DNA from: Deltaproteobacteria bacterium
GTDB taxonomy: Bacteria; Desulfobacterota; Desulfobacteria; Desulfobacterales; ETH-SRB1
Direction: 5' to 3'
DNA length: 45,055 nucleotides
Assembly (NCBI GenBank): GCA_030262775.1
Contig: JAJSZP010000002.1
Span: forward strand, 1-45,055
The translations under genes were made by a program, and so were the position numbers. This document shows positions 1-45,055 of this stretch, one piece after another. The notes beneath the pieces were generated by a model. The model was not told where the DNA came from and made no database searches. It saw nothing but the letters and a program-made list of their open reading frames with translations. Each line of letters begins with the position of its first letter. The first letter of the stretch is position 1.

Positions 1-218
1 TCTCCTCCGGTAATTTCCACAAGTGGACATCTAAATGAATCAACCTGTTTTATGATCGGTTCTATTTCCATTTCAGTCCCATTTTCATATGCATAAATGG
101 TGTCACAATAAGAACATCGCAAGTTGCATCCGGTCAGGCGCACAAAAACGCAGGGACGCCCGCTGTAAACAGATTCACCTTGAATGCTGTAAAATATTTC
201 ATTTACTACAAGAGACAT
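1..218 (-). CDS. queE: 7-carboxy-7-deazaguanine synthase (radical SAM), N-terminal part; the gene runs off the window edge
   Basis: My own minus-strand translation from the ATG (rc of 216-218) gives MSLVVNEIFYSIQGESVYSGRPCVFVRLTGCNLRCSYCDTIYAYENG... It has the QGES motif and the CxxxCxxC cluster typical of QueE. It is absent from the ORF track because it is truncated. Confidence 0.8.
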   Translation of the reverse strand, partial: MSLVVNEIFYSIQGESVYSGRPCVFVRLTGCNLRCSYCDTIYAYENGTEMEIEPIIKQVDSFRCPLVEITGG

Positions 219-437
219 ATTCTACCTTGCCTAAAAGGCTAAAAAGACATATTCATAGATTAATTGAGCCAAGCTCAACAGTTATATAGTACGTTTTTAA
301 CAACATACAACGGACTACATGCAACAAACAATTTAATCTTCGGTTTATATCAGTTGATTTTGCAATAGTAAACATACTATAATCAATTTAATGGTTGGCA
401 GCAAAACAACTGACCATGAAGGAAGTGTCAGGGGAAT

Positions 438-1649
438 ATGAAAACCATATGTTTATTGGAAAATACTATTCAGGAATATGCATGGGGATCTTACACAGCC
501 ATTCCTGAACTTTTAGATGAAAGTTCCCCTTCAGATGTTCCGCAGGCTGAGCTTTGGATGGGTGCACATCCTAAAGCGCCGTCAATGGTCAGATATAATG
601 GCAAGATGGTATCTTTACAAAAGATTATTAAAGATCATCCTAAGGACATTCTGGGGGAAACGGTTGCTGATAAATTTAACAACAAGCTTCCGTATTTGCT
701 AAAAATACTTGCTGCTGCCAGGCCCCTTTCAATACAAGCACACCCGAACCTTGCTCAAGCAAAGGAAGGATTTAATAGGGAAAGCGAACAGGGAATTTTC
801 ATAGATGCTCCAAACAGGAATTATAAAGATGCCAACCATAAACCGGAGTGTATTTGCGCTCTTACACCTTTCTGGGCATTGAATGGTTTCCGAAAAATTA
901 CCGGTATTCTTTTGTTTATGGAAAAAATCTGTTCTCAGAGTCTGGGGAGTATACTTGATGAACTCAGGAACCAACCTGATTCAAAAGGGCTGAAGAGTTT
1001 TTTTCAAGCCCTTTTGATGCTTGATCAAAAAAAGAAAAAACAGGTTATAGACGAGGCGGTAAATAACGCACAAAAGCTTGAAAAAAAAGACCCTGTGTTT
1101 GAATGGATAATAAAGCTTTCAAAAGAATATCCTGGAGATACAGGTGTGCTTTCACCTGCGTTTCTAAATCTTATCTGTCTTAAACCAGCCCAGGCCATGT
1201 TTTTATTTGCAGGAGAACTACATGCATATCTTGATGGTTTAGGCATAGAGTTGATGGCTAATTCGGATAACGTGTTAAGAGGCGGACTGACTCCCAAGCA
1301 TGTTGATGTTTCTGAAATACTGAAAGTTGTAAATTTTGAAGAAAGAGATATAAAAATTTTACAGTGTCAGGAAAACAACAGTAATGAATGTATATATTCG
1401 AGCAGAGCTGAAGAATTTATTTTGTCTGTAATTTCTGTGGATTCAACAAAAAACTATACAAGTCCGGCGGTAAGGAGTGCGGAAATATTGCTGTGTACGG
1501 ATGGTCAGGCAACCATCATAGATTTTAATAATAATGAAAAGATATCTTTAAAAAAAGGAAAATCCGTAATTGTGCCCGCATCGGTGAAGGTATATAGTAT
1601 TCAAGGGAAAGCTGTTTTTTACAAAGCATCTGTAAATAGCTTATATTAG
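438..1649 (+). CDS. manA: mannose-6-phosphate isomerase, class I
   Basis: 403-aa ORF. It carries type I PMI signatures: QEYAWGS, AELWMGAHP, LPYLLKILAAARPLSIQAHPN and ELMANSDNVLRGGLTPK. Confidence 0.9.
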   Translation: MKTICLLENTIQEYAWGSYTAIPELLDESSPSDVPQAELWMGAHPKAPSMVRYNGKMVSLQKIIKDHPKDILGETVADKFNNKLPYLLKILAAARPLSIQAHPNLAQAKEGFNRESEQGIFIDAPNRNYKDANHKPECICALTPFWALNGFRKITGILLFMEKICSQSLGSILDELRNQPDSKGLKSFFQALLMLDQKKKKQVIDEAVNNAQKLEKKDPVFEWIIKLSKEYPGDTGVLSPAFLNLICLKPAQAMFLFAGELHAYLDGLGIELMANSDNVLRGGLTPKHVDVSEILKVVNFEERDIKILQCQENNSNECIYSSRAEEFILSVISVDSTKNYTSPAVRSAEILLCTDGQATIIDFNNNEKISLKKGKSVIVPASVKVYSIQGKAVFYKASVNSLY

Positions 1650-1724
1650 CTCATAGCTCATAGTTAAATGATTGAATCCTTTTTGCTATCAGCTGTGAGC
1701 TATGAGCTAATATAAGCTATGAGC
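1648..1724. repeat. inverted heptamer arrays forming a hairpin just after the manA stop
   Basis: AGCTCAT AGCTCAT AG (1648-1663) matches the reverse complement of CTGTGAGCTATGAGCT (1693-1708) at 15/16 positions. The loop is 29 nt. A further GCTATGAGC lies at 1716-1724. Confidence 0.8.
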
Positions 1725-1744
1725 GCAAACAAAGAGAGCATTCA

Positions 1745-2779
1745 ATGAATTGGAAATATATACAAAAAGTTTTGATAATTATTCTTTTGATGGGAGCTGT
1801 TTTTCTCGCTGCCACAGGATATTTGGATAAGCCGATAGAAAAAATTGGAATGGGAAAAATTTCCAGTTCTAATGAAGAGTATTTAACAAATTCATTTGAT
1901 AAAGCCGTAACCGGATTTTTAGTTCTATCCGGCATAAAGAGCGGATTAGCTGTCATTGAAGGGTCGGAAGTAGGTATAGGGTTTAACCTTGAAATTGGTG
2001 ATATTGTTCAATCTGTTTATGATTACGTGGATATCGCATGGAAAACCGCTCTTGCCGGCGGTACAGTAATACTCCTGACACGTTTACTATTGCAATCCGT
2101 GGCTTTAATAGACCACTGGTGTCTTTCCATGATGTTTGCGGCTTTATTTGCTTTTTTAATTGTAAGCTGGTTTTTCCCAAAGTATGTCAAAACTTCAAGA
2201 TTGTTAAAGGAAGCGACTTTCTATCTTATAGTTTTTTCTTTTGCTTTGTATATAGTGCTTCCCTTTTCGATTACAGGCGCTGCTTTTTTATCTGAAAAAA
2301 TTACAAAACCGCTTATTCAGGAATCTCATCAAAGTTTTGAAAATATTAAAGAAGACTTTTCTTTGGAATCCATCACAGATAGCTTGTTCCCGGATGAACA
2401 GGAAAAAGATGGTTCCTGGTTTTCCGAGTTGAACATGAAGGCAAAATATGAAAAAACAAAATACCGCCTAGAAGAACTTGCTCAATACTTTAAGGAAAAA
2501 TCAAAAAACATAGCAATCTGGACGATTCAACTTATTGCCGGATACTTATTTGATGCCATAATATTTCCTGTTACATTCTTTATTATACTTTTTGTAATTA
2601 CAAAGAGCATTTTGGTGTATCTTTTTGAAAACAGGAGATATCAATCTTTTAAAGAAGATATAGAATCAATGGTGAAAAAATATTATGGTTCTTCAGAAAA
2701 AACTGTGAGGAAGCCATATCGGCAGTTACCCATAAGACATACACAAAAAACGATTGCCGGAAATAAAAAGATGCTTTAG
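1745..2779 (+). CDS. hypothetical multi-pass membrane protein with a charged, coiled-coil-like central segment
   Basis: 344-aa ORF with several long hydrophobic stretches and a K/E-rich middle and tail. I recognise no family. Confidence 0.55.
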   Translation: MNWKYIQKVLIIILLMGAVFLAATGYLDKPIEKIGMGKISSSNEEYLTNSFDKAVTGFLVLSGIKSGLAVIEGSEVGIGFNLEIGDIVQSVYDYVDIAWKTALAGGTVILLTRLLLQSVALIDHWCLSMMFAALFAFLIVSWFFPKYVKTSRLLKEATFYLIVFSFALYIVLPFSITGAAFLSEKITKPLIQESHQSFENIKEDFSLESITDSLFPDEQEKDGSWFSELNMKAKYEKTKYRLEELAQYFKEKSKNIAIWTIQLIAGYLFDAIIFPVTFFIILFVITKSILVYLFENRRYQSFKEDIESMVKKYYGSSEKTVRKPYRQLPIRHTQKTIAGNKKML

Positions 2780-2926
2780 CAAAAAGCTCAGAATTCATAA
2801 TGCGCAAAAAATGAGGAGAGCGGGCGTACTACTTCATTTTACGTCGCATAGCCGAAGGATACAGCGTAGCACAGCCCCACCGTGGATAGATATATAACGT
2901 TTGTCAAACTTAATGAATTGGTAAAA

Positions 2927-2976
2927 ATTTTTTGAATAAGCGTTGGATGGCTAAGTAAAAAGGCTTATATACAAGC
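2927..2976 (-). repeat. partial copy of dispersed repeat family B (distal module only)
   Basis: TTTTTGAATAAGCGTTGGATGGCTAAGTAAAAAGGCTTATATAC matches the reverse complement of 23205-23256 (GAATAAGCGCCGGATGGCTAAGTAAAAAGGCTCATATAC). It also matches 44981-45003. Confidence 0.65.
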
Positions 2977-3192
2977 TTAATAGTTTGTAATATCACTGAC
3001 AAATCCCTCAAAATCATTTTTCAGCAAAAAACGGGAAATAATCTCGCTGACTTTACCGGCAGTGTCAACCCGATAATGCCCCTTTTCGTTACGCCCTGCG
3101 ATTTTTTTAGCGTTTTCTACGATAGTTTGAAGTGATGCTGTTGTAATCTTAACATTAACATGTATTTCAATTAGATCTTTTTCATTTGTCAT
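2977..3192 (-). CDS. small hypothetical protein (71 aa)
   Basis: Clean ORF with an AAGGA Shine-Dalgarno about 13 nt upstream of the ATG. No family recognised. Confidence 0.45.
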   Translation of the reverse strand: MTNEKDLIEIHVNVKITTASLQTIVENAKKIAGRNEKGHYRVDTAGKVSEIISRFLLKNDFEGFVSDITNY

Positions 3193-3381
3193 GATCGTAA
3201 CAATCCTTAATATTGTGTTGAATTTAAATATGAAAGCTCTTAAAAACTATTATCAGGAGCATAAAATAAGGTCAAGTATCGAAAATTCACATTATTAAAA
3301 CATGTTTAAGTGGTTAGTAAAAAGAATGGCTTTTTGCGAAACCCTCACATTTAAAACAACTAAAAAGAAGGAGAAAAAAGA

Positions 3382-3663
3382 ATGAAAAAAATGAAAGTAT
3401 TATTGGTGCTGTCTATCGTTGCTGCTTTTATCATGGTTTTGAGCGGACCGGCATTTACAGAGGAAGCGAATAAAATTAATATAAACAAGGCATCGTTAGA
3501 GGAACTTATTCAACTTAAACGAATCGGTCCGAAATATGCAGAGAGAATTATTGAGTATCGGGAAAAGAACGGTCCATTTAAAAAGCCAGAGGATATTGTA
3601 AAAGTAAAGGGAATTGGACCGAAGACATTTGAATTGAATAAGGATTTGATTACAGTTAAATAA
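3382..3663 (+). CDS. ComEA-like helix-hairpin-helix DNA-binding protein with signal peptide
   Basis: Strong RBS (AAGGAGAAAAAAGAATG). N-terminal signal/TM segment, then INKASLEELIQLKRIGPKYAERIIEYREKNGPFKKPEDIVKVKGIGPKTFE, which is the ComEA HhH pattern. Confidence 0.85.
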   Translation: MKKMKVLLVLSIVAAFIMVLSGPAFTEEANKININKASLEELIQLKRIGPKYAERIIEYREKNGPFKKPEDIVKVKGIGPKTFELNKDLITVK

Positions 3664-3687
3664 TCCGGAAGAAGAAAATATATTTAT

Positions 3688-3719
3688 CACGAAAGCACAA
3701 AAGGACGAAAACACGAAAA
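3688..3719 (+). repeat. phased octamer array (CACGAAAG CACAAAAG GACGAAAA CACGAAAA)
   Basis: Four in-phase 8-nt units, read directly. The same CACGAAA word family recurs at 5981-6010 (rc), 26593-26608 and 31335-31366. Confidence 0.8.
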
Positions 3720-3952
3720 TTTCATTGCGGATTTTGTAAAGAAATATTTTTTAAAGGTTCTGGTCAAAAGGTGAATACAGATCATAACTATCAGATTAAA
3801 TAATTCAATTTTTACTTGACATGGAATCTGAAATATGTTCAATTACTGAACGTTTAAAAAATGAATATCTTAAAATTTACTTTAATTATGATAGGCAACA
3901 GTTTCTCTAACTGCACTATGTAACCCACCAGGCGGAGCTATTTTTACAGTAC

Positions 3953-4113
3953 GAGACCTTTGCAAAATACTGAGACCTTTGAAAAATGGTAATTTTTGTT
4001 CGAGTTCAAAGAAGGCGAAAATTTCAACCACAGGAATATATAGAATATTTCGAGGATTGAAATTTGAGTCTGACGCAGAAATCGGGCATAAAGTGCCGTT
4101 TCGCAAAGGTCTC
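3953..4113 (-). mobile_element. MITE-like repeat family A, copy 1 (about 142 bp plus a duplicated 15-nt terminus)
   Basis: Read on the minus strand the termini are GAGACCTTTGCGAAACG ... CATTTTTCAAAGGTCTC, which are terminal inverted repeats. The interior aligns along its length with 26438-571 and partly with 5799-5903. An extra GAGACCTTTGCAAAA lies at 3953-3967. Confidence 0.7.
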
Positions 4114-4240
4114 ATACTAATTATCCAAAGGTTTCATTATAGATGGCTTTGTAAAAAGTATCACATCTCAACATGTATCCAATTTTCTAATAAAGCATTC
4201 CCAATAAATGGGGTTTTTCCCTTCGCTCCAATAAACAATC

Positions 4241-4275
4241 AGTATCCAGCAACAAGCAACCAGAAACGAGACCTT
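4241..4275 (+). repeat. phased heptamer array AGTATCC AGCAACA AGCAACC AGAAACG AGACCTT
   Basis: Read directly. It belongs to the same heptamer word family as 34336-34390 and 42719-42767. It sits 18 nt upstream of the regulator start codon and is followed by the palindrome GAGACCTTGGTCTC. Confidence 0.8.
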
Positions 4276-4292
4276 GGTCTCGAAACCATTCT

Positions 4293-4874
4293 ATGGACAA
4301 TCAAGACTTACGCACCCTCCAAATTCTTGAAGAGATAGAGAAAGATAAAACTCCAAGTCAGCGATACCTTGCCGGTAAACTGAATATTTCTCTTGGTCTG
4401 GTTAATTCTTTTATAAAAAGACTTGCCCAAAAAGGATTATTCAAGATTAAAAATATTCCTAAAAACAGGGTCAAATATATACTTACTCCCAAAGGCGCTG
4501 CTGAAAAAACACGTCTGACTTATAAATATATCCAGTATTCATTTCAGTTCTATAAATCAGCACGTGAGAAATTACGAATCTTATTTTACGGTTTAACAAA
4601 AAACGGTAATAAGAAAATTGTCTTTTACGGTGCCGGCGATCTTGCCGAAATAGCATATATATCTTTGATAGAAGTACCTATCGAGTTAGTCGCAGTTATT
4701 GATGATTATAAAGCAGGTGAGATATTTATGGATTTCGTGATTACAGGCTCAGATTACCTAAGTACAATTTATTTCGATAAAATCATTATAACCGGCATTG
4801 ATGACACTGAAAATATTTTAAATAGTATATTAAAAAAAGGAATTTCACGAAGCAAAGTGGCAATGCTGCAGTAA
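4293..4874 (+). CDS. winged-helix (MarR-like, EPS-associated type) transcriptional regulator with a C-terminal Rossmann-like domain
   Basis: The N-terminus TPSQRYLAGKLNISLGLVNSFIKRLAQKGL looks like a wHTH. The C-terminal half KIVFYGAGDLAEIAY...LVAVIDD has a GxGxxA motif and resembles the Rex-type nucleotide-binding layout. Confidence 0.65.
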   Translation: MDNQDLRTLQILEEIEKDKTPSQRYLAGKLNISLGLVNSFIKRLAQKGLFKIKNIPKNRVKYILTPKGAAEKTRLTYKYIQYSFQFYKSAREKLRILFYGLTKNGNKKIVFYGAGDLAEIAYISLIEVPIELVAVIDDYKAGEIFMDFVITGSDYLSTIYFDKIIITGIDDTENILNSILKKGISRSKVAMLQ

Positions 4875-4953
4875 TGATAATTATCAGAGCCATTTTGCAA
4901 AGGTCTATGGAGGTTTTGGAACTGCCTCTAATAGCATAGTTAAGGTATGAGTA

Positions 4954-5130
4954 ATGGAAAGGAATCTTGAAATTAGTAAAATAATAAAAGATATGCCCCA
5001 CGAATCACTTCAGGAGATAAAGTGGATCTTCGCTATTAATGAGGATAGGTTGTTCGAAGACATAAACAATTTGCACAACGACATCTTTTTTGGAAATATG
5101 AATTTACTATACACCAAACAAGCCAAATGA
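4954..5130 (+). CDS. possible small ORF (58 aa), hypothetical
   Basis: My own translation is MERNLEISKIIKDMPHESLQEIKWIFAINEDRLFEDINNLHNDIFFGNMNLLYTKQAK. It falls below the ORF-track cutoff, has a weak AAGG RBS, and matches no family I recognise. Confidence 0.2.
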   Translation: MERNLEISKIIKDMPHESLQEIKWIFAINEDRLFEDINNLHNDIFFGNMNLLYTKQAK

Positions 5131-5224
5131 ACATTTACTGAATATCCGTATTAATCAGTGGTTTGAATTATTGATGGAGTTCCGTAAAGGTCTTATTTGA
5201 AAAACACCTTGAGGAGGTGATAAT

Positions 5225-5488
5225 ATGCTTATTGAATACATCAATAAAGCAATGAGTGAAGCAACTTACGATAAGCTGGGAGAAAGTAGTTTTGCCGGTA
5301 AAATTCCACAATGCCCTGGTGTTGTAGCCTTTGGAGAAACGTTGTATAAATGCCAGCAAGAATTGAGATCCTCACTTGAAGGGTGGTTGATCATAAAAAT
5401 CAGGCATGGTGATACTTTGCCGGTAATAGGCAGGATAAATTTAAATAAAAGAATGCCGGCTCCAAAAGAGGCAGTCGCTCATGGGTAA
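5225..5488 (+). CDS. hicB: type II antitoxin, HicB family
   Basis: Strong RBS (GAGGAGGTGATAATATG). YDKLGESSFAGKIPQCPGVVAFGETLYKCQQELRSSLEGWLIIKIRHGDTLPVI matches the HicB/UPF0150 N-domain pattern. It overlaps the next ORF by 8 nt. Confidence 0.75.
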   Translation: MLIEYINKAMSEATYDKLGESSFAGKIPQCPGVVAFGETLYKCQQELRSSLEGWLIIKIRHGDTLPVIGRINLNKRMPAPKEAVAHG

Positions 5489-5711
5489 ATGGAATCCATG
5501 TAAACGGAGAGATTTCATAAAGAAGCTAAAGAAACTTGGCTTTGAACCACCTGAACCAGGAGGACGTCATTTCTATATGCGTTATGGTACCTATACACTC
5601 ACATTGCCTGGTAACAAAGAATATTCTGTTCCACAAATTAAAATGCTTCTCAATGAGATTGAATATGGAATAAGCAGGAAAATCTCCATTGAAGAGTGGA
5701 GCAATCTTTAA
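5481..5711 (+). CDS. hicA: type II toxin, HicA (YcfA) family mRNA interferase
   Basis: KRRDFIKKLKKLGFEPPEPGGRHFYMRY...TLPGNKEYSVPQIKMLLNEIE shows the HicA dsRBD-like pattern with the G-x-H motif. It is coupled to hicB. Confidence 0.75.
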   Translation: MGKWNPCKRRDFIKKLKKLGFEPPEPGGRHFYMRYGTYTLTLPGNKEYSVPQIKMLLNEIEYGISRKISIEEWSNL

Positions 5712-5798
5712 AGAAAATATTTCCGACTTATACTTCAATCATTAAAATGCATGATAATCTATAATTTTTACGAAGTGTATGAAATATCTCCTTTCTGT

Positions 5799-5903
5799 GA
5801 GACCTTTGCAAAACGTCCCTTTTTGCCCAATCTCTGCGTCAGGCTCAAAGTCCGGGATCTTCGACTTGACCTTGAACAAAAATGAACATTTTTCAAAGAT
5901 CTC
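5799..5903 (+). mobile_element. MITE-like repeat family A, copy 2 (internally shortened)
   Basis: GAGACCTTTGCAAAACGTCCC...CTGCGTCAGGCTCAAA...GAACAAAAATGAACATTTTTCAAAGATCTC. A related interior fragment, CCTGTGGTGAAAAAT, lies at 5949-5963. Confidence 0.65.
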
Positions 5904-5980
5904 TCTGTTTTTTCAAAAGAAAACTAGTTTCCCCTCTGCGCTCCCGAGCCTGTGGTGAAAAATACAGCTTTAAAGGTTCC

Positions 5981-6010
5981 ATTCGTGAATATTCGTGTTA
6001 ATTCGTGGTT
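5981..6010 (+). repeat. three phased decamers ATTCGTGAAT ATTCGTGTTA ATTCGTGGTT
   Basis: Read directly. This is the reverse complement of the CACGAAT/CACGAAA word family. Confidence 0.8.
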
Positions 6011-6043
6011 TCAAAGTGTTTCAAGATAAAGGCAGAAGTGTGA

Positions 6044-6607
6044 ATGAACCGATTAATTAAGGCATTATCGACGATCACAAGCTGGATGGAGCGGATGAAT
6101 ATTTCCTATATGGTTTTTGGCGGAATAGCCAACAGCGTATATGGAAATCCCAGGCAAACGTTTGATGTGGATATTAAATTTTCATTGGAATCGAAATACA
6201 AAATGGAACAGTTTGTTGAGGACTTAAAATCAATAGCGATACTGCTTTCGGATGAACCAATACAGTTTATAAAGGAAACAAATGTTATTCCGATTGAAAT
6301 AGATGATGTGCGTGTGGATCTGGTAGTTGCGGATCTGCCGTTTGAAATAGATGCCATTTAAAGAAATAGATATGTTGCCTTTTCAAATACAAAGATAAAA
6401 GTCTGTTTACCGGAGGATTTGATCATACAAAAAGCGGTTTCCACAAGGGAAAAGGACTGGCTGGACATCAGGAATGTTATAGAAAACCAGCGCGACAAAA
6501 TGGACTGGAATTATCTGCTAAAACATTGCAAAGACCTTTCTGATTTTTTAAATAACAATCAGATTTATGATAGAATTAAAAAGTGGAAAAATGAAGAATC
6601 CCTATGA
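6044..6607 (+). pseudogene. nucleotidyltransferase-fold protein gene interrupted by one in-frame TAA (6359-6361)
   Basis: ORFs 6044..6361 and 6419..6607 are in the same frame. Reading through the TAA gives continuous sense: ...FEIDAI*RNRYVAFSNTKIKVCLPEDLIIQKAVSTREKDWLDI... The N-terminus has the NTase motif FGGIANSVYGNPRQTFDVDI (G[GS]-x9-13-D-x-D). Confidence 0.6.
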
Positions 6608-6827
6608 AATGATGCATGATAAGATGTCTAAATTTAATGAATGGGAGAGAAATTACATGAAAAATCTTCCTGTTCAAAAACGTCTGGAACAATTCTTAAT
6701 CCTTTACGATCTTAGTCTGGATTCTTCAACGGGAACCGTTGAAAGAGTGCGCAAGGAACATCTGCAAAGCTTGATAGAAACGAAAAAGATATTAAGAAAG
6801 GCGGAAAAAAAAAGAGTAATAAAATGA
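6591..6827 (+). CDS. small helical hypothetical protein overlapping the 3' end of the NTase gene
   Basis: The ATG at 6591 (MKNPYEMMHDK...) overlaps the upstream stop by 17 nt. The protein contains an R-x4-H string (RVRKEH). No family recognised. Confidence 0.35.
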   Translation: MKNPYEMMHDKMSKFNEWERNYMKNLPVQKRLEQFLILYDLSLDSSTGTVERVRKEHLQSLIETKKILRKAEKKRVIK

Positions 6828-6885
6828 TGGCAGTGAAAATCTTTTATGTAAATTTGTGTATGTTCCGAAGACGCCATATTCAAAT

Positions 6886-7011
6886 AGAGTGCCCCTCGGT
6901 CGTAAAGCAAAACCGGAAGAGATCAGCTCAAGTATCATTTATCTTGCATCAGATGCTTCAAGTTATGTTACCGTGCATAATATTATAGATGGAGGGTGGA
7001 CAATTTGGTGA
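6886..7011 (+). pseudogene. 3' remnant of a short-chain dehydrogenase/reductase gene
   Basis: My own translation is RVPLGRKAKPEEISSSIIYLASDASSYVTVHNIIDGGWTIW*. This is the canonical SDR C-terminus (PLGR..PEEIA..FLASD.SSY.TG....DGGW). There is no start codon or N-terminal Rossmann part, and an upstream in-frame stop lies at 6820-6822. Confidence 0.6.
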
Positions 7012-7042
7012 TAAATAAATCAGATTAATTGGGAGTAATATA

Positions 7043-7822
7043 ATGCAAACAATAATACTTTGCGGCGGGTTAGGGACTCGTCTTCGGGAAGAAACCGAAT
7101 TTCGTCCTAAACCAATGGTGGAAATAGGCGGTAAGCCTATTCTATGGCATATAATGAAAATATATTCTCATTACGGGATTAAGGACTTTGTTCTTTCCCT
7201 GGGCTACAAAGGTGAAATGATAAAGGAATATTTTTATAATTATGAAATCCTAAGTAATGATTTTACAATAGAGCTCGGAAATAAAAAAAATATTGAAATA
7301 CATAGTAATAATGCCGAAAAAGACTGGCGTATTACTTTGGCTGACACTGGAGATAAAGCGCTTAAAGGCGCCAGGCTGAAGCGTGTACAGCAGTATATCG
7401 ATGATGACACTTTTATGTTGACTTACGGCGATGGGTTTGCTGATGTGGATATTAATGCCCTATTAGCCTTTCATAATAAACACGGAAAGCTTGCAACAGT
7501 AACCGGTATCAACCCTGCTTCCCGCTTTGGCGAGCTGAAAATTAAAGGCAATCAGGTTGAATCTTTCAGTGAGAAGCCAAGGGATGGTGACGGCCTTATT
7601 AATGGCGGATTCTTCATCTTCAACAAGGGTATTTTTGATTATCTTTCAATAGATGAAAATTGTGATCTGGAAATAGGCCCCCTTGAAAAGATTGCAGGCG
7701 AAGGACAGCTAATGGTTTATAAACACAGAGGTTTTTGGGCCTGTATGGACACAATTCGGGATATGGAGTATTTGAATAAATTGTGGGTTGAAGGCAAGGC
7801 TGAATGGAAGGTGTGGGAATAG
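7043..7822 (+). CDS. rfbF: glucose-1-phosphate cytidylyltransferase
   Basis: MQTIILCGGLGTRLREETEFRPKPMVEIGGKPILWHIMKIYSHYGIKDFVLSLGYKG is a near-canonical RfbF/DdhA N-terminus. The length (259 aa) fits. Confidence 0.9.
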   Translation: MQTIILCGGLGTRLREETEFRPKPMVEIGGKPILWHIMKIYSHYGIKDFVLSLGYKGEMIKEYFYNYEILSNDFTIELGNKKNIEIHSNNAEKDWRITLADTGDKALKGARLKRVQQYIDDDTFMLTYGDGFADVDINALLAFHNKHGKLATVTGINPASRFGELKIKGNQVESFSEKPRDGDGLINGGFFIFNKGIFDYLSIDENCDLEIGPLEKIAGEGQLMVYKHRGFWACMDTIRDMEYLNKLWVEGKAEWKVWE

Positions 7823-7843
7823 ATAGCTAAGAGCTAATAAATT

Positions 7844-8932
7844 ATGTTTGGCAACGTGTATAAAGAAAAAAAAGCCCTCATCACAGGCAATACCGGTTTT
7901 AAGGGTTCTTGGCTTGCTCTATGGCTCTTAAATCTGGGGGCCAGAGTTGTGGGCTATTCCTTGGATCTCCCGACGGATCCCAATCATCACGAAATTTTGA
8001 ATCTGGATTTTGAAACAATCTCTGGTGATGTCCGTGATTTAGAAAAACTCCGAAAGGCCATCGAATCTTTTCAACCGGATATTGTCTTCCATATGGCGGC
8101 TCAATCTCTAGTGCTAAAATCCTATAAAAGCCCTGTGGAAACATTTGAAACCAATGTTATTGGAACGGTTAATGTTTTTGAGGCATGTCGACGGGTAGAG
8201 TCGGTAAAGGCTATTGTAAACGTTACAAGCGATAAATGTTACGAAAACAGGGAATGGATTTGGGGATATCGGGAAAATGACCCAATGGGCGGCCATGATC
8301 CTTACAGCGCATCAAAAGGATGTGCAGAATTGGTCACCGCCAGTTATCGGAAATCCTTTTTCCCACTCGAAGAGTATCAGAAAAGCCATCAGACCCTCGT
8401 AGCAAGTGCCAGGGCTGGAAATGTAATTGGTGGTGGTGACTGGGGAGATAATCGGCTTGTTCCTGACATTATGCGGGCCACTAGTCAAAATGAGAGAGTG
8501 CAAATTCGTAATCCGCAGGCAACACGCCCCTGGCAGCATGTTTTGGAACCTTTATCGGGATATTTGCTTCTCGGGCAACAATTGCTCGAAGGTAAAAGTG
8601 GATTTTCTGAAGCGTGGAATTTTGGTCCGAGTTATGAAGGTCATAGAAATGTGCTTGCCGTCGTCAGGGAATTACAAAAACACTGGTCAAACATTGATTG
8701 TGAGATCAAGGCCGATGAAAAAAATCCACACGAAGCCAATTTTTTGAAACTGGATTGCTCAAAGGCGTATGCAAAACTGAAATGGAAATCGGTGTGGGAT
8801 AGTTCCAATACATTCACAAAGACTGCACAATGGTACAAAGAGTATTATGAATCAAACCATGCTCGCAGCGAAGAACAATTGGCAGTATATATAACTGATG
8901 CGAAACATAACCAAATATCATGGGCCGTTTAA
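7844..8932 (+). CDS. rfbG: CDP-glucose 4,6-dehydratase
   Basis: ALITGNTGFKGSWLALWL, SDKCYEN and YSASKGCAELV (the YxxxK catalytic motif) are present. At 362 aa it fits RfbG/DdhB, and it sits directly after rfbF. Confidence 0.9.
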   Translation: MFGNVYKEKKALITGNTGFKGSWLALWLLNLGARVVGYSLDLPTDPNHHEILNLDFETISGDVRDLEKLRKAIESFQPDIVFHMAAQSLVLKSYKSPVETFETNVIGTVNVFEACRRVESVKAIVNVTSDKCYENREWIWGYRENDPMGGHDPYSASKGCAELVTASYRKSFFPLEEYQKSHQTLVASARAGNVIGGGDWGDNRLVPDIMRATSQNERVQIRNPQATRPWQHVLEPLSGYLLLGQQLLEGKSGFSEAWNFGPSYEGHRNVLAVVRELQKHWSNIDCEIKADEKNPHEANFLKLDCSKAYAKLKWKSVWDSSNTFTKTAQWYKEYYESNHARSEEQLAVYITDAKHNQISWAV

Positions 8933-9483
8933 TGAGAATCAATAAACTTCCATTAGAAGGCGGCTTTGTCATTGAACCGGAACCTTTTAAGGATGTCCGC
9001 GGATTATTCGCCCGGGTTTTTTGTGAGCAAGAACTACAACATATTTTGCATAACAAAAATATCGTTCAGGTCAACCACTCTCTTACCAGACAGAAAGGTG
9101 CTATCCGCGGGATGCACTTCCAGAAACCGCCCAAAGCGGAGATCAAAATGGTCAAATGCCTGCGCGGTTCAGTCTCCGATGTTATGATAGATCTGCGAAG
9201 TGATTCTTCAACTTTTCTAAAATGGCATGGAGAAAAGCTCTCTGCTGAAAACATGAAGATGATGTACATCCCTGAAGGGTTTGCGCATGGATTCCAAACA
9301 TTAGAAGAAGATTGTGAACTCCTTTATTTTCATACGGAGTTTTACAGTCCCGAACATGAAGGTGGTGTGCGTTATAACGATCCTATAATCAACATTTTGT
9401 GGCCTTTGGAAGTTACTGAAATATCCGACAAAGATGAAAGATATTCTTTGCTGCCTCAAGATTTCGAAGGGATTCAACTCTAA
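8920..9483 (+). CDS. NDP-4-keto-6-deoxyhexose 3,5-epimerase (RfbC/cupin family)
   Basis: FKDVRGLF, IRGMHFQ, KMVKCLRGSVSDVMIDLR and YIPEGFAHGF match the RmlC family. An alternative start at 8932 would form a TAATG overlap with the rfbG stop. Confidence 0.8.
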   Translation: MGRLMRINKLPLEGGFVIEPEPFKDVRGLFARVFCEQELQHILHNKNIVQVNHSLTRQKGAIRGMHFQKPPKAEIKMVKCLRGSVSDVMIDLRSDSSTFLKWHGEKLSAENMKMMYIPEGFAHGFQTLEEDCELLYFHTEFYSPEHEGGVRYNDPIINILWPLEVTEISDKDERYSLLPQDFEGIQL

Positions 9484-10709
9484 TGAAATGCCGTTTTTGT
9501 CACCATAAATTGACTCACGAATTCATTGATCTGGTAAACGCTCCTCCGTCAAATTCTTTTTTAACAAAGAAACAGTTAAGCGAACCTGAGATTTTTTATC
9601 CTCTGAAACTAATGGTATGTGAAGAATGCTGGCTTGTCCAGGTTGATGAATACAAGAAATCAGAAGAGATCTTTAATCAGAACTACGCATATTTTTCTTC
9701 TTACTCCACCTCCTGGTTGGAGCACGCTAAACGATACGTTGAAATGATTATTGGTCGTTTTGGGTTCAATGAAAAATCTCATGTGATCGAAATCGCATCA
9801 AACGATGGTTATCTGCTGCAATATTTTCAATTAAAGCATATCCCTGTTCTTGGTATCGAACCCGCCACGAATGTAGCCATGTCGGCACAGGAAAAAGGTA
9901 TTGAAACGATTGAAGCCTTTTTCGGGGCAAATTTGGCCAACCGACTTGTCTCACAGGATAAAATGGCGGATCTAATCATAGGAAACAACGTATTTGCGCA
10001 TGTGCCTGATGTAAATGATTTTGCAGCAGGACTGAAGATTGCACTTAAAGACAACGGCGTTATTACATTAGAATTCCCTCATCTTATGCAGCTTATTGAA
10101 CAAAATCTATTTGATACCATCTATCACGAGCATTTCTCATATTTTTCATTTTCCATTGCAAAACTTATTTTCGAGAAACATGGCCTTGAATTATTTGACG
10201 TCGAACAAATATCTACGCATGGCGGCTCATTGCGCATATATGGCAAACATAAAGATGATGCTTCAAAGAATATTTCCCCAAAGGTTACGGCACTTCTTCA
10301 TGAAGAAAAAGTAAAAGGAATGCAGACAACCGAATATTATGACGGATTCCAGAATAAAGCAGATAGAGTGAAGTACGATTTGATTGATTTTCTTATAAAA
10401 CAGAAAAAAAACGGTAAAAAAGTAGCGGCTTATGGAGCGGCGGCAAAGGGCAACACTCTGCTTAATTACTGCGGTTCGAAAAAAGATTTGATTGAATTTG
10501 TAGTTGATGCTTCTCCTCATAAACAGGGCATGTTTTTGCCCGGCAGTCACATACCCGTTGTTACGGAAAAAGAAATCAAAAAAACAAAGCCGGATTTTGT
10601 GATTATTTTGCCGTGGAATATTAAAAATGAGATAATTGAGCAGTTAAGTTATATTCAGGAATGGGGAGGAAAATTTGTTGTGCCGATTCCTGAAATCAGA
10701 ACATTTTGA
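9483..10709 (+). CDS. NDP-hexose C-methyltransferase (TylC3/TcaB9-like; Zn-ribbon + class I SAM MTase + C-MT C-terminal domain)
   Basis: The N-terminus has CRFCHH...CEEC. Also present are VIEIASNDGYLL, FDTIYHEHFSYFS, and the C-terminal AAYGAAAKGNTLLNY...DASPHKQGMFLPGSHIPV. Its start forms a TAATG overlap with the upstream stop. Confidence 0.85.
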   Translation: MKCRFCHHKLTHEFIDLVNAPPSNSFLTKKQLSEPEIFYPLKLMVCEECWLVQVDEYKKSEEIFNQNYAYFSSYSTSWLEHAKRYVEMIIGRFGFNEKSHVIEIASNDGYLLQYFQLKHIPVLGIEPATNVAMSAQEKGIETIEAFFGANLANRLVSQDKMADLIIGNNVFAHVPDVNDFAAGLKIALKDNGVITLEFPHLMQLIEQNLFDTIYHEHFSYFSFSIAKLIFEKHGLELFDVEQISTHGGSLRIYGKHKDDASKNISPKVTALLHEEKVKGMQTTEYYDGFQNKADRVKYDLIDFLIKQKKNGKKVAAYGAAAKGNTLLNYCGSKKDLIEFVVDASPHKQGMFLPGSHIPVVTEKEIKKTKPDFVIILPWNIKNEIIEQLSYIQEWGGKFVVPIPEIRTF

Positions 10710-10726
10710 TCAATGAAAGCGATGAT

Positions 10727-11578
10727 ATGAAAATATTAGTCACCGGTGCAACAGGGTTTATTGGAAATTATGTTGTCGAAGAATTGCTAAAATATGGACA
10801 TAAAATAATAACGACTTCAATCGAATATAAAAATCAGATACAATTTAGTTGGATAGAAAAAGTAGATTATATTCAAGCTGATTTAAACAGAGATAAGGAG
10901 AATTGGTTTGTCTTTTTTAATGAACCCGACCAAATAATCCACCTTGCCTGGGAAGGATTACCTAATTATAATGAACTGTTTCACATCGAACGAAACCTGC
11001 CACGAAACTGTTGTTTCTTAAATAAAATAATTGAAAAAGGATTGAAAAAGGTTGTTGTTATTGGAACCTGCTTTGAATATGGGATGCAAAGTGGAGCCCT
11101 ACAAGAAGATATGAAAACAATGCCTGAAAATCCTTATGCCATAGCAAAGGATACCTTTCGAAAGTTTTTGGAACAACTGCAAAAAAAGAATGATTTTGAC
11201 TTCAAATGGATTCGCCTGTTTTACATGCATGGAAAAGGACAGAGTCCCAATTCAATCCTTTCGCAATTGGACAGGGCGTTGGAAAATAGAGAAACCACCT
11301 TTAAAATGTCGGGAGGTGAGCAATTACGAGATTACCTGCCTGTTGAAAAGGTTGCTGAATATATCGTTAAGATTGCAATGCAAAATAAAGTGCGTGGAAT
11401 TATTAACTGCAGCAGCGGCAAGCCCATTTCTATCAGGAAGTTTGTGGAAAATTACCTGGAGAAGAAACAAAAAAGTATTCACTTGAATTTAGGATATTAT
11501 CCATATCCTGATTATGAACCGATGGCTTTTTGGGGTGATAATAAAAAATTGAAGATGGCTTTGGGAGATAGTGCATGA
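10727..11578 (+). CDS. NAD(P)-dependent SDR, probable NDP-sugar 4-ketoreductase
   Basis: MKILVTGATGFIGNY (Rossmann) and YAIAKDTFRKF (YxxxK). The ORF track begins at TTG 10706; I prefer the ATG at 10727. Confidence 0.75.
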   Translation: MKILVTGATGFIGNYVVEELLKYGHKIITTSIEYKNQIQFSWIEKVDYIQADLNRDKENWFVFFNEPDQIIHLAWEGLPNYNELFHIERNLPRNCCFLNKIIEKGLKKVVVIGTCFEYGMQSGALQEDMKTMPENPYAIAKDTFRKFLEQLQKKNDFDFKWIRLFYMHGKGQSPNSILSQLDRALENRETTFKMSGGEQLRDYLPVEKVAEYIVKIAMQNKVRGIINCSSGKPISIRKFVENYLEKKQKSIHLNLGYYPYPDYEPMAFWGDNKKLKMALGDSA

Positions 11579-12672
11579 AATGCAGTTTGTGCCAAAACGA
11601 TAATCTTTCGACATTATATACGGTGCCAAATGTTCCGGTTTTCCAGAATAAGACGTATGCGACTGTGAGCGAGGCGAAAAACATAATGACTGGAAATGTG
11701 GAATTAGTCATGTGCTCAAACTGCGGTTTTATATTCAATGCAGATTTTAACAGGAAGGTTATGAGTTATGATGCTCAGTACCAAAACGAACAGGCACATT
11801 CGCATTACTTTCAGAGATATCTTAGGGAGCTTATTGAGCTGTTTGCAGAAAAAAGATTTCACGGGATGAAGATTATCGAAATTGGATGCGGCAAAGGGTA
11901 TTTTTTGGAAATGCTTCGGGAAAAAGATTTTGATGTCATCGGTTTTGATCCTGCATACGAGGGGGACAGCCCGAATATAGTAAGGGATTACTACTCAGAT
12001 CAATATTCACATTTGAACGCCGATTTAATTGTTTTGCGCCATACCCTGGAACATATTGATGACCCTCTGAAATTTTTGCGCGGAATAGCGCGTGCTGTCA
12101 ACTACAACGCCAAGATATTTATTGAGGTTCCCAGTTTTGAATGGATACTTGAGAAAAGAGCTTTTTGGGATGTTTTCTATGAACACTGCAACTATTTCAC
12201 CCTTGAGAGCCTGGCCAGTCTTTTTCAAGAATCAGAGCAAGGTTTGTTGTTCAACAACCAGTATATGTATTTACTATCTGATTTAAGTAACTTGTTTGAA
12301 CAGGCTGTATCTGCAAAGGAGACGCTCCATAAATTTAAAATTTCTAAGATGGATGAATTGCTGCTATTTTACAGGAAGTTCGTTCAAAGTCATCCAGGGA
12401 TGTTGGTGTGGGGCGCTGGCGCAAAAGGTGCAACCTTTGTGAGACTGACCGATCCTAATAGAGAATATATTTCTGCCGTTGTTGATATTAATCCTAAAAA
12501 GCAGGGACGGTTTGTTGCTAAAACCGGTCATAGTATCATAAGCCCTGAACAACTAACTGATTTTGCCGAAGAGAGGGGCATACTCGTGATGAATGATAAT
12601 TACTATAAAGAAATACAGGAACAGATAAAAGGAAAACATTTTAACCTTTATAGCCTTGGAGCAATTCAATGA
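11575..12672 (+). CDS. second, diverged Zn-ribbon SAM-dependent (C-)methyltransferase paralog
   Basis: CSLCQ...CSNCG ribbon, IIEIGCGKGYFL (SAM motif I), and FWDVFYEHCNYFT (parallels FDTIYHEHFSYFS). The C-terminal WGAGAKGATFV...DINPKKQGRFVAKTGHSI parallels the C-terminal domain of 9483..10709. ATGA overlaps occur at both ends. Confidence 0.75.
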   Translation: MKCSLCQNDNLSTLYTVPNVPVFQNKTYATVSEAKNIMTGNVELVMCSNCGFIFNADFNRKVMSYDAQYQNEQAHSHYFQRYLRELIELFAEKRFHGMKIIEIGCGKGYFLEMLREKDFDVIGFDPAYEGDSPNIVRDYYSDQYSHLNADLIVLRHTLEHIDDPLKFLRGIARAVNYNAKIFIEVPSFEWILEKRAFWDVFYEHCNYFTLESLASLFQESEQGLLFNNQYMYLLSDLSNLFEQAVSAKETLHKFKISKMDELLLFYRKFVQSHPGMLVWGAGAKGATFVRLTDPNREYISAVVDINPKKQGRFVAKTGHSIISPEQLTDFAEERGILVMNDNYYKEIQEQIKGKHFNLYSLGAIQ

Positions 12673-13403
12673 ATCCAATTGAACGATTTAGGAAAGAGTG
12701 CCTTGAGCGTACAAAGTTAAACAGAAAGAATGACAAGCTCGTAAATGCGGCAAGAGCCTTTATGAAGGAATCCACTTTGCCACAATACTCCTATAACTTT
12801 ACATGGCTTGGCCGCCCAATTATTCAATATCCTCAGGACATCATTGCCATGCAGGAGATTATCTGGCATGTAAAGCCTGATCTGATTATTGAAACCGGTA
12901 TCGCCCACGGTGGGTCCCTTATTTTTTTTGCCTCCATACTGGAACTTTTAGGCGGTGACGAACAGGTTTTGGGGATAGATATTGATATTCGTGAGCACAA
13001 TAGGATGGAGATTGAAAAACATCCCATGTTCAAACGAATTACAATGATTGAGGGCTCGTCTATTGATGAAGAGATCGCCAAACAGGTTCATGATTTTACG
13101 AAGGATAAAAAACAGATTATGGTCGTCCTTGATTCCATGCACACCCACGACCATGTGCTAAAGGAGCTGGAGCTTTATTCTCCCCTGGTAACAAAAGGAA
13201 GTTACTGTGTGGTCTTCGATACTGTAATAGATGACATGCCCGACGAGATGTTCCCCGACCGCCCCTGGGATAAAGGCAATAATCCTAAAACCGCGGTATG
13301 GGAGTTTCTGAAAACCAATGACCGATTTGTTGTGGACAATGAAATCGAAAACAAACTCCTCATCACCGTTGCACCTGATGGTTATTTGAAATGTGTGAAG
13401 TAA
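12669..13403 (+). CDS. CmcI / cephalosporin-hydroxylase-family SAM-dependent methyltransferase (sugar O-methyltransferase type)
   Basis: FTWLGRPIIQYPQDIIAMQEIIWHVKPDLIIETGIAHGGSLIFFASILELLG is the characteristic CmcI-family core. Rhamnosyl O-methyltransferases belong to this family. Confidence 0.8.
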   Translation: MNPIERFRKECLERTKLNRKNDKLVNAARAFMKESTLPQYSYNFTWLGRPIIQYPQDIIAMQEIIWHVKPDLIIETGIAHGGSLIFFASILELLGGDEQVLGIDIDIREHNRMEIEKHPMFKRITMIEGSSIDEEIAKQVHDFTKDKKQIMVVLDSMHTHDHVLKELELYSPLVTKGSYCVVFDTVIDDMPDEMFPDRPWDKGNNPKTAVWEFLKTNDRFVVDNEIENKLLITVAPDGYLKCVK

Positions 13404-13425
13404 GTCACGATTCTCGGGATGTAGC

Positions 13426-14943
13426 GTGTCAGTAATAAGACAAAATATTATCGCCAATTTTGCCGGGAATACCTGGCAGGCCCTCATGGGTCTGGCGTTT
13501 ATACCCCTGTATATCAAATTCATGGGGGTTGAATCCTATGGGTTAATCGGTATTTTTGCTACGCTCCAGGCGATGTTTGTCATTTTGGATATGGGCATAA
13601 CTGCTACACTGAGCCGTGAAATGGCGCGGCTCTCCGTGCTGCCGGGCAGGGAGCAGGAAATGCGCAATCTGGTCCGATCCCTGGAAATTATTTACTGGTG
13701 TGTAGCCATATTCATCGGAATGGCCGTCATGGCAATATCGCCTTTCATTGCGCATAACTGGGTTAAGGCAAGCCAGTTATCTCCCCAAACAATTGAACAG
13801 GCGTTTCTAATCATGGGATTCGCAGTGGCGCTCCAATGGCCGGCCTCTTTTTACTCCGGTGGGCTGATTGGTCTTCAGAGGCAGGTCCTGTTAAATCTAA
13901 TCAATATCGGCGTGAGCACTATGCGCGGCGTGGGCGCTGTTTTGATCCTGTGGTTGATCTATCCAACAATTCAAGCCTTCTTTTCATGGCAAATCATTAT
14001 CAGTATCATAAACACCTGCCTCTTGGCTTTCTTTTTCTGGCACAGACTTCCGCGTACCGAAAAAAGGGCATCTTTTCAAAAACAGCTCCTTGCAGGGGTT
14101 TGGCGATTTGCTGTCGGGATTAGTGGGATCACTTTCCTCTCGGTGATTCTGATGCAAATGGATAAGATTATTTTAAGCAAGATGCTTTCTCTTGAAATGT
14201 TTGGCTATTACACACTGGCCAGTACAGTAGCAATAAGTCTTTATCGTCTTATCAACCCTGTTAATGCCGCAATTTTTCCAAGAATCACTCAATTTGTTTC
14301 ACTCGTTGACCAGGATGGATTGAAACAACTCTATCATAAAAGTTGTCAGTTTATGTCAGTCCTGATCTTGCCCGTTACCGTTGTTGTCGCTATGTTTTCT
14401 TATGAAATTCTGCTTATCTGGACGCAAAACCCGGTAACGGCTGAAAAGTCTCACCTCTTGGTGAGCATTCTAATTTGCGGTACAGCCCTTAACGGACTGA
14501 TGAATATTCCATACGGACTGCAACTAGCACATGGATGGACAAGGCTGACTTTATATGTCAATTTGATTTCTGTGATTCTGCTCATGCCGCTGATTATTTT
14601 CATGACCAATCATTATGGGGCTATAGGCGCCGCAAGCGTATGGGTGATACTGAATGTAGGTTACGTCTTGATTGCTATTCATTTCATACATAGACGTTTA
14701 CTACCGTCTGAAAAATGGCGTTGGTATTGGCAGGATGTAAGCTTGCCGCTTGTGGCCGCGTTTCTGACGGCAGGTGCAGGCAGAATATTGTTTTGCTATG
14801 TTCCTTTTACACAGCCAATGATGCTTTTATCAATATTTATTGTTTCGTGCTTCACGCTGGCGATAACGGCGTTGGCTGCTCCGCTTATGAGGTCATGGGT
14901 TTTTGCTCAATTGATCAGACTGAAAATATCTTACGGAAATTGA
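13426..14943 (+). CDS. wzx: Wzx-type oligosaccharide flippase (MOP superfamily)
   Basis: 505 aa with roughly 12-14 hydrophobic helices. The N-terminus NIIANFAGNTWQALMGLAFIPLYIKFMGVESYGLIGIF is typical of the Polysacc_synt family. The start is GTG. Confidence 0.8.
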   Translation: MSVIRQNIIANFAGNTWQALMGLAFIPLYIKFMGVESYGLIGIFATLQAMFVILDMGITATLSREMARLSVLPGREQEMRNLVRSLEIIYWCVAIFIGMAVMAISPFIAHNWVKASQLSPQTIEQAFLIMGFAVALQWPASFYSGGLIGLQRQVLLNLINIGVSTMRGVGAVLILWLIYPTIQAFFSWQIIISIINTCLLAFFFWHRLPRTEKRASFQKQLLAGVWRFAVGISGITFLSVILMQMDKIILSKMLSLEMFGYYTLASTVAISLYRLINPVNAAIFPRITQFVSLVDQDGLKQLYHKSCQFMSVLILPVTVVVAMFSYEILLIWTQNPVTAEKSHLLVSILICGTALNGLMNIPYGLQLAHGWTRLTLYVNLISVILLMPLIIFMTNHYGAIGAASVWVILNVGYVLIAIHFIHRRLLPSEKWRWYWQDVSLPLVAAFLTAGAGRILFCYVPFTQPMMLLSIFIVSCFTLAITALAAPLMRSWVFAQLIRLKISYGN

Positions 14944-14996
14944 TGTGAAAAATACAAAGGCACAGAATCAGCACCAAATTATACGATGAGATTCAT

Positions 14997-16166
14997 ATGA
15001 AAAGTCCATTTTTCTCTATTTTTCTTCCCGCAAAAGGCAGGTTGGAATACTTGGCTGAGGCTATCGAGAGCGTTCTGCTTCAAGATTTCCAGAATATAGA
15101 GCTTGTAGTTTCGAATAACGGTGCAGATGCTGCTTTACGCGATGTTGTAGAGAAGTATCGGAGCAATGCCGAGGTCAGGTATGTCGAACAACCAGAAGTG
15201 CTTAACATGCCGACACATTGGGAGAAAGTAACGCAAGAGCTGGTTGGTGAATATATTCTGATTCTGACTGATCGGTCTGTACTCAAAGCAGGGGCACTGC
15301 ATTATCTGCATAGACAGATAACGAAGGAAGATGAACGACCTAATGTTATTTCATGGCCATGGGATCTATATTACGACCATTTAAAAATTTTACTGCCCTA
15401 TCAAGCCACTGAGAAAAAGATGCAGGTGTTAAGTTCTGAGTCCCAACTAATGAATGCTGCAAACGGTATTAGTCAATTTCCATATGCATTGCCTCGCGGA
15501 CTCAATTCATGCGTGCGTAACGATTTTATCAATCATATGCGTGTGAAACACGGGGCAATATTTCGTCCTCTCACTCCTGATTTTTCATTCGGGTATTTGT
15601 GTTTGCTGAACACAAGCAAATTTTTTTACATTGAGCGCCCTTTGTTCGTGTCTCAAGGATTGATGGTTAGCAATGGAGGTAATTCCTTTGGTGGGGATGC
15701 TTCCCCATACTTCAATTCCCTAAATCTTAAGAATCCGTTCCAGCATGTACCATTAAAATTGCCGCTAGTACAGAATGGAATACATGAAGATTTTTTAGCG
15801 ATGGCCTCTTTGTGCGGGCGTGATGACCTGTTGAAAGTTTGGAATAGACAGAACTATTATTTGGAATGCTTTGCCGAAATCGATGCGAAGAGAGAAACTG
15901 GAATTTTGAGAAATGATTGGATTGATGAAATGGAACGCGCGCTTGTTCAGACCTTAATGAAAGAAAGCCATGAGATACAACAAGGCGTTAAGTACACTAG
16001 AACAACGATAACAAAAATCCGCACTCGAATTATCGGGCTAATAAAAAAAATACTTGGCGCAAGACTTGAAACTATCCGGCGGTATGTGTTGCTCGGGAAA
16101 AGGGGTGGGGTTACTTGCCAGACTGCACTAGAAGCAGCGGGGTTAGATGCTCTGAAAATAAAATGA
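14997..16166 (+). CDS. glycosyltransferase family 2 (with long C-terminal extension)
   Basis: FSIFLPAKGRLEYLAEAIESVLLQDFQNIELVVSNNG...ILTDRS is the GT-A N-terminal pattern. Confidence 0.75.
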   Translation: MKSPFFSIFLPAKGRLEYLAEAIESVLLQDFQNIELVVSNNGADAALRDVVEKYRSNAEVRYVEQPEVLNMPTHWEKVTQELVGEYILILTDRSVLKAGALHYLHRQITKEDERPNVISWPWDLYYDHLKILLPYQATEKKMQVLSSESQLMNAANGISQFPYALPRGLNSCVRNDFINHMRVKHGAIFRPLTPDFSFGYLCLLNTSKFFYIERPLFVSQGLMVSNGGNSFGGDASPYFNSLNLKNPFQHVPLKLPLVQNGIHEDFLAMASLCGRDDLLKVWNRQNYYLECFAEIDAKRETGILRNDWIDEMERALVQTLMKESHEIQQGVKYTRTTITKIRTRIIGLIKKILGARLETIRRYVLLGKRGGVTCQTALEAAGLDALKIK

Positions 16167-17308
16167 AGATTGCTTACGTAGATTATTATCAGAGCGGACA
16201 TTCTCCTCACAAGGATCCACTGACTATCCCAGTTGCGCTACAGCAGATCGGTTACGAGGTTGTGCTGATATCATGCAATCCGGCATTCGATGGCATCAAG
16301 CAATTAAACGGACTTCCTGTGCTTTCCCTGGAAATGGTGGAGGAAGATGGGTGGAGTTCCCTTGGCTTTACCGGTGTGGTGTTTGCCTCGCGCTTGGATG
16401 TGAGATTTACTCCAGCGGTACGTAGAATACGTGAGAGTGGTTTGCGTTTAGTCATTAAGGCTGATACTGACGGCACATGGGGTCATCCTATACCACCTAA
16501 TTACTTGCGTGCGCGGCCATTGGCGGAGGGTCCAATCAACTGGTTGAGGCATCTTAAATGGCGGCTACCAATAAAATACTGGGTAGAAAAAAAGTTGGAG
16601 CAAGTAAGATTGGCGGATGCTGTCATAGTAGAAAGCCCTGCTGCTGCAGTGAACGCTACGTCTATTCTATTGCATTGGGGTCTGGGTAGTCTTGCGCAGA
16701 AGATCCGTTTTATCCCGAATCCTGTTTCACCTGTTGCGCTGTCTTTGCCATTGAGAGAGCAACGCTGCGATCGCATCGTTACTGTTGGGCGCTGGGAAGA
16801 TCGGGAGGTGAAAAATACCAAAACAATGTTGTGCGTTGTTAGCCAGTTTCTTAATGTGAATAAGAAATTTGACTTTGAAATTATTGGCACTGGTCTGGAT
16901 GCCGATGAAGTTTCTGAATACCTATGGGAGTATATTGATTCAGGAAGGGTAAAAATAATCTCCGAGTTACCATATCTGAAGCTGCAAGAACGGCTCGGGC
17001 AGGCCAAAATCACGCTGATCCCGTCCACATTAGAGAGCTTTTGCTTTGTTGCAGCGGAGGCGCTATGTGCTGGGTCATCTATAGTTGCTACGCCGATTGA
17101 ATCTCTGATCTATCTGACCGGAGGAGGATGTTGGGGGTCAATTGCTCGCGGTTTTGGAGAGGAGCAGATTCTTGCGGCGTTGATATGTGAGGTCGAAGCA
17201 TGGGAACGAGGTTTAAAAGATAGTGATGGATTGTCTTGCTTTTCCCGTAAAAGATTTGATCCACATGACATAGCCCATCAATTTGCAAATTTGTTCGGAA
17301 AGGAATAG
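16163..17308 (+). CDS. glycosyltransferase, GT-B fold (GT4-like)
   Basis: I chose the start at ATG 16163 (MKIAYVDYYQ), which forms an ATGA overlap with the upstream stop; the track start at 16115 lies inside the previous gene. The C-terminus has PSTLESFCFVAAEALCAGSSIVATP, an E-x7-E motif. Confidence 0.75.
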   Translation: MKIAYVDYYQSGHSPHKDPLTIPVALQQIGYEVVLISCNPAFDGIKQLNGLPVLSLEMVEEDGWSSLGFTGVVFASRLDVRFTPAVRRIRESGLRLVIKADTDGTWGHPIPPNYLRARPLAEGPINWLRHLKWRLPIKYWVEKKLEQVRLADAVIVESPAAAVNATSILLHWGLGSLAQKIRFIPNPVSPVALSLPLREQRCDRIVTVGRWEDREVKNTKTMLCVVSQFLNVNKKFDFEIIGTGLDADEVSEYLWEYIDSGRVKIISELPYLKLQERLGQAKITLIPSTLESFCFVAAEALCAGSSIVATPIESLIYLTGGGCWGSIARGFGEEQILAALICEVEAWERGLKDSDGLSCFSRKRFDPHDIAHQFANLFGKE

Positions 17309-17388
17309 AAACGAGGTCTCCCAGGGATGAGCTTCAGGGACAAGTACTATTGGGGTAAGAAGGATTTATTGAGAAATGCAAAGATGTT

Positions 17389-18378
17389 TTGTCGGCCAAA
17401 GAAAAACATAAGGAGATACCAAGATCACAAATGCAAGTAGTCTCCATAATCGGTGCAAGCAGTTTCATCGGAACACATTTATTGGAGCGCCTGTCGCTGT
17501 GCAGTGATCTGCACCTCAGGTTGCTGGTTAACAGAAATCCGAATTTAATTTTGCAGGAATCGGATAAAGTCTCTATAATTCGAGGTAATCTTCTTGATAC
17601 CAAGACGTTGAACGGCCTTGTTAAAACAGGTTGTATTGTAATCAACTTGGCTTATCTCAGTGGACGTCGCCCTGAGGAAAATTTCGCAGCAATAAATAAC
17701 CTCGTGGAAGTTTGTTCAAGAGCAAAGATAAGACGCCTGATCCATTGCAGTACTGCAGTAGTTTCGGGGAGGGTTTCTGCTGACAGAGTTACGGAAAATA
17801 CTCCAAACAAACCAGTAAAGGAATATGAAGTCACAAAGCAAAGAATAGAAAAAATCATTCTGGAAAAATCTAATGGATTGTTTGAAACAATTATTTTGCG
17901 ACCAACGGCTGTTTTCGGTAAAGGCGGCAGTAATCTGATTAAGCTTGCGGATGATCTGCTGTGTGAAAATAGATTGGTAAATTATATTAAATCATGTATT
18001 TACCAGTTTCGCAGAATAAATCTCGTCTATATAGATAATGTTGTAGCAGCAATTGAATTTTTCATAAAAACAGATCGGACTATAATTGGTGAAACCTTCA
18101 TTATTTCTGATGACGAGGATCCTTCCAACAACTATCGCTATATTGAAAAGTATCTGATGAAGAGAATGGGTTGCAAGCCATATCCTGTTCCACCTGTTTC
18201 AGTGCCCTTCCTGATTTTGAAATCCCTGCTCTGGCTCTCAGGGAGAACCAATGACAATCCGGCGCTTGTTTATGATTGCGGGAAAATCCTTTCCTCGGGT
18301 TTTAAGAAACCTGTCAGTTTTGAAGAGGGATTATCACATTTTTCCGATTGGTATATAAAGACTCATTTACAAAGTTAA
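17389..18378 (+). CDS. NAD-dependent epimerase/dehydratase-family SDR
   Basis: VVSIIGASSFIGTHLLERL (Rossmann) and YEVTKQRIEK (YxxxK). An alternative start exists at ATG 17431 (MQVVSIIG). Confidence 0.75.
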   Translation: MSAKEKHKEIPRSQMQVVSIIGASSFIGTHLLERLSLCSDLHLRLLVNRNPNLILQESDKVSIIRGNLLDTKTLNGLVKTGCIVINLAYLSGRRPEENFAAINNLVEVCSRAKIRRLIHCSTAVVSGRVSADRVTENTPNKPVKEYEVTKQRIEKIILEKSNGLFETIILRPTAVFGKGGSNLIKLADDLLCENRLVNYIKSCIYQFRRINLVYIDNVVAAIEFFIKTDRTIIGETFIISDDEDPSNNYRYIEKYLMKRMGCKPYPVPPVSVPFLILKSLLWLSGRTNDNPALVYDCGKILSSGFKKPVSFEEGLSHFSDWYIKTHLQS

Positions 18379-18387
18379 GCAACATGT

Positions 18388-18919
18388 ATGAAAATTCTCA
18401 ATGTCAATTCAATATGAGCATTGATCCTGTTACCGGAGGCGGAACGGCAGAACAAACATTGCAGATGAGCATTCATCTCGCAAAAAAAGTAGTGAAAAGC
18501 TCTATTTTAACCACGGACACCGGACTTAACCCGGAATATAAAGAGGATATGGAAAGAAAAGGAGTCAACATATATGCATCGCGTACATTAAGCAGGCGAT
18601 TCCACCTGCCTATATGTTCATTCAATACAATAAATAAACTTATACAACAAACAGATATAATACATTTAATGAATAATTGGACGATTTTGCATGTATCTGG
18701 TCGCTTTATAATGCAATTCAAAACCGAAAACCTGTTGATTCCGTCCAACCCGTAAAACACCTGCCGATATTTATACCTTATATCCTGCGACAACTATTTC
18801 GCGGGCACAGCAATAAAGGAGATATTAAATATTCCTCAAAGAAGTTACTTTCTGAAGGATTCAAATTTACGCTCGGTCTTGAGGGTGCAATTAAGAGAGT
18901 AATCAACGCTGAGCGTTAA
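18388..18919 (+). pseudogene. mosaic relic: frameshifted N-terminal third of a GT4 glycosyltransferase fused to the C-terminal about 60 codons of an SDR epimerase
   Basis: MKILNVNSI* (from 18388), then in another frame MSIDPVTGGGTAEQTLQMSIHLAKK...DIIHLMNNW, parallels the N-terminus of 18928..20058 (MRVLNVNIMINSRQGGGAAERTVQTSRFLAKS...DVIHLMGHW). Codons at 18740-18919 (VKHLPIFIPYILRQLFRG...KKLLSEGFKFTLGLEGAIKRVI) parallel the C-terminus of 17389..18378 (VSVPFLILKSLLWLSGR...GKILSSGFKKPVSFEEGLSHF). Confidence 0.6.
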
Positions 18920-18927
18920 ACCAAACT

Positions 18928-20058
18928 ATGCGAGTATTAAATGTAAATATTATGATCAACTCTCGTCAGGGAGGAGGAGCTGCTGAAAGAACAGTGCAAA
19001 CAAGTCGATTTCTGGCTAAATCTGGAGTTGATTGCACAATTCTTACAATGGATTTAGGTTTAACCCAGGAATGTCTCAAGGTTCTAAATGGGGTTAAGGT
19101 CACAACATTAACTTGTTTATTTAAAAGGTTTTACTTGCCTAAATTTTCTTACAGTAAAATTAAGAACATTGTGGCAGAGTCTGATGTTATTCATCTAATG
19201 GGTCATTGGGCTTTTTTAAACGCAATGGTTTATCTAATTGTCAGACTCCTTAATAAACCTTACGTTGTATGTCCTGCCGGTATGCTTCCTGTATATGGTA
19301 GATCGAAGATGATTAAAAAGCTATATAATTCACTAATTGGTAATAGTATTATCCGCAATGCCAATGGTTATATTGCTATATCTTTAAATGAAATTGATCA
19401 ATTTTTAGAATATGGAATTGAAAAGGAAAAAGTGAGCATTATTCCAAATGGAATAGATCCTGAAGACTATAAAATAAAAAATTCTATTAACTTTAAAAAA
19501 AAATACGGTTTGGGTGATGATCCTTTTTTATTGTTTATGGGAAGATTGAATCCGATTAAAGGGCCTGATTTGCTTTTAAATGCCTTTTGCAACGTAAAAG
19601 GCAAGTTAAACAATTATAACCTGGTATTTGCCGGTCCGGACGAAGGTATGCTTCCTGTTTTAAAAAAAATAGCAATTAATTCGGGAATCGAAGATAGAAT
19701 TTATTTTACAGGGTACCTTGAAGGAGAGGAAAAATCGAGTGCATATCATGCAGCGAATTTACTTGCTATCCCATCCAGACAAGAAGCTATGTCGATTGTT
19801 GTACTCGAAGCCGGAATAACTAAAACACCAGTATTGATTACAGATCAATGCGGGTTTGATGAAGTGGCTGATATAAATGGTGGAAGAGTTGTTTCAGCTT
19901 CTGTGGATGGATTACAAAACGGATTAATCGAAATCCTCAAAGATTCTGATGAATTGTCATTAATGGGAGCAAATCTTCAAAAGTATACCAGAAGACACTT
20001 CATCTGGGATGCCGTAATTAATAAATATATAAAATTATATCAGAATATATTAGAATGA
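18928..20058 (+). CDS. glycosyltransferase family 4 (GT-B)
   Basis: FLLFMGRLNPIKGPDLLL, LVFAGPDEG, and PSRQEAMSIVVLEAGITKTPVLITD (E-x7-E). Confidence 0.85.
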   Translation: MRVLNVNIMINSRQGGGAAERTVQTSRFLAKSGVDCTILTMDLGLTQECLKVLNGVKVTTLTCLFKRFYLPKFSYSKIKNIVAESDVIHLMGHWAFLNAMVYLIVRLLNKPYVVCPAGMLPVYGRSKMIKKLYNSLIGNSIIRNANGYIAISLNEIDQFLEYGIEKEKVSIIPNGIDPEDYKIKNSINFKKKYGLGDDPFLLFMGRLNPIKGPDLLLNAFCNVKGKLNNYNLVFAGPDEGMLPVLKKIAINSGIEDRIYFTGYLEGEEKSSAYHAANLLAIPSRQEAMSIVVLEAGITKTPVLITDQCGFDEVADINGGRVVSASVDGLQNGLIEILKDSDELSLMGANLQKYTRRHFIWDAVINKYIKLYQNILE

Positions 20059-20105
20059 ATTAAACAACTTCTGAAAACTTTTGTGAATTTAATGGGATAG
20101 GATGT

Positions 20106-20651
20106 TTGAGATTAGACCTTTTTAATAATACTAGTTTTAGCCGGGGCAGACCAGTCTGGATAGAAACATTATGGCTTTTTGTGCAGGCTCTTTTTATCAA
20201 TTCATGGATTCCAGGTTCTGTTCATCGAAAATTGTTATTGCGTCTCTTTGGCGCTAAAATCGGAAAGGGAACATTTTTTAAGCCCGGTATTAAGGTTAAA
20301 TTCCCCTGGCGACTTGAAATTGGAGAACATGCATGGATTGGTGAAGATGTATGGATTGACAACCTTGCTAAAGTAACTATAGGGAGCCATTGTTGTATAT
20401 CCCAAGGGGTCTACCTTTGTACAGGTAGTCATGACTGGAGCAAGAAACGATTTAATCTGATAACAAAACCTATTACTGTGATGGATAAATCATGGTTATG
20501 CGCAAAATCTATTATTGGGCCTGGCGTGACAGTAAATGAGGGGGCTGTTTTGGGAATAGGCAGCTTAGCAACCGAAGATCTTAAAGCCTGGTGGATATAT
20601 CAAGGAGTCCCGTCAACTGTGATGAGAGAACGGCTCCTTGAAAGCAAGTAA
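20106..20651 (+). CDS. WcaF-like hexapeptide-repeat O-acetyltransferase
   Basis: LRLFGAKIGKG...KVKFPWRLEIGEHAWIGEDVWIDNLAKVTIGSHCCISQGVYLCTGSHD is close to the colanic-acid WcaF pattern. The start is TTG. Confidence 0.85.
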   Translation: MRLDLFNNTSFSRGRPVWIETLWLFVQALFINSWIPGSVHRKLLLRLFGAKIGKGTFFKPGIKVKFPWRLEIGEHAWIGEDVWIDNLAKVTIGSHCCISQGVYLCTGSHDWSKKRFNLITKPITVMDKSWLCAKSIIGPGVTVNEGAVLGIGSLATEDLKAWWIYQGVPSTVMRERLLESK

Positions 20652-20706
20652 AATTAATACTTTAAATATTATGCGTTAAATAATCGATTTATTAATGACT
20701 CATTGA

Positions 20707-21456
20707 ATGAAAGTTTCAATTATTACAGTTGTTCGCAACAATGCACTGACTATTGAAGATGCAATTTTATCCGTTGCATCCCAGTCCTATAATAATATTG
20801 AGCATGTCGTTATTGATGGCGCTTCCACAGACGGAACACGTGCTGTAATTGATAGATATCGCAATGAGCTGTCATATGTGATTTCCGAGCCTGATCGAGG
20901 AATATATGACGCAATGAACAAGGGCCTTAGAATTGCCAGCGGTGATGTTATAGGTTTTTTGCACTCAGATGACATTTATATGGGCGATGATGTGATTGCC
21001 GACGTGATTAATACAATCACGGCACATAAAGTAGATGCGGTTTTCGGGGATCTTGTTTACGTAATGCCCCAAAATCTTGATAAAGTAGTTCGTTACTATG
21101 AGTCCAAAAGTTTTACTCCCAAAATACTTGCAAAAGGATGTATGCCTGCACATCCAACACTGTTTTTCAAAAAGCATGTGTATGAAAAATATGGATGTTT
21201 TAAGATTGATTATAAAATTGCTGCAGATTTTGAGTTTGTTGCAAGGGTTTTTGGAAATGAAGGCGCATCCTTTCATTACATACCAAAAGTTCTAGTTAAG
21301 ATGAGGACAGGAGGAACCAGCACAAAAAGCATAAAGAGCAACTGGATTTTAAATAAAGAAATACTTCGCGCATGCTGTGAAAACAATATTAAAACAAGTA
21401 TACTTAAGATTTATTTAAAATATCCCAGGAAAATATTAGGCCTGATTAATAATTGA
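20707..21456 (+). CDS. glycosyltransferase family 2
   Basis: VSIITVVRNNALTIEDAILSVASQSYNNIEHVVIDGASTDGT...GFLHSDD contains the GT-A DxD region. Confidence 0.85.
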   Translation: MKVSIITVVRNNALTIEDAILSVASQSYNNIEHVVIDGASTDGTRAVIDRYRNELSYVISEPDRGIYDAMNKGLRIASGDVIGFLHSDDIYMGDDVIADVINTITAHKVDAVFGDLVYVMPQNLDKVVRYYESKSFTPKILAKGCMPAHPTLFFKKHVYEKYGCFKIDYKIAADFEFVARVFGNEGASFHYIPKVLVKMRTGGTSTKSIKSNWILNKEILRACCENNIKTSILKIYLKYPRKILGLINN

Positions 21457-21545
21457 AAAGATTGTCATATTCGGACACCATGGCTTATGCAGAGTAATAT
21501 ATTTTTGTATATTTCATAATAAACTGTGTCCTTTTAACTTTTAAT

Positions 21546-22499
21546 ATGCATAATGTTCTTGTAACCGGTGCCAATGGATTTGTCGGAACAGCCCTTTGTA
21601 AAAAATTGCTGTCCAAAGGATTTTATGTCCGTGGTGCCGTCCAGTTTGAAAAAACATCATTTCTGCCCGAAAAGGTTGCACCAGTGTATATTAAATCAAT
21701 CGATTCTTATACAAAATGGGATGATGCTCTGACTGGCATCGATACGGTTGTTCATCTTGCTGCCCGAGTGCATGTAATGGATGATAGCTCTTCTGATCTG
21801 CTTACTGAATACCGTAAAGTTAATGTTGAGGGTACTAAGTGCCTTGCGGTTGCTGCTGCGAGTGCCGGAGTTAAGCGTTTTATTTTTATTAGCTCTATCA
21901 AGGTAAACGGTGAGGGGAGGGCGGTTGCATATACCGAAGATGATGAAGTATCACCACAAGATCACTATGGTGTAAGCAAATGGGAGGCGGAAGAGGAACT
22001 GCACAAAATTTCTTACAAGACCGGTATGGAAACGGTTATTCTCAGGCCGCCTCTTGTATATGGCCCAAGGGTTAAAGCCAATTTTTTGCGACTTGTCAGT
22101 CTGGTAAAATATGGAATTCCGCTTCCTTTTAGATATATAAACAATCGCAGGAGCTTGATATATATTGGAAATCTTATTGATGCAATTATAACTTGCATGA
22201 CCAATCCGAATGCGGCCGGCAAGACCTATATTGTAAGCGACGGGGAAGACGTCTCCACACCTGAACTAATTCGCAGACTAGGAGTTGCTTTAGGACGACG
22301 AGCATTATTGCTGCCGGTTCCAATCTGGATTATGAGGATTGCTGGAAGGATTGCTGGCAAGTCTAATGAGGTTGAAAGGCTTGTTATGTCATTGACAGTT
22401 GATATCTCTAAAATTCGCAGGGAATTGGAGTGGAAGCCTCCGTATACAATGGAAAATGGACTCAGAGAAACTGCAAAGTGGTATACAAAAAGCTGGTGA
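21546..22499 (+). CDS. NAD-dependent SDR, UDP-sugar 4-epimerase / UDP-4-keto-6-deoxy-HexNAc 4-reductase type
   Basis: VLVTGANGFVGTALCKKL and YGVSKWEAEEEL (YxxxK). It lies directly upstream of the PglC-like transferase and the WbpM-like dehydratase. Confidence 0.75.
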   Translation: MHNVLVTGANGFVGTALCKKLLSKGFYVRGAVQFEKTSFLPEKVAPVYIKSIDSYTKWDDALTGIDTVVHLAARVHVMDDSSSDLLTEYRKVNVEGTKCLAVAAASAGVKRFIFISSIKVNGEGRAVAYTEDDEVSPQDHYGVSKWEAEEELHKISYKTGMETVILRPPLVYGPRVKANFLRLVSLVKYGIPLPFRYINNRRSLIYIGNLIDAIITCMTNPNAAGKTYIVSDGEDVSTPELIRRLGVALGRRALLLPVPIWIMRIAGRIAGKSNEVERLVMSLTVDISKIRRELEWKPPYTMENGLRETAKWYTKSW

Positions 22500-22524
22500 C
22501 CTGATAAGCTGTTGAGATATTAGA

Positions 22525-23085
22525 ATGAAACGTTTATTTGACATCGTACTTGCCATAATAATTTCGATAGTCTTCTCCTTTCCCATGTTAATTATTGCTT
22601 TATCGGTGAAACTGACTTCCAAAGGCCCTATGCTTTACTGGTCGGACAGGGTTGGGAAAAAAAATACGATTTTCAAGATGCCAAAGTTCAGAACAATGAA
22701 GGCTGATACACCTGCAATGGCTACACATCTTATGAAAAATCCGGCGCAGTACTGCACTTCTGTAGGATCATTCCTGCGCAAATCAAGCCTGGATGAATTG
22801 CCGCAACTTTATAGTGTTTTAAAAGGGGATATGAGTTTTGTGGGGCCGCGGCCGGCACTTTTTAACCAGGATGATCTGATTGAGCTGAGAACAAAAAAAG
22901 GAATACATAACCTTATTCCCGGTATTACAGGTTGGGCACAGATTAATGGCAGAGACGACCTCCCTATTCCTGACAAGGTTGATCTGGATGAATATTATCT
23001 TAATAACCACTCTTTTATGTTTGACCTAAAAACATTATTCATGACATTACTCAGTGTGATTAATAGCCAGGGAGTACAACATTGA
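22525..23085 (+). CDS. small (PglC/WreU-type) undecaprenyl-phosphate sugar-phosphate transferase, initiating enzyme
   Basis: MKRLFDIVLAIIISIVF...KGPMLYWSDRVGKKNTIFKMPKFRTM...LDELPQLYSVLKGDMSFVGPRPAL is the bacterial sugar transferase family signature. Confidence 0.9.
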   Translation: MKRLFDIVLAIIISIVFSFPMLIIALSVKLTSKGPMLYWSDRVGKKNTIFKMPKFRTMKADTPAMATHLMKNPAQYCTSVGSFLRKSSLDELPQLYSVLKGDMSFVGPRPALFNQDDLIELRTKKGIHNLIPGITGWAQINGRDDLPIPDKVDLDEYYLNNHSFMFDLKTLFMTLLSVINSQGVQH

Positions 23086-23256
23086 TGGCGTCGTCAAAAG
23101 TCTCATCTACTGCGTTGTAGCGGTTTTTCAGGAACTCGACATACTATAAGTATAGTCTCGTCTCTGAAAAACCACTACGCCTTGCACCCCAAGGGCACTT
23201 CCTGCGGGGCGTATATGAGCCTTTTTACTTAGCCATCCGGCGCTTATTCAAAGACT
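23084..23256 (+). repeat. dispersed repeat family B, full copy (core hairpin module + distal module)
   Basis: It starts within the TGA stop (TGATGGCGTCGT). The core GGTTTTTCAG (23122-23131) pairs with CTGAAAAACC (23164-23173). Positions 23084-23176 align with the reverse complement of 38205-38301, and 23161-23256 align with the reverse complement of 44975-45035. Confidence 0.75.
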
Positions 23257-23274
23257 TTATCGTATCTATTCAGA

Positions 23275-25170
23275 ATGAAATTCAGGATATTCTATAAAAA
23301 ATTTATGATTGTTTTCCTTGTCGATGCACTGCTGCTGGCAGCGGCCTTTATCGTTGCACACCTGATTCGGTTTGAATTCAATATTCCGCTCTCTTTTCTA
23401 TCGCTGCTGAAACAAATGCTGCCGTGGGTTCTGCTGGCGAAGTTGAGCTGTTTTTATTTCTTAGGCCTATACCGCGGCATGTGGCGTTACACCAGCATTG
23501 CCGACCTGCTCAATGTCATCAAAGCTACTATCGTGAGCACGCTTCTCATCCTTGCCTTTATTCTCTTTAAATTCGGGTTTATCGGGTACTCCCGGTCTGT
23601 ATTTCTCATCGACTTTCTCCTGACGATATTGTTCATCGCCGGATTTCGAATTTCAGTCCGGTTGTTTTATGATCGCAATAGCAAGGAAACGCCAACACCT
23701 ACAGATTTTCTTTCAATATTCAAGCTTCTCTCTAACAGAAAAAAGGATAGTAAAAATCTGATCATTATCGGGGCAGGGAACTGCGGTGAAAAGATTTACA
23801 GGGAAATCCACGACAACTCTGCGCTAAAATACAACATTGTCGGATTTTTAGATGACAGCAGAAGTAAAATAGGTAGAACCATTCATGGAGTGCCCGTTAT
23901 CGGCAGAATTGATGATATAATAATTCTAACCAAAAAGGTAAAAGCAGACGAAGTTCTTATCGCTATTCCTTCAGCACGGGGACAGCAGATGCGCAGGATC
24001 GTTGAGCTTTGTAAAACCAGCGGCATTTTGTTTAAAACAGTACCCGGCTATGGAGAGCTTATTAATGGCCGGGTAACGATTAATGCCATTCGTGAGGTGG
24101 CTTACCGGGATCTTTTAGGCCGAGAAATGGTCAAACTTGATGAAAAACAAATTGGTGCTTATCTCAAAGGGCAAAATGTTCTGGTAACCGGTGCGGGCGG
24201 GTCTATAGGTTCTGAACTATGCAGGCAGATTTGCCGGTTTAAGCCTGGGTCTATTTTGCTATTTGAAAGAGCCGAAAGTCCTTTATACGAAATCGAACTT
24301 GAACTTAAGAAAAATTTTGTTGACGTAAATGTTGTTCCCATTCTTGCAGACATCCAGAATAAATTACAGATCGAAAAAGTTTTCAATAAATATGAACCTC
24401 AAACGGTTTTCCATGCGGCTGCATATAAACATGTACCAATGTTGGAACTACAACCCTGGAAAGCTTTGGAAAATAATATCCAGGGAACCGCAAATCTTGT
24501 TGAAATCGCAACAAAATTTAACATTGAGCGTTTTGTTTTCGTTTCCACAGACAAGGCAGTGCGGCCCACTAATGTAATGGGTGCCTCCAAACGAGTAGCA
24601 GAGATGTTCGTGAATTGTCAGAACAAAAACGGTCTTTCAAAAGAGCGCTTTATTATTGTCCGCTTCGGTAATGTTGTAGGCAGTGTAGGAAGTGTTGTGC
24701 CGCTTTTTAAAAAACAGATCGAAAAAGGAGGGCCTGTTACGGTTACACATCCGGATGTTACACGTTATTTCATGACTATTCCTGAAGCAAGCCAGCTTAT
24801 TCTCCAGGCAGGTGCGATGGGCAATGGTGGTGAGATATTTTTGCTTGATATGGGTACAACTATAAAAATATCTGATATGGCTCGTGATCTTATTCGACTT
24901 TCCGGATTTGAACCGGACGTCGATATAAAAATCGAATATATCGGTTTAAGACCCGGGGAAAAGCTTTATGAAGAGCTCATTACCGAAGGCGAGAATATTG
25001 TTCCCACAAGTCATGAAAAAATAATGGTATTAAAAGGTATGGAGTGTAACCTGCATGTATTAAACGGTCAAATCGATGAATTAGCCACATTGGCTGCAAA
25101 TCAGGATGAAAAAAGAATAAAAGAAAAACTTCAGGAAATCGTATCTGAGTACTCTCCTGCATCCAACTAA
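23275..25170 (+). CDS. membrane-anchored UDP-GlcNAc 4,6-dehydratase (CapD/WbpM/PglF family)
   Basis: Four N-terminal TM helices. Two Rossmann regions are present (IIIGAGNCGEKI; VLVTGAGGSIGSEL), plus FHAAAYKHVP and MGASKRVAE. Confidence 0.9.
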   Translation: MKFRIFYKKFMIVFLVDALLLAAAFIVAHLIRFEFNIPLSFLSLLKQMLPWVLLAKLSCFYFLGLYRGMWRYTSIADLLNVIKATIVSTLLILAFILFKFGFIGYSRSVFLIDFLLTILFIAGFRISVRLFYDRNSKETPTPTDFLSIFKLLSNRKKDSKNLIIIGAGNCGEKIYREIHDNSALKYNIVGFLDDSRSKIGRTIHGVPVIGRIDDIIILTKKVKADEVLIAIPSARGQQMRRIVELCKTSGILFKTVPGYGELINGRVTINAIREVAYRDLLGREMVKLDEKQIGAYLKGQNVLVTGAGGSIGSELCRQICRFKPGSILLFERAESPLYEIELELKKNFVDVNVVPILADIQNKLQIEKVFNKYEPQTVFHAAAYKHVPMLELQPWKALENNIQGTANLVEIATKFNIERFVFVSTDKAVRPTNVMGASKRVAEMFVNCQNKNGLSKERFIIVRFGNVVGSVGSVVPLFKKQIEKGGPVTVTHPDVTRYFMTIPEASQLILQAGAMGNGGEIFLLDMGTTIKISDMARDLIRLSGFEPDVDIKIEYIGLRPGEKLYEELITEGENIVPTSHEKIMVLKGMECNLHVLNGQIDELATLAANQDEKRIKEKLQEIVSEYSPASN

Positions 25171-25178
25171 TTTTCAAT

Positions 25179-26423
25179 ATGAAAAATATAAATAATAAAA
25201 TCAAATATCTGATTGAGAAAGGTGTCAGGATTTCTAACCCTGAAAGTATTGAGATTGGCGATGAAGTTGATGCGGAAAAAATTTCAGGTAATGGAGTTAC
25301 AATTTATACAGGATGCAAAATATTCGGCAGCTCCACCCTTATTTTGCAAGGGTCAGATATAGGGCATGAAGGGCCTGTTACCATTGAAAATTGCCAGATT
25401 GGACCTGAAGTAAAGCTTAAAAGCGGCTTTTATAAACAAGCGGTTTTTCTAAATAAAGTTTCTATGGGATCAGGTTCACATGTCAGGGATGGAACAATAC
25501 TCGAGGAACAGACGAGTGTCGCCCATACGGTCGCTTTAAAACAGACCATCCTCTTTCCCTTTGTAACCCTTGGAAGTCTTATAAATTTCTGTGACTGTTT
25601 CATGTCAGGGGGATCTGATAGAAAAAACCATAGCGAAGTTGGAAGTTCCTATATTCATTTTAACTATACACCGAATCAAGATAAGGCAACTGCCTCACTT
25701 CTCGGAAATGTGCCCAATGGAGTAATGTTGAATCAGAATCCAATTTTTCTTGGAGGACAAGGGGGGCTTATCGGGCCTTGCCGGCTGGCTTTTGGTACAA
25801 TAATAGCTGCCGGAACGATAAATAGAAAAGATGAATTAAATCCCGGTCGCCTGATTTTCGGTGGAACAGGGAAGGGCGGTAGTGTTCCATTTACGCCCGG
25901 AGTTTATCGCAGTGAAAAAAGAATTGTTATTAATAATATTATTTATATTGCAAACCTTATGGCGCTAATGCAGTGGTATAATCATGTACGTTCTATGTTT
26001 GTTTCGAAGGATTTTCCTCAATCGCTATTAGATGGACTTAATGAAAAGCTTAACATGGCCATTAAAGAGCGAGTAAAAAGACTTGGCGAGTTATGTTTGA
26101 AGATGCCCGATCCTGACATTGGAAAAGAAACATCAGAGAGGCTAATGTGTCAGAAAAATGAGCTGCGAGACAGATGGTCTGAAATGGAAGAAGCGTTTAA
26201 AACAAATAAAAATAAAAAAGGTGATCTGAGAATCAGAGACTTATTTCTGGAAACGATAAATCGTGGAATAAATAAATCCGGCAGGGATTACATTCCAGTA
26301 ATTAAAAGCCTTTCAGTTGAAAATGCAACCCAGGGAACAAAATGGCTCCAGGGTATTGTTGATGATATTACTGCACAGATAGTTGAAATTATACCATCAT
26401 TTAGTGGGAATTCCAGACACTGA
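25179..26423 (+). CDS. left-handed beta-helix (hexapeptide-like) protein resembling the GlmU C-terminal domain, with a helical C-terminal extension; function unknown
   Basis: Repetitive [IVL]G-type turns span residues about 20-230 (IGDEV..., ISGNGVTIYTGCKIFGSS, IGPEVKLKSG, VSMGSGSHVRDG, FLGGQGGLIGPCRLAFGTIIAAG). There is no N-terminal nucleotidyltransferase domain. The last ~150 aa are charged and helical. Confidence 0.55.
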   Translation: MKNINNKIKYLIEKGVRISNPESIEIGDEVDAEKISGNGVTIYTGCKIFGSSTLILQGSDIGHEGPVTIENCQIGPEVKLKSGFYKQAVFLNKVSMGSGSHVRDGTILEEQTSVAHTVALKQTILFPFVTLGSLINFCDCFMSGGSDRKNHSEVGSSYIHFNYTPNQDKATASLLGNVPNGVMLNQNPIFLGGQGGLIGPCRLAFGTIIAAGTINRKDELNPGRLIFGGTGKGGSVPFTPGVYRSEKRIVINNIIYIANLMALMQWYNHVRSMFVSKDFPQSLLDGLNEKLNMAIKERVKRLGELCLKMPDPDIGKETSERLMCQKNELRDRWSEMEEAFKTNKNKKGDLRIRDLFLETINRGINKSGRDYIPVIKSLSVENATQGTKWLQGIVDDITAQIVEIIPSFSGNSRH

Positions 26424-26437
26424 GATAATATCTGAGC

Positions 26438-26571
26438 CAGTTTCAAAACGTCCCCTTTTGTCCGATATCTGCGTCAGGCTCAAATTTTAATCCTCGAAAT
26501 ACTACATGTATTCCTGTGGTTAAAATTTTCGCCTTCCTTGATCTCGAACAAAATTGAACATTTTGAAACTG
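26438..26571 (+). mobile_element. MITE-like repeat family A, copy 3
   Basis: CAGTTTCAAAACG...CTGCGTCAGGCTCAAATTTTAATCCTCGAAATACTACATGTATTCCTGTGGTTAAAATTTTCGCC...CATTTTGAAACTG aligns along its length with the reverse complement of 3972-4113. Confidence 0.7.
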
Positions 26572-26631
26572 CCTCATCTAAAAAACTTTTTATTACGAAA
26601 ACACGAAAAAGGTCTTAAAGGTAATTTATTT

Positions 26632-27981
26632 ATGGGCAAATTTTTCGGCACGGACGGCATAAGAGGCTTAGCAAATGAATACCCGATAACCTGCGAAATG
26701 GCCATGGATATCGGAAGGGCGGTTGCTCACCTTTTCCGCTCAGAAACCGGTAAATCAAAGATTGTAATTGGAAAAGATACCCGAATATCAGGGGATATGA
26801 TAGAAAGCGCTTTAGTTTCAGGTATTTGTTCAATGGGGGTTGATGCAGTGCTTACCAACATTCTGCCCACTCCCGGCATAGCTTACATGACTTCATCAAT
26901 GGGTGCGAATGCCGGAATTGTAATTTCTGCCTCACATAATCCGTATTACGATAATGGTATAAAAATTTTCAATCAAGACGGATTTAAGCTTTCAGATGAA
27001 AAAGAAGAAGCAATTGAGCATATTATATTAAATGAAAAACCAGGTTTGATGTGCAAAACTGTCCGCGATACAGGCAGAGTTTTTAAAATTGAAGATGCTG
27101 GTAAAAACTATATAAATTTCCTGAAATCCGCATTGCCTGAAGGCTTTAGCTTGAAAGGAATGAAAATTGTTATAGATTGTGCAAACGGTGCAACATATCA
27201 GGTTGCTCCTGAATTGTTTAAAGAACTCGGTGTCGATGTTGAGTCGATTTACACAGAACCTGATGGGAAGAATATAAATAAAAACTGTGGATCTCAACAT
27301 CCTGAAGCTCTTATCGAAATAGTACTGAAGAAAGATGCCGACATAGGTCTTGCATTTGACGGTGATGGTGACAGACTTATTGCTGTTGATGAAAAAGGGA
27401 GTGTATTAACAGGTGACCAGATACTTGCTGTTTGTGCTAATATGCTGAAATTAAAAAGTAAACTTAGTAACAATCTGGTTATTAGCACTATAATGAGTAA
27501 TATGGGACTAAAGGTGTCCTTAAAAGATTTAGGCATTGAGCATATTATGACGAACGTGGGTGATCGTTACGTCATGGAACAGATGATTTCTTCTGGAAGT
27601 GTTTTGGGCGGTGAGGATTCAGGTCATACTATCTTCTTAAATCACCATACTACCGGAGATGGCATTCTTTCAGCTTTAAAATTAATTGAATCCATGAAAT
27701 TTGAATCAAAACCTTTATCCGAGCTTAAAAAAGTCATGAGGGTTTTCCCGCAGGCACTCATAAATGTAACAGTTAAAAGCAAACCGGAAATAAACAGCAT
27801 TCCGGCCGTTCAGGAAGCTATAGGGTCGGTTGAAAAAGATTTGGGAGAAAAGGGGAGGGTGCTTGTTCGGTATTCAGGAACACAGCCTATTTGCAGGGTA
27901 ATGGTGGAAGGTCCAACTGAAGAGGAAACATTGAAATATTGTAGACAGATCGCAGATGTTCTGAAACGGCTGATTGGATAA
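26632..27981 (+). CDS. glmM: phosphoglucosamine mutase
   Basis: MGKFFGTDGIRGLANEYP, ISASHNPYYDNGIKIF (phosphoserine loop) and FDGDGDRLIAVD are present. The track start at 26554 lies inside the MITE-like repeat, so I prefer ATG 26632. Confidence 0.9.
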   Translation: MGKFFGTDGIRGLANEYPITCEMAMDIGRAVAHLFRSETGKSKIVIGKDTRISGDMIESALVSGICSMGVDAVLTNILPTPGIAYMTSSMGANAGIVISASHNPYYDNGIKIFNQDGFKLSDEKEEAIEHIILNEKPGLMCKTVRDTGRVFKIEDAGKNYINFLKSALPEGFSLKGMKIVIDCANGATYQVAPELFKELGVDVESIYTEPDGKNINKNCGSQHPEALIEIVLKKDADIGLAFDGDGDRLIAVDEKGSVLTGDQILAVCANMLKLKSKLSNNLVISTIMSNMGLKVSLKDLGIEHIMTNVGDRYVMEQMISSGSVLGGEDSGHTIFLNHHTTGDGILSALKLIESMKFESKPLSELKKVMRVFPQALINVTVKSKPEINSIPAVQEAIGSVEKDLGEKGRVLVRYSGTQPICRVMVEGPTEEETLKYCRQIADVLKRLIG

Positions 27982-28060
27982 TGAGAACTTGACAGAACTT
28001 GACGAATTATTTTTGAAGAAAAGTGTACCTGTTGTAAAAATATATAAATATAATCAAAAC

Positions 28061-28100
28061 GCCCCTGTTAAGATATACAAAATCTGGTCAGGGGCATTTT
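28061..28100. terminator. possible bidirectional intrinsic terminator between convergent glmM and the BI-1 gene
   Basis: GCCCCTG (28061-28067) pairs with CAGGGGC (28089-28095). ATTTT follows on the plus strand and GTTTTGATT on the minus strand. The loop is long (21 nt), so confidence is moderate. Confidence 0.45.
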
Positions 28101-28122
28101 AATTTATTGTATTGTATTTTTC

Positions 28123-28833
28123 TTAATCTCTGCTACCACCAAAAATAAATAAGAGGTATTGAAACATTAGAATAAAATCGAGGTAAAGAGTTAAAGCGCC
28201 CATTATTGAGCCTTTTCTAACAGTCGCAACATCTATGCCAACAGGTTGTGATAAAGACATAGCTTTTAGTTTCTGTGTATCATAAGCAGTCAGGCCAACA
28301 AAAATGATGACTCCTATGTAGCTTATGATCAATTGCATTCCATGGCTACCGATAAATAAATTAACGATACTTGCAATGAAAATGCCGATAAACCCCATGA
28401 ACAAAAACTGTCCTATAGAAGTCAGGTCGCGTTTGGTGACCATTCCGTATATGCTGCATGCAACGAAAGTTCCTGCACAGATAAAAAATGTTGATGCAAT
28501 GGATTGCAATGTATAATGGTATAATATCACACAGAGGGTGATACCATTTAATGCCGAGTACAGCAAAAAAAGTACGGTTGCAGTTGATGCTTGCATATTT
28601 TGGATTTTTCTGACAATTGACAACACTAAAATCAGTTCGATGATACATAAGCCTACAACCAGTATAAAGTTCTTTCTTAAATAGAACATCAATTGCTGAT
28701 TGCTTATGATGTAATAAGAAATGATGCCTGTAATTCCAAGGCCAATTGACATCCAGTTATAAACACTTCTAATAAATGAATTGACTTGTACCTGAGCTTG
28801 TGTCTGAGTAACGGGTACTGATTGCATAATCAC
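28123..28833 (-). CDS. Bax inhibitor-1 / YccA family membrane protein
   Basis: 236 aa with 7 hydrophobic helices. FIRSVYNWMSIGLGITG...ALNGITL...YDTQKLK is the BI-1 family pattern. Confidence 0.85.
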   Translation of the reverse strand: MIMQSVPVTQTQAQVQVNSFIRSVYNWMSIGLGITGIISYYIISNQQLMFYLRKNFILVVGLCIIELILVLSIVRKIQNMQASTATVLFLLYSALNGITLCVILYHYTLQSIASTFFICAGTFVACSIYGMVTKRDLTSIGQFLFMGFIGIFIASIVNLFIGSHGMQLIISYIGVIIFVGLTAYDTQKLKAMSLSQPVGIDVATVRKGSIMGALTLYLDFILMFQYLLFIFGGSRD

Positions 28834-28847
28834 CTCCGATAAGAAAA

Positions 28848-28935
28848 GTTTTAAGTTTTAGATATTAAGTTATAAGTGTTTGATTAAATAGTAATTAGCA
28901 TTAACATAAAACCTAAAACTTAACACCTAAACATG
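28848..28935. repeat. dispersed repeat family C, copy 1: inverted heptamer arrays
   Basis: GTTTTAA GTTTTAG ATATTAA GTTATAA GTGTTTG (28848-28882) faces ...AAAACCT AAAACTT AACACCT AAACATG (28908-28935). It aligns with 35154-35229. Confidence 0.75.
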
Positions 28936-29036
28936 ATGGATTCTAATATTTATGAATTTATCAGTATTAGGCTAATAATATAATACAAACCAAATTTATT
29001 TCAAGAACGATATTAAATAAAACGATTTAAAATAAA

Positions 29037-29291
29037 ATGAAGCCGGAACAGATATACCAAGAGCTTAAAGACCTTGTAGAAAAACTCGGTATTACCGTGT
29101 CTGAACAAAATATCAGAAAAACCGGTATAAGTATAAAAAGTGGTATATGCAAGGTAAAAGGAAAACAGATTTTTATAATGGATAAACATAAATCAATTCA
29201 TAAAAAGAATGTTATACTCACATCTTTTTTAAAAGAATTGCCACATGAAGATATATATGTTGTACCAGCCGTCAGGGATTTAATTTCGTAG
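29037..29291 (+). CDS. small hypothetical protein (84 aa, basic)
   Basis: Clean ORF. No motif recognised. Confidence 0.4.
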   Translation: MKPEQIYQELKDLVEKLGITVSEQNIRKTGISIKSGICKVKGKQIFIMDKHKSIHKKNVILTSFLKELPHEDIYVVPAVRDLIS

Positions 29292-29292
29292 G

Positions 29293-29515
29293 CGTTCACA
29301 GGCACCGCAGCTGCGCGAGCTCAGTGCGCCCAGCATAGCAGATATAGCTGGTCGCACTGAGCACACACATCTGCAGCACCTGTGAACGCATACAGGAATG
29401 ACTGAGTATGCAACTTCGGCTCCGGCACCGAGGCAAGAAAGGCAAAGAGGATAAAAAGGCCTGTATGGAGTGAAGCGACCGAAGAAGTCAAGGAGGGAAG
29501 CAAAGACTTGCAAAA
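29293..29515 (-). ncRNA. candidate structured RNA in a GC-rich island; the core is a 96-nt extended hairpin (29293-29388)
   Basis: I checked the pairing position by position (i+j=58681). There are 34 Watson-Crick pairs, and 5 positions that are C-A/A-C on the plus strand but G-U on the minus strand. There are 3 symmetric 1x1 mismatches and a 12-nt loop. The local GC content is visibly far above the flanks. I recognise no family. Confidence 0.3.
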
Positions 29516-29556
29516 CTATCTAATGTCTTAGATATATTCTGACTTGTATCACCGAT

Positions 29557-29615
29557 TATATTATGTAAACTTATTGAATTCATTTTTTATGAATTCAATA
29601 AGTTTACATAATATA
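29557..29615. repeat. perfect 27-bp inverted repeat with a 5-nt TTTTT loop
   Basis: TATATTATGTAAACTTATTGAATTCAT ttttt ATGAATTCAATAAGTTTACATAATATA, checked base by base. It lies about 75 nt upstream of xseA. Confidence 0.85.
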
Positions 29616-29689
29616 TCTTATCGGACGTTATATAAAAATTTAAAGAGTGTTTAGAAGGATTTTCCAAAAAAGTTTATAAATAGAGATAA

Positions 29690-31036
29690 ATGACCATAGA
29701 AAAACATCATAATATTTATACAGTTTCCCAACTCAATTCAGAAATTAAATTTTTACTTGAGGACAGTTTTCCATTTATCTGGATTTCAGGAGAAATATCA
29801 AATTGCAAAATGCCTGGATCAGGTCATCTTTATTTTACATTAAAGGATGAAAATTCCCAGATAAGCTGCGTTATGTTCAGAGGGCAGAATCAAAAATTGA
29901 AATTTGAGCTCGAGGATGGTCTAAGCATTACCGGTTTAGGAAGGATAAGTTTATATGAACCCAGGGGCACCTATCAGTTAATCTTTGAGTTTCTCGAACC
30001 AAAAGGTATAGGCGCCCTGCAAATAGCATTTGAGCAGCTTAAAGATCGCCTTACATCCGAAGGTCTTTTTGATGATAAATATAAAAGGCCCCTCCCCTTC
30101 CTACCCCAAAAAATAAGCCTGATAACTTCTCCCACCGGAGCTGTTGTACACGATATTTTAAAAATAATCGACAGACGCTTTCCGAATCTTTTCATTGAAA
30201 TAGTTCCGGTTAAAGTTCAGGGGGAAAATTCGGAAAAAGAAATTGTTCAAGCGCTGGAATTGCTAAGCACCCTAAATGATACAGATATTATTATTATGGC
30301 AAGAGGTGGTGGTTCATTAGAAGACCTGAGTGCATTTAATTCGGAAAATGTTGCAAGAGCTGTTTTTTCAACAAAAATTCCTGTTGTTTCAGCTATTGGT
30401 CATGAAACCGATTTTACGATTTCTGATTTTGTTGCGGATCTTCGTGCTCCCACACCATCCGCTGCTGCCGAACTGGTTGTGCCAAGTAAAGATGAGTTAA
30501 AGCGAAGGCAGGAAGATATCTTTTCCAAGCTTAAATCAAATATTTGGCAATATATTGAAAAACATCGCTATATTTTGGCACAGGTTTCAAAGAGTCTTGT
30601 TGATCCAAAGAGAAAAGTGCAAGATTTGAGACTGAAAATAGACGACCTTACAAACCGCTTGACTAGAATATTTTTAAATAGCATTAATCAAAAACATGAA
30701 CAATTTAAATTGTGGAATGATTTACTATTTATAAATAAACCTTTAAGTTACATTGCTAATCTTAATGAAAAACTTGCAAACAATACTGATAAGCTAACGA
30801 CATTAAATACTATATATCTAAACAACAAACGTTCTTTGATTCGGGAAAATAAAGGCAGACTTTATGCTTTGAACCCAACTGCAATTTTAAAACGTGGATA
30901 CAGCATCACAAGAACAATTCCGGGTGCCGATATTGTAAAAACCGCACATTCAGTCTCCATTGGACAGAATCTTGAAGTGATGCTTGCAAAGGGATTGTTG
31001 GCCGTTAATGTCCAAAAAATTACTGACAGCTCATAG
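29690..31036 (+). CDS. xseA: exodeoxyribonuclease VII large subunit
   Basis: YTVSQLNSEIKFLLE...IWISGEISN...SGHLYFTLKD (OB fold), GGGSLEDLSAFN and ISAIGHETDFTISDFVADLRAPTPSAAAE. Confidence 0.9.
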   Translation: MTIEKHHNIYTVSQLNSEIKFLLEDSFPFIWISGEISNCKMPGSGHLYFTLKDENSQISCVMFRGQNQKLKFELEDGLSITGLGRISLYEPRGTYQLIFEFLEPKGIGALQIAFEQLKDRLTSEGLFDDKYKRPLPFLPQKISLITSPTGAVVHDILKIIDRRFPNLFIEIVPVKVQGENSEKEIVQALELLSTLNDTDIIIMARGGGSLEDLSAFNSENVARAVFSTKIPVVSAIGHETDFTISDFVADLRAPTPSAAAELVVPSKDELKRRQEDIFSKLKSNIWQYIEKHRYILAQVSKSLVDPKRKVQDLRLKIDDLTNRLTRIFLNSINQKHEQFKLWNDLLFINKPLSYIANLNEKLANNTDKLTTLNTIYLNNKRSLIRENKGRLYALNPTAILKRGYSITRTIPGADIVKTAHSVSIGQNLEVMLAKGLLAVNVQKITDSS

Positions 31037-31070
31037 CTCAACCGCTAAATAGTTTATAAGGAACCAAGCC

Positions 31071-31304
31071 ATGGCAGCAAAAACAAACTTTGAACAATCG
31101 ATGAAAAAGCTTGAAAAAATTGTTCAGGAACTTGAATCCGGAGACCTTCCACTTGAAGAGGCAATGCAAAAATTTGAGGAAGGGATAAAGCTTTCCAGAA
31201 TATGCTCGAAAAAACTTGATGAAACAGAAAAAAAGATAACACTTTTGTTGCAAGATCAAAAAGGAAATGTATCGGAAAAACCTTTTATTTCTGAAGATAA
31301 ATAA
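31071..31304 (+). CDS. xseB: exodeoxyribonuclease VII small subunit
   Basis: FEQSMKKLEKIVQELESGDLPLEEAMQKFEEGIKLSRIC is the XseB pattern. It follows xseA. Confidence 0.9.
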   Translation: MAAKTNFEQSMKKLEKIVQELESGDLPLEEAMQKFEEGIKLSRICSKKLDETEKKITLLLQDQKGNVSEKPFISEDK

Positions 31305-31334
31305 TATGGAATTTGTTTCGATATAATTTTTTAT

Positions 31335-31405
31335 CACGAAAGTACGGAAATTCGAAACTACGAAAATTTTTTATTTCGTGTTTTTCATCTGCGTTTTCAT
31401 GATTG
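31335..31405 (+). terminator. inverted octamer arrays downstream of xseB (imperfect hairpin around a T-run)
   Basis: CACGAAAG TACGGAAA TTCGAAAC TACGAAAA (31335-31366), then TTTTTTA, then TTTCGTGT TTTTCATC TGCGTTTT CATGATTG (31374-31405). A terminator role is inferred only. Confidence 0.4.
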
Positions 31406-31461
31406 ATTTTTTAATATTCTTGCTTTCCAACCACTAAAAAACTCGATTAATTTACATTTAT

Positions 31462-32370
31462 ATGGATTATCAAGAATCAAACTTTGATTTAACAGCATAC
31501 CTAAATAATAAGAAAGAGCTGATTAACAGCGAACTTGATAAAATATTCAGAAAGTTAGCAAGCTACAGCCATATTGTAAAGGCAATGAAATATTCCCTTA
31601 TGGCAGATGGGAAGCGTATTAGACCGATTTTGTGCCTGGCTGCAAATAAAGCTGTTAGTGGAAATTTAGAATCTGCTCTGCCTGCAGCATGCGCACTTGA
31701 GATGATTCATACCTATTCATTAATCCATGACGATCTGCCGGCAATGGATGATGATAAACTGCGAAGGGGAAAACCGACCTGCCATGTTGCATTTGATGAA
31801 GCAACCGCAATTCTTGCCGGTGATGCGCTCCTTACTTTGGCCTTCCAGAACCTTTCATCACCTTTAAATATAAAGGAAAGTCAGGCTTTGCTATGGCTTA
31901 ATGTTATACATATCATTTCCATTGCAGCCGGATACAAAGGTATGATCGATGGACAGATGAAAGATATTATTTCTGAAGGGAAATCGCTTTCTTTAGATGA
32001 TCTTAAAAATATGCATGCTTTAAAAACAGGAGCCCTTATTGAAGCATCAATTGTTTCAGGAGCTATTTTAGGTAATGGAAGTCAAGAGCAGATTAAACAG
32101 CTTAAAATCTACGCAAAAAATATTGGACTTGCATTTCAGGTAACAGACGACATTCTAAATGTTGAAGGAAATCCTGTAGTTATGGGGAAAGCGGTTGGTA
32201 CGGATAAAAATCGCAAGAAAAGCACCTACCCTCTTATTATGGGATTAAAAGAATCTAAGATATTTGCAACAAATATTGTCAATAATGCCTTGAAAACTAT
32301 TGAAATATTTGATAACAAAGCTGATCCCCTCAGGGCTGTTGCAGGGTATATATTAAAAAGAAAAAAGTAA
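31462..32370 (+). CDS. ispA: farnesyl diphosphate synthase (polyprenyl synthetase family)
   Basis: LIHDDLPAMDDDKLRRGKPT (first DDxxD) and FQVTDDILN (second Asp-rich motif). Confidence 0.9.
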   Translation: MDYQESNFDLTAYLNNKKELINSELDKIFRKLASYSHIVKAMKYSLMADGKRIRPILCLAANKAVSGNLESALPAACALEMIHTYSLIHDDLPAMDDDKLRRGKPTCHVAFDEATAILAGDALLTLAFQNLSSPLNIKESQALLWLNVIHIISIAAGYKGMIDGQMKDIISEGKSLSLDDLKNMHALKTGALIEASIVSGAILGNGSQEQIKQLKIYAKNIGLAFQVTDDILNVEGNPVVMGKAVGTDKNRKKSTYPLIMGLKESKIFATNIVNNALKTIEIFDNKADPLRAVAGYILKRKK

Positions 32371-32371
32371 A

Positions 32372-34264
32372 ATGACAAAGAGCATTCTTGAAAAAATAAA
32401 TTCTCCTGATGATTTAAGGAAACTACCGCGATCAGATCTTCCTCTTTTGGCAAAAGAGATACGTAAAATCATCGTGGATGTTGTATCTAAAAACGGCGGC
32501 CATCTTGCTTCAAGTCTCGGTGCTGTTGAACTGACTATTGCTGTTCACTACGTTTTTAATACACCTGTTGATAAAGTAATCTGGGATGTCGGTCACCAGA
32601 CTTATGCACATAAAATACTTACCGGACGAAGGAATCGTTTTCACACACTAAGGCAGCTTGATGGCATTTCCGGTTTTACCCGCAGCAGTGAAAGTGATTT
32701 TGATGCATTTTCAACAGGTCACAGCGGAACCTCGATTTCAGCAGGACTCGGCATTGCCTGCGCCAAACATATTAAAAATGAAACTTCCAAGGTAATTGCA
32801 ATTATCGGAGATGGTTCCATGACTTCCGGTTTAGCCTTTGAAGGTCTTAATCAGGCAGGAGATACACATAAGGACAAGGACATTATCGTCATTTTAAATG
32901 ATAATGACATGTCCATTTCACGTAATGTAGGTGCCCTGTCATCTTTTTTAAGCCGAAAATTATCTGCAAAAAAAATGCAGGAATTAAGAAAGGATTTTGG
33001 CTCTTTTATAAGATCTCTTCCTAAAATAGGACATGATATTTATCAAATTGCAAAACGAACTGAAGACTCTTTTAAAACATTTGTCACTCCCGGTATGCTG
33101 TTTGAGGCTTATAACTTTGAATATTTTGGACCGATAAAAGGGCATAACCTGAATCATCTTATCGATATTTTAAATAATATAAAATACTTAAAAGAGCCTG
33201 TCCTCCTTCACGTTAGAACGATAAAAGGAAAAGGGTATACTCCTGCAGAAAAAAATCCTGTATATTTTCATGGTTGCGGCAGCTTTGATCCTAAAACCGG
33301 TAACTGTATCAGGGAACCAGATTTAACTCCCACCTATACCGAAGTTTTCGGCGAGACACTGGTTGAACTTGCCGAAAAAGATAATAAAATTGTAGCAGTT
33401 ACTGCGGCCATGCCCGAAGGTACGGGCCTTGTCAAATTTGCCGAAGCTTATCCTGATCGCTTTTTTGATGTCGGTATTGCCGAACAGCATGGAGTCACCT
33501 TTGCAGCAGGATTGGCAACAGAAGGTTTTAAACCTGTCGTGGCAATCTATTCCACTTTTTTGCAGCGTGCTTATGACCAGATACTGCACGATGTTTGCTT
33601 AGAAGCCATACCGATTGTTTTTGCCATTGACAGAGGCGGCATAGTTGGTGAGGATGGTGCAACCCATCACGGACTTTATGACCTCTCATATCTTAGAAGT
33701 CTTCCAAATATGACTGTCATGGCTCCAAAGGATGAAAATGAACTGCGGCGGATGCTTATAACCGCTCTTTCTCATAAAGGTCCCATTGCAATCCGATATC
33801 CCAGGGGGAAAGTAGCAGTTTCGAAGATAAAAGAACAAAATGCTCTCATTTCTATCGGAAAAGGGGAAATTTTAAATAAAGGAAATGACATCATTATTTT
33901 TTGTATAGGCCGGACCGTTTGTGAATCACTATCTGCGCATTCAGAATTGTTGAGGTTGGGAATATCCGCAACTATTGTTAATTGTCGTTTTGTAAAGCCT
34001 CTTGATACGGATTTAATATGCTCTCTTGCCGAAAAAATTCCTAGAATAATTACTGTGGAAGAAAATGTTCTCCAGGGAGGTTTCGGAAGTGCAATTCTCG
34101 AATGCTTAAACGATAACAAAATAAATTCCTTTTCTCTAAAGCGCATAGGTGTTGCCGACACTTTTGTTGAGCATGGTTCACAGGATCTTCTCAGGGCAAA
34201 ATACGGCATTGACGCACAGGCTATTATAAACACAGCAAAAGAACTTATGACCACAGTTGAGTAG
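32372..34264 (+). CDS. dxs: 1-deoxy-D-xylulose-5-phosphate synthase
   Basis: GGHLASSLGAVELTIAVHYVFNTPVDKVIWDVGHQTYAHKILTGR, IGDGSMTSGLAFEGLN and IAEQHGVTFAAGLA. Confidence 0.95.
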   Translation: MTKSILEKINSPDDLRKLPRSDLPLLAKEIRKIIVDVVSKNGGHLASSLGAVELTIAVHYVFNTPVDKVIWDVGHQTYAHKILTGRRNRFHTLRQLDGISGFTRSSESDFDAFSTGHSGTSISAGLGIACAKHIKNETSKVIAIIGDGSMTSGLAFEGLNQAGDTHKDKDIIVILNDNDMSISRNVGALSSFLSRKLSAKKMQELRKDFGSFIRSLPKIGHDIYQIAKRTEDSFKTFVTPGMLFEAYNFEYFGPIKGHNLNHLIDILNNIKYLKEPVLLHVRTIKGKGYTPAEKNPVYFHGCGSFDPKTGNCIREPDLTPTYTEVFGETLVELAEKDNKIVAVTAAMPEGTGLVKFAEAYPDRFFDVGIAEQHGVTFAAGLATEGFKPVVAIYSTFLQRAYDQILHDVCLEAIPIVFAIDRGGIVGEDGATHHGLYDLSYLRSLPNMTVMAPKDENELRRMLITALSHKGPIAIRYPRGKVAVSKIKEQNALISIGKGEILNKGNDIIIFCIGRTVCESLSAHSELLRLGISATIVNCRFVKPLDTDLICSLAEKIPRIITVEENVLQGGFGSAILECLNDNKINSFSLKRIGVADTFVEHGSQDLLRAKYGIDAQAIINTAKELMTTVE

Positions 34265-34335
34265 TTTAGTGGATGAGAGGTTACCACTCAACCGCTTATC
34301 TACCCAACCAACAACCAGCCAAAGGCGAAGCCTGG

Positions 34336-34390
34336 AGTATCCATCAACCGGTACCAATATCAAGTATCCAGAAACGAGTATCCAGTATTA
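34336..34390 (+). repeat. heptamer array of the AGTATCC/AGAAACG family running into the tlyA start codon
   Basis: AGTATCC is at 34336-34342. AGTATCC AGAAACG AGTATCC AGTATTA are in phase at 34363-34390, and the final A is the A of ATG 34390. Confidence 0.8.
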
Positions 34391-35133
34391 TGCCGGCAAA
34401 TAAACAACGATTAGACCTGGCTGTTGTAGAATCAGGGCTTGTGCAAAGCAGACAGCATGCGAAAGCCCTGATCATGGAAGGAAAAATTCTGGTCAATGAT
34501 CAGCCGGTTGATAAGCCTGGAACCCTGGTTTTTAAAAATGATAATTTATTCCTTAAAGGTAATGACATTCCCTATGTAAGCAGGGGCGGACTTAAGCTGG
34601 AATCAGCTCTTAAAGCTTTTGATATCAATGCCGATGGTTTTTTCTGCCTGGATGTTGGAGCATCTACAGGCGGTTTTACAGACTGCCTTCTGCAGCATGG
34701 CGCGGAAAAGGTTTTTGCAGTTGATGTTGGATATGGACAACTGGCATGGAAATTAAGACAGCATTCACGAATTATAGTCATCGAACGAACAAATATCCGC
34801 CATATGCCGCTAAAAGCCCTGCCCTTCCCTGTTGATCTTATTACAATAGATGTTTCCTTTATTTCCCTTAAAATTGTTGTTCCTGCTGTTATGAAGTTTA
34901 TGAAAAAAGATGCAGGTATTGTTGCCTTAATTAAACCACAGTTTGAAGTTGGCAGGGGAAAGGTTGGAAAAGGAGGTGTGGTGCGTAATTCTGATTTGCA
35001 TAATGAAGTGATATCTGAGCTCTCTGATTTTTTTATTGATAAAGGTTTTTTATGCAAACCGGTTATTCCGTCTCCAATACTTGGCCCTAAAGGAAACAGA
35101 GAATTTTTTATTCATTTAAAGATGGTCTCGTAA
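34390..35133 (+). CDS. tlyA: TlyA-family rRNA 2'-O-methyltransferase
   Basis: MPANKQRLDLAVVESGLVQSRQHAKALIMEGKILVN (S4 domain) and CLDVGASTGGFTDCLLQHGA. The track start at 34273 would translate the heptamer array, so I prefer ATG 34390. Confidence 0.85.
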   Translation: MPANKQRLDLAVVESGLVQSRQHAKALIMEGKILVNDQPVDKPGTLVFKNDNLFLKGNDIPYVSRGGLKLESALKAFDINADGFFCLDVGASTGGFTDCLLQHGAEKVFAVDVGYGQLAWKLRQHSRIIVIERTNIRHMPLKALPFPVDLITIDVSFISLKIVVPAVMKFMKKDAGIVALIKPQFEVGRGKVGKGGVVRNSDLHNEVISELSDFFIDKGFLCKPVIPSPILGPKGNREFFIHLKMVS

Positions 35134-35153
35134 AAAACCACTTTTCACGAAAC

Positions 35154-35229
35154 GTTTTAAGTTTTAAGTGTTTGATAAAACCTACAATGACATTAACCTA
35201 AAACCTAAAACTTAACACCTAAAACCTGA
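35154..35229. repeat. dispersed repeat family C, copy 2
   Basis: GTTTTAA GTTTTAA GTGTTTG ... AACCTAA AACCTAA AACTTAA CACCTAA AACCTGA aligns with 28848-28935. Confidence 0.75.
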
Positions 35230-35364
35230 TGAATTCGGCTTTTTACGAATTTGTCAAATATTGATTGTTGATTTTTTTTATTTTAGCAGATAAGAAATAT
35301 CTTTTAATTCATCTAATTAGTGGCTGGAAGCCACTTCTACTAAATATTTATGAGAGGAGCTTAA

Positions 35365-37437
35365 ATGACTGATATGGTTGATGAAATAAGGAATGTCGCA
35401 CTTGTTGCTCATCAGGGAGCTGGAAAAACTTCCCTTGCTGAGATTATGCTTTATAAAGCAGGAATCAGCAAAAGGATAGGACGAGTAGAAGATGGCAACA
35501 CATTAATGGATTTCGAGCCGGAAGAAATAAAACGTAATTCAAGTATCAGCAGTTCATTCCATCAATTCGACTGGGATAAACATACCATAACTTTTATTGA
35601 TACACCCGGAGATCAAAATTTCTTTACAGATACAAAGATATGCATGCAGGCTGCAGATGGTGCAGTAGTTGTAATTGATGCAGTGGATGGTGTAAAAGTT
35701 CAAACCGAACAGGCGTGGGAATTTGCCAAAGAATTCAACATGCCATGTTTTATTTTTATAAATAAACTCGACAGGGAAAGAGCCGATTTTTTACGTGCGT
35801 TTAAGGATGCCAATGAATGTTTCAAACCAAAACCGATTATTACACAACTTCCCATAGGATCAGAAGAAGATTTTAAGGGTGTTGTCGATCTTGTCAGCAT
35901 GAAAGCATATACGTATGATGCAGACGGTAAGGCTACAAAAAGCGAAATACCTTCGGATATGCAGGATCTTGTTGCAACAGAGAGAGAGACATTTATTGAA
36001 AATGTTGCAGAATCGGATGATGAGCTGATTGAACGGTACCTTGAGGGAGAAACCCTGTCTGATGATGATTTAGTGGCTGCTTTAAAAAAAGGTACGATAT
36101 CCCGTGAATTTGTACCGGTTCTTTGCGGATCCGCCACAAAAAACATAGGCATAGACCTGCTTATGAGTTTTATAATCGATTGTATGCCCTCTCCTGTTGA
36201 CAGAGGCTTAAAAGCCGGTATTGATCCTGCAAACGAAAATGCAATTGATCGTAACCCTGACCCTGACTCGCCTTTTTCAGCTTTTGTATTTAAAACCGTG
36301 GCCGACCCATATGCCGGTCGTCTTTCAATATTCAAAGTGGTTTCAGGAAAACTCGGATCTGATGGAAACTTTTATAATGTAAATAAGGAAACAAAAGAAC
36401 GGTTCAACCAGTTGTTAACTATTGCAGGCAAGGAACAAAAAGCTGCGTCAGGAGCCGTGCCGGGAGCCATTGTTGCCGTAGCGAAACTCAAAGAAACCAC
36501 CACAGGAGATACACTCTGTGATGAGGCAAACAAAATAAAATATGACTGCGCCAAACCGCTTCCCAACCTAATTTCTTTTGCCCTTGAATCAAAAGCAAAG
36601 GGGGATGAAGACAAGATATTCATTTCATTGAGTAAACTTCTTGAGGAAGATACCGCTTTAGCACTTGAACGTAATTCCGAAACAAAAGAGATTCTCATTT
36701 CAGGAGCGGGACAGATTCATGTTGAGACAACTTTAGAAAAGTTGAAAAGAAAGTTTAATGTTGAAGCACTTCTTAATACTCCAAAAGTTCCTTACAAAGA
36801 GACAATTAAAAAGAAAGTCAGGGTCCAGGGAAAACATAAAAAACAGTCCGGTGGTCATGGCCAGTATGGTGACTGCTGGATACAAATGGAACCCCTGCCC
36901 CGTGGGAAAGGTTTTGAATTCGTTGATGCCATTGTGGGCGGTGCAATACCAAAAACCTATATTCCGGCTGTTGAGAAAGGAATCCTTGAATCATCTCCCA
37001 AAGGGGTGCTTGCAGGATTTCCATGCATCGATTTCAGGGTTACGCTGGATGACGGTTCATTTCATGCTGTTGATTCTTCTGAAATGGCGTTTAAAATTGC
37101 AGGTTCTATTGCTTTTAAAAAAGCTGTCGAAGAGGCCAAACCTGTTTTGCTTGAACCTATAATGAAGGTTACAATTACAACACCTGATGAATTCATGGGC
37201 GATATAATGGGGGACCTGAACGGAAGGCGCGGCAGGGTTCTCGGAATGGACAGCGCCGGGAAAAACCAGGTAATAAATGCAAATGTTCCTATGGCCGAAT
37301 TTTTAACATATGCGCCGGATCTTAGATCCATGACAGGCGGCAGAGGAATGTATTCCATGGAATTTTCGCATTATGACGAAGTCCCTGCTCAGATATCAGA
37401 AAAGGTTATTGAAGAAATTAATAAAAACAAGGAATAA
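35365..37437 (+). CDS. elongation factor G paralog (EF-G2-like translational GTPase)
   Basis: NVALVAHQGAGKTS (G1), DTPGDQNF (G3) and NKLDRE (G4), with full EF-G domain length (690 aa). It is not in the str-operon context. Good RBS (GAGAGGAGC). Confidence 0.85.
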   Translation: MTDMVDEIRNVALVAHQGAGKTSLAEIMLYKAGISKRIGRVEDGNTLMDFEPEEIKRNSSISSSFHQFDWDKHTITFIDTPGDQNFFTDTKICMQAADGAVVVIDAVDGVKVQTEQAWEFAKEFNMPCFIFINKLDRERADFLRAFKDANECFKPKPIITQLPIGSEEDFKGVVDLVSMKAYTYDADGKATKSEIPSDMQDLVATERETFIENVAESDDELIERYLEGETLSDDDLVAALKKGTISREFVPVLCGSATKNIGIDLLMSFIIDCMPSPVDRGLKAGIDPANENAIDRNPDPDSPFSAFVFKTVADPYAGRLSIFKVVSGKLGSDGNFYNVNKETKERFNQLLTIAGKEQKAASGAVPGAIVAVAKLKETTTGDTLCDEANKIKYDCAKPLPNLISFALESKAKGDEDKIFISLSKLLEEDTALALERNSETKEILISGAGQIHVETTLEKLKRKFNVEALLNTPKVPYKETIKKKVRVQGKHKKQSGGHGQYGDCWIQMEPLPRGKGFEFVDAIVGGAIPKTYIPAVEKGILESSPKGVLAGFPCIDFRVTLDDGSFHAVDSSEMAFKIAGSIAFKKAVEEAKPVLLEPIMKVTITTPDEFMGDIMGDLNGRRGRVLGMDSAGKNQVINANVPMAEFLTYAPDLRSMTGGRGMYSMEFSHYDEVPAQISEKVIEEINKNKE

Positions 37438-37439
37438 CC

Positions 37440-37535
37440 GAGTTACGGGTTTCGCGTTACGTGTTGTGGATCATGCACTTTTTACCATAAACCCCGCAAC
37501 TCGTAACACGTAACAAGGGTTTTTCCTCTTTTTTT
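37440..37535 (+). terminator. heptamer-array hairpin plus T-tract after the EF-G paralog
   Basis: GAGTTAC GGGTTTC GCGTTAC GTGTTGT (37440-37467) faces GCAACTC GTAACAC GTAACAA (37496-37516), followed by GGGTTTTTCCTCTTTTTTT. Confidence 0.45.
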
Positions 37536-37541
37536 ATTCCT

Positions 37542-38180
37542 CTACCACCACACACTCATACACTTCTTACATGGTGCATACCCTTCCCAAAATGCATCCC
37601 ATTTGCTTGAAAAATAGATCTTATCTCTTATTTCTTTACCAAAACGGCATGTTTTAAGATGAAACCGTTTTGATTTTTTATTTCCTATATAACCCTCCCC
37701 TTTTTCTTTCCAATTGTGCCAAATTCCTTTTTTCCCCGACATTGCTTTCCGCTGGGCTTTAAGCAGCGCTGAATTATATCTGCTATTTGGCTTTCGAGTC
37801 AAAAAGAAGCCATATCCGTATTCCAGTATTTTTTCATTTATAAATCTGCCGTCCGGTAGGAATACATAAGCAAGCAATCTCCCATATTGATCGCGTTCCT
37901 CTTTGTCAAATTCAATGCGAACTTTCTTTTTAAATACAAGGGATTTGTTAAATAGTTTTGCTTTGTACCCATAAGGTTCGGCTTTTTTATTTCCATGGTC
38001 GATTTCAGGAGTATTAATTCCGATATACCTTATACAACGATTGTCATTTAAGATAATGGTGTCACCGTCATTTATCCACTTAACCCTAACCAATTCTTCC
38101 GCAAACAGTTCTGAGCTTGGTAAAAAAAGAAAAATTTGAATCAGTATAAAACAGCAGAGTAATTTTTTCATTATATTCAT
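37542..38180 (-). CDS. secreted thermonuclease (SNase family) with a C-terminal Ada-type Zn-binding domain
   Basis: Signal peptide MKKLLCCFILIQIFLFL. GDTIILNDNRCIRYIGINTPE and RDQYGRLLAYVF form the SNase core. The C-terminus is KRFHLKTCRFG...YAPCKKC. The track start at 38270 runs through repeat B2, so I prefer Met 38180 or 38171. Confidence 0.8.
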   Translation of the reverse strand: MNIMKKLLCCFILIQIFLFLPSSELFAEELVRVKWINDGDTIILNDNRCIRYIGINTPEIDHGNKKAEPYGYKAKLFNKSLVFKKKVRIEFDKEERDQYGRLLAYVFLPDGRFINEKILEYGYGFFLTRKPNSRYNSALLKAQRKAMSGKKGIWHNWKEKGEGYIGNKKSKRFHLKTCRFGKEIRDKIYFSSKWDAFWEGYAPCKKCMSVWW

Positions 38181-38204
38181 CCATGATGGTCTTGTAAAGA
38201 GTAT

Positions 38205-38301
38205 CACGGTGGTTTTTTCAGGAACGAGGCAATACATGCAGTATACCGAGTGTCTGAAAAACAGCTGCAACGCAGTAGATGGGATTTTCTACGACGCCAT
38301 C
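38205..38301 (-). repeat. dispersed repeat family B, core-module copy
   Basis: The reverse complement reads (T)GATGGCGTCGTAGAAAATCCCATCTACTGCGTTGCAGCTGTTTTTCAGACACTCGG...CCTGAAAAAACCAC and aligns with 23084-23176. It begins within the TGA stop of the SplB-like gene. Confidence 0.75.
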
Positions 38302-39400
38302 AACTTTGATCAAGTCCGCAGTGAATAGTCGCACTTTTATCAAGCATTTTCGACAACCCACCTCGATCAGATGGAATAAATCCAAAAGATTTTTTCCATA
38401 CTTCATCATCCTCCATACAAAAATATACCATAACATCCGGGGAATATTCTCTTATCCATCTTAACATTTTACTGTAAAGATTGATACGTAAAGGCTTAAA
38501 ATACCTCATTTTACCGTCCATACCCGAGATGAATTCGCCGTATATTATCTTAGAATCAGGAAAGCGTGTTTGTATTATCGTTTTTAAAGACGGCATATAA
38601 CGAAAAGTACCAAGGCTTATCCACACAATATTTTCCGAAGAAACATGGGAAAATATCTGTTCAACCACCTGTTTATAATCCTCCTCACATCCGTCATAAA
38701 TAAACATGGGATCAAAATGAAAGGCAACAGGGTAGCCCCACGACTCACATTTAGCAGCAGCTTTAAGTCTGGCTGAAAGTGATGCTGTGTTGCGTTCTTC
38801 ATCGTAAATAACCTTCTTTGTGTTAAGCGACCAGGAAACTATTGTTTTACGGTTGTGTTGAAGCTTTTTCAGCCTATTGACAGCCGTTGTTTTGGTTTTC
38901 AGCTCCAATACCGCAATAGACTGGCCTGAAAATTTCGGTACCAGCAAACTTGAAAGGTCGGTCCATGGCTCCCATATCATGCTGTCTGTAAACTCTCCTG
39001 TTCCTATCCTGTATATCTTTTTTTCTGCAAACAAGTCGTCGAGTTCTAAAAGAAGAGCTTCATGGTTTACAAAATACTGGAGAACCGGTGGGTGAAAATA
39101 AGACTGCAAAATACAGTATGAACAATCCATGCTGCAGAAAGTTCCTATATGCAGGATCTTATAGCCACAGCAGGTATAATAACTGGTACCCGGACATTTC
39201 TTGACAAAAGCACCCTTGTTTCGTGTGAGAAAAAGAATTTCTTTTCCTTTCTGTACCGGATCATCAGCCTGGGCTATGGAACTATAAACCTCTTGCACAT
39301 TACGAACTGTTAAAGAAGGACATTTAAAACGTGACATGATGGATTCAGTTAGAGGAGAATCGGCAATTTGCTGATCAATATAAATTTTTAAAGGCTGCAT
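38300..39400 (-). CDS. spore-photoproduct-lyase-family radical SAM protein
   Basis: 366 aa. The CSMDCSYC (CxxxCxxC) cluster follows ...KKCPGTSYYTCCGYKILHIGTF. Overall length and layout are like SplB homologs. Confidence 0.75.
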   Translation of the reverse strand: MQPLKIYIDQQIADSPLTESIMSRFKCPSLTVRNVQEVYSSIAQADDPVQKGKEILFLTRNKGAFVKKCPGTSYYTCCGYKILHIGTFCSMDCSYCILQSYFHPPVLQYFVNHEALLLELDDLFAEKKIYRIGTGEFTDSMIWEPWTDLSSLLVPKFSGQSIAVLELKTKTTAVNRLKKLQHNRKTIVSWSLNTKKVIYDEERNTASLSARLKAAAKCESWGYPVAFHFDPMFIYDGCEEDYKQVVEQIFSHVSSENIVWISLGTFRYMPSLKTIIQTRFPDSKIIYGEFISGMDGKMRYFKPLRINLYSKMLRWIREYSPDVMVYFCMEDDEVWKKSFGFIPSDRGGLSKMLDKSATIHCGLDQS

Positions 39401-39426
39401 TTTAATATCTTTTTCCTAAAATATAT

Positions 39427-39640
39427 GGATTGAAGATTTACGATTGTATATTGAAAATTTAATGTTAACTACTTACGTAGTTAGGCTGAAGGGGTAAGAA
39501 AAGCACGATTGCAGTGTTTTTGGCGAAATATGATTCTTGCATCAAACTCGGCTTTAAAATGTGCTTTTGCCTAACAGTCTTCAGCCTTCAGCCTATCCAC
39601 CTGAACAGAGCGACTTCAATCAATCTTCAATTTTCAATCT
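39427..39640. repeat. nested inverted-repeat block in the divergent intergenic region
   Basis: The outer arms are GGATTGAAGATTT...ATTGAAAATT (39427-39459) and CTTCAATCAATCTTCAATTTTCAATC (39615-39640). The middle arms are TAGGCTGAAGG (39482-39492) and CCTTCAGCCTA (39585-39595), with CTTCAGC duplicated. The inner arms are AAAAGCAC (39499-39506) and GTGCTTTT (39561-39568). Confidence 0.7.
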
Positions 39641-39691
39641 ATTTTAATTACCATGAAACATCGACATTTCCAAGTATAAAGAGGAGGCTTA

Positions 39692-39949
39692 TTGACACTT
39701 ACCTTCCTTTATTCTATAGAAGAAATCATGATAAAAGATAAAGTAAAAGGTAAAAGACTTGTCGGTCTTTTTCTGCTTGGTTGTCTACTGTTCAACTTTC
39801 CCATCCTGTCTTTGTTCAACCTCAAAATCATAGTGTTCGGCATCCCGCTGTTATACCTTTATATTTTTTTAATATGGTTCATATTTATCGTATTTATTTA
39901 TTTAATCGTAAAGTTCAGCAAAGAGACCACACCCCAAATTCTCAAATAG
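39692..39949 (+). CDS. small two-helix membrane protein preceding the symporter-domain kinase (DUF3311-like position)
   Basis: Two hydrophobic helices (LVGLFLLGCLLFNFPILSLF; GIPLLYLYIFLIWFIFIVFIYLIV). A TTG start at 39692 lies 4 nt after GAGGAGG. An alternative ATG is at 39728. Confidence 0.5.
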   Translation: MTLTFLYSIEEIMIKDKVKGKRLVGLFLLGCLLFNFPILSLFNLKIIVFGIPLLYLYIFLIWFIFIVFIYLIVKFSKETTPQILK

Positions 39950-39958
39950 AGATAAATA

Positions 39959-42664
39959 ATGCTAAAAACAGAAGCCATACTTTTCTTTTCCTTCGGTTAT
40001 ATGGGGCTTCTTTTTGCCATTGCATTCTTTGGCGACAGGCATGCTAAAATCGGTCGAAGTATTGTAAGTAATCCGTATATTTATACTCTCTCCCTTGCAG
40101 TTTTTTGCACTGCCTGGACTTTTTACGGCAGTGTAGGACGTGCTGCAGCCACAGGCATAGGATTTTTGCCCATTTATATCGGCCCTACACTGATGGCGGC
40201 ATTAGGATGGCTTGTTCTGCGAAAGATCATACGTATCAGCAAGATACACCGCATTACCTCCATTGCCGATTTTATTGCTTCACGATATGGCAAAAGCTCA
40301 ACCCTGGCAAGTGTGGTTACCATAATCGCGGTTTTTGGCGTTATTCCATATATTTCACTCCAACTAAAGGCTATTTCAACAAGTTTTTTAATCATCAAGG
40401 AATATCCGATTATTACCATGCCGGGTCATTTTGCCGAAATTCCGGTACTTAAGGACACTGCTTTTTATGTTGCCCTGCTTCTCGCCATTTTTACCATTCT
40501 TTTCGGAACACGCCACCTTGACGCTACGGAGCGACATGAAGGCCTAGTTGCAGCTATTGCCTTTGAGTCTATAATAAAACTGATTGCTTTCCTGGCTGTG
40601 GGCATATTTGTTACATATGGAATTTACAACGGTTTTGGCGATATCATTGAAAAAGCTAAAGCGATACCTGAATTAAAACAGTCGTTTACCATGGGCACAT
40701 TGAGCGGCCCATATATTAACTGGAGCATATATATATTTCTTTCCATGATGGCGGTATTATTTCTTCCACGTCAATTTCAGATAGCGGTTGTCGAGAATGT
40801 AGATGAAGATCATTTAAAAAAAGCCATCTGGCTTTTCCCCTTATATTTACTGGCAATTAATATTTTTGTTCTGCCAATTGCATTCGGAGGTTTGCTGCAT
40901 TTTAATGGCGGGAATGTAGATGCCGACACCTTTGTCTTAACTCTTCCTATGTCTGAAAAGAAAGAAGTTCTGGCACTGTTTGTTTTTATCGGAGGAATGT
41001 CTGCTGCAACAGGCATGGTAATTGTTGCAACCATCGCTATTTCAACAATGATATGTAACGATCTTGTTATGCCGATACTTTTGCGCATGTCTTTTTTCAA
41101 CCTCGCAACAAAAGGTGACTTGAGTAATTTCCTTTTAACAATTCGCCGCGGAAGTATCATGCTGGTGCTTTTGATGGGTTATGTCTATTTTCGTTTTATA
41201 GGTGAATATTATACGCTGGTTTCCATCGGGCTTATCTCTTTTACAGCAGTGGCTCAGTTTGCCCCGGCTATTATAGGAGGTATATTCTGGAAAGGTGGAA
41301 CACGATTAGGTGCACTAAGCGGCCTGATTCTGGGCTTTCTGGTCTGGGTATATACACTTGTTTTTCCGTCTCTTGTTCAGGCAGGGTTTTTACCAAAAAG
41401 GTTTGTTACCGAGGGTCCTTTTAACCTTGAGCTACTGAGACCTTTTCAACTTTTCGGCCTCCAGGGCTTTGATCATATCACACATGCAGTTTTCTGGACT
41501 ATGCTTATTAATGTCGCAGCTTACGTGGGAGTATCGCTTTTCAGCCGTGCCAGTGCAATAGAACATACACAGGCAGCTTTTTTTGTAGATGTGTTTGAGT
41601 ATTCTGAAAAACCGGAAAAATCGTCTTTCTGGAGAGGAACGGCGTCAGTTAGGGATCTCAAATCCTTACTCAGACGGTTTTTAGGAAAAAAGAAAACCGA
41701 TAAAGAGTTATCTGTTTATGCTAAAGAGCACAATTTTATCTTGAAAAACAAATTAACTGCCGATGCCGATATGGTCAGTTATGCAGAAAAACTTTTGGCC
41801 GGGGCGATAGGATCTGCATCGGCACGTGTAATGGTATCATCGGTTGTAAAAGAAGAGCCTCTTGGCATAGACGAAGTAATGGATATTCTTGATGAAACGC
41901 GTGTGGTTATTGCATACAGCCGTGAGCTGGAAAGAGCGACTGCAGAGCTTCAAGCTGCAAACAAACGCCTGAAAGAACTCGACAGGCTGAAAGATGAGTT
42001 TATCTCAACAGTTACGCATGAGCTGCGTACACCTCTTACTTCAGTGCGGTCTATTGCTGAAATACTCCATGAAAATCCGAAAATTGATGATGCACAGAAA
42101 AAAAGCTTTTCAGCAATTATTATTAAGGAAACTGACAGGTTAACTCGATTAATAGTTCAGGTTCTGGATTTTCAGAAGATTGAATCCGGCAAAATTCAAT
42201 TTGAAATTTCCCGTGTTGACTTTAAAGAAGTCATTAAAGATGCAATTTCAGCTACCAGTCGGTTAATAGAGGATAAAAATATTAAAGTTATTTTAAACCT
42301 GCCTGACAGCATAACTCTGATTGACGGAGATCGAGACCGCCTGATTCAGGTTATGGTCAACCTGATTTCCAATGCAGTGAAATTTTGCTACAATATCGGG
42401 GGGATAATATCTGTTGATCTGACAACTAAAACTAATCATCTGAAAATTAATGTGAAAGATAATGGAATCGGAATAAGCCGCAAAAACCAGAAGATTATTT
42501 TTCAAGAATTTCGTCAGGTTAAGGATTCTTCTATGGGGCGTCCGGCAGGAAGCGGGCTTGGACTGGCAATTACCAAGAAAATTATCGATTTTCATAAGGG
42601 AAAAATCCGGGTAAAAAGCAAGCCCGGAAAAGGTTCAACGTTTTCGTTTACTTTGCCGCTTTAG
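39959..42664 (+). CDS. sensor histidine kinase with an N-terminal sodium:solute-symporter (SLC5) domain, CbrA/CrbS type
   Basis: Roughly 13 TM helices span residues 1-540. Then come a coiled coil, the H-box FISTVTHELRTPLTSV, the N-box NLISNAVKF, DNGIGIS and GSGLGLAITKKII. There is no receiver domain, and no response regulator gene in the window. Confidence 0.9.
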   Translation: MLKTEAILFFSFGYMGLLFAIAFFGDRHAKIGRSIVSNPYIYTLSLAVFCTAWTFYGSVGRAAATGIGFLPIYIGPTLMAALGWLVLRKIIRISKIHRITSIADFIASRYGKSSTLASVVTIIAVFGVIPYISLQLKAISTSFLIIKEYPIITMPGHFAEIPVLKDTAFYVALLLAIFTILFGTRHLDATERHEGLVAAIAFESIIKLIAFLAVGIFVTYGIYNGFGDIIEKAKAIPELKQSFTMGTLSGPYINWSIYIFLSMMAVLFLPRQFQIAVVENVDEDHLKKAIWLFPLYLLAINIFVLPIAFGGLLHFNGGNVDADTFVLTLPMSEKKEVLALFVFIGGMSAATGMVIVATIAISTMICNDLVMPILLRMSFFNLATKGDLSNFLLTIRRGSIMLVLLMGYVYFRFIGEYYTLVSIGLISFTAVAQFAPAIIGGIFWKGGTRLGALSGLILGFLVWVYTLVFPSLVQAGFLPKRFVTEGPFNLELLRPFQLFGLQGFDHITHAVFWTMLINVAAYVGVSLFSRASAIEHTQAAFFVDVFEYSEKPEKSSFWRGTASVRDLKSLLRRFLGKKKTDKELSVYAKEHNFILKNKLTADADMVSYAEKLLAGAIGSASARVMVSSVVKEEPLGIDEVMDILDETRVVIAYSRELERATAELQAANKRLKELDRLKDEFISTVTHELRTPLTSVRSIAEILHENPKIDDAQKKSFSAIIIKETDRLTRLIVQVLDFQKIESGKIQFEISRVDFKEVIKDAISATSRLIEDKNIKVILNLPDSITLIDGDRDRLIQVMVNLISNAVKFCYNIGGIISVDLTTKTNHLKINVKDNGIGISRKNQKIIFQEFRQVKDSSMGRPAGSGLGLAITKKIIDFHKGKIRVKSKPGKGSTFSFTLPL

Positions 42665-42767
42665 CATTGAGCATTTATCATTTAGCATTGATCATTTGAC
42701 ATTGAACATTTAGAAGGTAGCAACGAGCAACCAGTATCCAGCAACCAGTATCGAGTATCCAGAATCA
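42662..42767 (+). repeat. two back-to-back phased heptamer arrays (7 + 7 units) filling the whole convergent intergenic gap
   Basis: 42662-42710 reads TAGCATT GAGCATT TATCATT TAGCATT GATCATT TGACATT GAACATT; the first unit contains the kinase stop codon. 42719-42767 reads AGCAACG AGCAACC AGTATCC AGCAACC AGTATCG AGTATCC AGAATCA; the last unit contains the rc stop of the minus-strand gene. Confidence 0.9.
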
Positions 42768-44936
42768 ATATTTCTTTCGAGCGTAAAAGGTCTTTCTGGA
42801 GGCAAGCCTGGCTTCCTTTAAAGTATGGATCCCCTGCTTGGCCAGAAGTGGAATTAATTTAAGAAGAATCTCACCCGCTGCAATAGCATCACCTAAAGCT
42901 GTATGCCTGCCGACAATACTTACCCCCAACCTTTCAGCTATCGCTTCCATGTTGTGATTTTCCTGGAAAGGATGAACAACAGAAGAAAGAAGCAGAGTAT
43001 CCAATACAGGATTCGAGAATTTAACACCTGTCTTTCCCTCTTTTATCTGCAACATGCGCATATCAAATGCTGCATTGTGTGCGACAAGGATAGTATCTTC
43101 AGAAAATTTGTGAAATAAGGGAAGAACCTTGTCGATGGTGGGCTGGTTGTGAAGCATCTCAGGTTTAATGCCATGTATCTGCATCGATTCAAAAGGTAAC
43201 GATCGCTTTGGATCTATTAACTGATCGAAGTTTTCTTCATTCAGCAGGTTGCAATTTATAATACGTATGGCTCCGATTGAAATTATCTCATCTCCTTGAG
43301 AAGGATTCAACCCTGTTGTTTCCGTATCAAAAACAGTATATGAAAGCTCATCCAGAGAACGGTTATCCAGCTTAGTATTTTGTCCAGGCTGGTTAAACAG
43401 ATCGAAGTCATAAAATTCCGGTCTGCTTTCAAGCAGGATTGTCGGGCTTGATAAATGTTTCAGCTCTGAAACTTCGATGGCTGGAAGCAGTAATCTAAGG
43501 TAAGATTTGCTTGAATCTTTAAATGAATAAGACCAGATTTCTCCCTCATGATGTTTGATAACTTCTTTTAAAGTTAAAGGTATGCTTTCATTTTCAATGG
43601 AAATAAACTGTTCATCCCATTTTTTAAGCACTTCAATTTTAACAGGACTACCGTACCACAGCAGATCAAAATTGATAAACCGCCCTTTCTTTTTAAATAT
43701 GCAGTCAAATTCTTTAGCATTAGTCTCTTTTTTTAACTTATTCAGCAAAAAAAGCGTGGCTAAAACGATTGAGTAACTATCGACCTGAATCCTGATTTTT
43801 TCGCTGCATTTTTCTATATTAATTTGAATGTCAAGCTTATCTTTGGTTTTTCGTTTGATAGCCTCAAGCATGTCTTGAGCCTTCATTTGAACCAGCGGCC
43901 ACCTGGTGCGAATACGGGAAGTAGAATCTGAATCGGCTTTGTCAACTATCTTACCGATTGTTAGCGATTCTTTATGTATAATTTTTCTAAAAATATCGAG
44001 CTGGAATCTGTCCATATCCGGAAATTCACGGATCGCTTCAATCGCTGCACGTACACTTGCAAGTGACCCCCTGATTCCCCTTCTTAGAGACTGCAAGAGA
44101 GAATCTATCCGGCTGTCGGATTCGAATTGCTGTGTGATATCGTGAAGTGTGAGTATAAAACCTTTAAAATCTCTATGATTATTGAGAATAGGGACTGCCT
44201 CAACACGGAGAAGACGGTCTTGATTATCTGCAACAACAAAATAAGAAGCTGCGTTGGTTTCCTTGCGATTTAATTTATCAGCAATCTCATCCACGGCATG
44301 TACAATGAGGTTTTTGTTAATTATGCTGAAAACCGAGCGTCCAAGTCCTATAAAACGACCCGACTCATTTCCGCCAAGAGCTTTACGAAACCTGTTATCC
44401 TTATCTCCGATAAGGAACCTTTTAGCCCGTTTGTTGTATAAAAGAATCTGCCCTTCCCTGTTACAGATTATCACACCCTCGGGCAATTCAGCCATTAGTG
44501 CTATCAGAATATTTTTTTCTTCTTCGGATTCTGATTTTGCCTGCCGGATTCTTTCTTCTATGTTGTTTTGTCGGTTTTCAAAGCGTTCCGCCCATTCGTT
44601 GATAACTTTGGCAAGGCTCACCACTTCTCCGCTTCCTTCAGGATGAATACGATGGGATGGGTTGACAGAATTAATCAAAATGGTTTCTTCGGTAAGTTTG
44701 TCTAAGGGAAGAATATAAAAACGAAACACCCAGTCAAGACCAAACCCAAGACCTGCCAGCAACAGGAAAACAGTTGTAAATATATATAAAAAATTTCGCT
44801 TTATAATTTCCGTCATGAAAAACTGCTCTCCAGGTAAAAGCTGGTGCCAGAATAAAAAAGCAACAGTGATTATAAAAAGCAAGGTAAATGCAATAGAAAC
44901 TATTGCAAACCACATAAATTTATTGTTTTGCTTCAT
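42765..44936 (-). CDS. membrane sensor protein: 2 TM + HAMP-like linker + PAS-like domain + degenerate histidine-kinase-like module + C-terminal DEDDh (DnaQ/RNase T-type) 3'-5' exonuclease
   Basis: Exonuclease motifs: VFDTETTGL (Exo I), VAHNAAFDMRML (Exo II) and HTALGDAIAAGE (Exo III, H-x4-D). The PAS-like region is LMAELPEGVIICNREGQILLYNKRAKRFL...FILTLHDITQQ. The DHp-like helix LLQSLRRGIRGSLASVRAAIEAI lacks the phospho-acceptor His, and the CA-like region lacks the G1/G2 boxes. Confidence 0.8.
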   Translation of the reverse strand: MKQNNKFMWFAIVSIAFTLLFIITVAFLFWHQLLPGEQFFMTEIIKRNFLYIFTTVFLLLAGLGFGLDWVFRFYILPLDKLTEETILINSVNPSHRIHPEGSGEVVSLAKVINEWAERFENRQNNIEERIRQAKSESEEEKNILIALMAELPEGVIICNREGQILLYNKRAKRFLIGDKDNRFRKALGGNESGRFIGLGRSVFSIINKNLIVHAVDEIADKLNRKETNAASYFVVADNQDRLLRVEAVPILNNHRDFKGFILTLHDITQQFESDSRIDSLLQSLRRGIRGSLASVRAAIEAIREFPDMDRFQLDIFRKIIHKESLTIGKIVDKADSDSTSRIRTRWPLVQMKAQDMLEAIKRKTKDKLDIQINIEKCSEKIRIQVDSYSIVLATLFLLNKLKKETNAKEFDCIFKKKGRFINFDLLWYGSPVKIEVLKKWDEQFISIENESIPLTLKEVIKHHEGEIWSYSFKDSSKSYLRLLLPAIEVSELKHLSSPTILLESRPEFYDFDLFNQPGQNTKLDNRSLDELSYTVFDTETTGLNPSQGDEIISIGAIRIINCNLLNEENFDQLIDPKRSLPFESMQIHGIKPEMLHNQPTIDKVLPLFHKFSEDTILVAHNAAFDMRMLQIKEGKTGVKFSNPVLDTLLLSSVVHPFQENHNMEAIAERLGVSIVGRHTALGDAIAAGEILLKLIPLLAKQGIHTLKEARLASRKTFYARKKY

Positions 44937-44974
44937 TTTTATTCTTCAAGCAGTTCTTTGATGAATTCGTAAAA

Positions 44975-45055
44975 ATATCACCGATGGCTAAGTAGAAAGT
45001 TTCATATACAAGGCGCAGTGGTTTTTCAGAGACGAGGCAATACATGTAGTATGCC
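44975..45055 (-). repeat. dispersed repeat family B, copy truncated by the window end
   Basis: GATGGCTAAGTAGAAAGTTTCATATACAAGGCGCAGTGGTTTTTCAGAGACGAGGCAATACATGTAGTATGCC matches 38205-38250 (core), and matches the reverse complement of 23161-23240 (distal module) with an internal deletion. Confidence 0.7.

Follow-up and report, generated by a model that had tools for sequence, protein, structure and literature searches.

Seven closely packed genes between positions 7043 and 13403 of the window, as we call the whole stretch of 45,055 nucleotides analyzed here, most likely direct the synthesis of a 6-deoxy-sugar that is CDP-activated, branched by a C-methyl group and methylated several times, and that is destined for a surface polysaccharide. 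The best reading of the product is a CDP-6-deoxy-3-C-methyl-O-methyl-L-hexose. The seven-gene cassette is widespread and biochemically uncharacterised; the pathway type itself is known. For the complete explanation, a nucleotide-sugar module yielding CDP-6-deoxy-3-C-methyl-di-O-methyl-L-hexose with the second Zn-ribbon methyltransferase (MT2) as a late O-methyltransferase, we see an even chance.

Organization of the locus

All seven genes lie on the plus strand in the order rfbF, rfbG, epimerase, MT1, SDR, MT2 and CmcI-like. The original prediction of this gene set was borne out: each open reading frame is found at its predicted position, and profile searches returned the assigned families, including the models named there for a check (PF08421 and PF08484 for MT1 and PF04989 for the CmcI-like protein) and, for the epimerase, the RmlC-type model PF00908. 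The start–stop overlaps that it had described can be read directly from the sequence: TAATG at 9483, ATGA both at 11575 and at 12669. Among the open reading frames of at least 120 aa in the window we found no DegT/RfbH-like or RfbI-like one, in agreement with the earlier view that this is not a 3,6-dideoxyhexose route. As the window holds no gene of the RfbH (E1) or RfbI (E3) type, C3 would not be deoxygenated.

The operon continues on the same strand beyond 13403 into wzx and glycosyltransferase genes. A Wzx-type MOP flippase gene (13426..14943; PF01943, PF13440, PF01554, and NF007773 at 3.6e-15) begins 22 nt 3′ of the CmcI-like gene and assigns the sugar to a surface glycan of the Wzx-dependent kind. 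In the remainder of the glycan locus (14997..25170, plus strand) Pfam scans identified a GT2 and two glycosyltransferases of the GT4 type, a hexapeptide acyltransferase, another GT2 and two more SDRs; an initiating sugar transferase (Bac_transf, 22525-23085) and a dehydratase resembling PglF (23275-25170) also lie here. The GC content is about 39%, and as a host signal EF-G is 88-90% identical to proteins of Thermodesulfobacteriota/Desulfobacterales MAGs.

Enzymes of activation, epimerization, reduction and O-methylation

The glucose-1-phosphate cytidylyltransferase RfbF (ddhA; 7043..7822) matches the equivalog TIGR02623 over its full length with 361.5 bits (cutoff 300.25) and also PF00483. 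RfbG (7844..8932) scores 502 bits against the equivalog TIGR02622 (cutoff 278.45) and is also matched by PF16363 and PF01370. Homology at the equivalog level supports CDP-D-glucose as the predicted product of RfbF and CDP-4-keto-6-deoxy-D-glucose as that of RfbG.

The RmlC-type 4-keto-6-deoxyhexose 3,5-epimerase (8932..9483, alternative start 8920) probably starts with the ATG at 8932, giving 183 aa, and the same call is made on a near-identical contig. It matches PF00908 at 3e-61 and TIGR01221 with 171.5 bits (cutoff 155.75). In the alignment with Salmonella RmlC (1dzr, 3e-41) His63, Lys73, Tyr133 and Asp170 are all paired with identical residues, and the substrate would be a CDP-sugar. The extended SDR (10706..11578; start TTG 10706 or ATG 10727, of which the ATG may be the one used) matches PF01370 at 5e-30, carries the motifs GATGFIG and YAIAK, and in a PDB search was related over residues 7-287 to the GDP-6-deoxy-D-lyxo-4-hexulose reductase 2pk3 (8e-13). 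It is probably an NAD(P)H-dependent 4-ketoreductase.

The last gene (12669..13403) encodes an enzyme of the CmcI/rhamnosyl O-methyltransferase family (PF04989 at 1.4e-99; 332 bits, cutoff 23.2) with a match to CmcI itself (2bm8) at 5e-10; with the NF045824 equivalog it reaches 106 bits, under the cutoff of 400. We take it for a sugar O-methyltransferase. Enzymes of this family may act after glycosyl transfer and not on the CDP-sugar. The nucleotide specificity of the epimerase, MT1, the SDR, MT2 and the CmcI-like enzyme is read from their context.

Two Zn-ribbon methyltransferases

MT1 (9483..10709) belongs to the Zn-ribbon C-methyltransferases for NDP-hexoses, of the TylC3/TcaB9/MtmC/KijD1 type, with matches to PF08421 (1e-24), PF13489 and PF08484 (2e-66), and its full-length matches in the PDB are MtmC (5e-80), KijD1 (8e-63) and TcaB9 (5e-58). 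All five catalytic residues of TcaB9 (Tyr76, His181, Tyr222, Glu224 and His225) have their equivalents in MT1, and in the tree MT1 is found on the same side as the three solved C3-methyltransferases. These data point to MT1 being a 3-C-methyltransferase. Homologues with about 52% identity are encoded on plasmids of the B. cereus group.

MT2 (11575..12672) matches PF13489 at 1.5e-28 and PF08484 at 4e-9. The Zn ribbon, the YEH motif and the AGAKG...KKQG domain which it was said to share with MT1 are indeed present (CxxC...CxxC, FYEH and WGAGAKG...PKKQG), though the Zn-ribbon model PF08421 gave no match at E<=0.01 in the Pfam scan. Aligned with the MT1 family, MT2 gives an hhalign probability of 99.5 and 22% identity over the full length. 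The AlphaFold model (pLDDT 92.7) retrieved MtmC, TcaB9 and KijD1 in Foldseek with TM scores of 0.77-0.82, compared with about 0.3 for other methyltransferases. Of the five catalytic residues, Y69, H160, E203 and H204 are conserved, and throughout the MT2 clade the equivalents of Tyr76, His181, Glu224 and His225 are almost invariant. The position of Tyr222 is taken by Phe201, and it is Phe in the whole clade.

In the phylogeny suggested for both methyltransferases, which we built without NovU, MT1 fell among the characterised C3-methyltransferases as anticipated; MT2 came to lie outside the clade of MtmC, KijD1 and TcaB9 (16-18% identity) in a deep clade of its own, split off in 200/200 bootstraps. 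The original prediction had taken MT2 for a diverged paralog of MT1. An identity of 18% to MT1 and the deep clade do not fit a diverged duplicate. Within the TcaB9 fold MT2 belongs to a deep clade that is separate and uncharacterised, and it is no recent paralog of MT1.

Distribution of the cassette

The pairing of two Zn-ribbon methyltransferases in one operon had been considered unusual. It turned out to be a common conserved cassette: 24 of the 54 genome loci retrieved with MT2 as seed have all seven genes within a span of 9 kb, and the carriers belong to many bacterial phyla, cultured rhizobia among them, and include one archaeon. The block SDR-MT2-CmcI is the most stable part, and RfbF-RfbG-MT1 lie apart or on the other strand in loci L004, L008 and L027. 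MT2 and CmcI adjoin in almost every locus and are fused in frame in protein P0218. Among the best 150 cluster representatives, 7 show an SDR::MT2 fusion; an in-frame MT2::MT1 fusion is present in L033, and tandem MT2::MT2 proteins exist. One locus (L026) combines MT1, two copies of MT2 and CmcI. MT2 is also found without MT1 (L012, L021, L051 and L052), and MT1 without MT2 in Brachyspira and on Bacillus plasmids. In the cassettes with MT1 and a close MT2 orthologue the epimerase is kept. The start–stop overlaps, the joint loci and the in-frame fusions together argue that the seven genes are one functional unit.

Proposed pathway

We propose that the seven genes would form the nucleotide-sugar module of a locus for a Wzx-dependent surface polysaccharide, the host being an uncultured bacterium of the Desulfobacterales type. 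RfbF would supply CDP-D-glucose, which RfbG would convert to CDP-4-keto-6-deoxy-D-glucose. With its Glu-His dyad, MT1 would turn the 4-keto sugar into the C3 enolate, and addition of the methyl group of SAM would create the 3-C-methyl branch. The RmlC-type epimerase would invert C5 (and also C3 if it acts before MT1), leading into the L-series, and the SDR would reduce the 4-ketone. Two SAM-dependent methylations would follow, an O-methylation by the CmcI-family enzyme and one by MT2, which would be a late O-methyltransferase evolved on the scaffold of a C-methyltransferase. The product would be CDP-6-deoxy-3-C-methyl-di-O-methyl-L-hexose, the positions of the O-methyl groups and the configuration at C4 being left unspecified, and the downstream glycosyltransferases would attach the sugar. 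The C-methylated, O-methylated 6-deoxy-L-hexose predicted originally is thus retained, on the pathway logic and the grouping of MT1 with the C3-methyltransferases, but not its vinelose-like form: vinelose bears only two added methyl groups, three methyltransferases are encoded in the operon, and the product should therefore bear one methyl group more. On our reading it would be vinelose with a further O-methyl group, part of the way to the methylation pattern of nogalose.

We lean towards MT2 being a late O-methyltransferase, at about even odds. Methylation at both C3 and C5 would erase the lasting stereochemical mark of the epimerase, which is nevertheless retained, and this argues for oxygen as the acceptor. 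So do the loci that have MT2 without MT1, the Phe at the Tyr222 position, and the L026 locus and tandem proteins, in which the Zn-ribbon methyltransferases outnumber the enolisable carbons but match three free hydroxyls. The stability of SDR-MT2-CmcI, from which RfbF-RfbG-MT1 can be separated, suggests that MT2 acts late. Against this, all characterised enzymes with this three-domain fold are, to our knowledge, C-methyltransferases, and the four almost invariant residues are what an enolate-forming enzyme would need. The SDR::MT2 fusions fit a C-methylation with immediate ketoreduction equally well, and the epimerase argument fails if this enzyme only presents the right epimer to a methyltransferase.

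These objections lead to the reading that MT2 is a second C-methyltransferase which methylates the 4-keto intermediate at C5, giving a 3,5-di-C-methyl, O-methylated 6-deoxyhexose. MT2 has no full-length structural relatives besides the TcaB9/MtmC type, four catalytic residues are kept across its clade, and the pathways in which it is embedded always include a 4,6-dehydratase as well as a ketoreductase, the latter in some cases fused to MT2. Moreover, the cassettes without MT1 (epimerase, MT2, SDR and O-methyltransferase) resemble by analogy the logic of the noviose genes NovW/NovU/NovS/NovP, of which NovU methylates C5. We nevertheless consider C5 methylation unlikely. The conserved epimerase would be left without lasting effect, there would be too few enolisable carbons in L026 and the tandem proteins, Tyr222 is replaced, and MT2 stands outside the clade with all characterised enzymes of our tree, a tree without NovU. 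We are not aware of any report of a 3,5-di-C-methyl sugar, although cultured rhizobia have the cassette.

That the product is vinelose (6-deoxy-3-C-methyl-2-O-methyl-L-talose) itself, with MT2 or CmcI acting elsewhere, e.g., on another residue or at the glycan chain terminus, appears improbable to us. All steps would be covered (CDP activation, L-series epimerase, C3-methyltransferase, reductase and O-methyltransferase), and by analogy with Rv2959c, a rhamnosyl O-methyltransferase for glycolipid-bound sugar whose type of activity is reflected in the name of PF04989, the CmcI-like enzyme could act after transfer. However, the adjacency and fusion of MT2 and CmcI and the MT2-SDR fusions in several clusters tie both enzymes to the nucleotide-sugar module. 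We found no link to Azotobacter, the window coming from a Desulfobacterales-type organism according to EF-G, and a literature text search for 'vinelose' gave no match and hence no gene assignment for comparison. Similarly doubtful is that MT1 and MT2 serve two branches from a shared CDP-4-keto-6-deoxyglucose toward two different methylated 6-deoxy-sugars: each can occur without the other, and one reductase giving two products has examples in the available accounts of CDP-cereose/cillose and the two HS:41 sugars, but the cassette has only one epimerase and one reductase, MT2 and MT1 are fused in L033, and the seven-gene block is kept as a single unit across phyla.

Comparison with known systems

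With the classical routes to CDP-3,6-dideoxyhexoses (abequose, paratose, tyvelose and ascarylose) the operon shares the RfbF and RfbG steps but not RfbH/RfbI. MT1 has the same three-domain architecture as MtmC (4rv9), KijD1 (5t64) and TcaB9 (3ndi), with 31-37% full-length identity; those enzymes belong to antibiotic pathways of actinomycetes and act on dTDP-2,6-dideoxy or 3-amino substrates, whereas here a CDP-sugar in a surface-glycan context is expected. The operon of Bacillus cereus ATCC 14579 reportedly comprises four genes, Cyt-Deh-Cmt-Red. It leads to a D-series product and is without the epimerase, the MT2 and the CmcI-type O-methyltransferase that are all present here.

C-methyl branching of a CDP-activated sugar, formerly thought unusual, has a precedent in this CDP-cereose/CDP-cillose pathway, which is experimentally characterised according to PMC7725333 (citing Li et al. 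2017). The predicted pathway and the one described for B. cereus have in common CDP activation, the RfbF/RfbG-type first two steps, and a C-methyltransferase of the TylC3/TcaB9 type that acts on the CDP-4-keto-6-deoxy intermediate ahead of a 4-reductase. For the CDP-6-deoxy-L-altrose/CDP-D-fucose pathway of Campylobacter jejuni HS:41 (HS41.21 to HS41.17) the 3,5-epimerization of CDP-4-keto-6-deoxy-D-glucose and the subsequent NADPH-dependent C4 reduction were shown experimentally (PMC12369002). Its experimentally established order of cytidylyltransferase, CDP-glucose 4,6-dehydratase, 3,5-epimerase and C4-reductase recurs in the assignments made here from sequence; the HS:41 pathway lacks methyltransferases, and its last enzyme is a pyranose-furanose mutase, for which our operon has no gene.

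The predicted product comes closest in class to CDP-vinelose: both would be CDP-activated, L-series, 3-C-methyl-branched and O-methylated. CDP-vinelose is known chemically from Azotobacter vinelandii, and we know of no genes assigned to it. It comes from an unrelated organism and has two added methyl groups, for which the operon described here offers three methyltransferases.

Gene content of the cassette

The ORF listing of the window contains seven co-directional ORFs on the + strand, sitting exactly where the original prediction had placed a vinelose-like CDP-sugar operon (7043–13403). The predicted seven-gene anatomy was right: coordinates, protein families and the TAATG and ATGA overlaps were all seen. 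The first gene, rfbF (7043–7822), is an equivalog-level match to glucose-1-phosphate cytidylyltransferase (NCBIfam, 361.5 bits against a cutoff of 300) and the second, rfbG (7844–8932), one to CDP-glucose 4,6-dehydratase (502 bits against a cutoff of 278). They are followed by an RmlC-family epimerase (8932–9483; PF00908/TIGR01221, with 171.5 bits against a cutoff of 155.75 for TIGR01221), in which the RmlC catalytic residues His63, Lys73, Tyr133 and Asp170 are all identical when aligned to Salmonella RmlC (1dzr). Its start is probably at 8932, and on a near-identical metagenome contig the epimerase is called as 183 aa.

The fourth gene encodes the Zn-ribbon methyltransferase MT1 (9483–10709), which matches PF08421 (1.1e-24), PF13489 (4e-11) and PF08484 (1.7e-66). 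An extended SDR (10706–11578), whose start may be the ATG at 10727 and not the TTG at 10706, is the fifth gene of the cassette. Next comes the second Zn-ribbon methyltransferase, MT2 (11575–12672), with a strong class I methyltransferase match and PF08484 at 4e-9 (36.9 bits against a cutoff of 23.5), and finally a CmcI-family protein (12669–13403; PF04989, 1.4e-99, 332.4 bits against a cutoff of 23.2), which scored 106 bits with the rhamnosyl O-methyltransferase equivalog NF045824 and did not reach the cutoff of 400. The overlaps visible in the sequence are TAATG at 9483 and ATGA at 11575 and 12669, and the three methyltransferases of the cassette are translationally coupled. The profiles proposed for checking the prediction were thus found in MT1 (PF08421 and PF08484), the CmcI-family protein and the RmlC-type epimerase; for MT2 this was true of PF08484 but not of the Zn-ribbon model PF08421, which gave no match at E ≤ 0.01.

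The two Zn-ribbon methyltransferases

MT1 has three domains by Pfam, with a four-cysteine Zn ribbon at the N terminus, then the class I SAM domain and PF08484 at the C terminus, and aligns over its full length with the solved C3-methyltransferases MtmC (4rv9, 5e-80), KijD1 (5t64, 8e-63) and TcaB9 (3ndi, 5e-58). We compared the five residues probed by mutation in TcaB9, namely Tyr76, His181, Tyr222, Glu224 and His225 (mutant names from PDB titles). All five are present in MT1 (Y68, H173, Y214, E216, H217) and invariant in 37 MT1-class sequences. By every membership feature that can be tested on its sequence, MT1 belongs to the TylC3/TcaB9 family.

MT2 has four of the five residues (Y69, H160, E203, H204), and the position of Tyr222 is Phe in 42 of 49 MT2-class sequences. 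A CxxC...CxxC motif was found in 106 of the 113 full-length members of the MT2 family, and in an hhalign comparison the MT2 and MT1 families matched over residues 1–353, Zn ribbon included, with a probability of 99.5 and 22% identity. An AlphaFold model of MT2 built on 59 relatives (mean pLDDT 92.7) matches, along its whole length, only MtmC, KijD1 and TcaB9 in the PDB (TM 0.77–0.82, ~410 columns), and other methyltransferases there match the model in the Rossmann core only (TM ~0.3). These comparisons indicate that MT2 is homologous to MT1 along its entire length. Its identity is 18% to MT1 and 17–18% to the three solved enzymes. A neighbour-joining tree was built from 89 sequences, its characterised members being the C3-methyltransferases MtmC, KijD1 and TcaB9. 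MT1 groups with these three, and 200 of 200 bootstraps part the MT2 clade from all four. The low identity and the clean split argue that MT2 is no recent paralog of MT1, and to speak of two C-methyltransferase paralogs in one operon, as originally done, was an overstatement. MT2 shows the architecture of the NDP-hexose C-methyltransferases, is ambiguous in its catalytic residues and falls outside their characterised clade; it has a TcaB9-like scaffold, yet is not to be filed as a C-methyltransferase.

Distribution of the cassette

At E ≤ 1e-30 the 90%-clustered database holds over 8,000 relatives of MT1, many of them sharing at least 70% identity. For MT2 we found 3,274 relatives at E ≤ 1e-5, and a profile of MT2 relatives collected 2,094 clusters (50% identity) at E ≤ 1e-30. 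Scanning genomes with peptide patterns of MT2, which finds pattern matches only, yielded 54 loci. In 24 of these, all seven genes have homologues no more than 9 kb from MT2, and several further loci are broken by contig ends; the gene set is therefore less unusual than had been claimed. Taxonomically, these loci fall into Thermodesulfobacteriota, Bacillota, Bacteroidota, Verrucomicrobiota, several classes of Pseudomonadota including Sinorhizobium/Ensifer, and a Methanomassiliicoccales archaeon. Carriers comprise Tepidanaerobacter, Bacteroidota, Thiobacillus, Rhodobacterales, Hyphomicrobiales, many Sinorhizobium/Ensifer strains, Chromatiales, OM182, Verrucomicrobiota, Vulcanimicrobiota, the Methanomassiliicoccales archaeon and a plasmid of Desulfolutivibrio sulfodismutans. 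The nearest genome locus is that of a Zixibacteria MAG (69–83% identity per protein), and the window's own MT2 protein recurs unchanged, with its gene order kept, on four independent metagenome contigs. Since the seven-gene cassette recurs across carriers, the two Zn-ribbon methyltransferases per operon are a conserved design and no oddity of the window. Cultured carriers are Ensifer/Sinorhizobium spp. (within L015–L025), Allgaiera indica DSM 24802 (L013) and Desulfolutivibrio sulfodismutans DSM 3696 (plasmid p1, L056). Paracoccus nototheniae (L021) has no MT1, and in Blastomonas natatoria DSM 3183 (L018) neither CmcI nor RfbG is detectable near MT2. No Azotobacter locus is among the 54 loci, which is no proof of absence because few peptide patterns were scanned.

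Annotation of these genes is generic, e.g. 'class I SAM-dependent methyltransferase' on plasmids of S. meliloti (pSymB), B. cereus, Brachyspira and Desulfolutivibrio. Our literature search found no biochemical or genetic study of the cassette, and the full-text search returned no paper for 'vinelose'. On C-methyltransferases together with CDP-glucose or branched-chain sugars, and on cephalosporin hydroxylases together with O-antigen, it found nothing functional; S. meliloti SMb21416-18 merely appear in a gene table, as ddhA, ddhB and C-methyltransferase genes (PMC4053727). Locus L055 on pSymB of S. meliloti 1021 (683867–708961) is distinct from that region. It contains an adjacent MT1-like/MT2-like pair and a second MT2-like gene ~4 kb off on the opposite strand (listed genes 10594–11925, 11947–13146 and 17265–18563); homologues of RfbF, RfbG, the epimerase, the SDR and CmcI were not detected in this 25-kb stretch.

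Gene organization and fusions

The block SDR-MT2-CmcI is the most stable part of the cassette, and RfbF-RfbG-(epimerase)-MT1 stands apart or on the opposite strand in loci L004, L008 and L027. MT2 occurs without MT1 in the compact cassettes RfbF-RfbG-epimerase-SDR-MT2(-CmcI) of L012, L021, L051 and L052. MT1 occurs without MT2 on the Brachyspira plasmid (L058) and, within the 15-kb stretch examined, on the B. cereus plasmid (L057), where no four-gene operon is visible around the MT1 homologue in an incomplete gene table. In L058 (Brachyspira hyodysenteriae plasmid pBHZ526, 6530–10215) rfbF is followed by a radical SAM protein where rfbG would stand, an RmlC-like epimerase and the MT1 homologue (58% identity). 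L026 combines MT1 with two MT2 copies and CmcI. An isolated MT2 homologue in L003, with a restriction-modification system upstream and a GT2 followed by the contig end downstream, has an uninformative context.

Among the best 150 MT2 cluster representatives seven are SDR-MT2 fusions and two are MT2-MT2 tandems. Fusion proteins of the cassette family are P0361, P0364, P0388, P0396, P0411, P0454, P0466, P0502 and P0218, the last one fusing MT2 to CmcI. In-frame ORFs also join SDR and MT2 in L008 (9086–11044) and MT2 and MT1 in L033 (10118–12427). Some fusions could be assembly frameshifts at the ATGA overlaps; that they recur in separate 50% clusters speaks for most of them being real. A presumed epimerase-SDR fusion in L021 was discarded: the two tblastn matches do not share a frame, and the long ORF arises as an artefact of high GC.

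Surroundings in the window

The operon runs past 13403. A Wzx flippase follows 22 nt downstream, succeeded by glycosyltransferases of the GT2 and GT4 types, a hexapeptide acyltransferase, another two SDRs, an initiating Bac_transf sugar transferase and a dehydratase resembling PglF (Pfam). A phosphomannose isomerase is located upstream of the glycan locus and PGM/PMM downstream, and after the locus there are the housekeeping genes xseA, ispA, dxs, tlyA and EF-G. The EF-G protein shares 88–90% identity with proteins from Thermodesulfobacteriota/Desulfobacterales MAGs, and no link between the window and Azotobacter was found. The locus is one for a Wzx-dependent O-antigen or EPS. Among window ORFs of at least 120 aa there is no obvious Wzy polymerase. 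The 414-aa ORF ending the glycan locus (25179–26423, +; faint left-handed beta-helix match only, PF25084, 1.2e-3) was considered as a Wzy-type polymerase and rejected because a crude hydropathy scan gave a single hydrophobic segment. By the same kind of scan the 344-aa ORF at 1745–2779 (+), which has no Pfam family, has about six hydrophobic segments and is an uncharacterised membrane protein adjoining the phosphomannose isomerase.

Directly upstream of rfbF, 6823–7011 (+) codes for a classical short-chain dehydrogenase reduced to its last ~60 residues, with the N-terminal part missing (the frame starts at 6763); it seems to be the remains of a gene and to mark where the glycan locus has its 5′ limit. 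The stretch from the upstream genes to rfbF also holds three small ORFs (5225–5488, 6044–6361 and 6567–6827, all +), one UPF0150/HicB-like (PF21748, 3e-26), one with a faint nucleotidyltransferase-like match and one of 86 aa without a family, which may be toxin–antitoxin or mobile debris at the locus edge. The window has a GC content of ~39%, and a promoter and terminator scan gave about what chance would give (32 sites where 28.8 were expected; 8 where 9.1 were expected).

Proposed pathway and role of MT2

From the equivalog-level matches RfbF would produce CDP-glucose and RfbG would convert it to CDP-4-keto-6-deoxy-D-glucose. For the RmlC-type epimerase, 3,5-epimerisation of this CDP-linked substrate is predicted. 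MT1 would methylate C3 via an enolate, as suggested by the chemistry of its solved relatives and by the presence of all catalytic residues. The SDR, being the sole candidate, would act as the 4-ketoreductase, and the CmcI-family enzyme is the best candidate for one O-methylation.

For MT2 we favour a late O-methylation over a methylation at C5, although we would put the chances of the former at about even. Methylation of both C3 and C5 would erase the stereochemical trace of the epimerase, yet the epimerase is conserved in the MT1- and MT2-containing cassettes with close MT2 orthologues. In gene order MT2 keeps with the SDR and CmcI and not with RfbG and MT1, which also points to a late step. 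Up to three such late methyltransferases occur together (two MT2 copies and CmcI in L026), equal to the number of free hydroxyls, and with MT1 added this set outnumbers the enolisable carbons. The Phe at the Tyr222 equivalent across the MT2 clade is a further argument. Set against this, the C-methyltransferase fold, the four conserved catalytic residues out of five, the constant association with a 4-keto pathway and the reductase fusions in several clusters would fit a carbon methyltransferase acting at C5, which we consider unlikely. It is similarly doubtful that the MT2 clade (~2,000 clusters at 50%) is a new nucleotide-sugar methyltransferase class performing a second C-methylation at C5 or elsewhere; if true, many environmental bacteria, rhizobia and an archaeon would bear on their surfaces a doubly C-branched, O-methylated 6-deoxyhexose of a type so far unreported from nature.

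The three methyl transfers would give a product with one methyl beyond those of vinelose. With MT2 as a late O-methyltransferase, the predicted product is a CDP-6-deoxy-3-C-methyl-di-O-methyl-L-hexose, whose O-methyl positions and C4 configuration are unreadable from sequence.

Surface glycans become hydrophobic and antigenically distinctive through branched-chain and O-methylated deoxysugars, whose enzymes also serve glycodiversification. The main interest lies in the MT2 clade and in the cassette as a whole. Its characterisation would show what a large, so far unannotated clade of methyltransferases with the TcaB9 fold does, and MT2 would be either the first O-methyltransferase on a TcaB9 scaffold or an enzyme with a new C-methylation regiochemistry. 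We know of no gene assignment for vinelose-type CDP-sugars, for which the cassette is a concrete candidate gene set. As cultured carriers exist, these questions are directly testable.

Comparison with known systems

In the classical CDP-3,6-dideoxyhexose pathway RfbH and RfbI are present. Neither the RfbH type (PMP-dependent E1, DegT family) nor the RfbI type (E3 reductase) was found by Pfam among window ORFs of at least 120 aa, so that the cassette does not represent this pathway, as had been correctly predicted. Vinelose, with one C-methyl and one O-methyl group, resembles the expected product in sugar class only: to infer a sugar of this class was reasonable, but vinelose itself does not fit since three methyltransferases are present for its two methyls.

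The B. cereus pathway to CDP-cereose/cillose reportedly consists of Cyt, Deh, Cmt and Red only, involves no epimerisation and gives a D-series product. An epimerase acting on CDP-4-keto-6-deoxy-D-glucose has been demonstrated in C. jejuni HS:41, where 3,5-epimerisation is followed by an NADPH-dependent C4-reductase (PMC12369002). It is also plausible that a surface glycan would contain a branched 6-deoxyhexose, because 3-C-methylrhamnose is documented as a rare O-antigen constituent of Burkholderia andropogonis (PMC7203242). The CDP-cereose/cillose pathway is counted among the experimentally characterised ones, with Li et al. 2017 cited (PMC7725333). This gives a precedent for a CDP substrate of MT1, and CDP-linked C-methylation is to that extent less unusual than the original prediction held. 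Homologues of all four functions of the B. cereus pathway are found in the window; beyond them it has MT2, CmcI and the RmlC-type epimerase, whose catalytic residues are intact. With an epimerase and two methyltransferases added the cassette is not the B. cereus pathway, but an uncharacterised and widespread variant of a known pathway type.

Follow-up and report, generated by a model that had tools for sequence, protein, structure and literature searches.

A membrane-anchored HAMP-PAS-pseudo-histidine-kinase protein with a C-terminal DEDDh exonuclease, encoded in a conserved operon with a CbrA-like kinase and a stand-alone receiver

Background

The output of a two-component system is almost always a DNA-binding regulator, or one of a few enzymes such as those of cyclic-di-GMP turnover, a methylesterase or a phosphatase. 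To our knowledge, no two-component system with a nuclease as its output has been described.

Several described systems share parts with the locus reported here. The kinase CbrA of Pseudomonas, which contains an SLC5-STAC domain and intact HisKA and HATPase_c domains and has the small membrane ORF cbrX directly upstream (PDB 10ED; PMC13488458), signals to the NtrC-type regulator CbrB. The DUF294/exonuclease pair PP_0354/PP_0353 is strongly dependent on CrbS/R (MxtR/ErdR), and its function is unknown (PMC9927547; bioRxiv 10.64898/2026.09.07.749794). Control of this pair is transcriptional, through the DNA-binding CrbR; for PP_0353, only an RNase_T/exonuclease domain has been described (PMC9927547; PMC5715377; bioRxiv 10.64898/2026.09.07.749794). 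Few genes in Pseudomonas depend on CrbS/R (MxtR/ErdR) as strongly as this pair, yet its deletion has almost no phenotype. In this pair and in its P. aeruginosa PAO1 homologues beside actP-yjcH, an RNase_T exonuclease is genetically linked with a cNMP-CBS-DUF294 protein, with an SLC5-type kinase and with acetate or short-chain-acid genes, as it is in the family described below.

Kinases that have lost catalysis are also known. In Caulobacter crescentus, the phosphorylated single-domain regulator DivK~P is sensed by the DHp of DivL, a kinase without the His (PMC4211667). DivL combines a PAS domain and a HisKA-type DHp-CA core without the acceptor His with a stand-alone receiver; Tyr stands at the His position, the CA still binds nucleotide, and the protein lacks an output enzyme of its own, its target being the kinase CckA. 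The histidine kinase fold is likewise kept as a regulatory or protein-binding module in NifL, RetS and the kinase-related domains of plant phytochromes, which have no nuclease and whose outputs are protein-protein interactions. Among nucleases, PolC, DinG, Cas2-DEDDh and GIY-YIG/DEDD proteins belong to a common exonuclease family; in PolC, DinG and Cas2-DEDDh, the partner domain (polymerase, helicase or CRISPR adaptation) gives the nucleic-acid context.

Architecture of the protein

The gene was found in the window, the whole 45,055-nucleotide stretch of Desulfobacterales DNA that was analysed. It occupies nt 42765-44936 of the minus strand, as do all of the domains given below, and encodes 723 aa from an ATG start in an uninterrupted frame, in exact agreement between the first-pass annotation and the ORF list. 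Judged from the ORF and its homologues, the product is membrane-anchored and shows the full domain order of HisKA-type sensor kinases (TM-TM, HAMP, signalling helix, PAS, DHp, CA), with a DEDDh exonuclease domain at its C-terminus. Conservation counts below refer to 81 family sequences and neighbourhood counts to 79 related loci, which are not phylogenetically independent.

Two transmembrane helices, at about residues 7-30 and 49-76 (nt 44709-44918), were read from the sequence and correspond to helices 3-31 and 49-75 of the AF2 model. The loop between them has 18 residues, and neither the sequence nor the model contains a large extracytoplasmic domain. Residues 77-150 (nt 44487-44708) form a HAMP-like segment and a signalling helix or coiled coil, seen as helices 78-91 and 103-149 in the model, in Foldseek matches to WalK and VicK, and in the NCBIfam WalK profile, positions 200-426 of which align to residues 73-331 (E 1.8e-14). 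The PAS domain (residues 151-268, nt 44133-44486) adopts a PAS fold at residues 154-266 of the AF2 model, and Pfam PAS_9 (E 1.5e-5) and PAS_4 (E 3e-4) match slightly under their cut-offs. Its motifs are VxxCN.dG.ILLYN and GLGRS, and the VxxCN and GLGRS core ranks among the best-conserved stretches outside the exonuclease. The two helices, coiled-coil linker and PAS-like domain proposed in the first-pass annotation are thus borne out.

Between the kinase-like core and the exonuclease lies a linker (residues 488-530, nt 43347-43475) with the near-invariant motif SRPEFYDFDLF (505-514, nt 43395-43424), in which columns R505, P506, E507, F508, F511, D512 and F514 are invariant. The linker is modelled with low confidence, and pLDDT is below 50 at residues 489-508. 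A basic helix, residues 705-723, ends the protein and occupies nt 42765-42824 together with the stop codon; it is also conserved (0.70 over the 81 sequences).

The exonuclease domain

By its sequence, the C-terminal part (residues 531-704, nt 42825-43346) is a DEDDh 3'-5' exonuclease whose active site is complete, and its activity is inferred from this. Pfam RNase_T (PF00929) matches residues 535-690 (nt 42867-43334) with 121.5 bits against a cut-off of 24 (E 6.6e-35), which agrees with the span of roughly 42830-43310 proposed earlier. The Exo motifs and the DEDDh His that had been read there are intact: Exo I is DTE (nt 43311-43334), Exo II is HNAAFD (nt 43062-43079) and Exo III is H678-x4-D683 (nt 42888-42905), and D537, E539, D625, H678 and D683 are invariant in all 81 family members. 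The exonuclease is also the most conserved domain, with a mean column conservation of 0.77.

Among solved structures, the closest is the PolC exonuclease 2p1j (E 1e-30), and Foldseek shows the RNase H-like alpha/beta fold by matching the domain with the exonuclease of PolC (rmsd 1.6), with DnaQ 8h2f (TMt 0.87) and with epsilon 2gui (TMt 0.85). Comparison with the PolC, DinG, Cas2-DEDDh and GIY-YIG/DEDD proteins gives 22-39% identity and rmsd of 1.6-2.3 Å. The domain is nearest to DNA-type DEDDh domains of the DnaQ, PolC, DinG and CRISPR-associated kinds, not to Orn or RNase T, but its partner here is a signal-transduction module. Among NCBIfam models, it scores best on PolC-type, PRK07740 and PRK07883 models and not on PRK09145 or PRK09146; orthology with PP_0353 is not established.

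Many databases name the homologues as DnaQ or epsilon, and a paralogue acting as a replication or repair proofreader would fit these closest relatives. Such a protein might be recruited to the sliding clamp through the DFDLF of the linker, which is loosely similar to the clamp-binding consensus QL[SD]LF, and the linkage of a DNA-repair-type gene in Desulfobacterales (see below) would also suit it. However, the linker lacks the Gln that is invariant in clamp motifs. All equivalog models fall far under their cut-offs (dnaQ_proteo 109.8 against 222.7 bits, PRK05711 103 against 196, PolC 145 against 873), and their matches are confined to the exonuclease domain. The membrane anchor, the 530 residues taken up by signalling domains and an operon of kinase, REC and carbon-assimilation genes are likewise foreign to this role, and we regard it as highly improbable.

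The kinase-like core

The central region consists of a DHp-like helical hairpin (residues 269-338, nt 43923-44132) and a degenerate GHKL-like CA domain of alpha/beta type (residues 346-487, nt 43476-43901). A profile of residues 272-522 retrieved almost exclusively histidine kinases from the PDB, with ThkA at E 6e-4 and WalK, across both DHp and CA, at E 0.006. The top 50 Foldseek matches to the model of the DHp-CA region were all kinase DHp-CA cores (E 1e-9 to 1e-12, about 215-240 columns); DivL, NifL, RetS and the phytochrome-related proteins are among the fold matches. The hairpin followed by the CA fold is therefore present in the AF2 models, the Foldseek matches and the ThkA and WalK profile matches, and the kinase-like fold, whose absence would have refuted the earlier interpretation, is confirmed.

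The residues of catalysis have been lost from this fold. The hairpin is 34% identical over 53 aa to the DHp of the neighbouring kinase by BLASTP, and the by-eye alignment of THELRTPL in that kinase with RRGIRGSL here was reproduced by both BLASTP and HMMER. R286 is placed by HMM alignment against the H-box His of WalK and HK853. At this position, the 81 relatives have Glu (53), Arg (6), Asp (6), Gln (4), Thr (2) or Lys (2), and His in none, so the reported loss of the phospho-acceptor is a family trait. The phosphatase motif H-E/D-x-x-T/N has also gone, with Gly at H+1 in 57 of 81 and Ala, Gly or Ser at H+4 in 73 of 81. In the CA domain, the N-box has no conserved Asn, and the G1 box DxGxG reads W427-x-G429-x-P, its Asp being replaced by the invariant W427. 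Of the G1 and G2 boxes that had been called missing, the loss of G1 is upheld; G2, with the ATP lid, merely falls in an alignment gap. HATPase_c was not detected in the protein by Pfam. Without acceptor His, N and G1 boxes and phosphatase motif, the core is predicted to be catalytically dead, and its DHp helix 1 is still conserved in the 81 sequences. In contrast to DivL, the His position is Arg or Glu and the CA is degenerate.

The dead core might act back on the CbrA-like kinase, either by DHp heterodimerisation in the style of RetS on GacS or by sequestering the REC, so that the phospho-signal is tuned and the exonuclease is secondary or constitutive. Both proteins are membrane-bound, the RetS core is among the fold matches, and the pseudo-kinase profile scores a median of 29 bits on the operons' own kinases (n=59) against 22 bits or less for the best PDB kinases. 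This extra likeness is modest; it would fit heterodimerisation and docking of a REC equally well. The lack of a phosphatase motif weighs against such feedback on the kinase, as does the fact that the same sensor module also drives a DUF294 enzyme domain. Moreover, the exonuclease is the most conserved domain and its active site is invariant, which argues that it is the selected output. This explanation is considered improbable, though less so than a proofreader.

Distribution of the family

More than 600 full-length homologues of about 720 aa were found, with 53-94% identity over 100% of the query, and the module occurs in 957 clusters at 50% identity, nearly all with the identical layout. Eighty genomic loci of relatives with 35-56% identity come from several phyla, and the taxa include Desulfobacterales, Burkholderiales, some Gammaproteobacteria and Chloroflexi. 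The family is present in sulfate reducers, in polyphosphate- or glycogen-accumulating wastewater bacteria (Accumulibacter, Dechloromonas, Competibacter, Zoogloea), and in the isolates Pseudomonas sp. MMS21, Azonexus hydrophilus, Tepidicella xavieri and Ramlibacter aurantiacus. The survey of the architecture that had been proposed as a check therefore shows it to be widespread and full-length in 80 genomes. A fusion of two genes by frameshift or assembly error is ruled out, with next to no doubt remaining, by the open frame, the full-length proteins, the clusters and the isolate genomes.

In two separate clusters (P0125 and P0217), the exonuclease is replaced, and the HAMP-PAS-pseudo-kinase module is fused to a DUF294 catalytic domain. 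In these variants, the SRPEFYDFDLF motif of the linker decays.

Gene neighbourhood and the receiver

A stand-alone REC gene lies directly upstream on the same strand in 68 of the 79 related loci, frequently with a 4-nt overlap or a 2-nt gap at the junction, and a response regulator thus belongs to the system. In relatives, this REC has about 122 aa and all phospho-acceptor residues, and it is also present upstream in relatives of 90% and 94% identity. The usual operon order is a cbrX-like small membrane protein, a CbrA-like histidine kinase, REC, the pseudo-kinase exonuclease and a DUF294 nucleotidyltransferase. The kinase occurs in 60 of 79 loci, and DUF294 (cNMP/CBS) in 57 of 79, directly downstream in 32. 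Among 57 well-flanked loci, 45 have REC and kinase, 5 REC only, 1 kinase only and 6 neither; therefore, the protein can exist without REC or kinase, at least locally. No DUF294 gene occurs in the 45-kb window or, within ±10 kb, in L002 and L003, its closest relatives, and the nucleotidyltransferase link is therefore not universal.

In the window itself, only the last REC codons, ending in KELLEE, remain (nt 44939-44964, minus strand). Their stop lies 2 nt before the exonuclease ATG, they are identical to the end of the 122-aa REC of L002 and L085, and stops occur in the reading frame further upstream. The place of the REC body is taken by a copy of a dispersed repeat that reaches the window end (nt 44983-45055), does not resemble the L002 or L085 REC gene, and has other copies at 2925-2975, 23077-23258 and 38214-38308. 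The gene appears to have been cut by repeat insertion, or the assembly breaks there. The earlier statement that the window has no response regulator is accordingly correct to the letter, but the remnant and the whole gene in relatives limit it.

In Desulfobacterales, the gene set adjoins acetyl-CoA synthetase and an SSF/ActP-like permease, and in close relatives the genes run acs, SSF, acs, REC, pseudo-kinase exonuclease. These neighbours, with the CrbS/R dependence of PP_0354/PP_0353 (PMC9927547), bear out the suggested association with acetate and solute-symporter loci. An SPL-like DNA-repair-type gene is also linked to the locus in Desulfobacterales.

Proposed pathway

That relatives keep the gene in one operon with a transporter-like kinase and a small receiver suggests a signalling pathway with a nuclease, not a gene switch, at its end. 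In the model proposed, the CbrA-like transceptor kinase would report uptake of small carboxylates, for example acetate, and phosphorylate the single-domain REC. REC~P would dock on the DHp-like helices that the dead kinase has kept, as DivK~P does on DivL, and docking together with the protein's own PAS/HAMP input would alter the dimer conformation. The conserved RPEFYDFDLF linker would relay this change to the exonuclease, so that the pathway's output would be a nuclease, not a transcription factor. The likely substrate would be a nucleic-acid or oligonucleotide 3' end made or extended by the co-encoded DUF294 nucleotidyltransferase; it is unidentified.

Support for the model comes from the sensor-kinase architecture with dead core and intact exonuclease, the tight REC linkage, the co-occurrence of REC and kinase, the frequent presence of DUF294, the likeness of the pseudo-DHp to the operon kinases, the re-use of the module with DUF294, the DivL precedent and the acetate-gene context. 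The DivL-like combination of a His-less kinase core with a dedicated stand-alone REC is found in 68 of 79 loci, with only the last REC codons in the window; in contrast to DivL, an exonuclease is fused and REC binding has not been shown. Compared to the Pseudomonas pair, which is controlled transcriptionally, the exonuclease here shares one polypeptide with a sensor and pseudo-kinase of its own, and the regulator in the operon is REC-only. Against the model stands the window's own REC gene, which is not intact. There are no binding, phosphotransfer or nuclease data, and we would give the model even chances; the earlier term "signal-gated nuclease" and the substrates suggested with it remain inference.

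Adjacency of the REC gene is not proof of REC binding, and the REC could serve the kinase only, for example as a phosphate sink. Gating might then depend solely on the protein's own membrane/HAMP/PAS input, such as a ligand or redox signal in the PAS pocket, with the dead DHp-CA used for dimerisation or transmission and the REC acting as a sink or on another target. The conserved PAS core motifs, the loci that carry the gene without REC or kinase, and the window, where the gene is intact though the REC is cut, are all consistent with such an autonomous sensor. However, the REC junction is tight and frequently overlapping, DHp helix 1 is conserved despite lost catalysis, and the neighbourhoods showed no further conserved candidate for an output: a tblastn search that used the REC as query gave additional REC-like matches within 10 kb in only about 5 loci, DNA-binding output domains being outside this search. 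We consider autonomous gating unlikely, yet a possibility to be kept in mind.

The REC-docking model can be extended to a widespread CbrA-like kinase-to-REC pathway without transcription-factor output, in which the gated exonuclease works with the DUF294 nucleotidyltransferase, adding and removing 3' nucleotides on a specific RNA, DNA or oligonucleotide signal. This extension is only tentative. If it is true, the assimilation of acetate and short-chain acids would be under post-transcriptional or second-messenger control, and the DUF294/DnaQ-like pair of the CrbS/R regulon, for long without a role, would be explained. The pseudo-kinase exonuclease family is uncharacterised and its substrate unknown. 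It is a tractable case, with wiring readable from the genome (kinase, REC, dead kinase fused to an enzyme), and some isolates carrying it could serve for genetics.

Partner kinase and intergenic repeats

The partner gene (nt 39959-42664, plus strand) encodes a CbrA-type SLC5-STAC transceptor histidine kinase of 901 aa. Residues 7-587 match the CbrXA SLC5-STAC structure 10ED (E 2.9e-74), and Pfam SSF was not detected. The H-box is intact, with HisKA at residues 678-744 (E 1e-15) and HATPase_c at 790-901 (E 7.5e-27). Since HATPase_c ends at residue 901 and Pfam gave no Response_reg match, there is no fused receiver; of the "CbrA/CrbS-type" identity given earlier, the CbrA part holds and a CrbS-type hybrid is excluded. 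Whereas Pseudomonas CbrA signals to CbrB, the sole conserved REC-like neighbour here is the 122-aa stand-alone REC, and the genes called in relatives' loci included no DNA-binding regulator, DNA-binding output domains not being a search target. Directly upstream of the kinase, at the cbrX position, lies a small membrane protein gene (nt 39728-39949, plus strand), which is 47% identical to the pre-kinase small ORF of L001 and found in most related loci. It is cbrX-like by position; homology to CbrX has not been shown.

The spacer between the two convergent genes (nt 42665-42764) contains no terminator-like hairpin that could be found. TRF gave two period-7 arrays, at 42663-42710 and 42731-42766, with 75-79% matches, so that the 100-bp heptamer spacer described earlier is real and the word "pure" slightly overstated. 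Heptamer arrays also occur in many other intergenic regions genome-wide and at the equivalent site in the relative L002, and are not specific to this locus.

Architecture of the exonuclease fusion protein

The minus-strand ORF at 42765..44936 encodes a 723-aa protein built on a membrane-anchored signalling chassis of histidine-kinase shape, in which kinase catalysis is dead and to which a live DEDDh exonuclease is joined; the nuclease activity itself is inferred from sequence. All coordinates of the first-pass annotation stand. In the AF2 model (mean pLDDT 74), two hydrophobic helices (residues ~7-30 and 49-76) with an 18-residue loop between them are followed by a HAMP-like segment, then a long helix and finally a PAS fold. 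Pfam matches to PAS fall marginally below the cut-offs, and the NCBIfam WalK model matches residues 73-331 (E 1.8e-14). The PAS core (residues 154-201, nt 44334-44477) carries strongly conserved, family-specific motifs, VxxCN.dG.ILLYN with an invariant C158 and GLGRS at 197-201, which suggest a defined ligand or cofactor whose identity is not established.

The central region is kinase-like by three independent routes, in agreement with the domain assignment proposed earlier. Firstly, a profile of residues 272-522, built from 14 family members, retrieved 11 PDB sequences at E < 10, of which 10 are histidine kinases; among them are ThkA (E 6e-4) and WalK (E 0.006), and the WalK alignment spans DHp and CA. 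Secondly, a Foldseek search with the full-length model matched the N-terminal 490 residues to WalK, VicK, LOV-kinases, ThkA, HK853, NifL and plant phytochromes, and the C-terminus to PolC, DinG, DnaQ and epsilon. Thirdly, a separate model of residues 272-522 (pLDDT 79) gave only DHp-CA cores of histidine kinases among its top 50 Foldseek matches (~215-240 columns aligned, E 1e-9 to 1e-12), including those of the pseudokinases DivL and RetS. The alignment made by eye between THELRTPL of the neighbouring kinase and RRGIRGSL was also recovered, by BLASTP (34% identity, 53 aa) and by HMMER.

Residue conservation was assessed in 81 family members, namely the window protein and 80 genomic loci. As had been noted, the phospho-acceptor His is replaced: the position is R286 (nt 44079-44081) in the window protein and holds Glu in 53 members, Arg in 6, Asp in 6, Gln in 4, Thr in 2, Lys in 2 and His in none. 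The Glu (53/81) or Asp (6/81) places a fixed negative charge at the lost-His site, which could mimic the phosphorylated state. The HisKA phosphatase motif E/DxxT/N has gone as well, with Gly at H+1 and Ala, Gly or Ser at H+4. In the CA-like domain an invariant Trp (W427) occupies the G1 Asp position and the N-box Asn is not conserved. The reported absence of both G1 and G2 boxes is thus borne out for G1, while the G2/lid segment is seen only as a gap in the alignment.

The C-terminal third is an RNase_T/DnaQ-type exonuclease (residues 535-690, Pfam E 6.6e-35), with the Thermotoga PolC exonuclease domain as its nearest solved structure (E 1e-30). Given this match and the invariance of D537, E539, D625, H678 and D683 in 81/81 members, the DEDDh domain is intact, as first described. 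Its mean column conservation (0.77) is the highest of the domains, compared with 0.51-0.55 for DHp and CA. Before it, in a linker otherwise modelled at low confidence, lies the near-invariant motif SRPEFYDFDLF (residues 505-514, nt 43395-43424). The beta-clamp-binding consensus is QL[SD]LF, to which RPEFYDFDLF bears a loose likeness but without the Gln; rather than a clamp motif, it may be a peptide that regulates the exonuclease intramolecularly.

Distribution and variants of the family

More than 600 proteins of ~720 aa cover the entire query at 53-94% identity, and a scan of one genome per species found full-length matches, 35-56% identical, at 80 loci. These loci come from Desulfobacterales, from many Burkholderiales and Rhodocyclaceae (Zoogloea, Dechloromonas, Accumulibacter, Azonexus, Sulfuritalea), and from Competibacter, Thiothrix, Colwellia, a Pseudomonas isolate, Chloroflexi and Xanthobacter. 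The pseudo-kinase profile matched 957 clusters (50% identity) at E <= 1e-3, 176 of them at <= 1e-30, and in nearly all 957 the module lies at residues ~270-520 of a 700-730-aa protein. A phyletic survey of the PAS, pseudo-kinase and RNase_T layout, as had been proposed, therefore finds it widespread, and the explanation by a frameshift or assembly artefact, given so many full-length proteins, loci and clusters, is ruled out for practical purposes.

Homologues are named in databases only as 'exonuclease domain-containing protein', 'PAS domain-containing protein' or 'DNA polymerase III subunit epsilon'. A role as a replication or repair proofreader, which the last of these names would imply, is very improbable, since the epsilon and PolC equivalog models all score the protein far under their cut-offs.

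The input module also occurs without the exonuclease. In two separate clusters, P0125 (811 aa; 2313-4748 of the related locus L086) and the fragment P0217, the HAMP-PAS-pseudo-kinase module is joined instead to two domains of DUF294, the catalytic and the C-terminal one; DUF294 is a cNMP-CBS nucleotidyltransferase. The switch point lies exactly at the start of the exonuclease, in its first strand (..YTV|FDTETTG). On this architecture, one input module can drive either member of the nucleotidyltransferase/exonuclease pair. The RPEFYDFDLF motif is decayed in both clusters and appears to be tied to the exonuclease; an apparent overlap of this motif with native DUF294 proteins was a loose extension of the alignment. 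P0226 was considered as an analogous displacement by a DEDDy exonuclease on the basis of a Pfam DNA_pol_A_exo1 match; this was rejected, as BLAST identified it as only a divergent member of the same DEDDh domain.

Neighbouring kinase and receiver gene

The convergent kinase at 39959..42664(+) has HisKA and HATPase_c domains. Its residues 7-587 match the sequence of the Pseudomonas CbrXA SLC5-STAC module solved by cryo-EM (PDB 10ED, E 2.9e-74; PMC13488458), so it belongs to the CbrA-type transceptor kinases; lacking a fused receiver, it is not of the CrbS type, which narrows the earlier CbrA/CrbS designation. The SLC5 assignment rests only on the CbrA structure sequence, as neither Pfam nor BLAST against the local SSF permease gave a significant match. 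The small membrane ORF directly upstream occupies the same position as cbrX; a PDB search for CbrX homology gave no match.

In the syntenic, 90%-identical relative (L002/L003) the genes run in the order TetR, acs, SSF permease, acs, a 122-aa stand-alone receiver (REC) and the pseudo-kinase-exonuclease, with the REC stop codon 2 nt before the exonuclease ATG. The REC is the same in a 94%-identical relative (L085), and it has the full set of phospho-acceptor residues. Across the family, REC immediately precedes the pseudo-kinase-exonuclease gene on the same strand in 68/79 loci, and the two often overlap by 4 nt. A CbrA-like kinase is present in 60/79 (upstream on the same strand in 54, convergent as in the window in 5), and DUF294 in 57/79. 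The typical betaproteobacterial operon reads small ORF, kinase, REC, pseudo-kinase-exonuclease, DUF294; in Desulfobacterales the gene set adjoins acs and SSF genes. These related loci are not phylogenetically independent. A tblastn search, made with the REC query alone, found further REC-like matches within 10 kb at only about 5 loci.

The first-pass annotation reported no response regulator in the window. No intact one is present, but REC belongs to the system. Only its last 26 nt (..KELLEE, stop) are recognisable, and the frame upstream contains stops. In place of the REC body, 45 nt upstream of the exonuclease start, lies a copy (44983-45055) of a dispersed MITE-like repeat, whose other copies, 80-90% similar and some inverted, are at 2925-2975, 23077-23258 and 38214-38308. 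Either the repeat has hit the REC gene or the assembly breaks there; the two cannot be distinguished because the window ends inside the repeat. No record of an identical copy of the window protein was found in public assemblies.

The pseudo-kinase profile scored the CbrA-like kinases of these operons at a median of 29 bits (range 15-41, n=59), compared with 22 bits or less for the best PDB kinases. This difference is modest evidence that the two share an origin, a partner, or both. That the protein acts as a RetS-like modulator of the kinase is considered improbable.

Proposed pathway and substrate

In the proposed pathway, carboxylate transport would lead the CbrA-like kinase to phosphorylate REC. 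REC~P would then dock on the retained DHp-like helices, by analogy with DivK~P, which docks on the His-less kinase DivL (PMC4211667), and this docking together with PAS/HAMP input would gate the exonuclease. All functional steps of this pathway are inferred, and as a whole it is held with middling confidence. Where flanking sequence sufficed (n=57), REC and kinase occur together in 45 loci, REC only in 5, kinase only in 1 and neither in 6. That the nuclease is autonomous and gated by PAS, with REC acting for the kinase alone, is unlikely without being negligible.

Pseudo-kinases reading a single-domain regulator (DivL) and kinase-like proteins that are not kinases (NifL, RetS, plant phytochromes) are already known. 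No account of an exonuclease fused to a kinase-like protein was found in the literature searched. The family, common but unstudied, therefore represents a repurposed histidine-kinase chassis with a previously undescribed type of output. With the kinase, receiver and heptamer corrections, the earlier reading of a signal-gated nuclease is supported, the gating being inferred. Architecture and operon point to a nuclease as a two-component output, with every functional step still inference.

PP_0354/PP_0353, a short pair of DUF294 and exonuclease genes, rank with those that depend most on MxtR/ErdR (CrbS/CrbR). Deleting them has little phenotypic effect, and their function is called unclear by the authors as of September 2026 (PMC9927547; bioRxiv 10.64898/2026.09.07.749794; DUF294 homologue, PMC5715377). 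Architecture and operon make this unexplained DUF294/DnaQ-like module directly testable. The exonuclease domain is nearest to DNA-type DnaQ, PolC, DinG and CRISPR-associated DEDDh enzymes. The DUF294 partnership suggests that it removes nucleotides which DUF294 adds to a 3' end or oligonucleotide; the substrate is not identified.

Next to the neighbouring kinase are a homologue of staphylococcal nuclease (37542-38270(-)) and a radical-SAM gene resembling spore photoproduct lyase (SPL; 38300-39400(-)), whose TIGR04070 match (E 5e-34) stays under the cut-off. Linkage of the SPL-like gene with exonuclease/DUF294 genes recurs at 8 Desulfobacterales loci, and in L009 and L011 it starts 48 bp after the exonuclease gene, which could hint at a nucleic-acid substrate. 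A role in anti-phage defence was rejected: PADLOC matched DEDDh and REC at the level of single domains only, and neither DUF294 nor SPL at all.

Intergenic repeats

The 100-bp spacer between the convergent genes, described earlier as pure heptamer repeats, is indeed filled by heptamer arrays (42663-42766), but these are two, imperfect and not specific to the locus. No intrinsic terminator was found in the spacer. Short tandem arrays of several different heptamer units also occur at 1647-1709, 4229-4271, 28846-28931, 34336-34388, 35154-35227 and 39575-39640, and one lies between the same genes in L002 (12246-12356). They are a genome-wide feature of many intergenic regions, of unknown function, and bring to mind the heptamer repeats known from filamentous bacteria. 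A second family of dispersed repeats, up to 144 nt long and 81-87% similar, occurs in direct and inverted copies (3971-4114, 5798-5849, 26433-26576). The array at 34336-34388 lies in the 5' end of an S4/FtsJ (TlyA-like) methyltransferase ORF (34273-35133(+)), which is 286 aa long against 247 aa in L002; its listed start is probably too far upstream.
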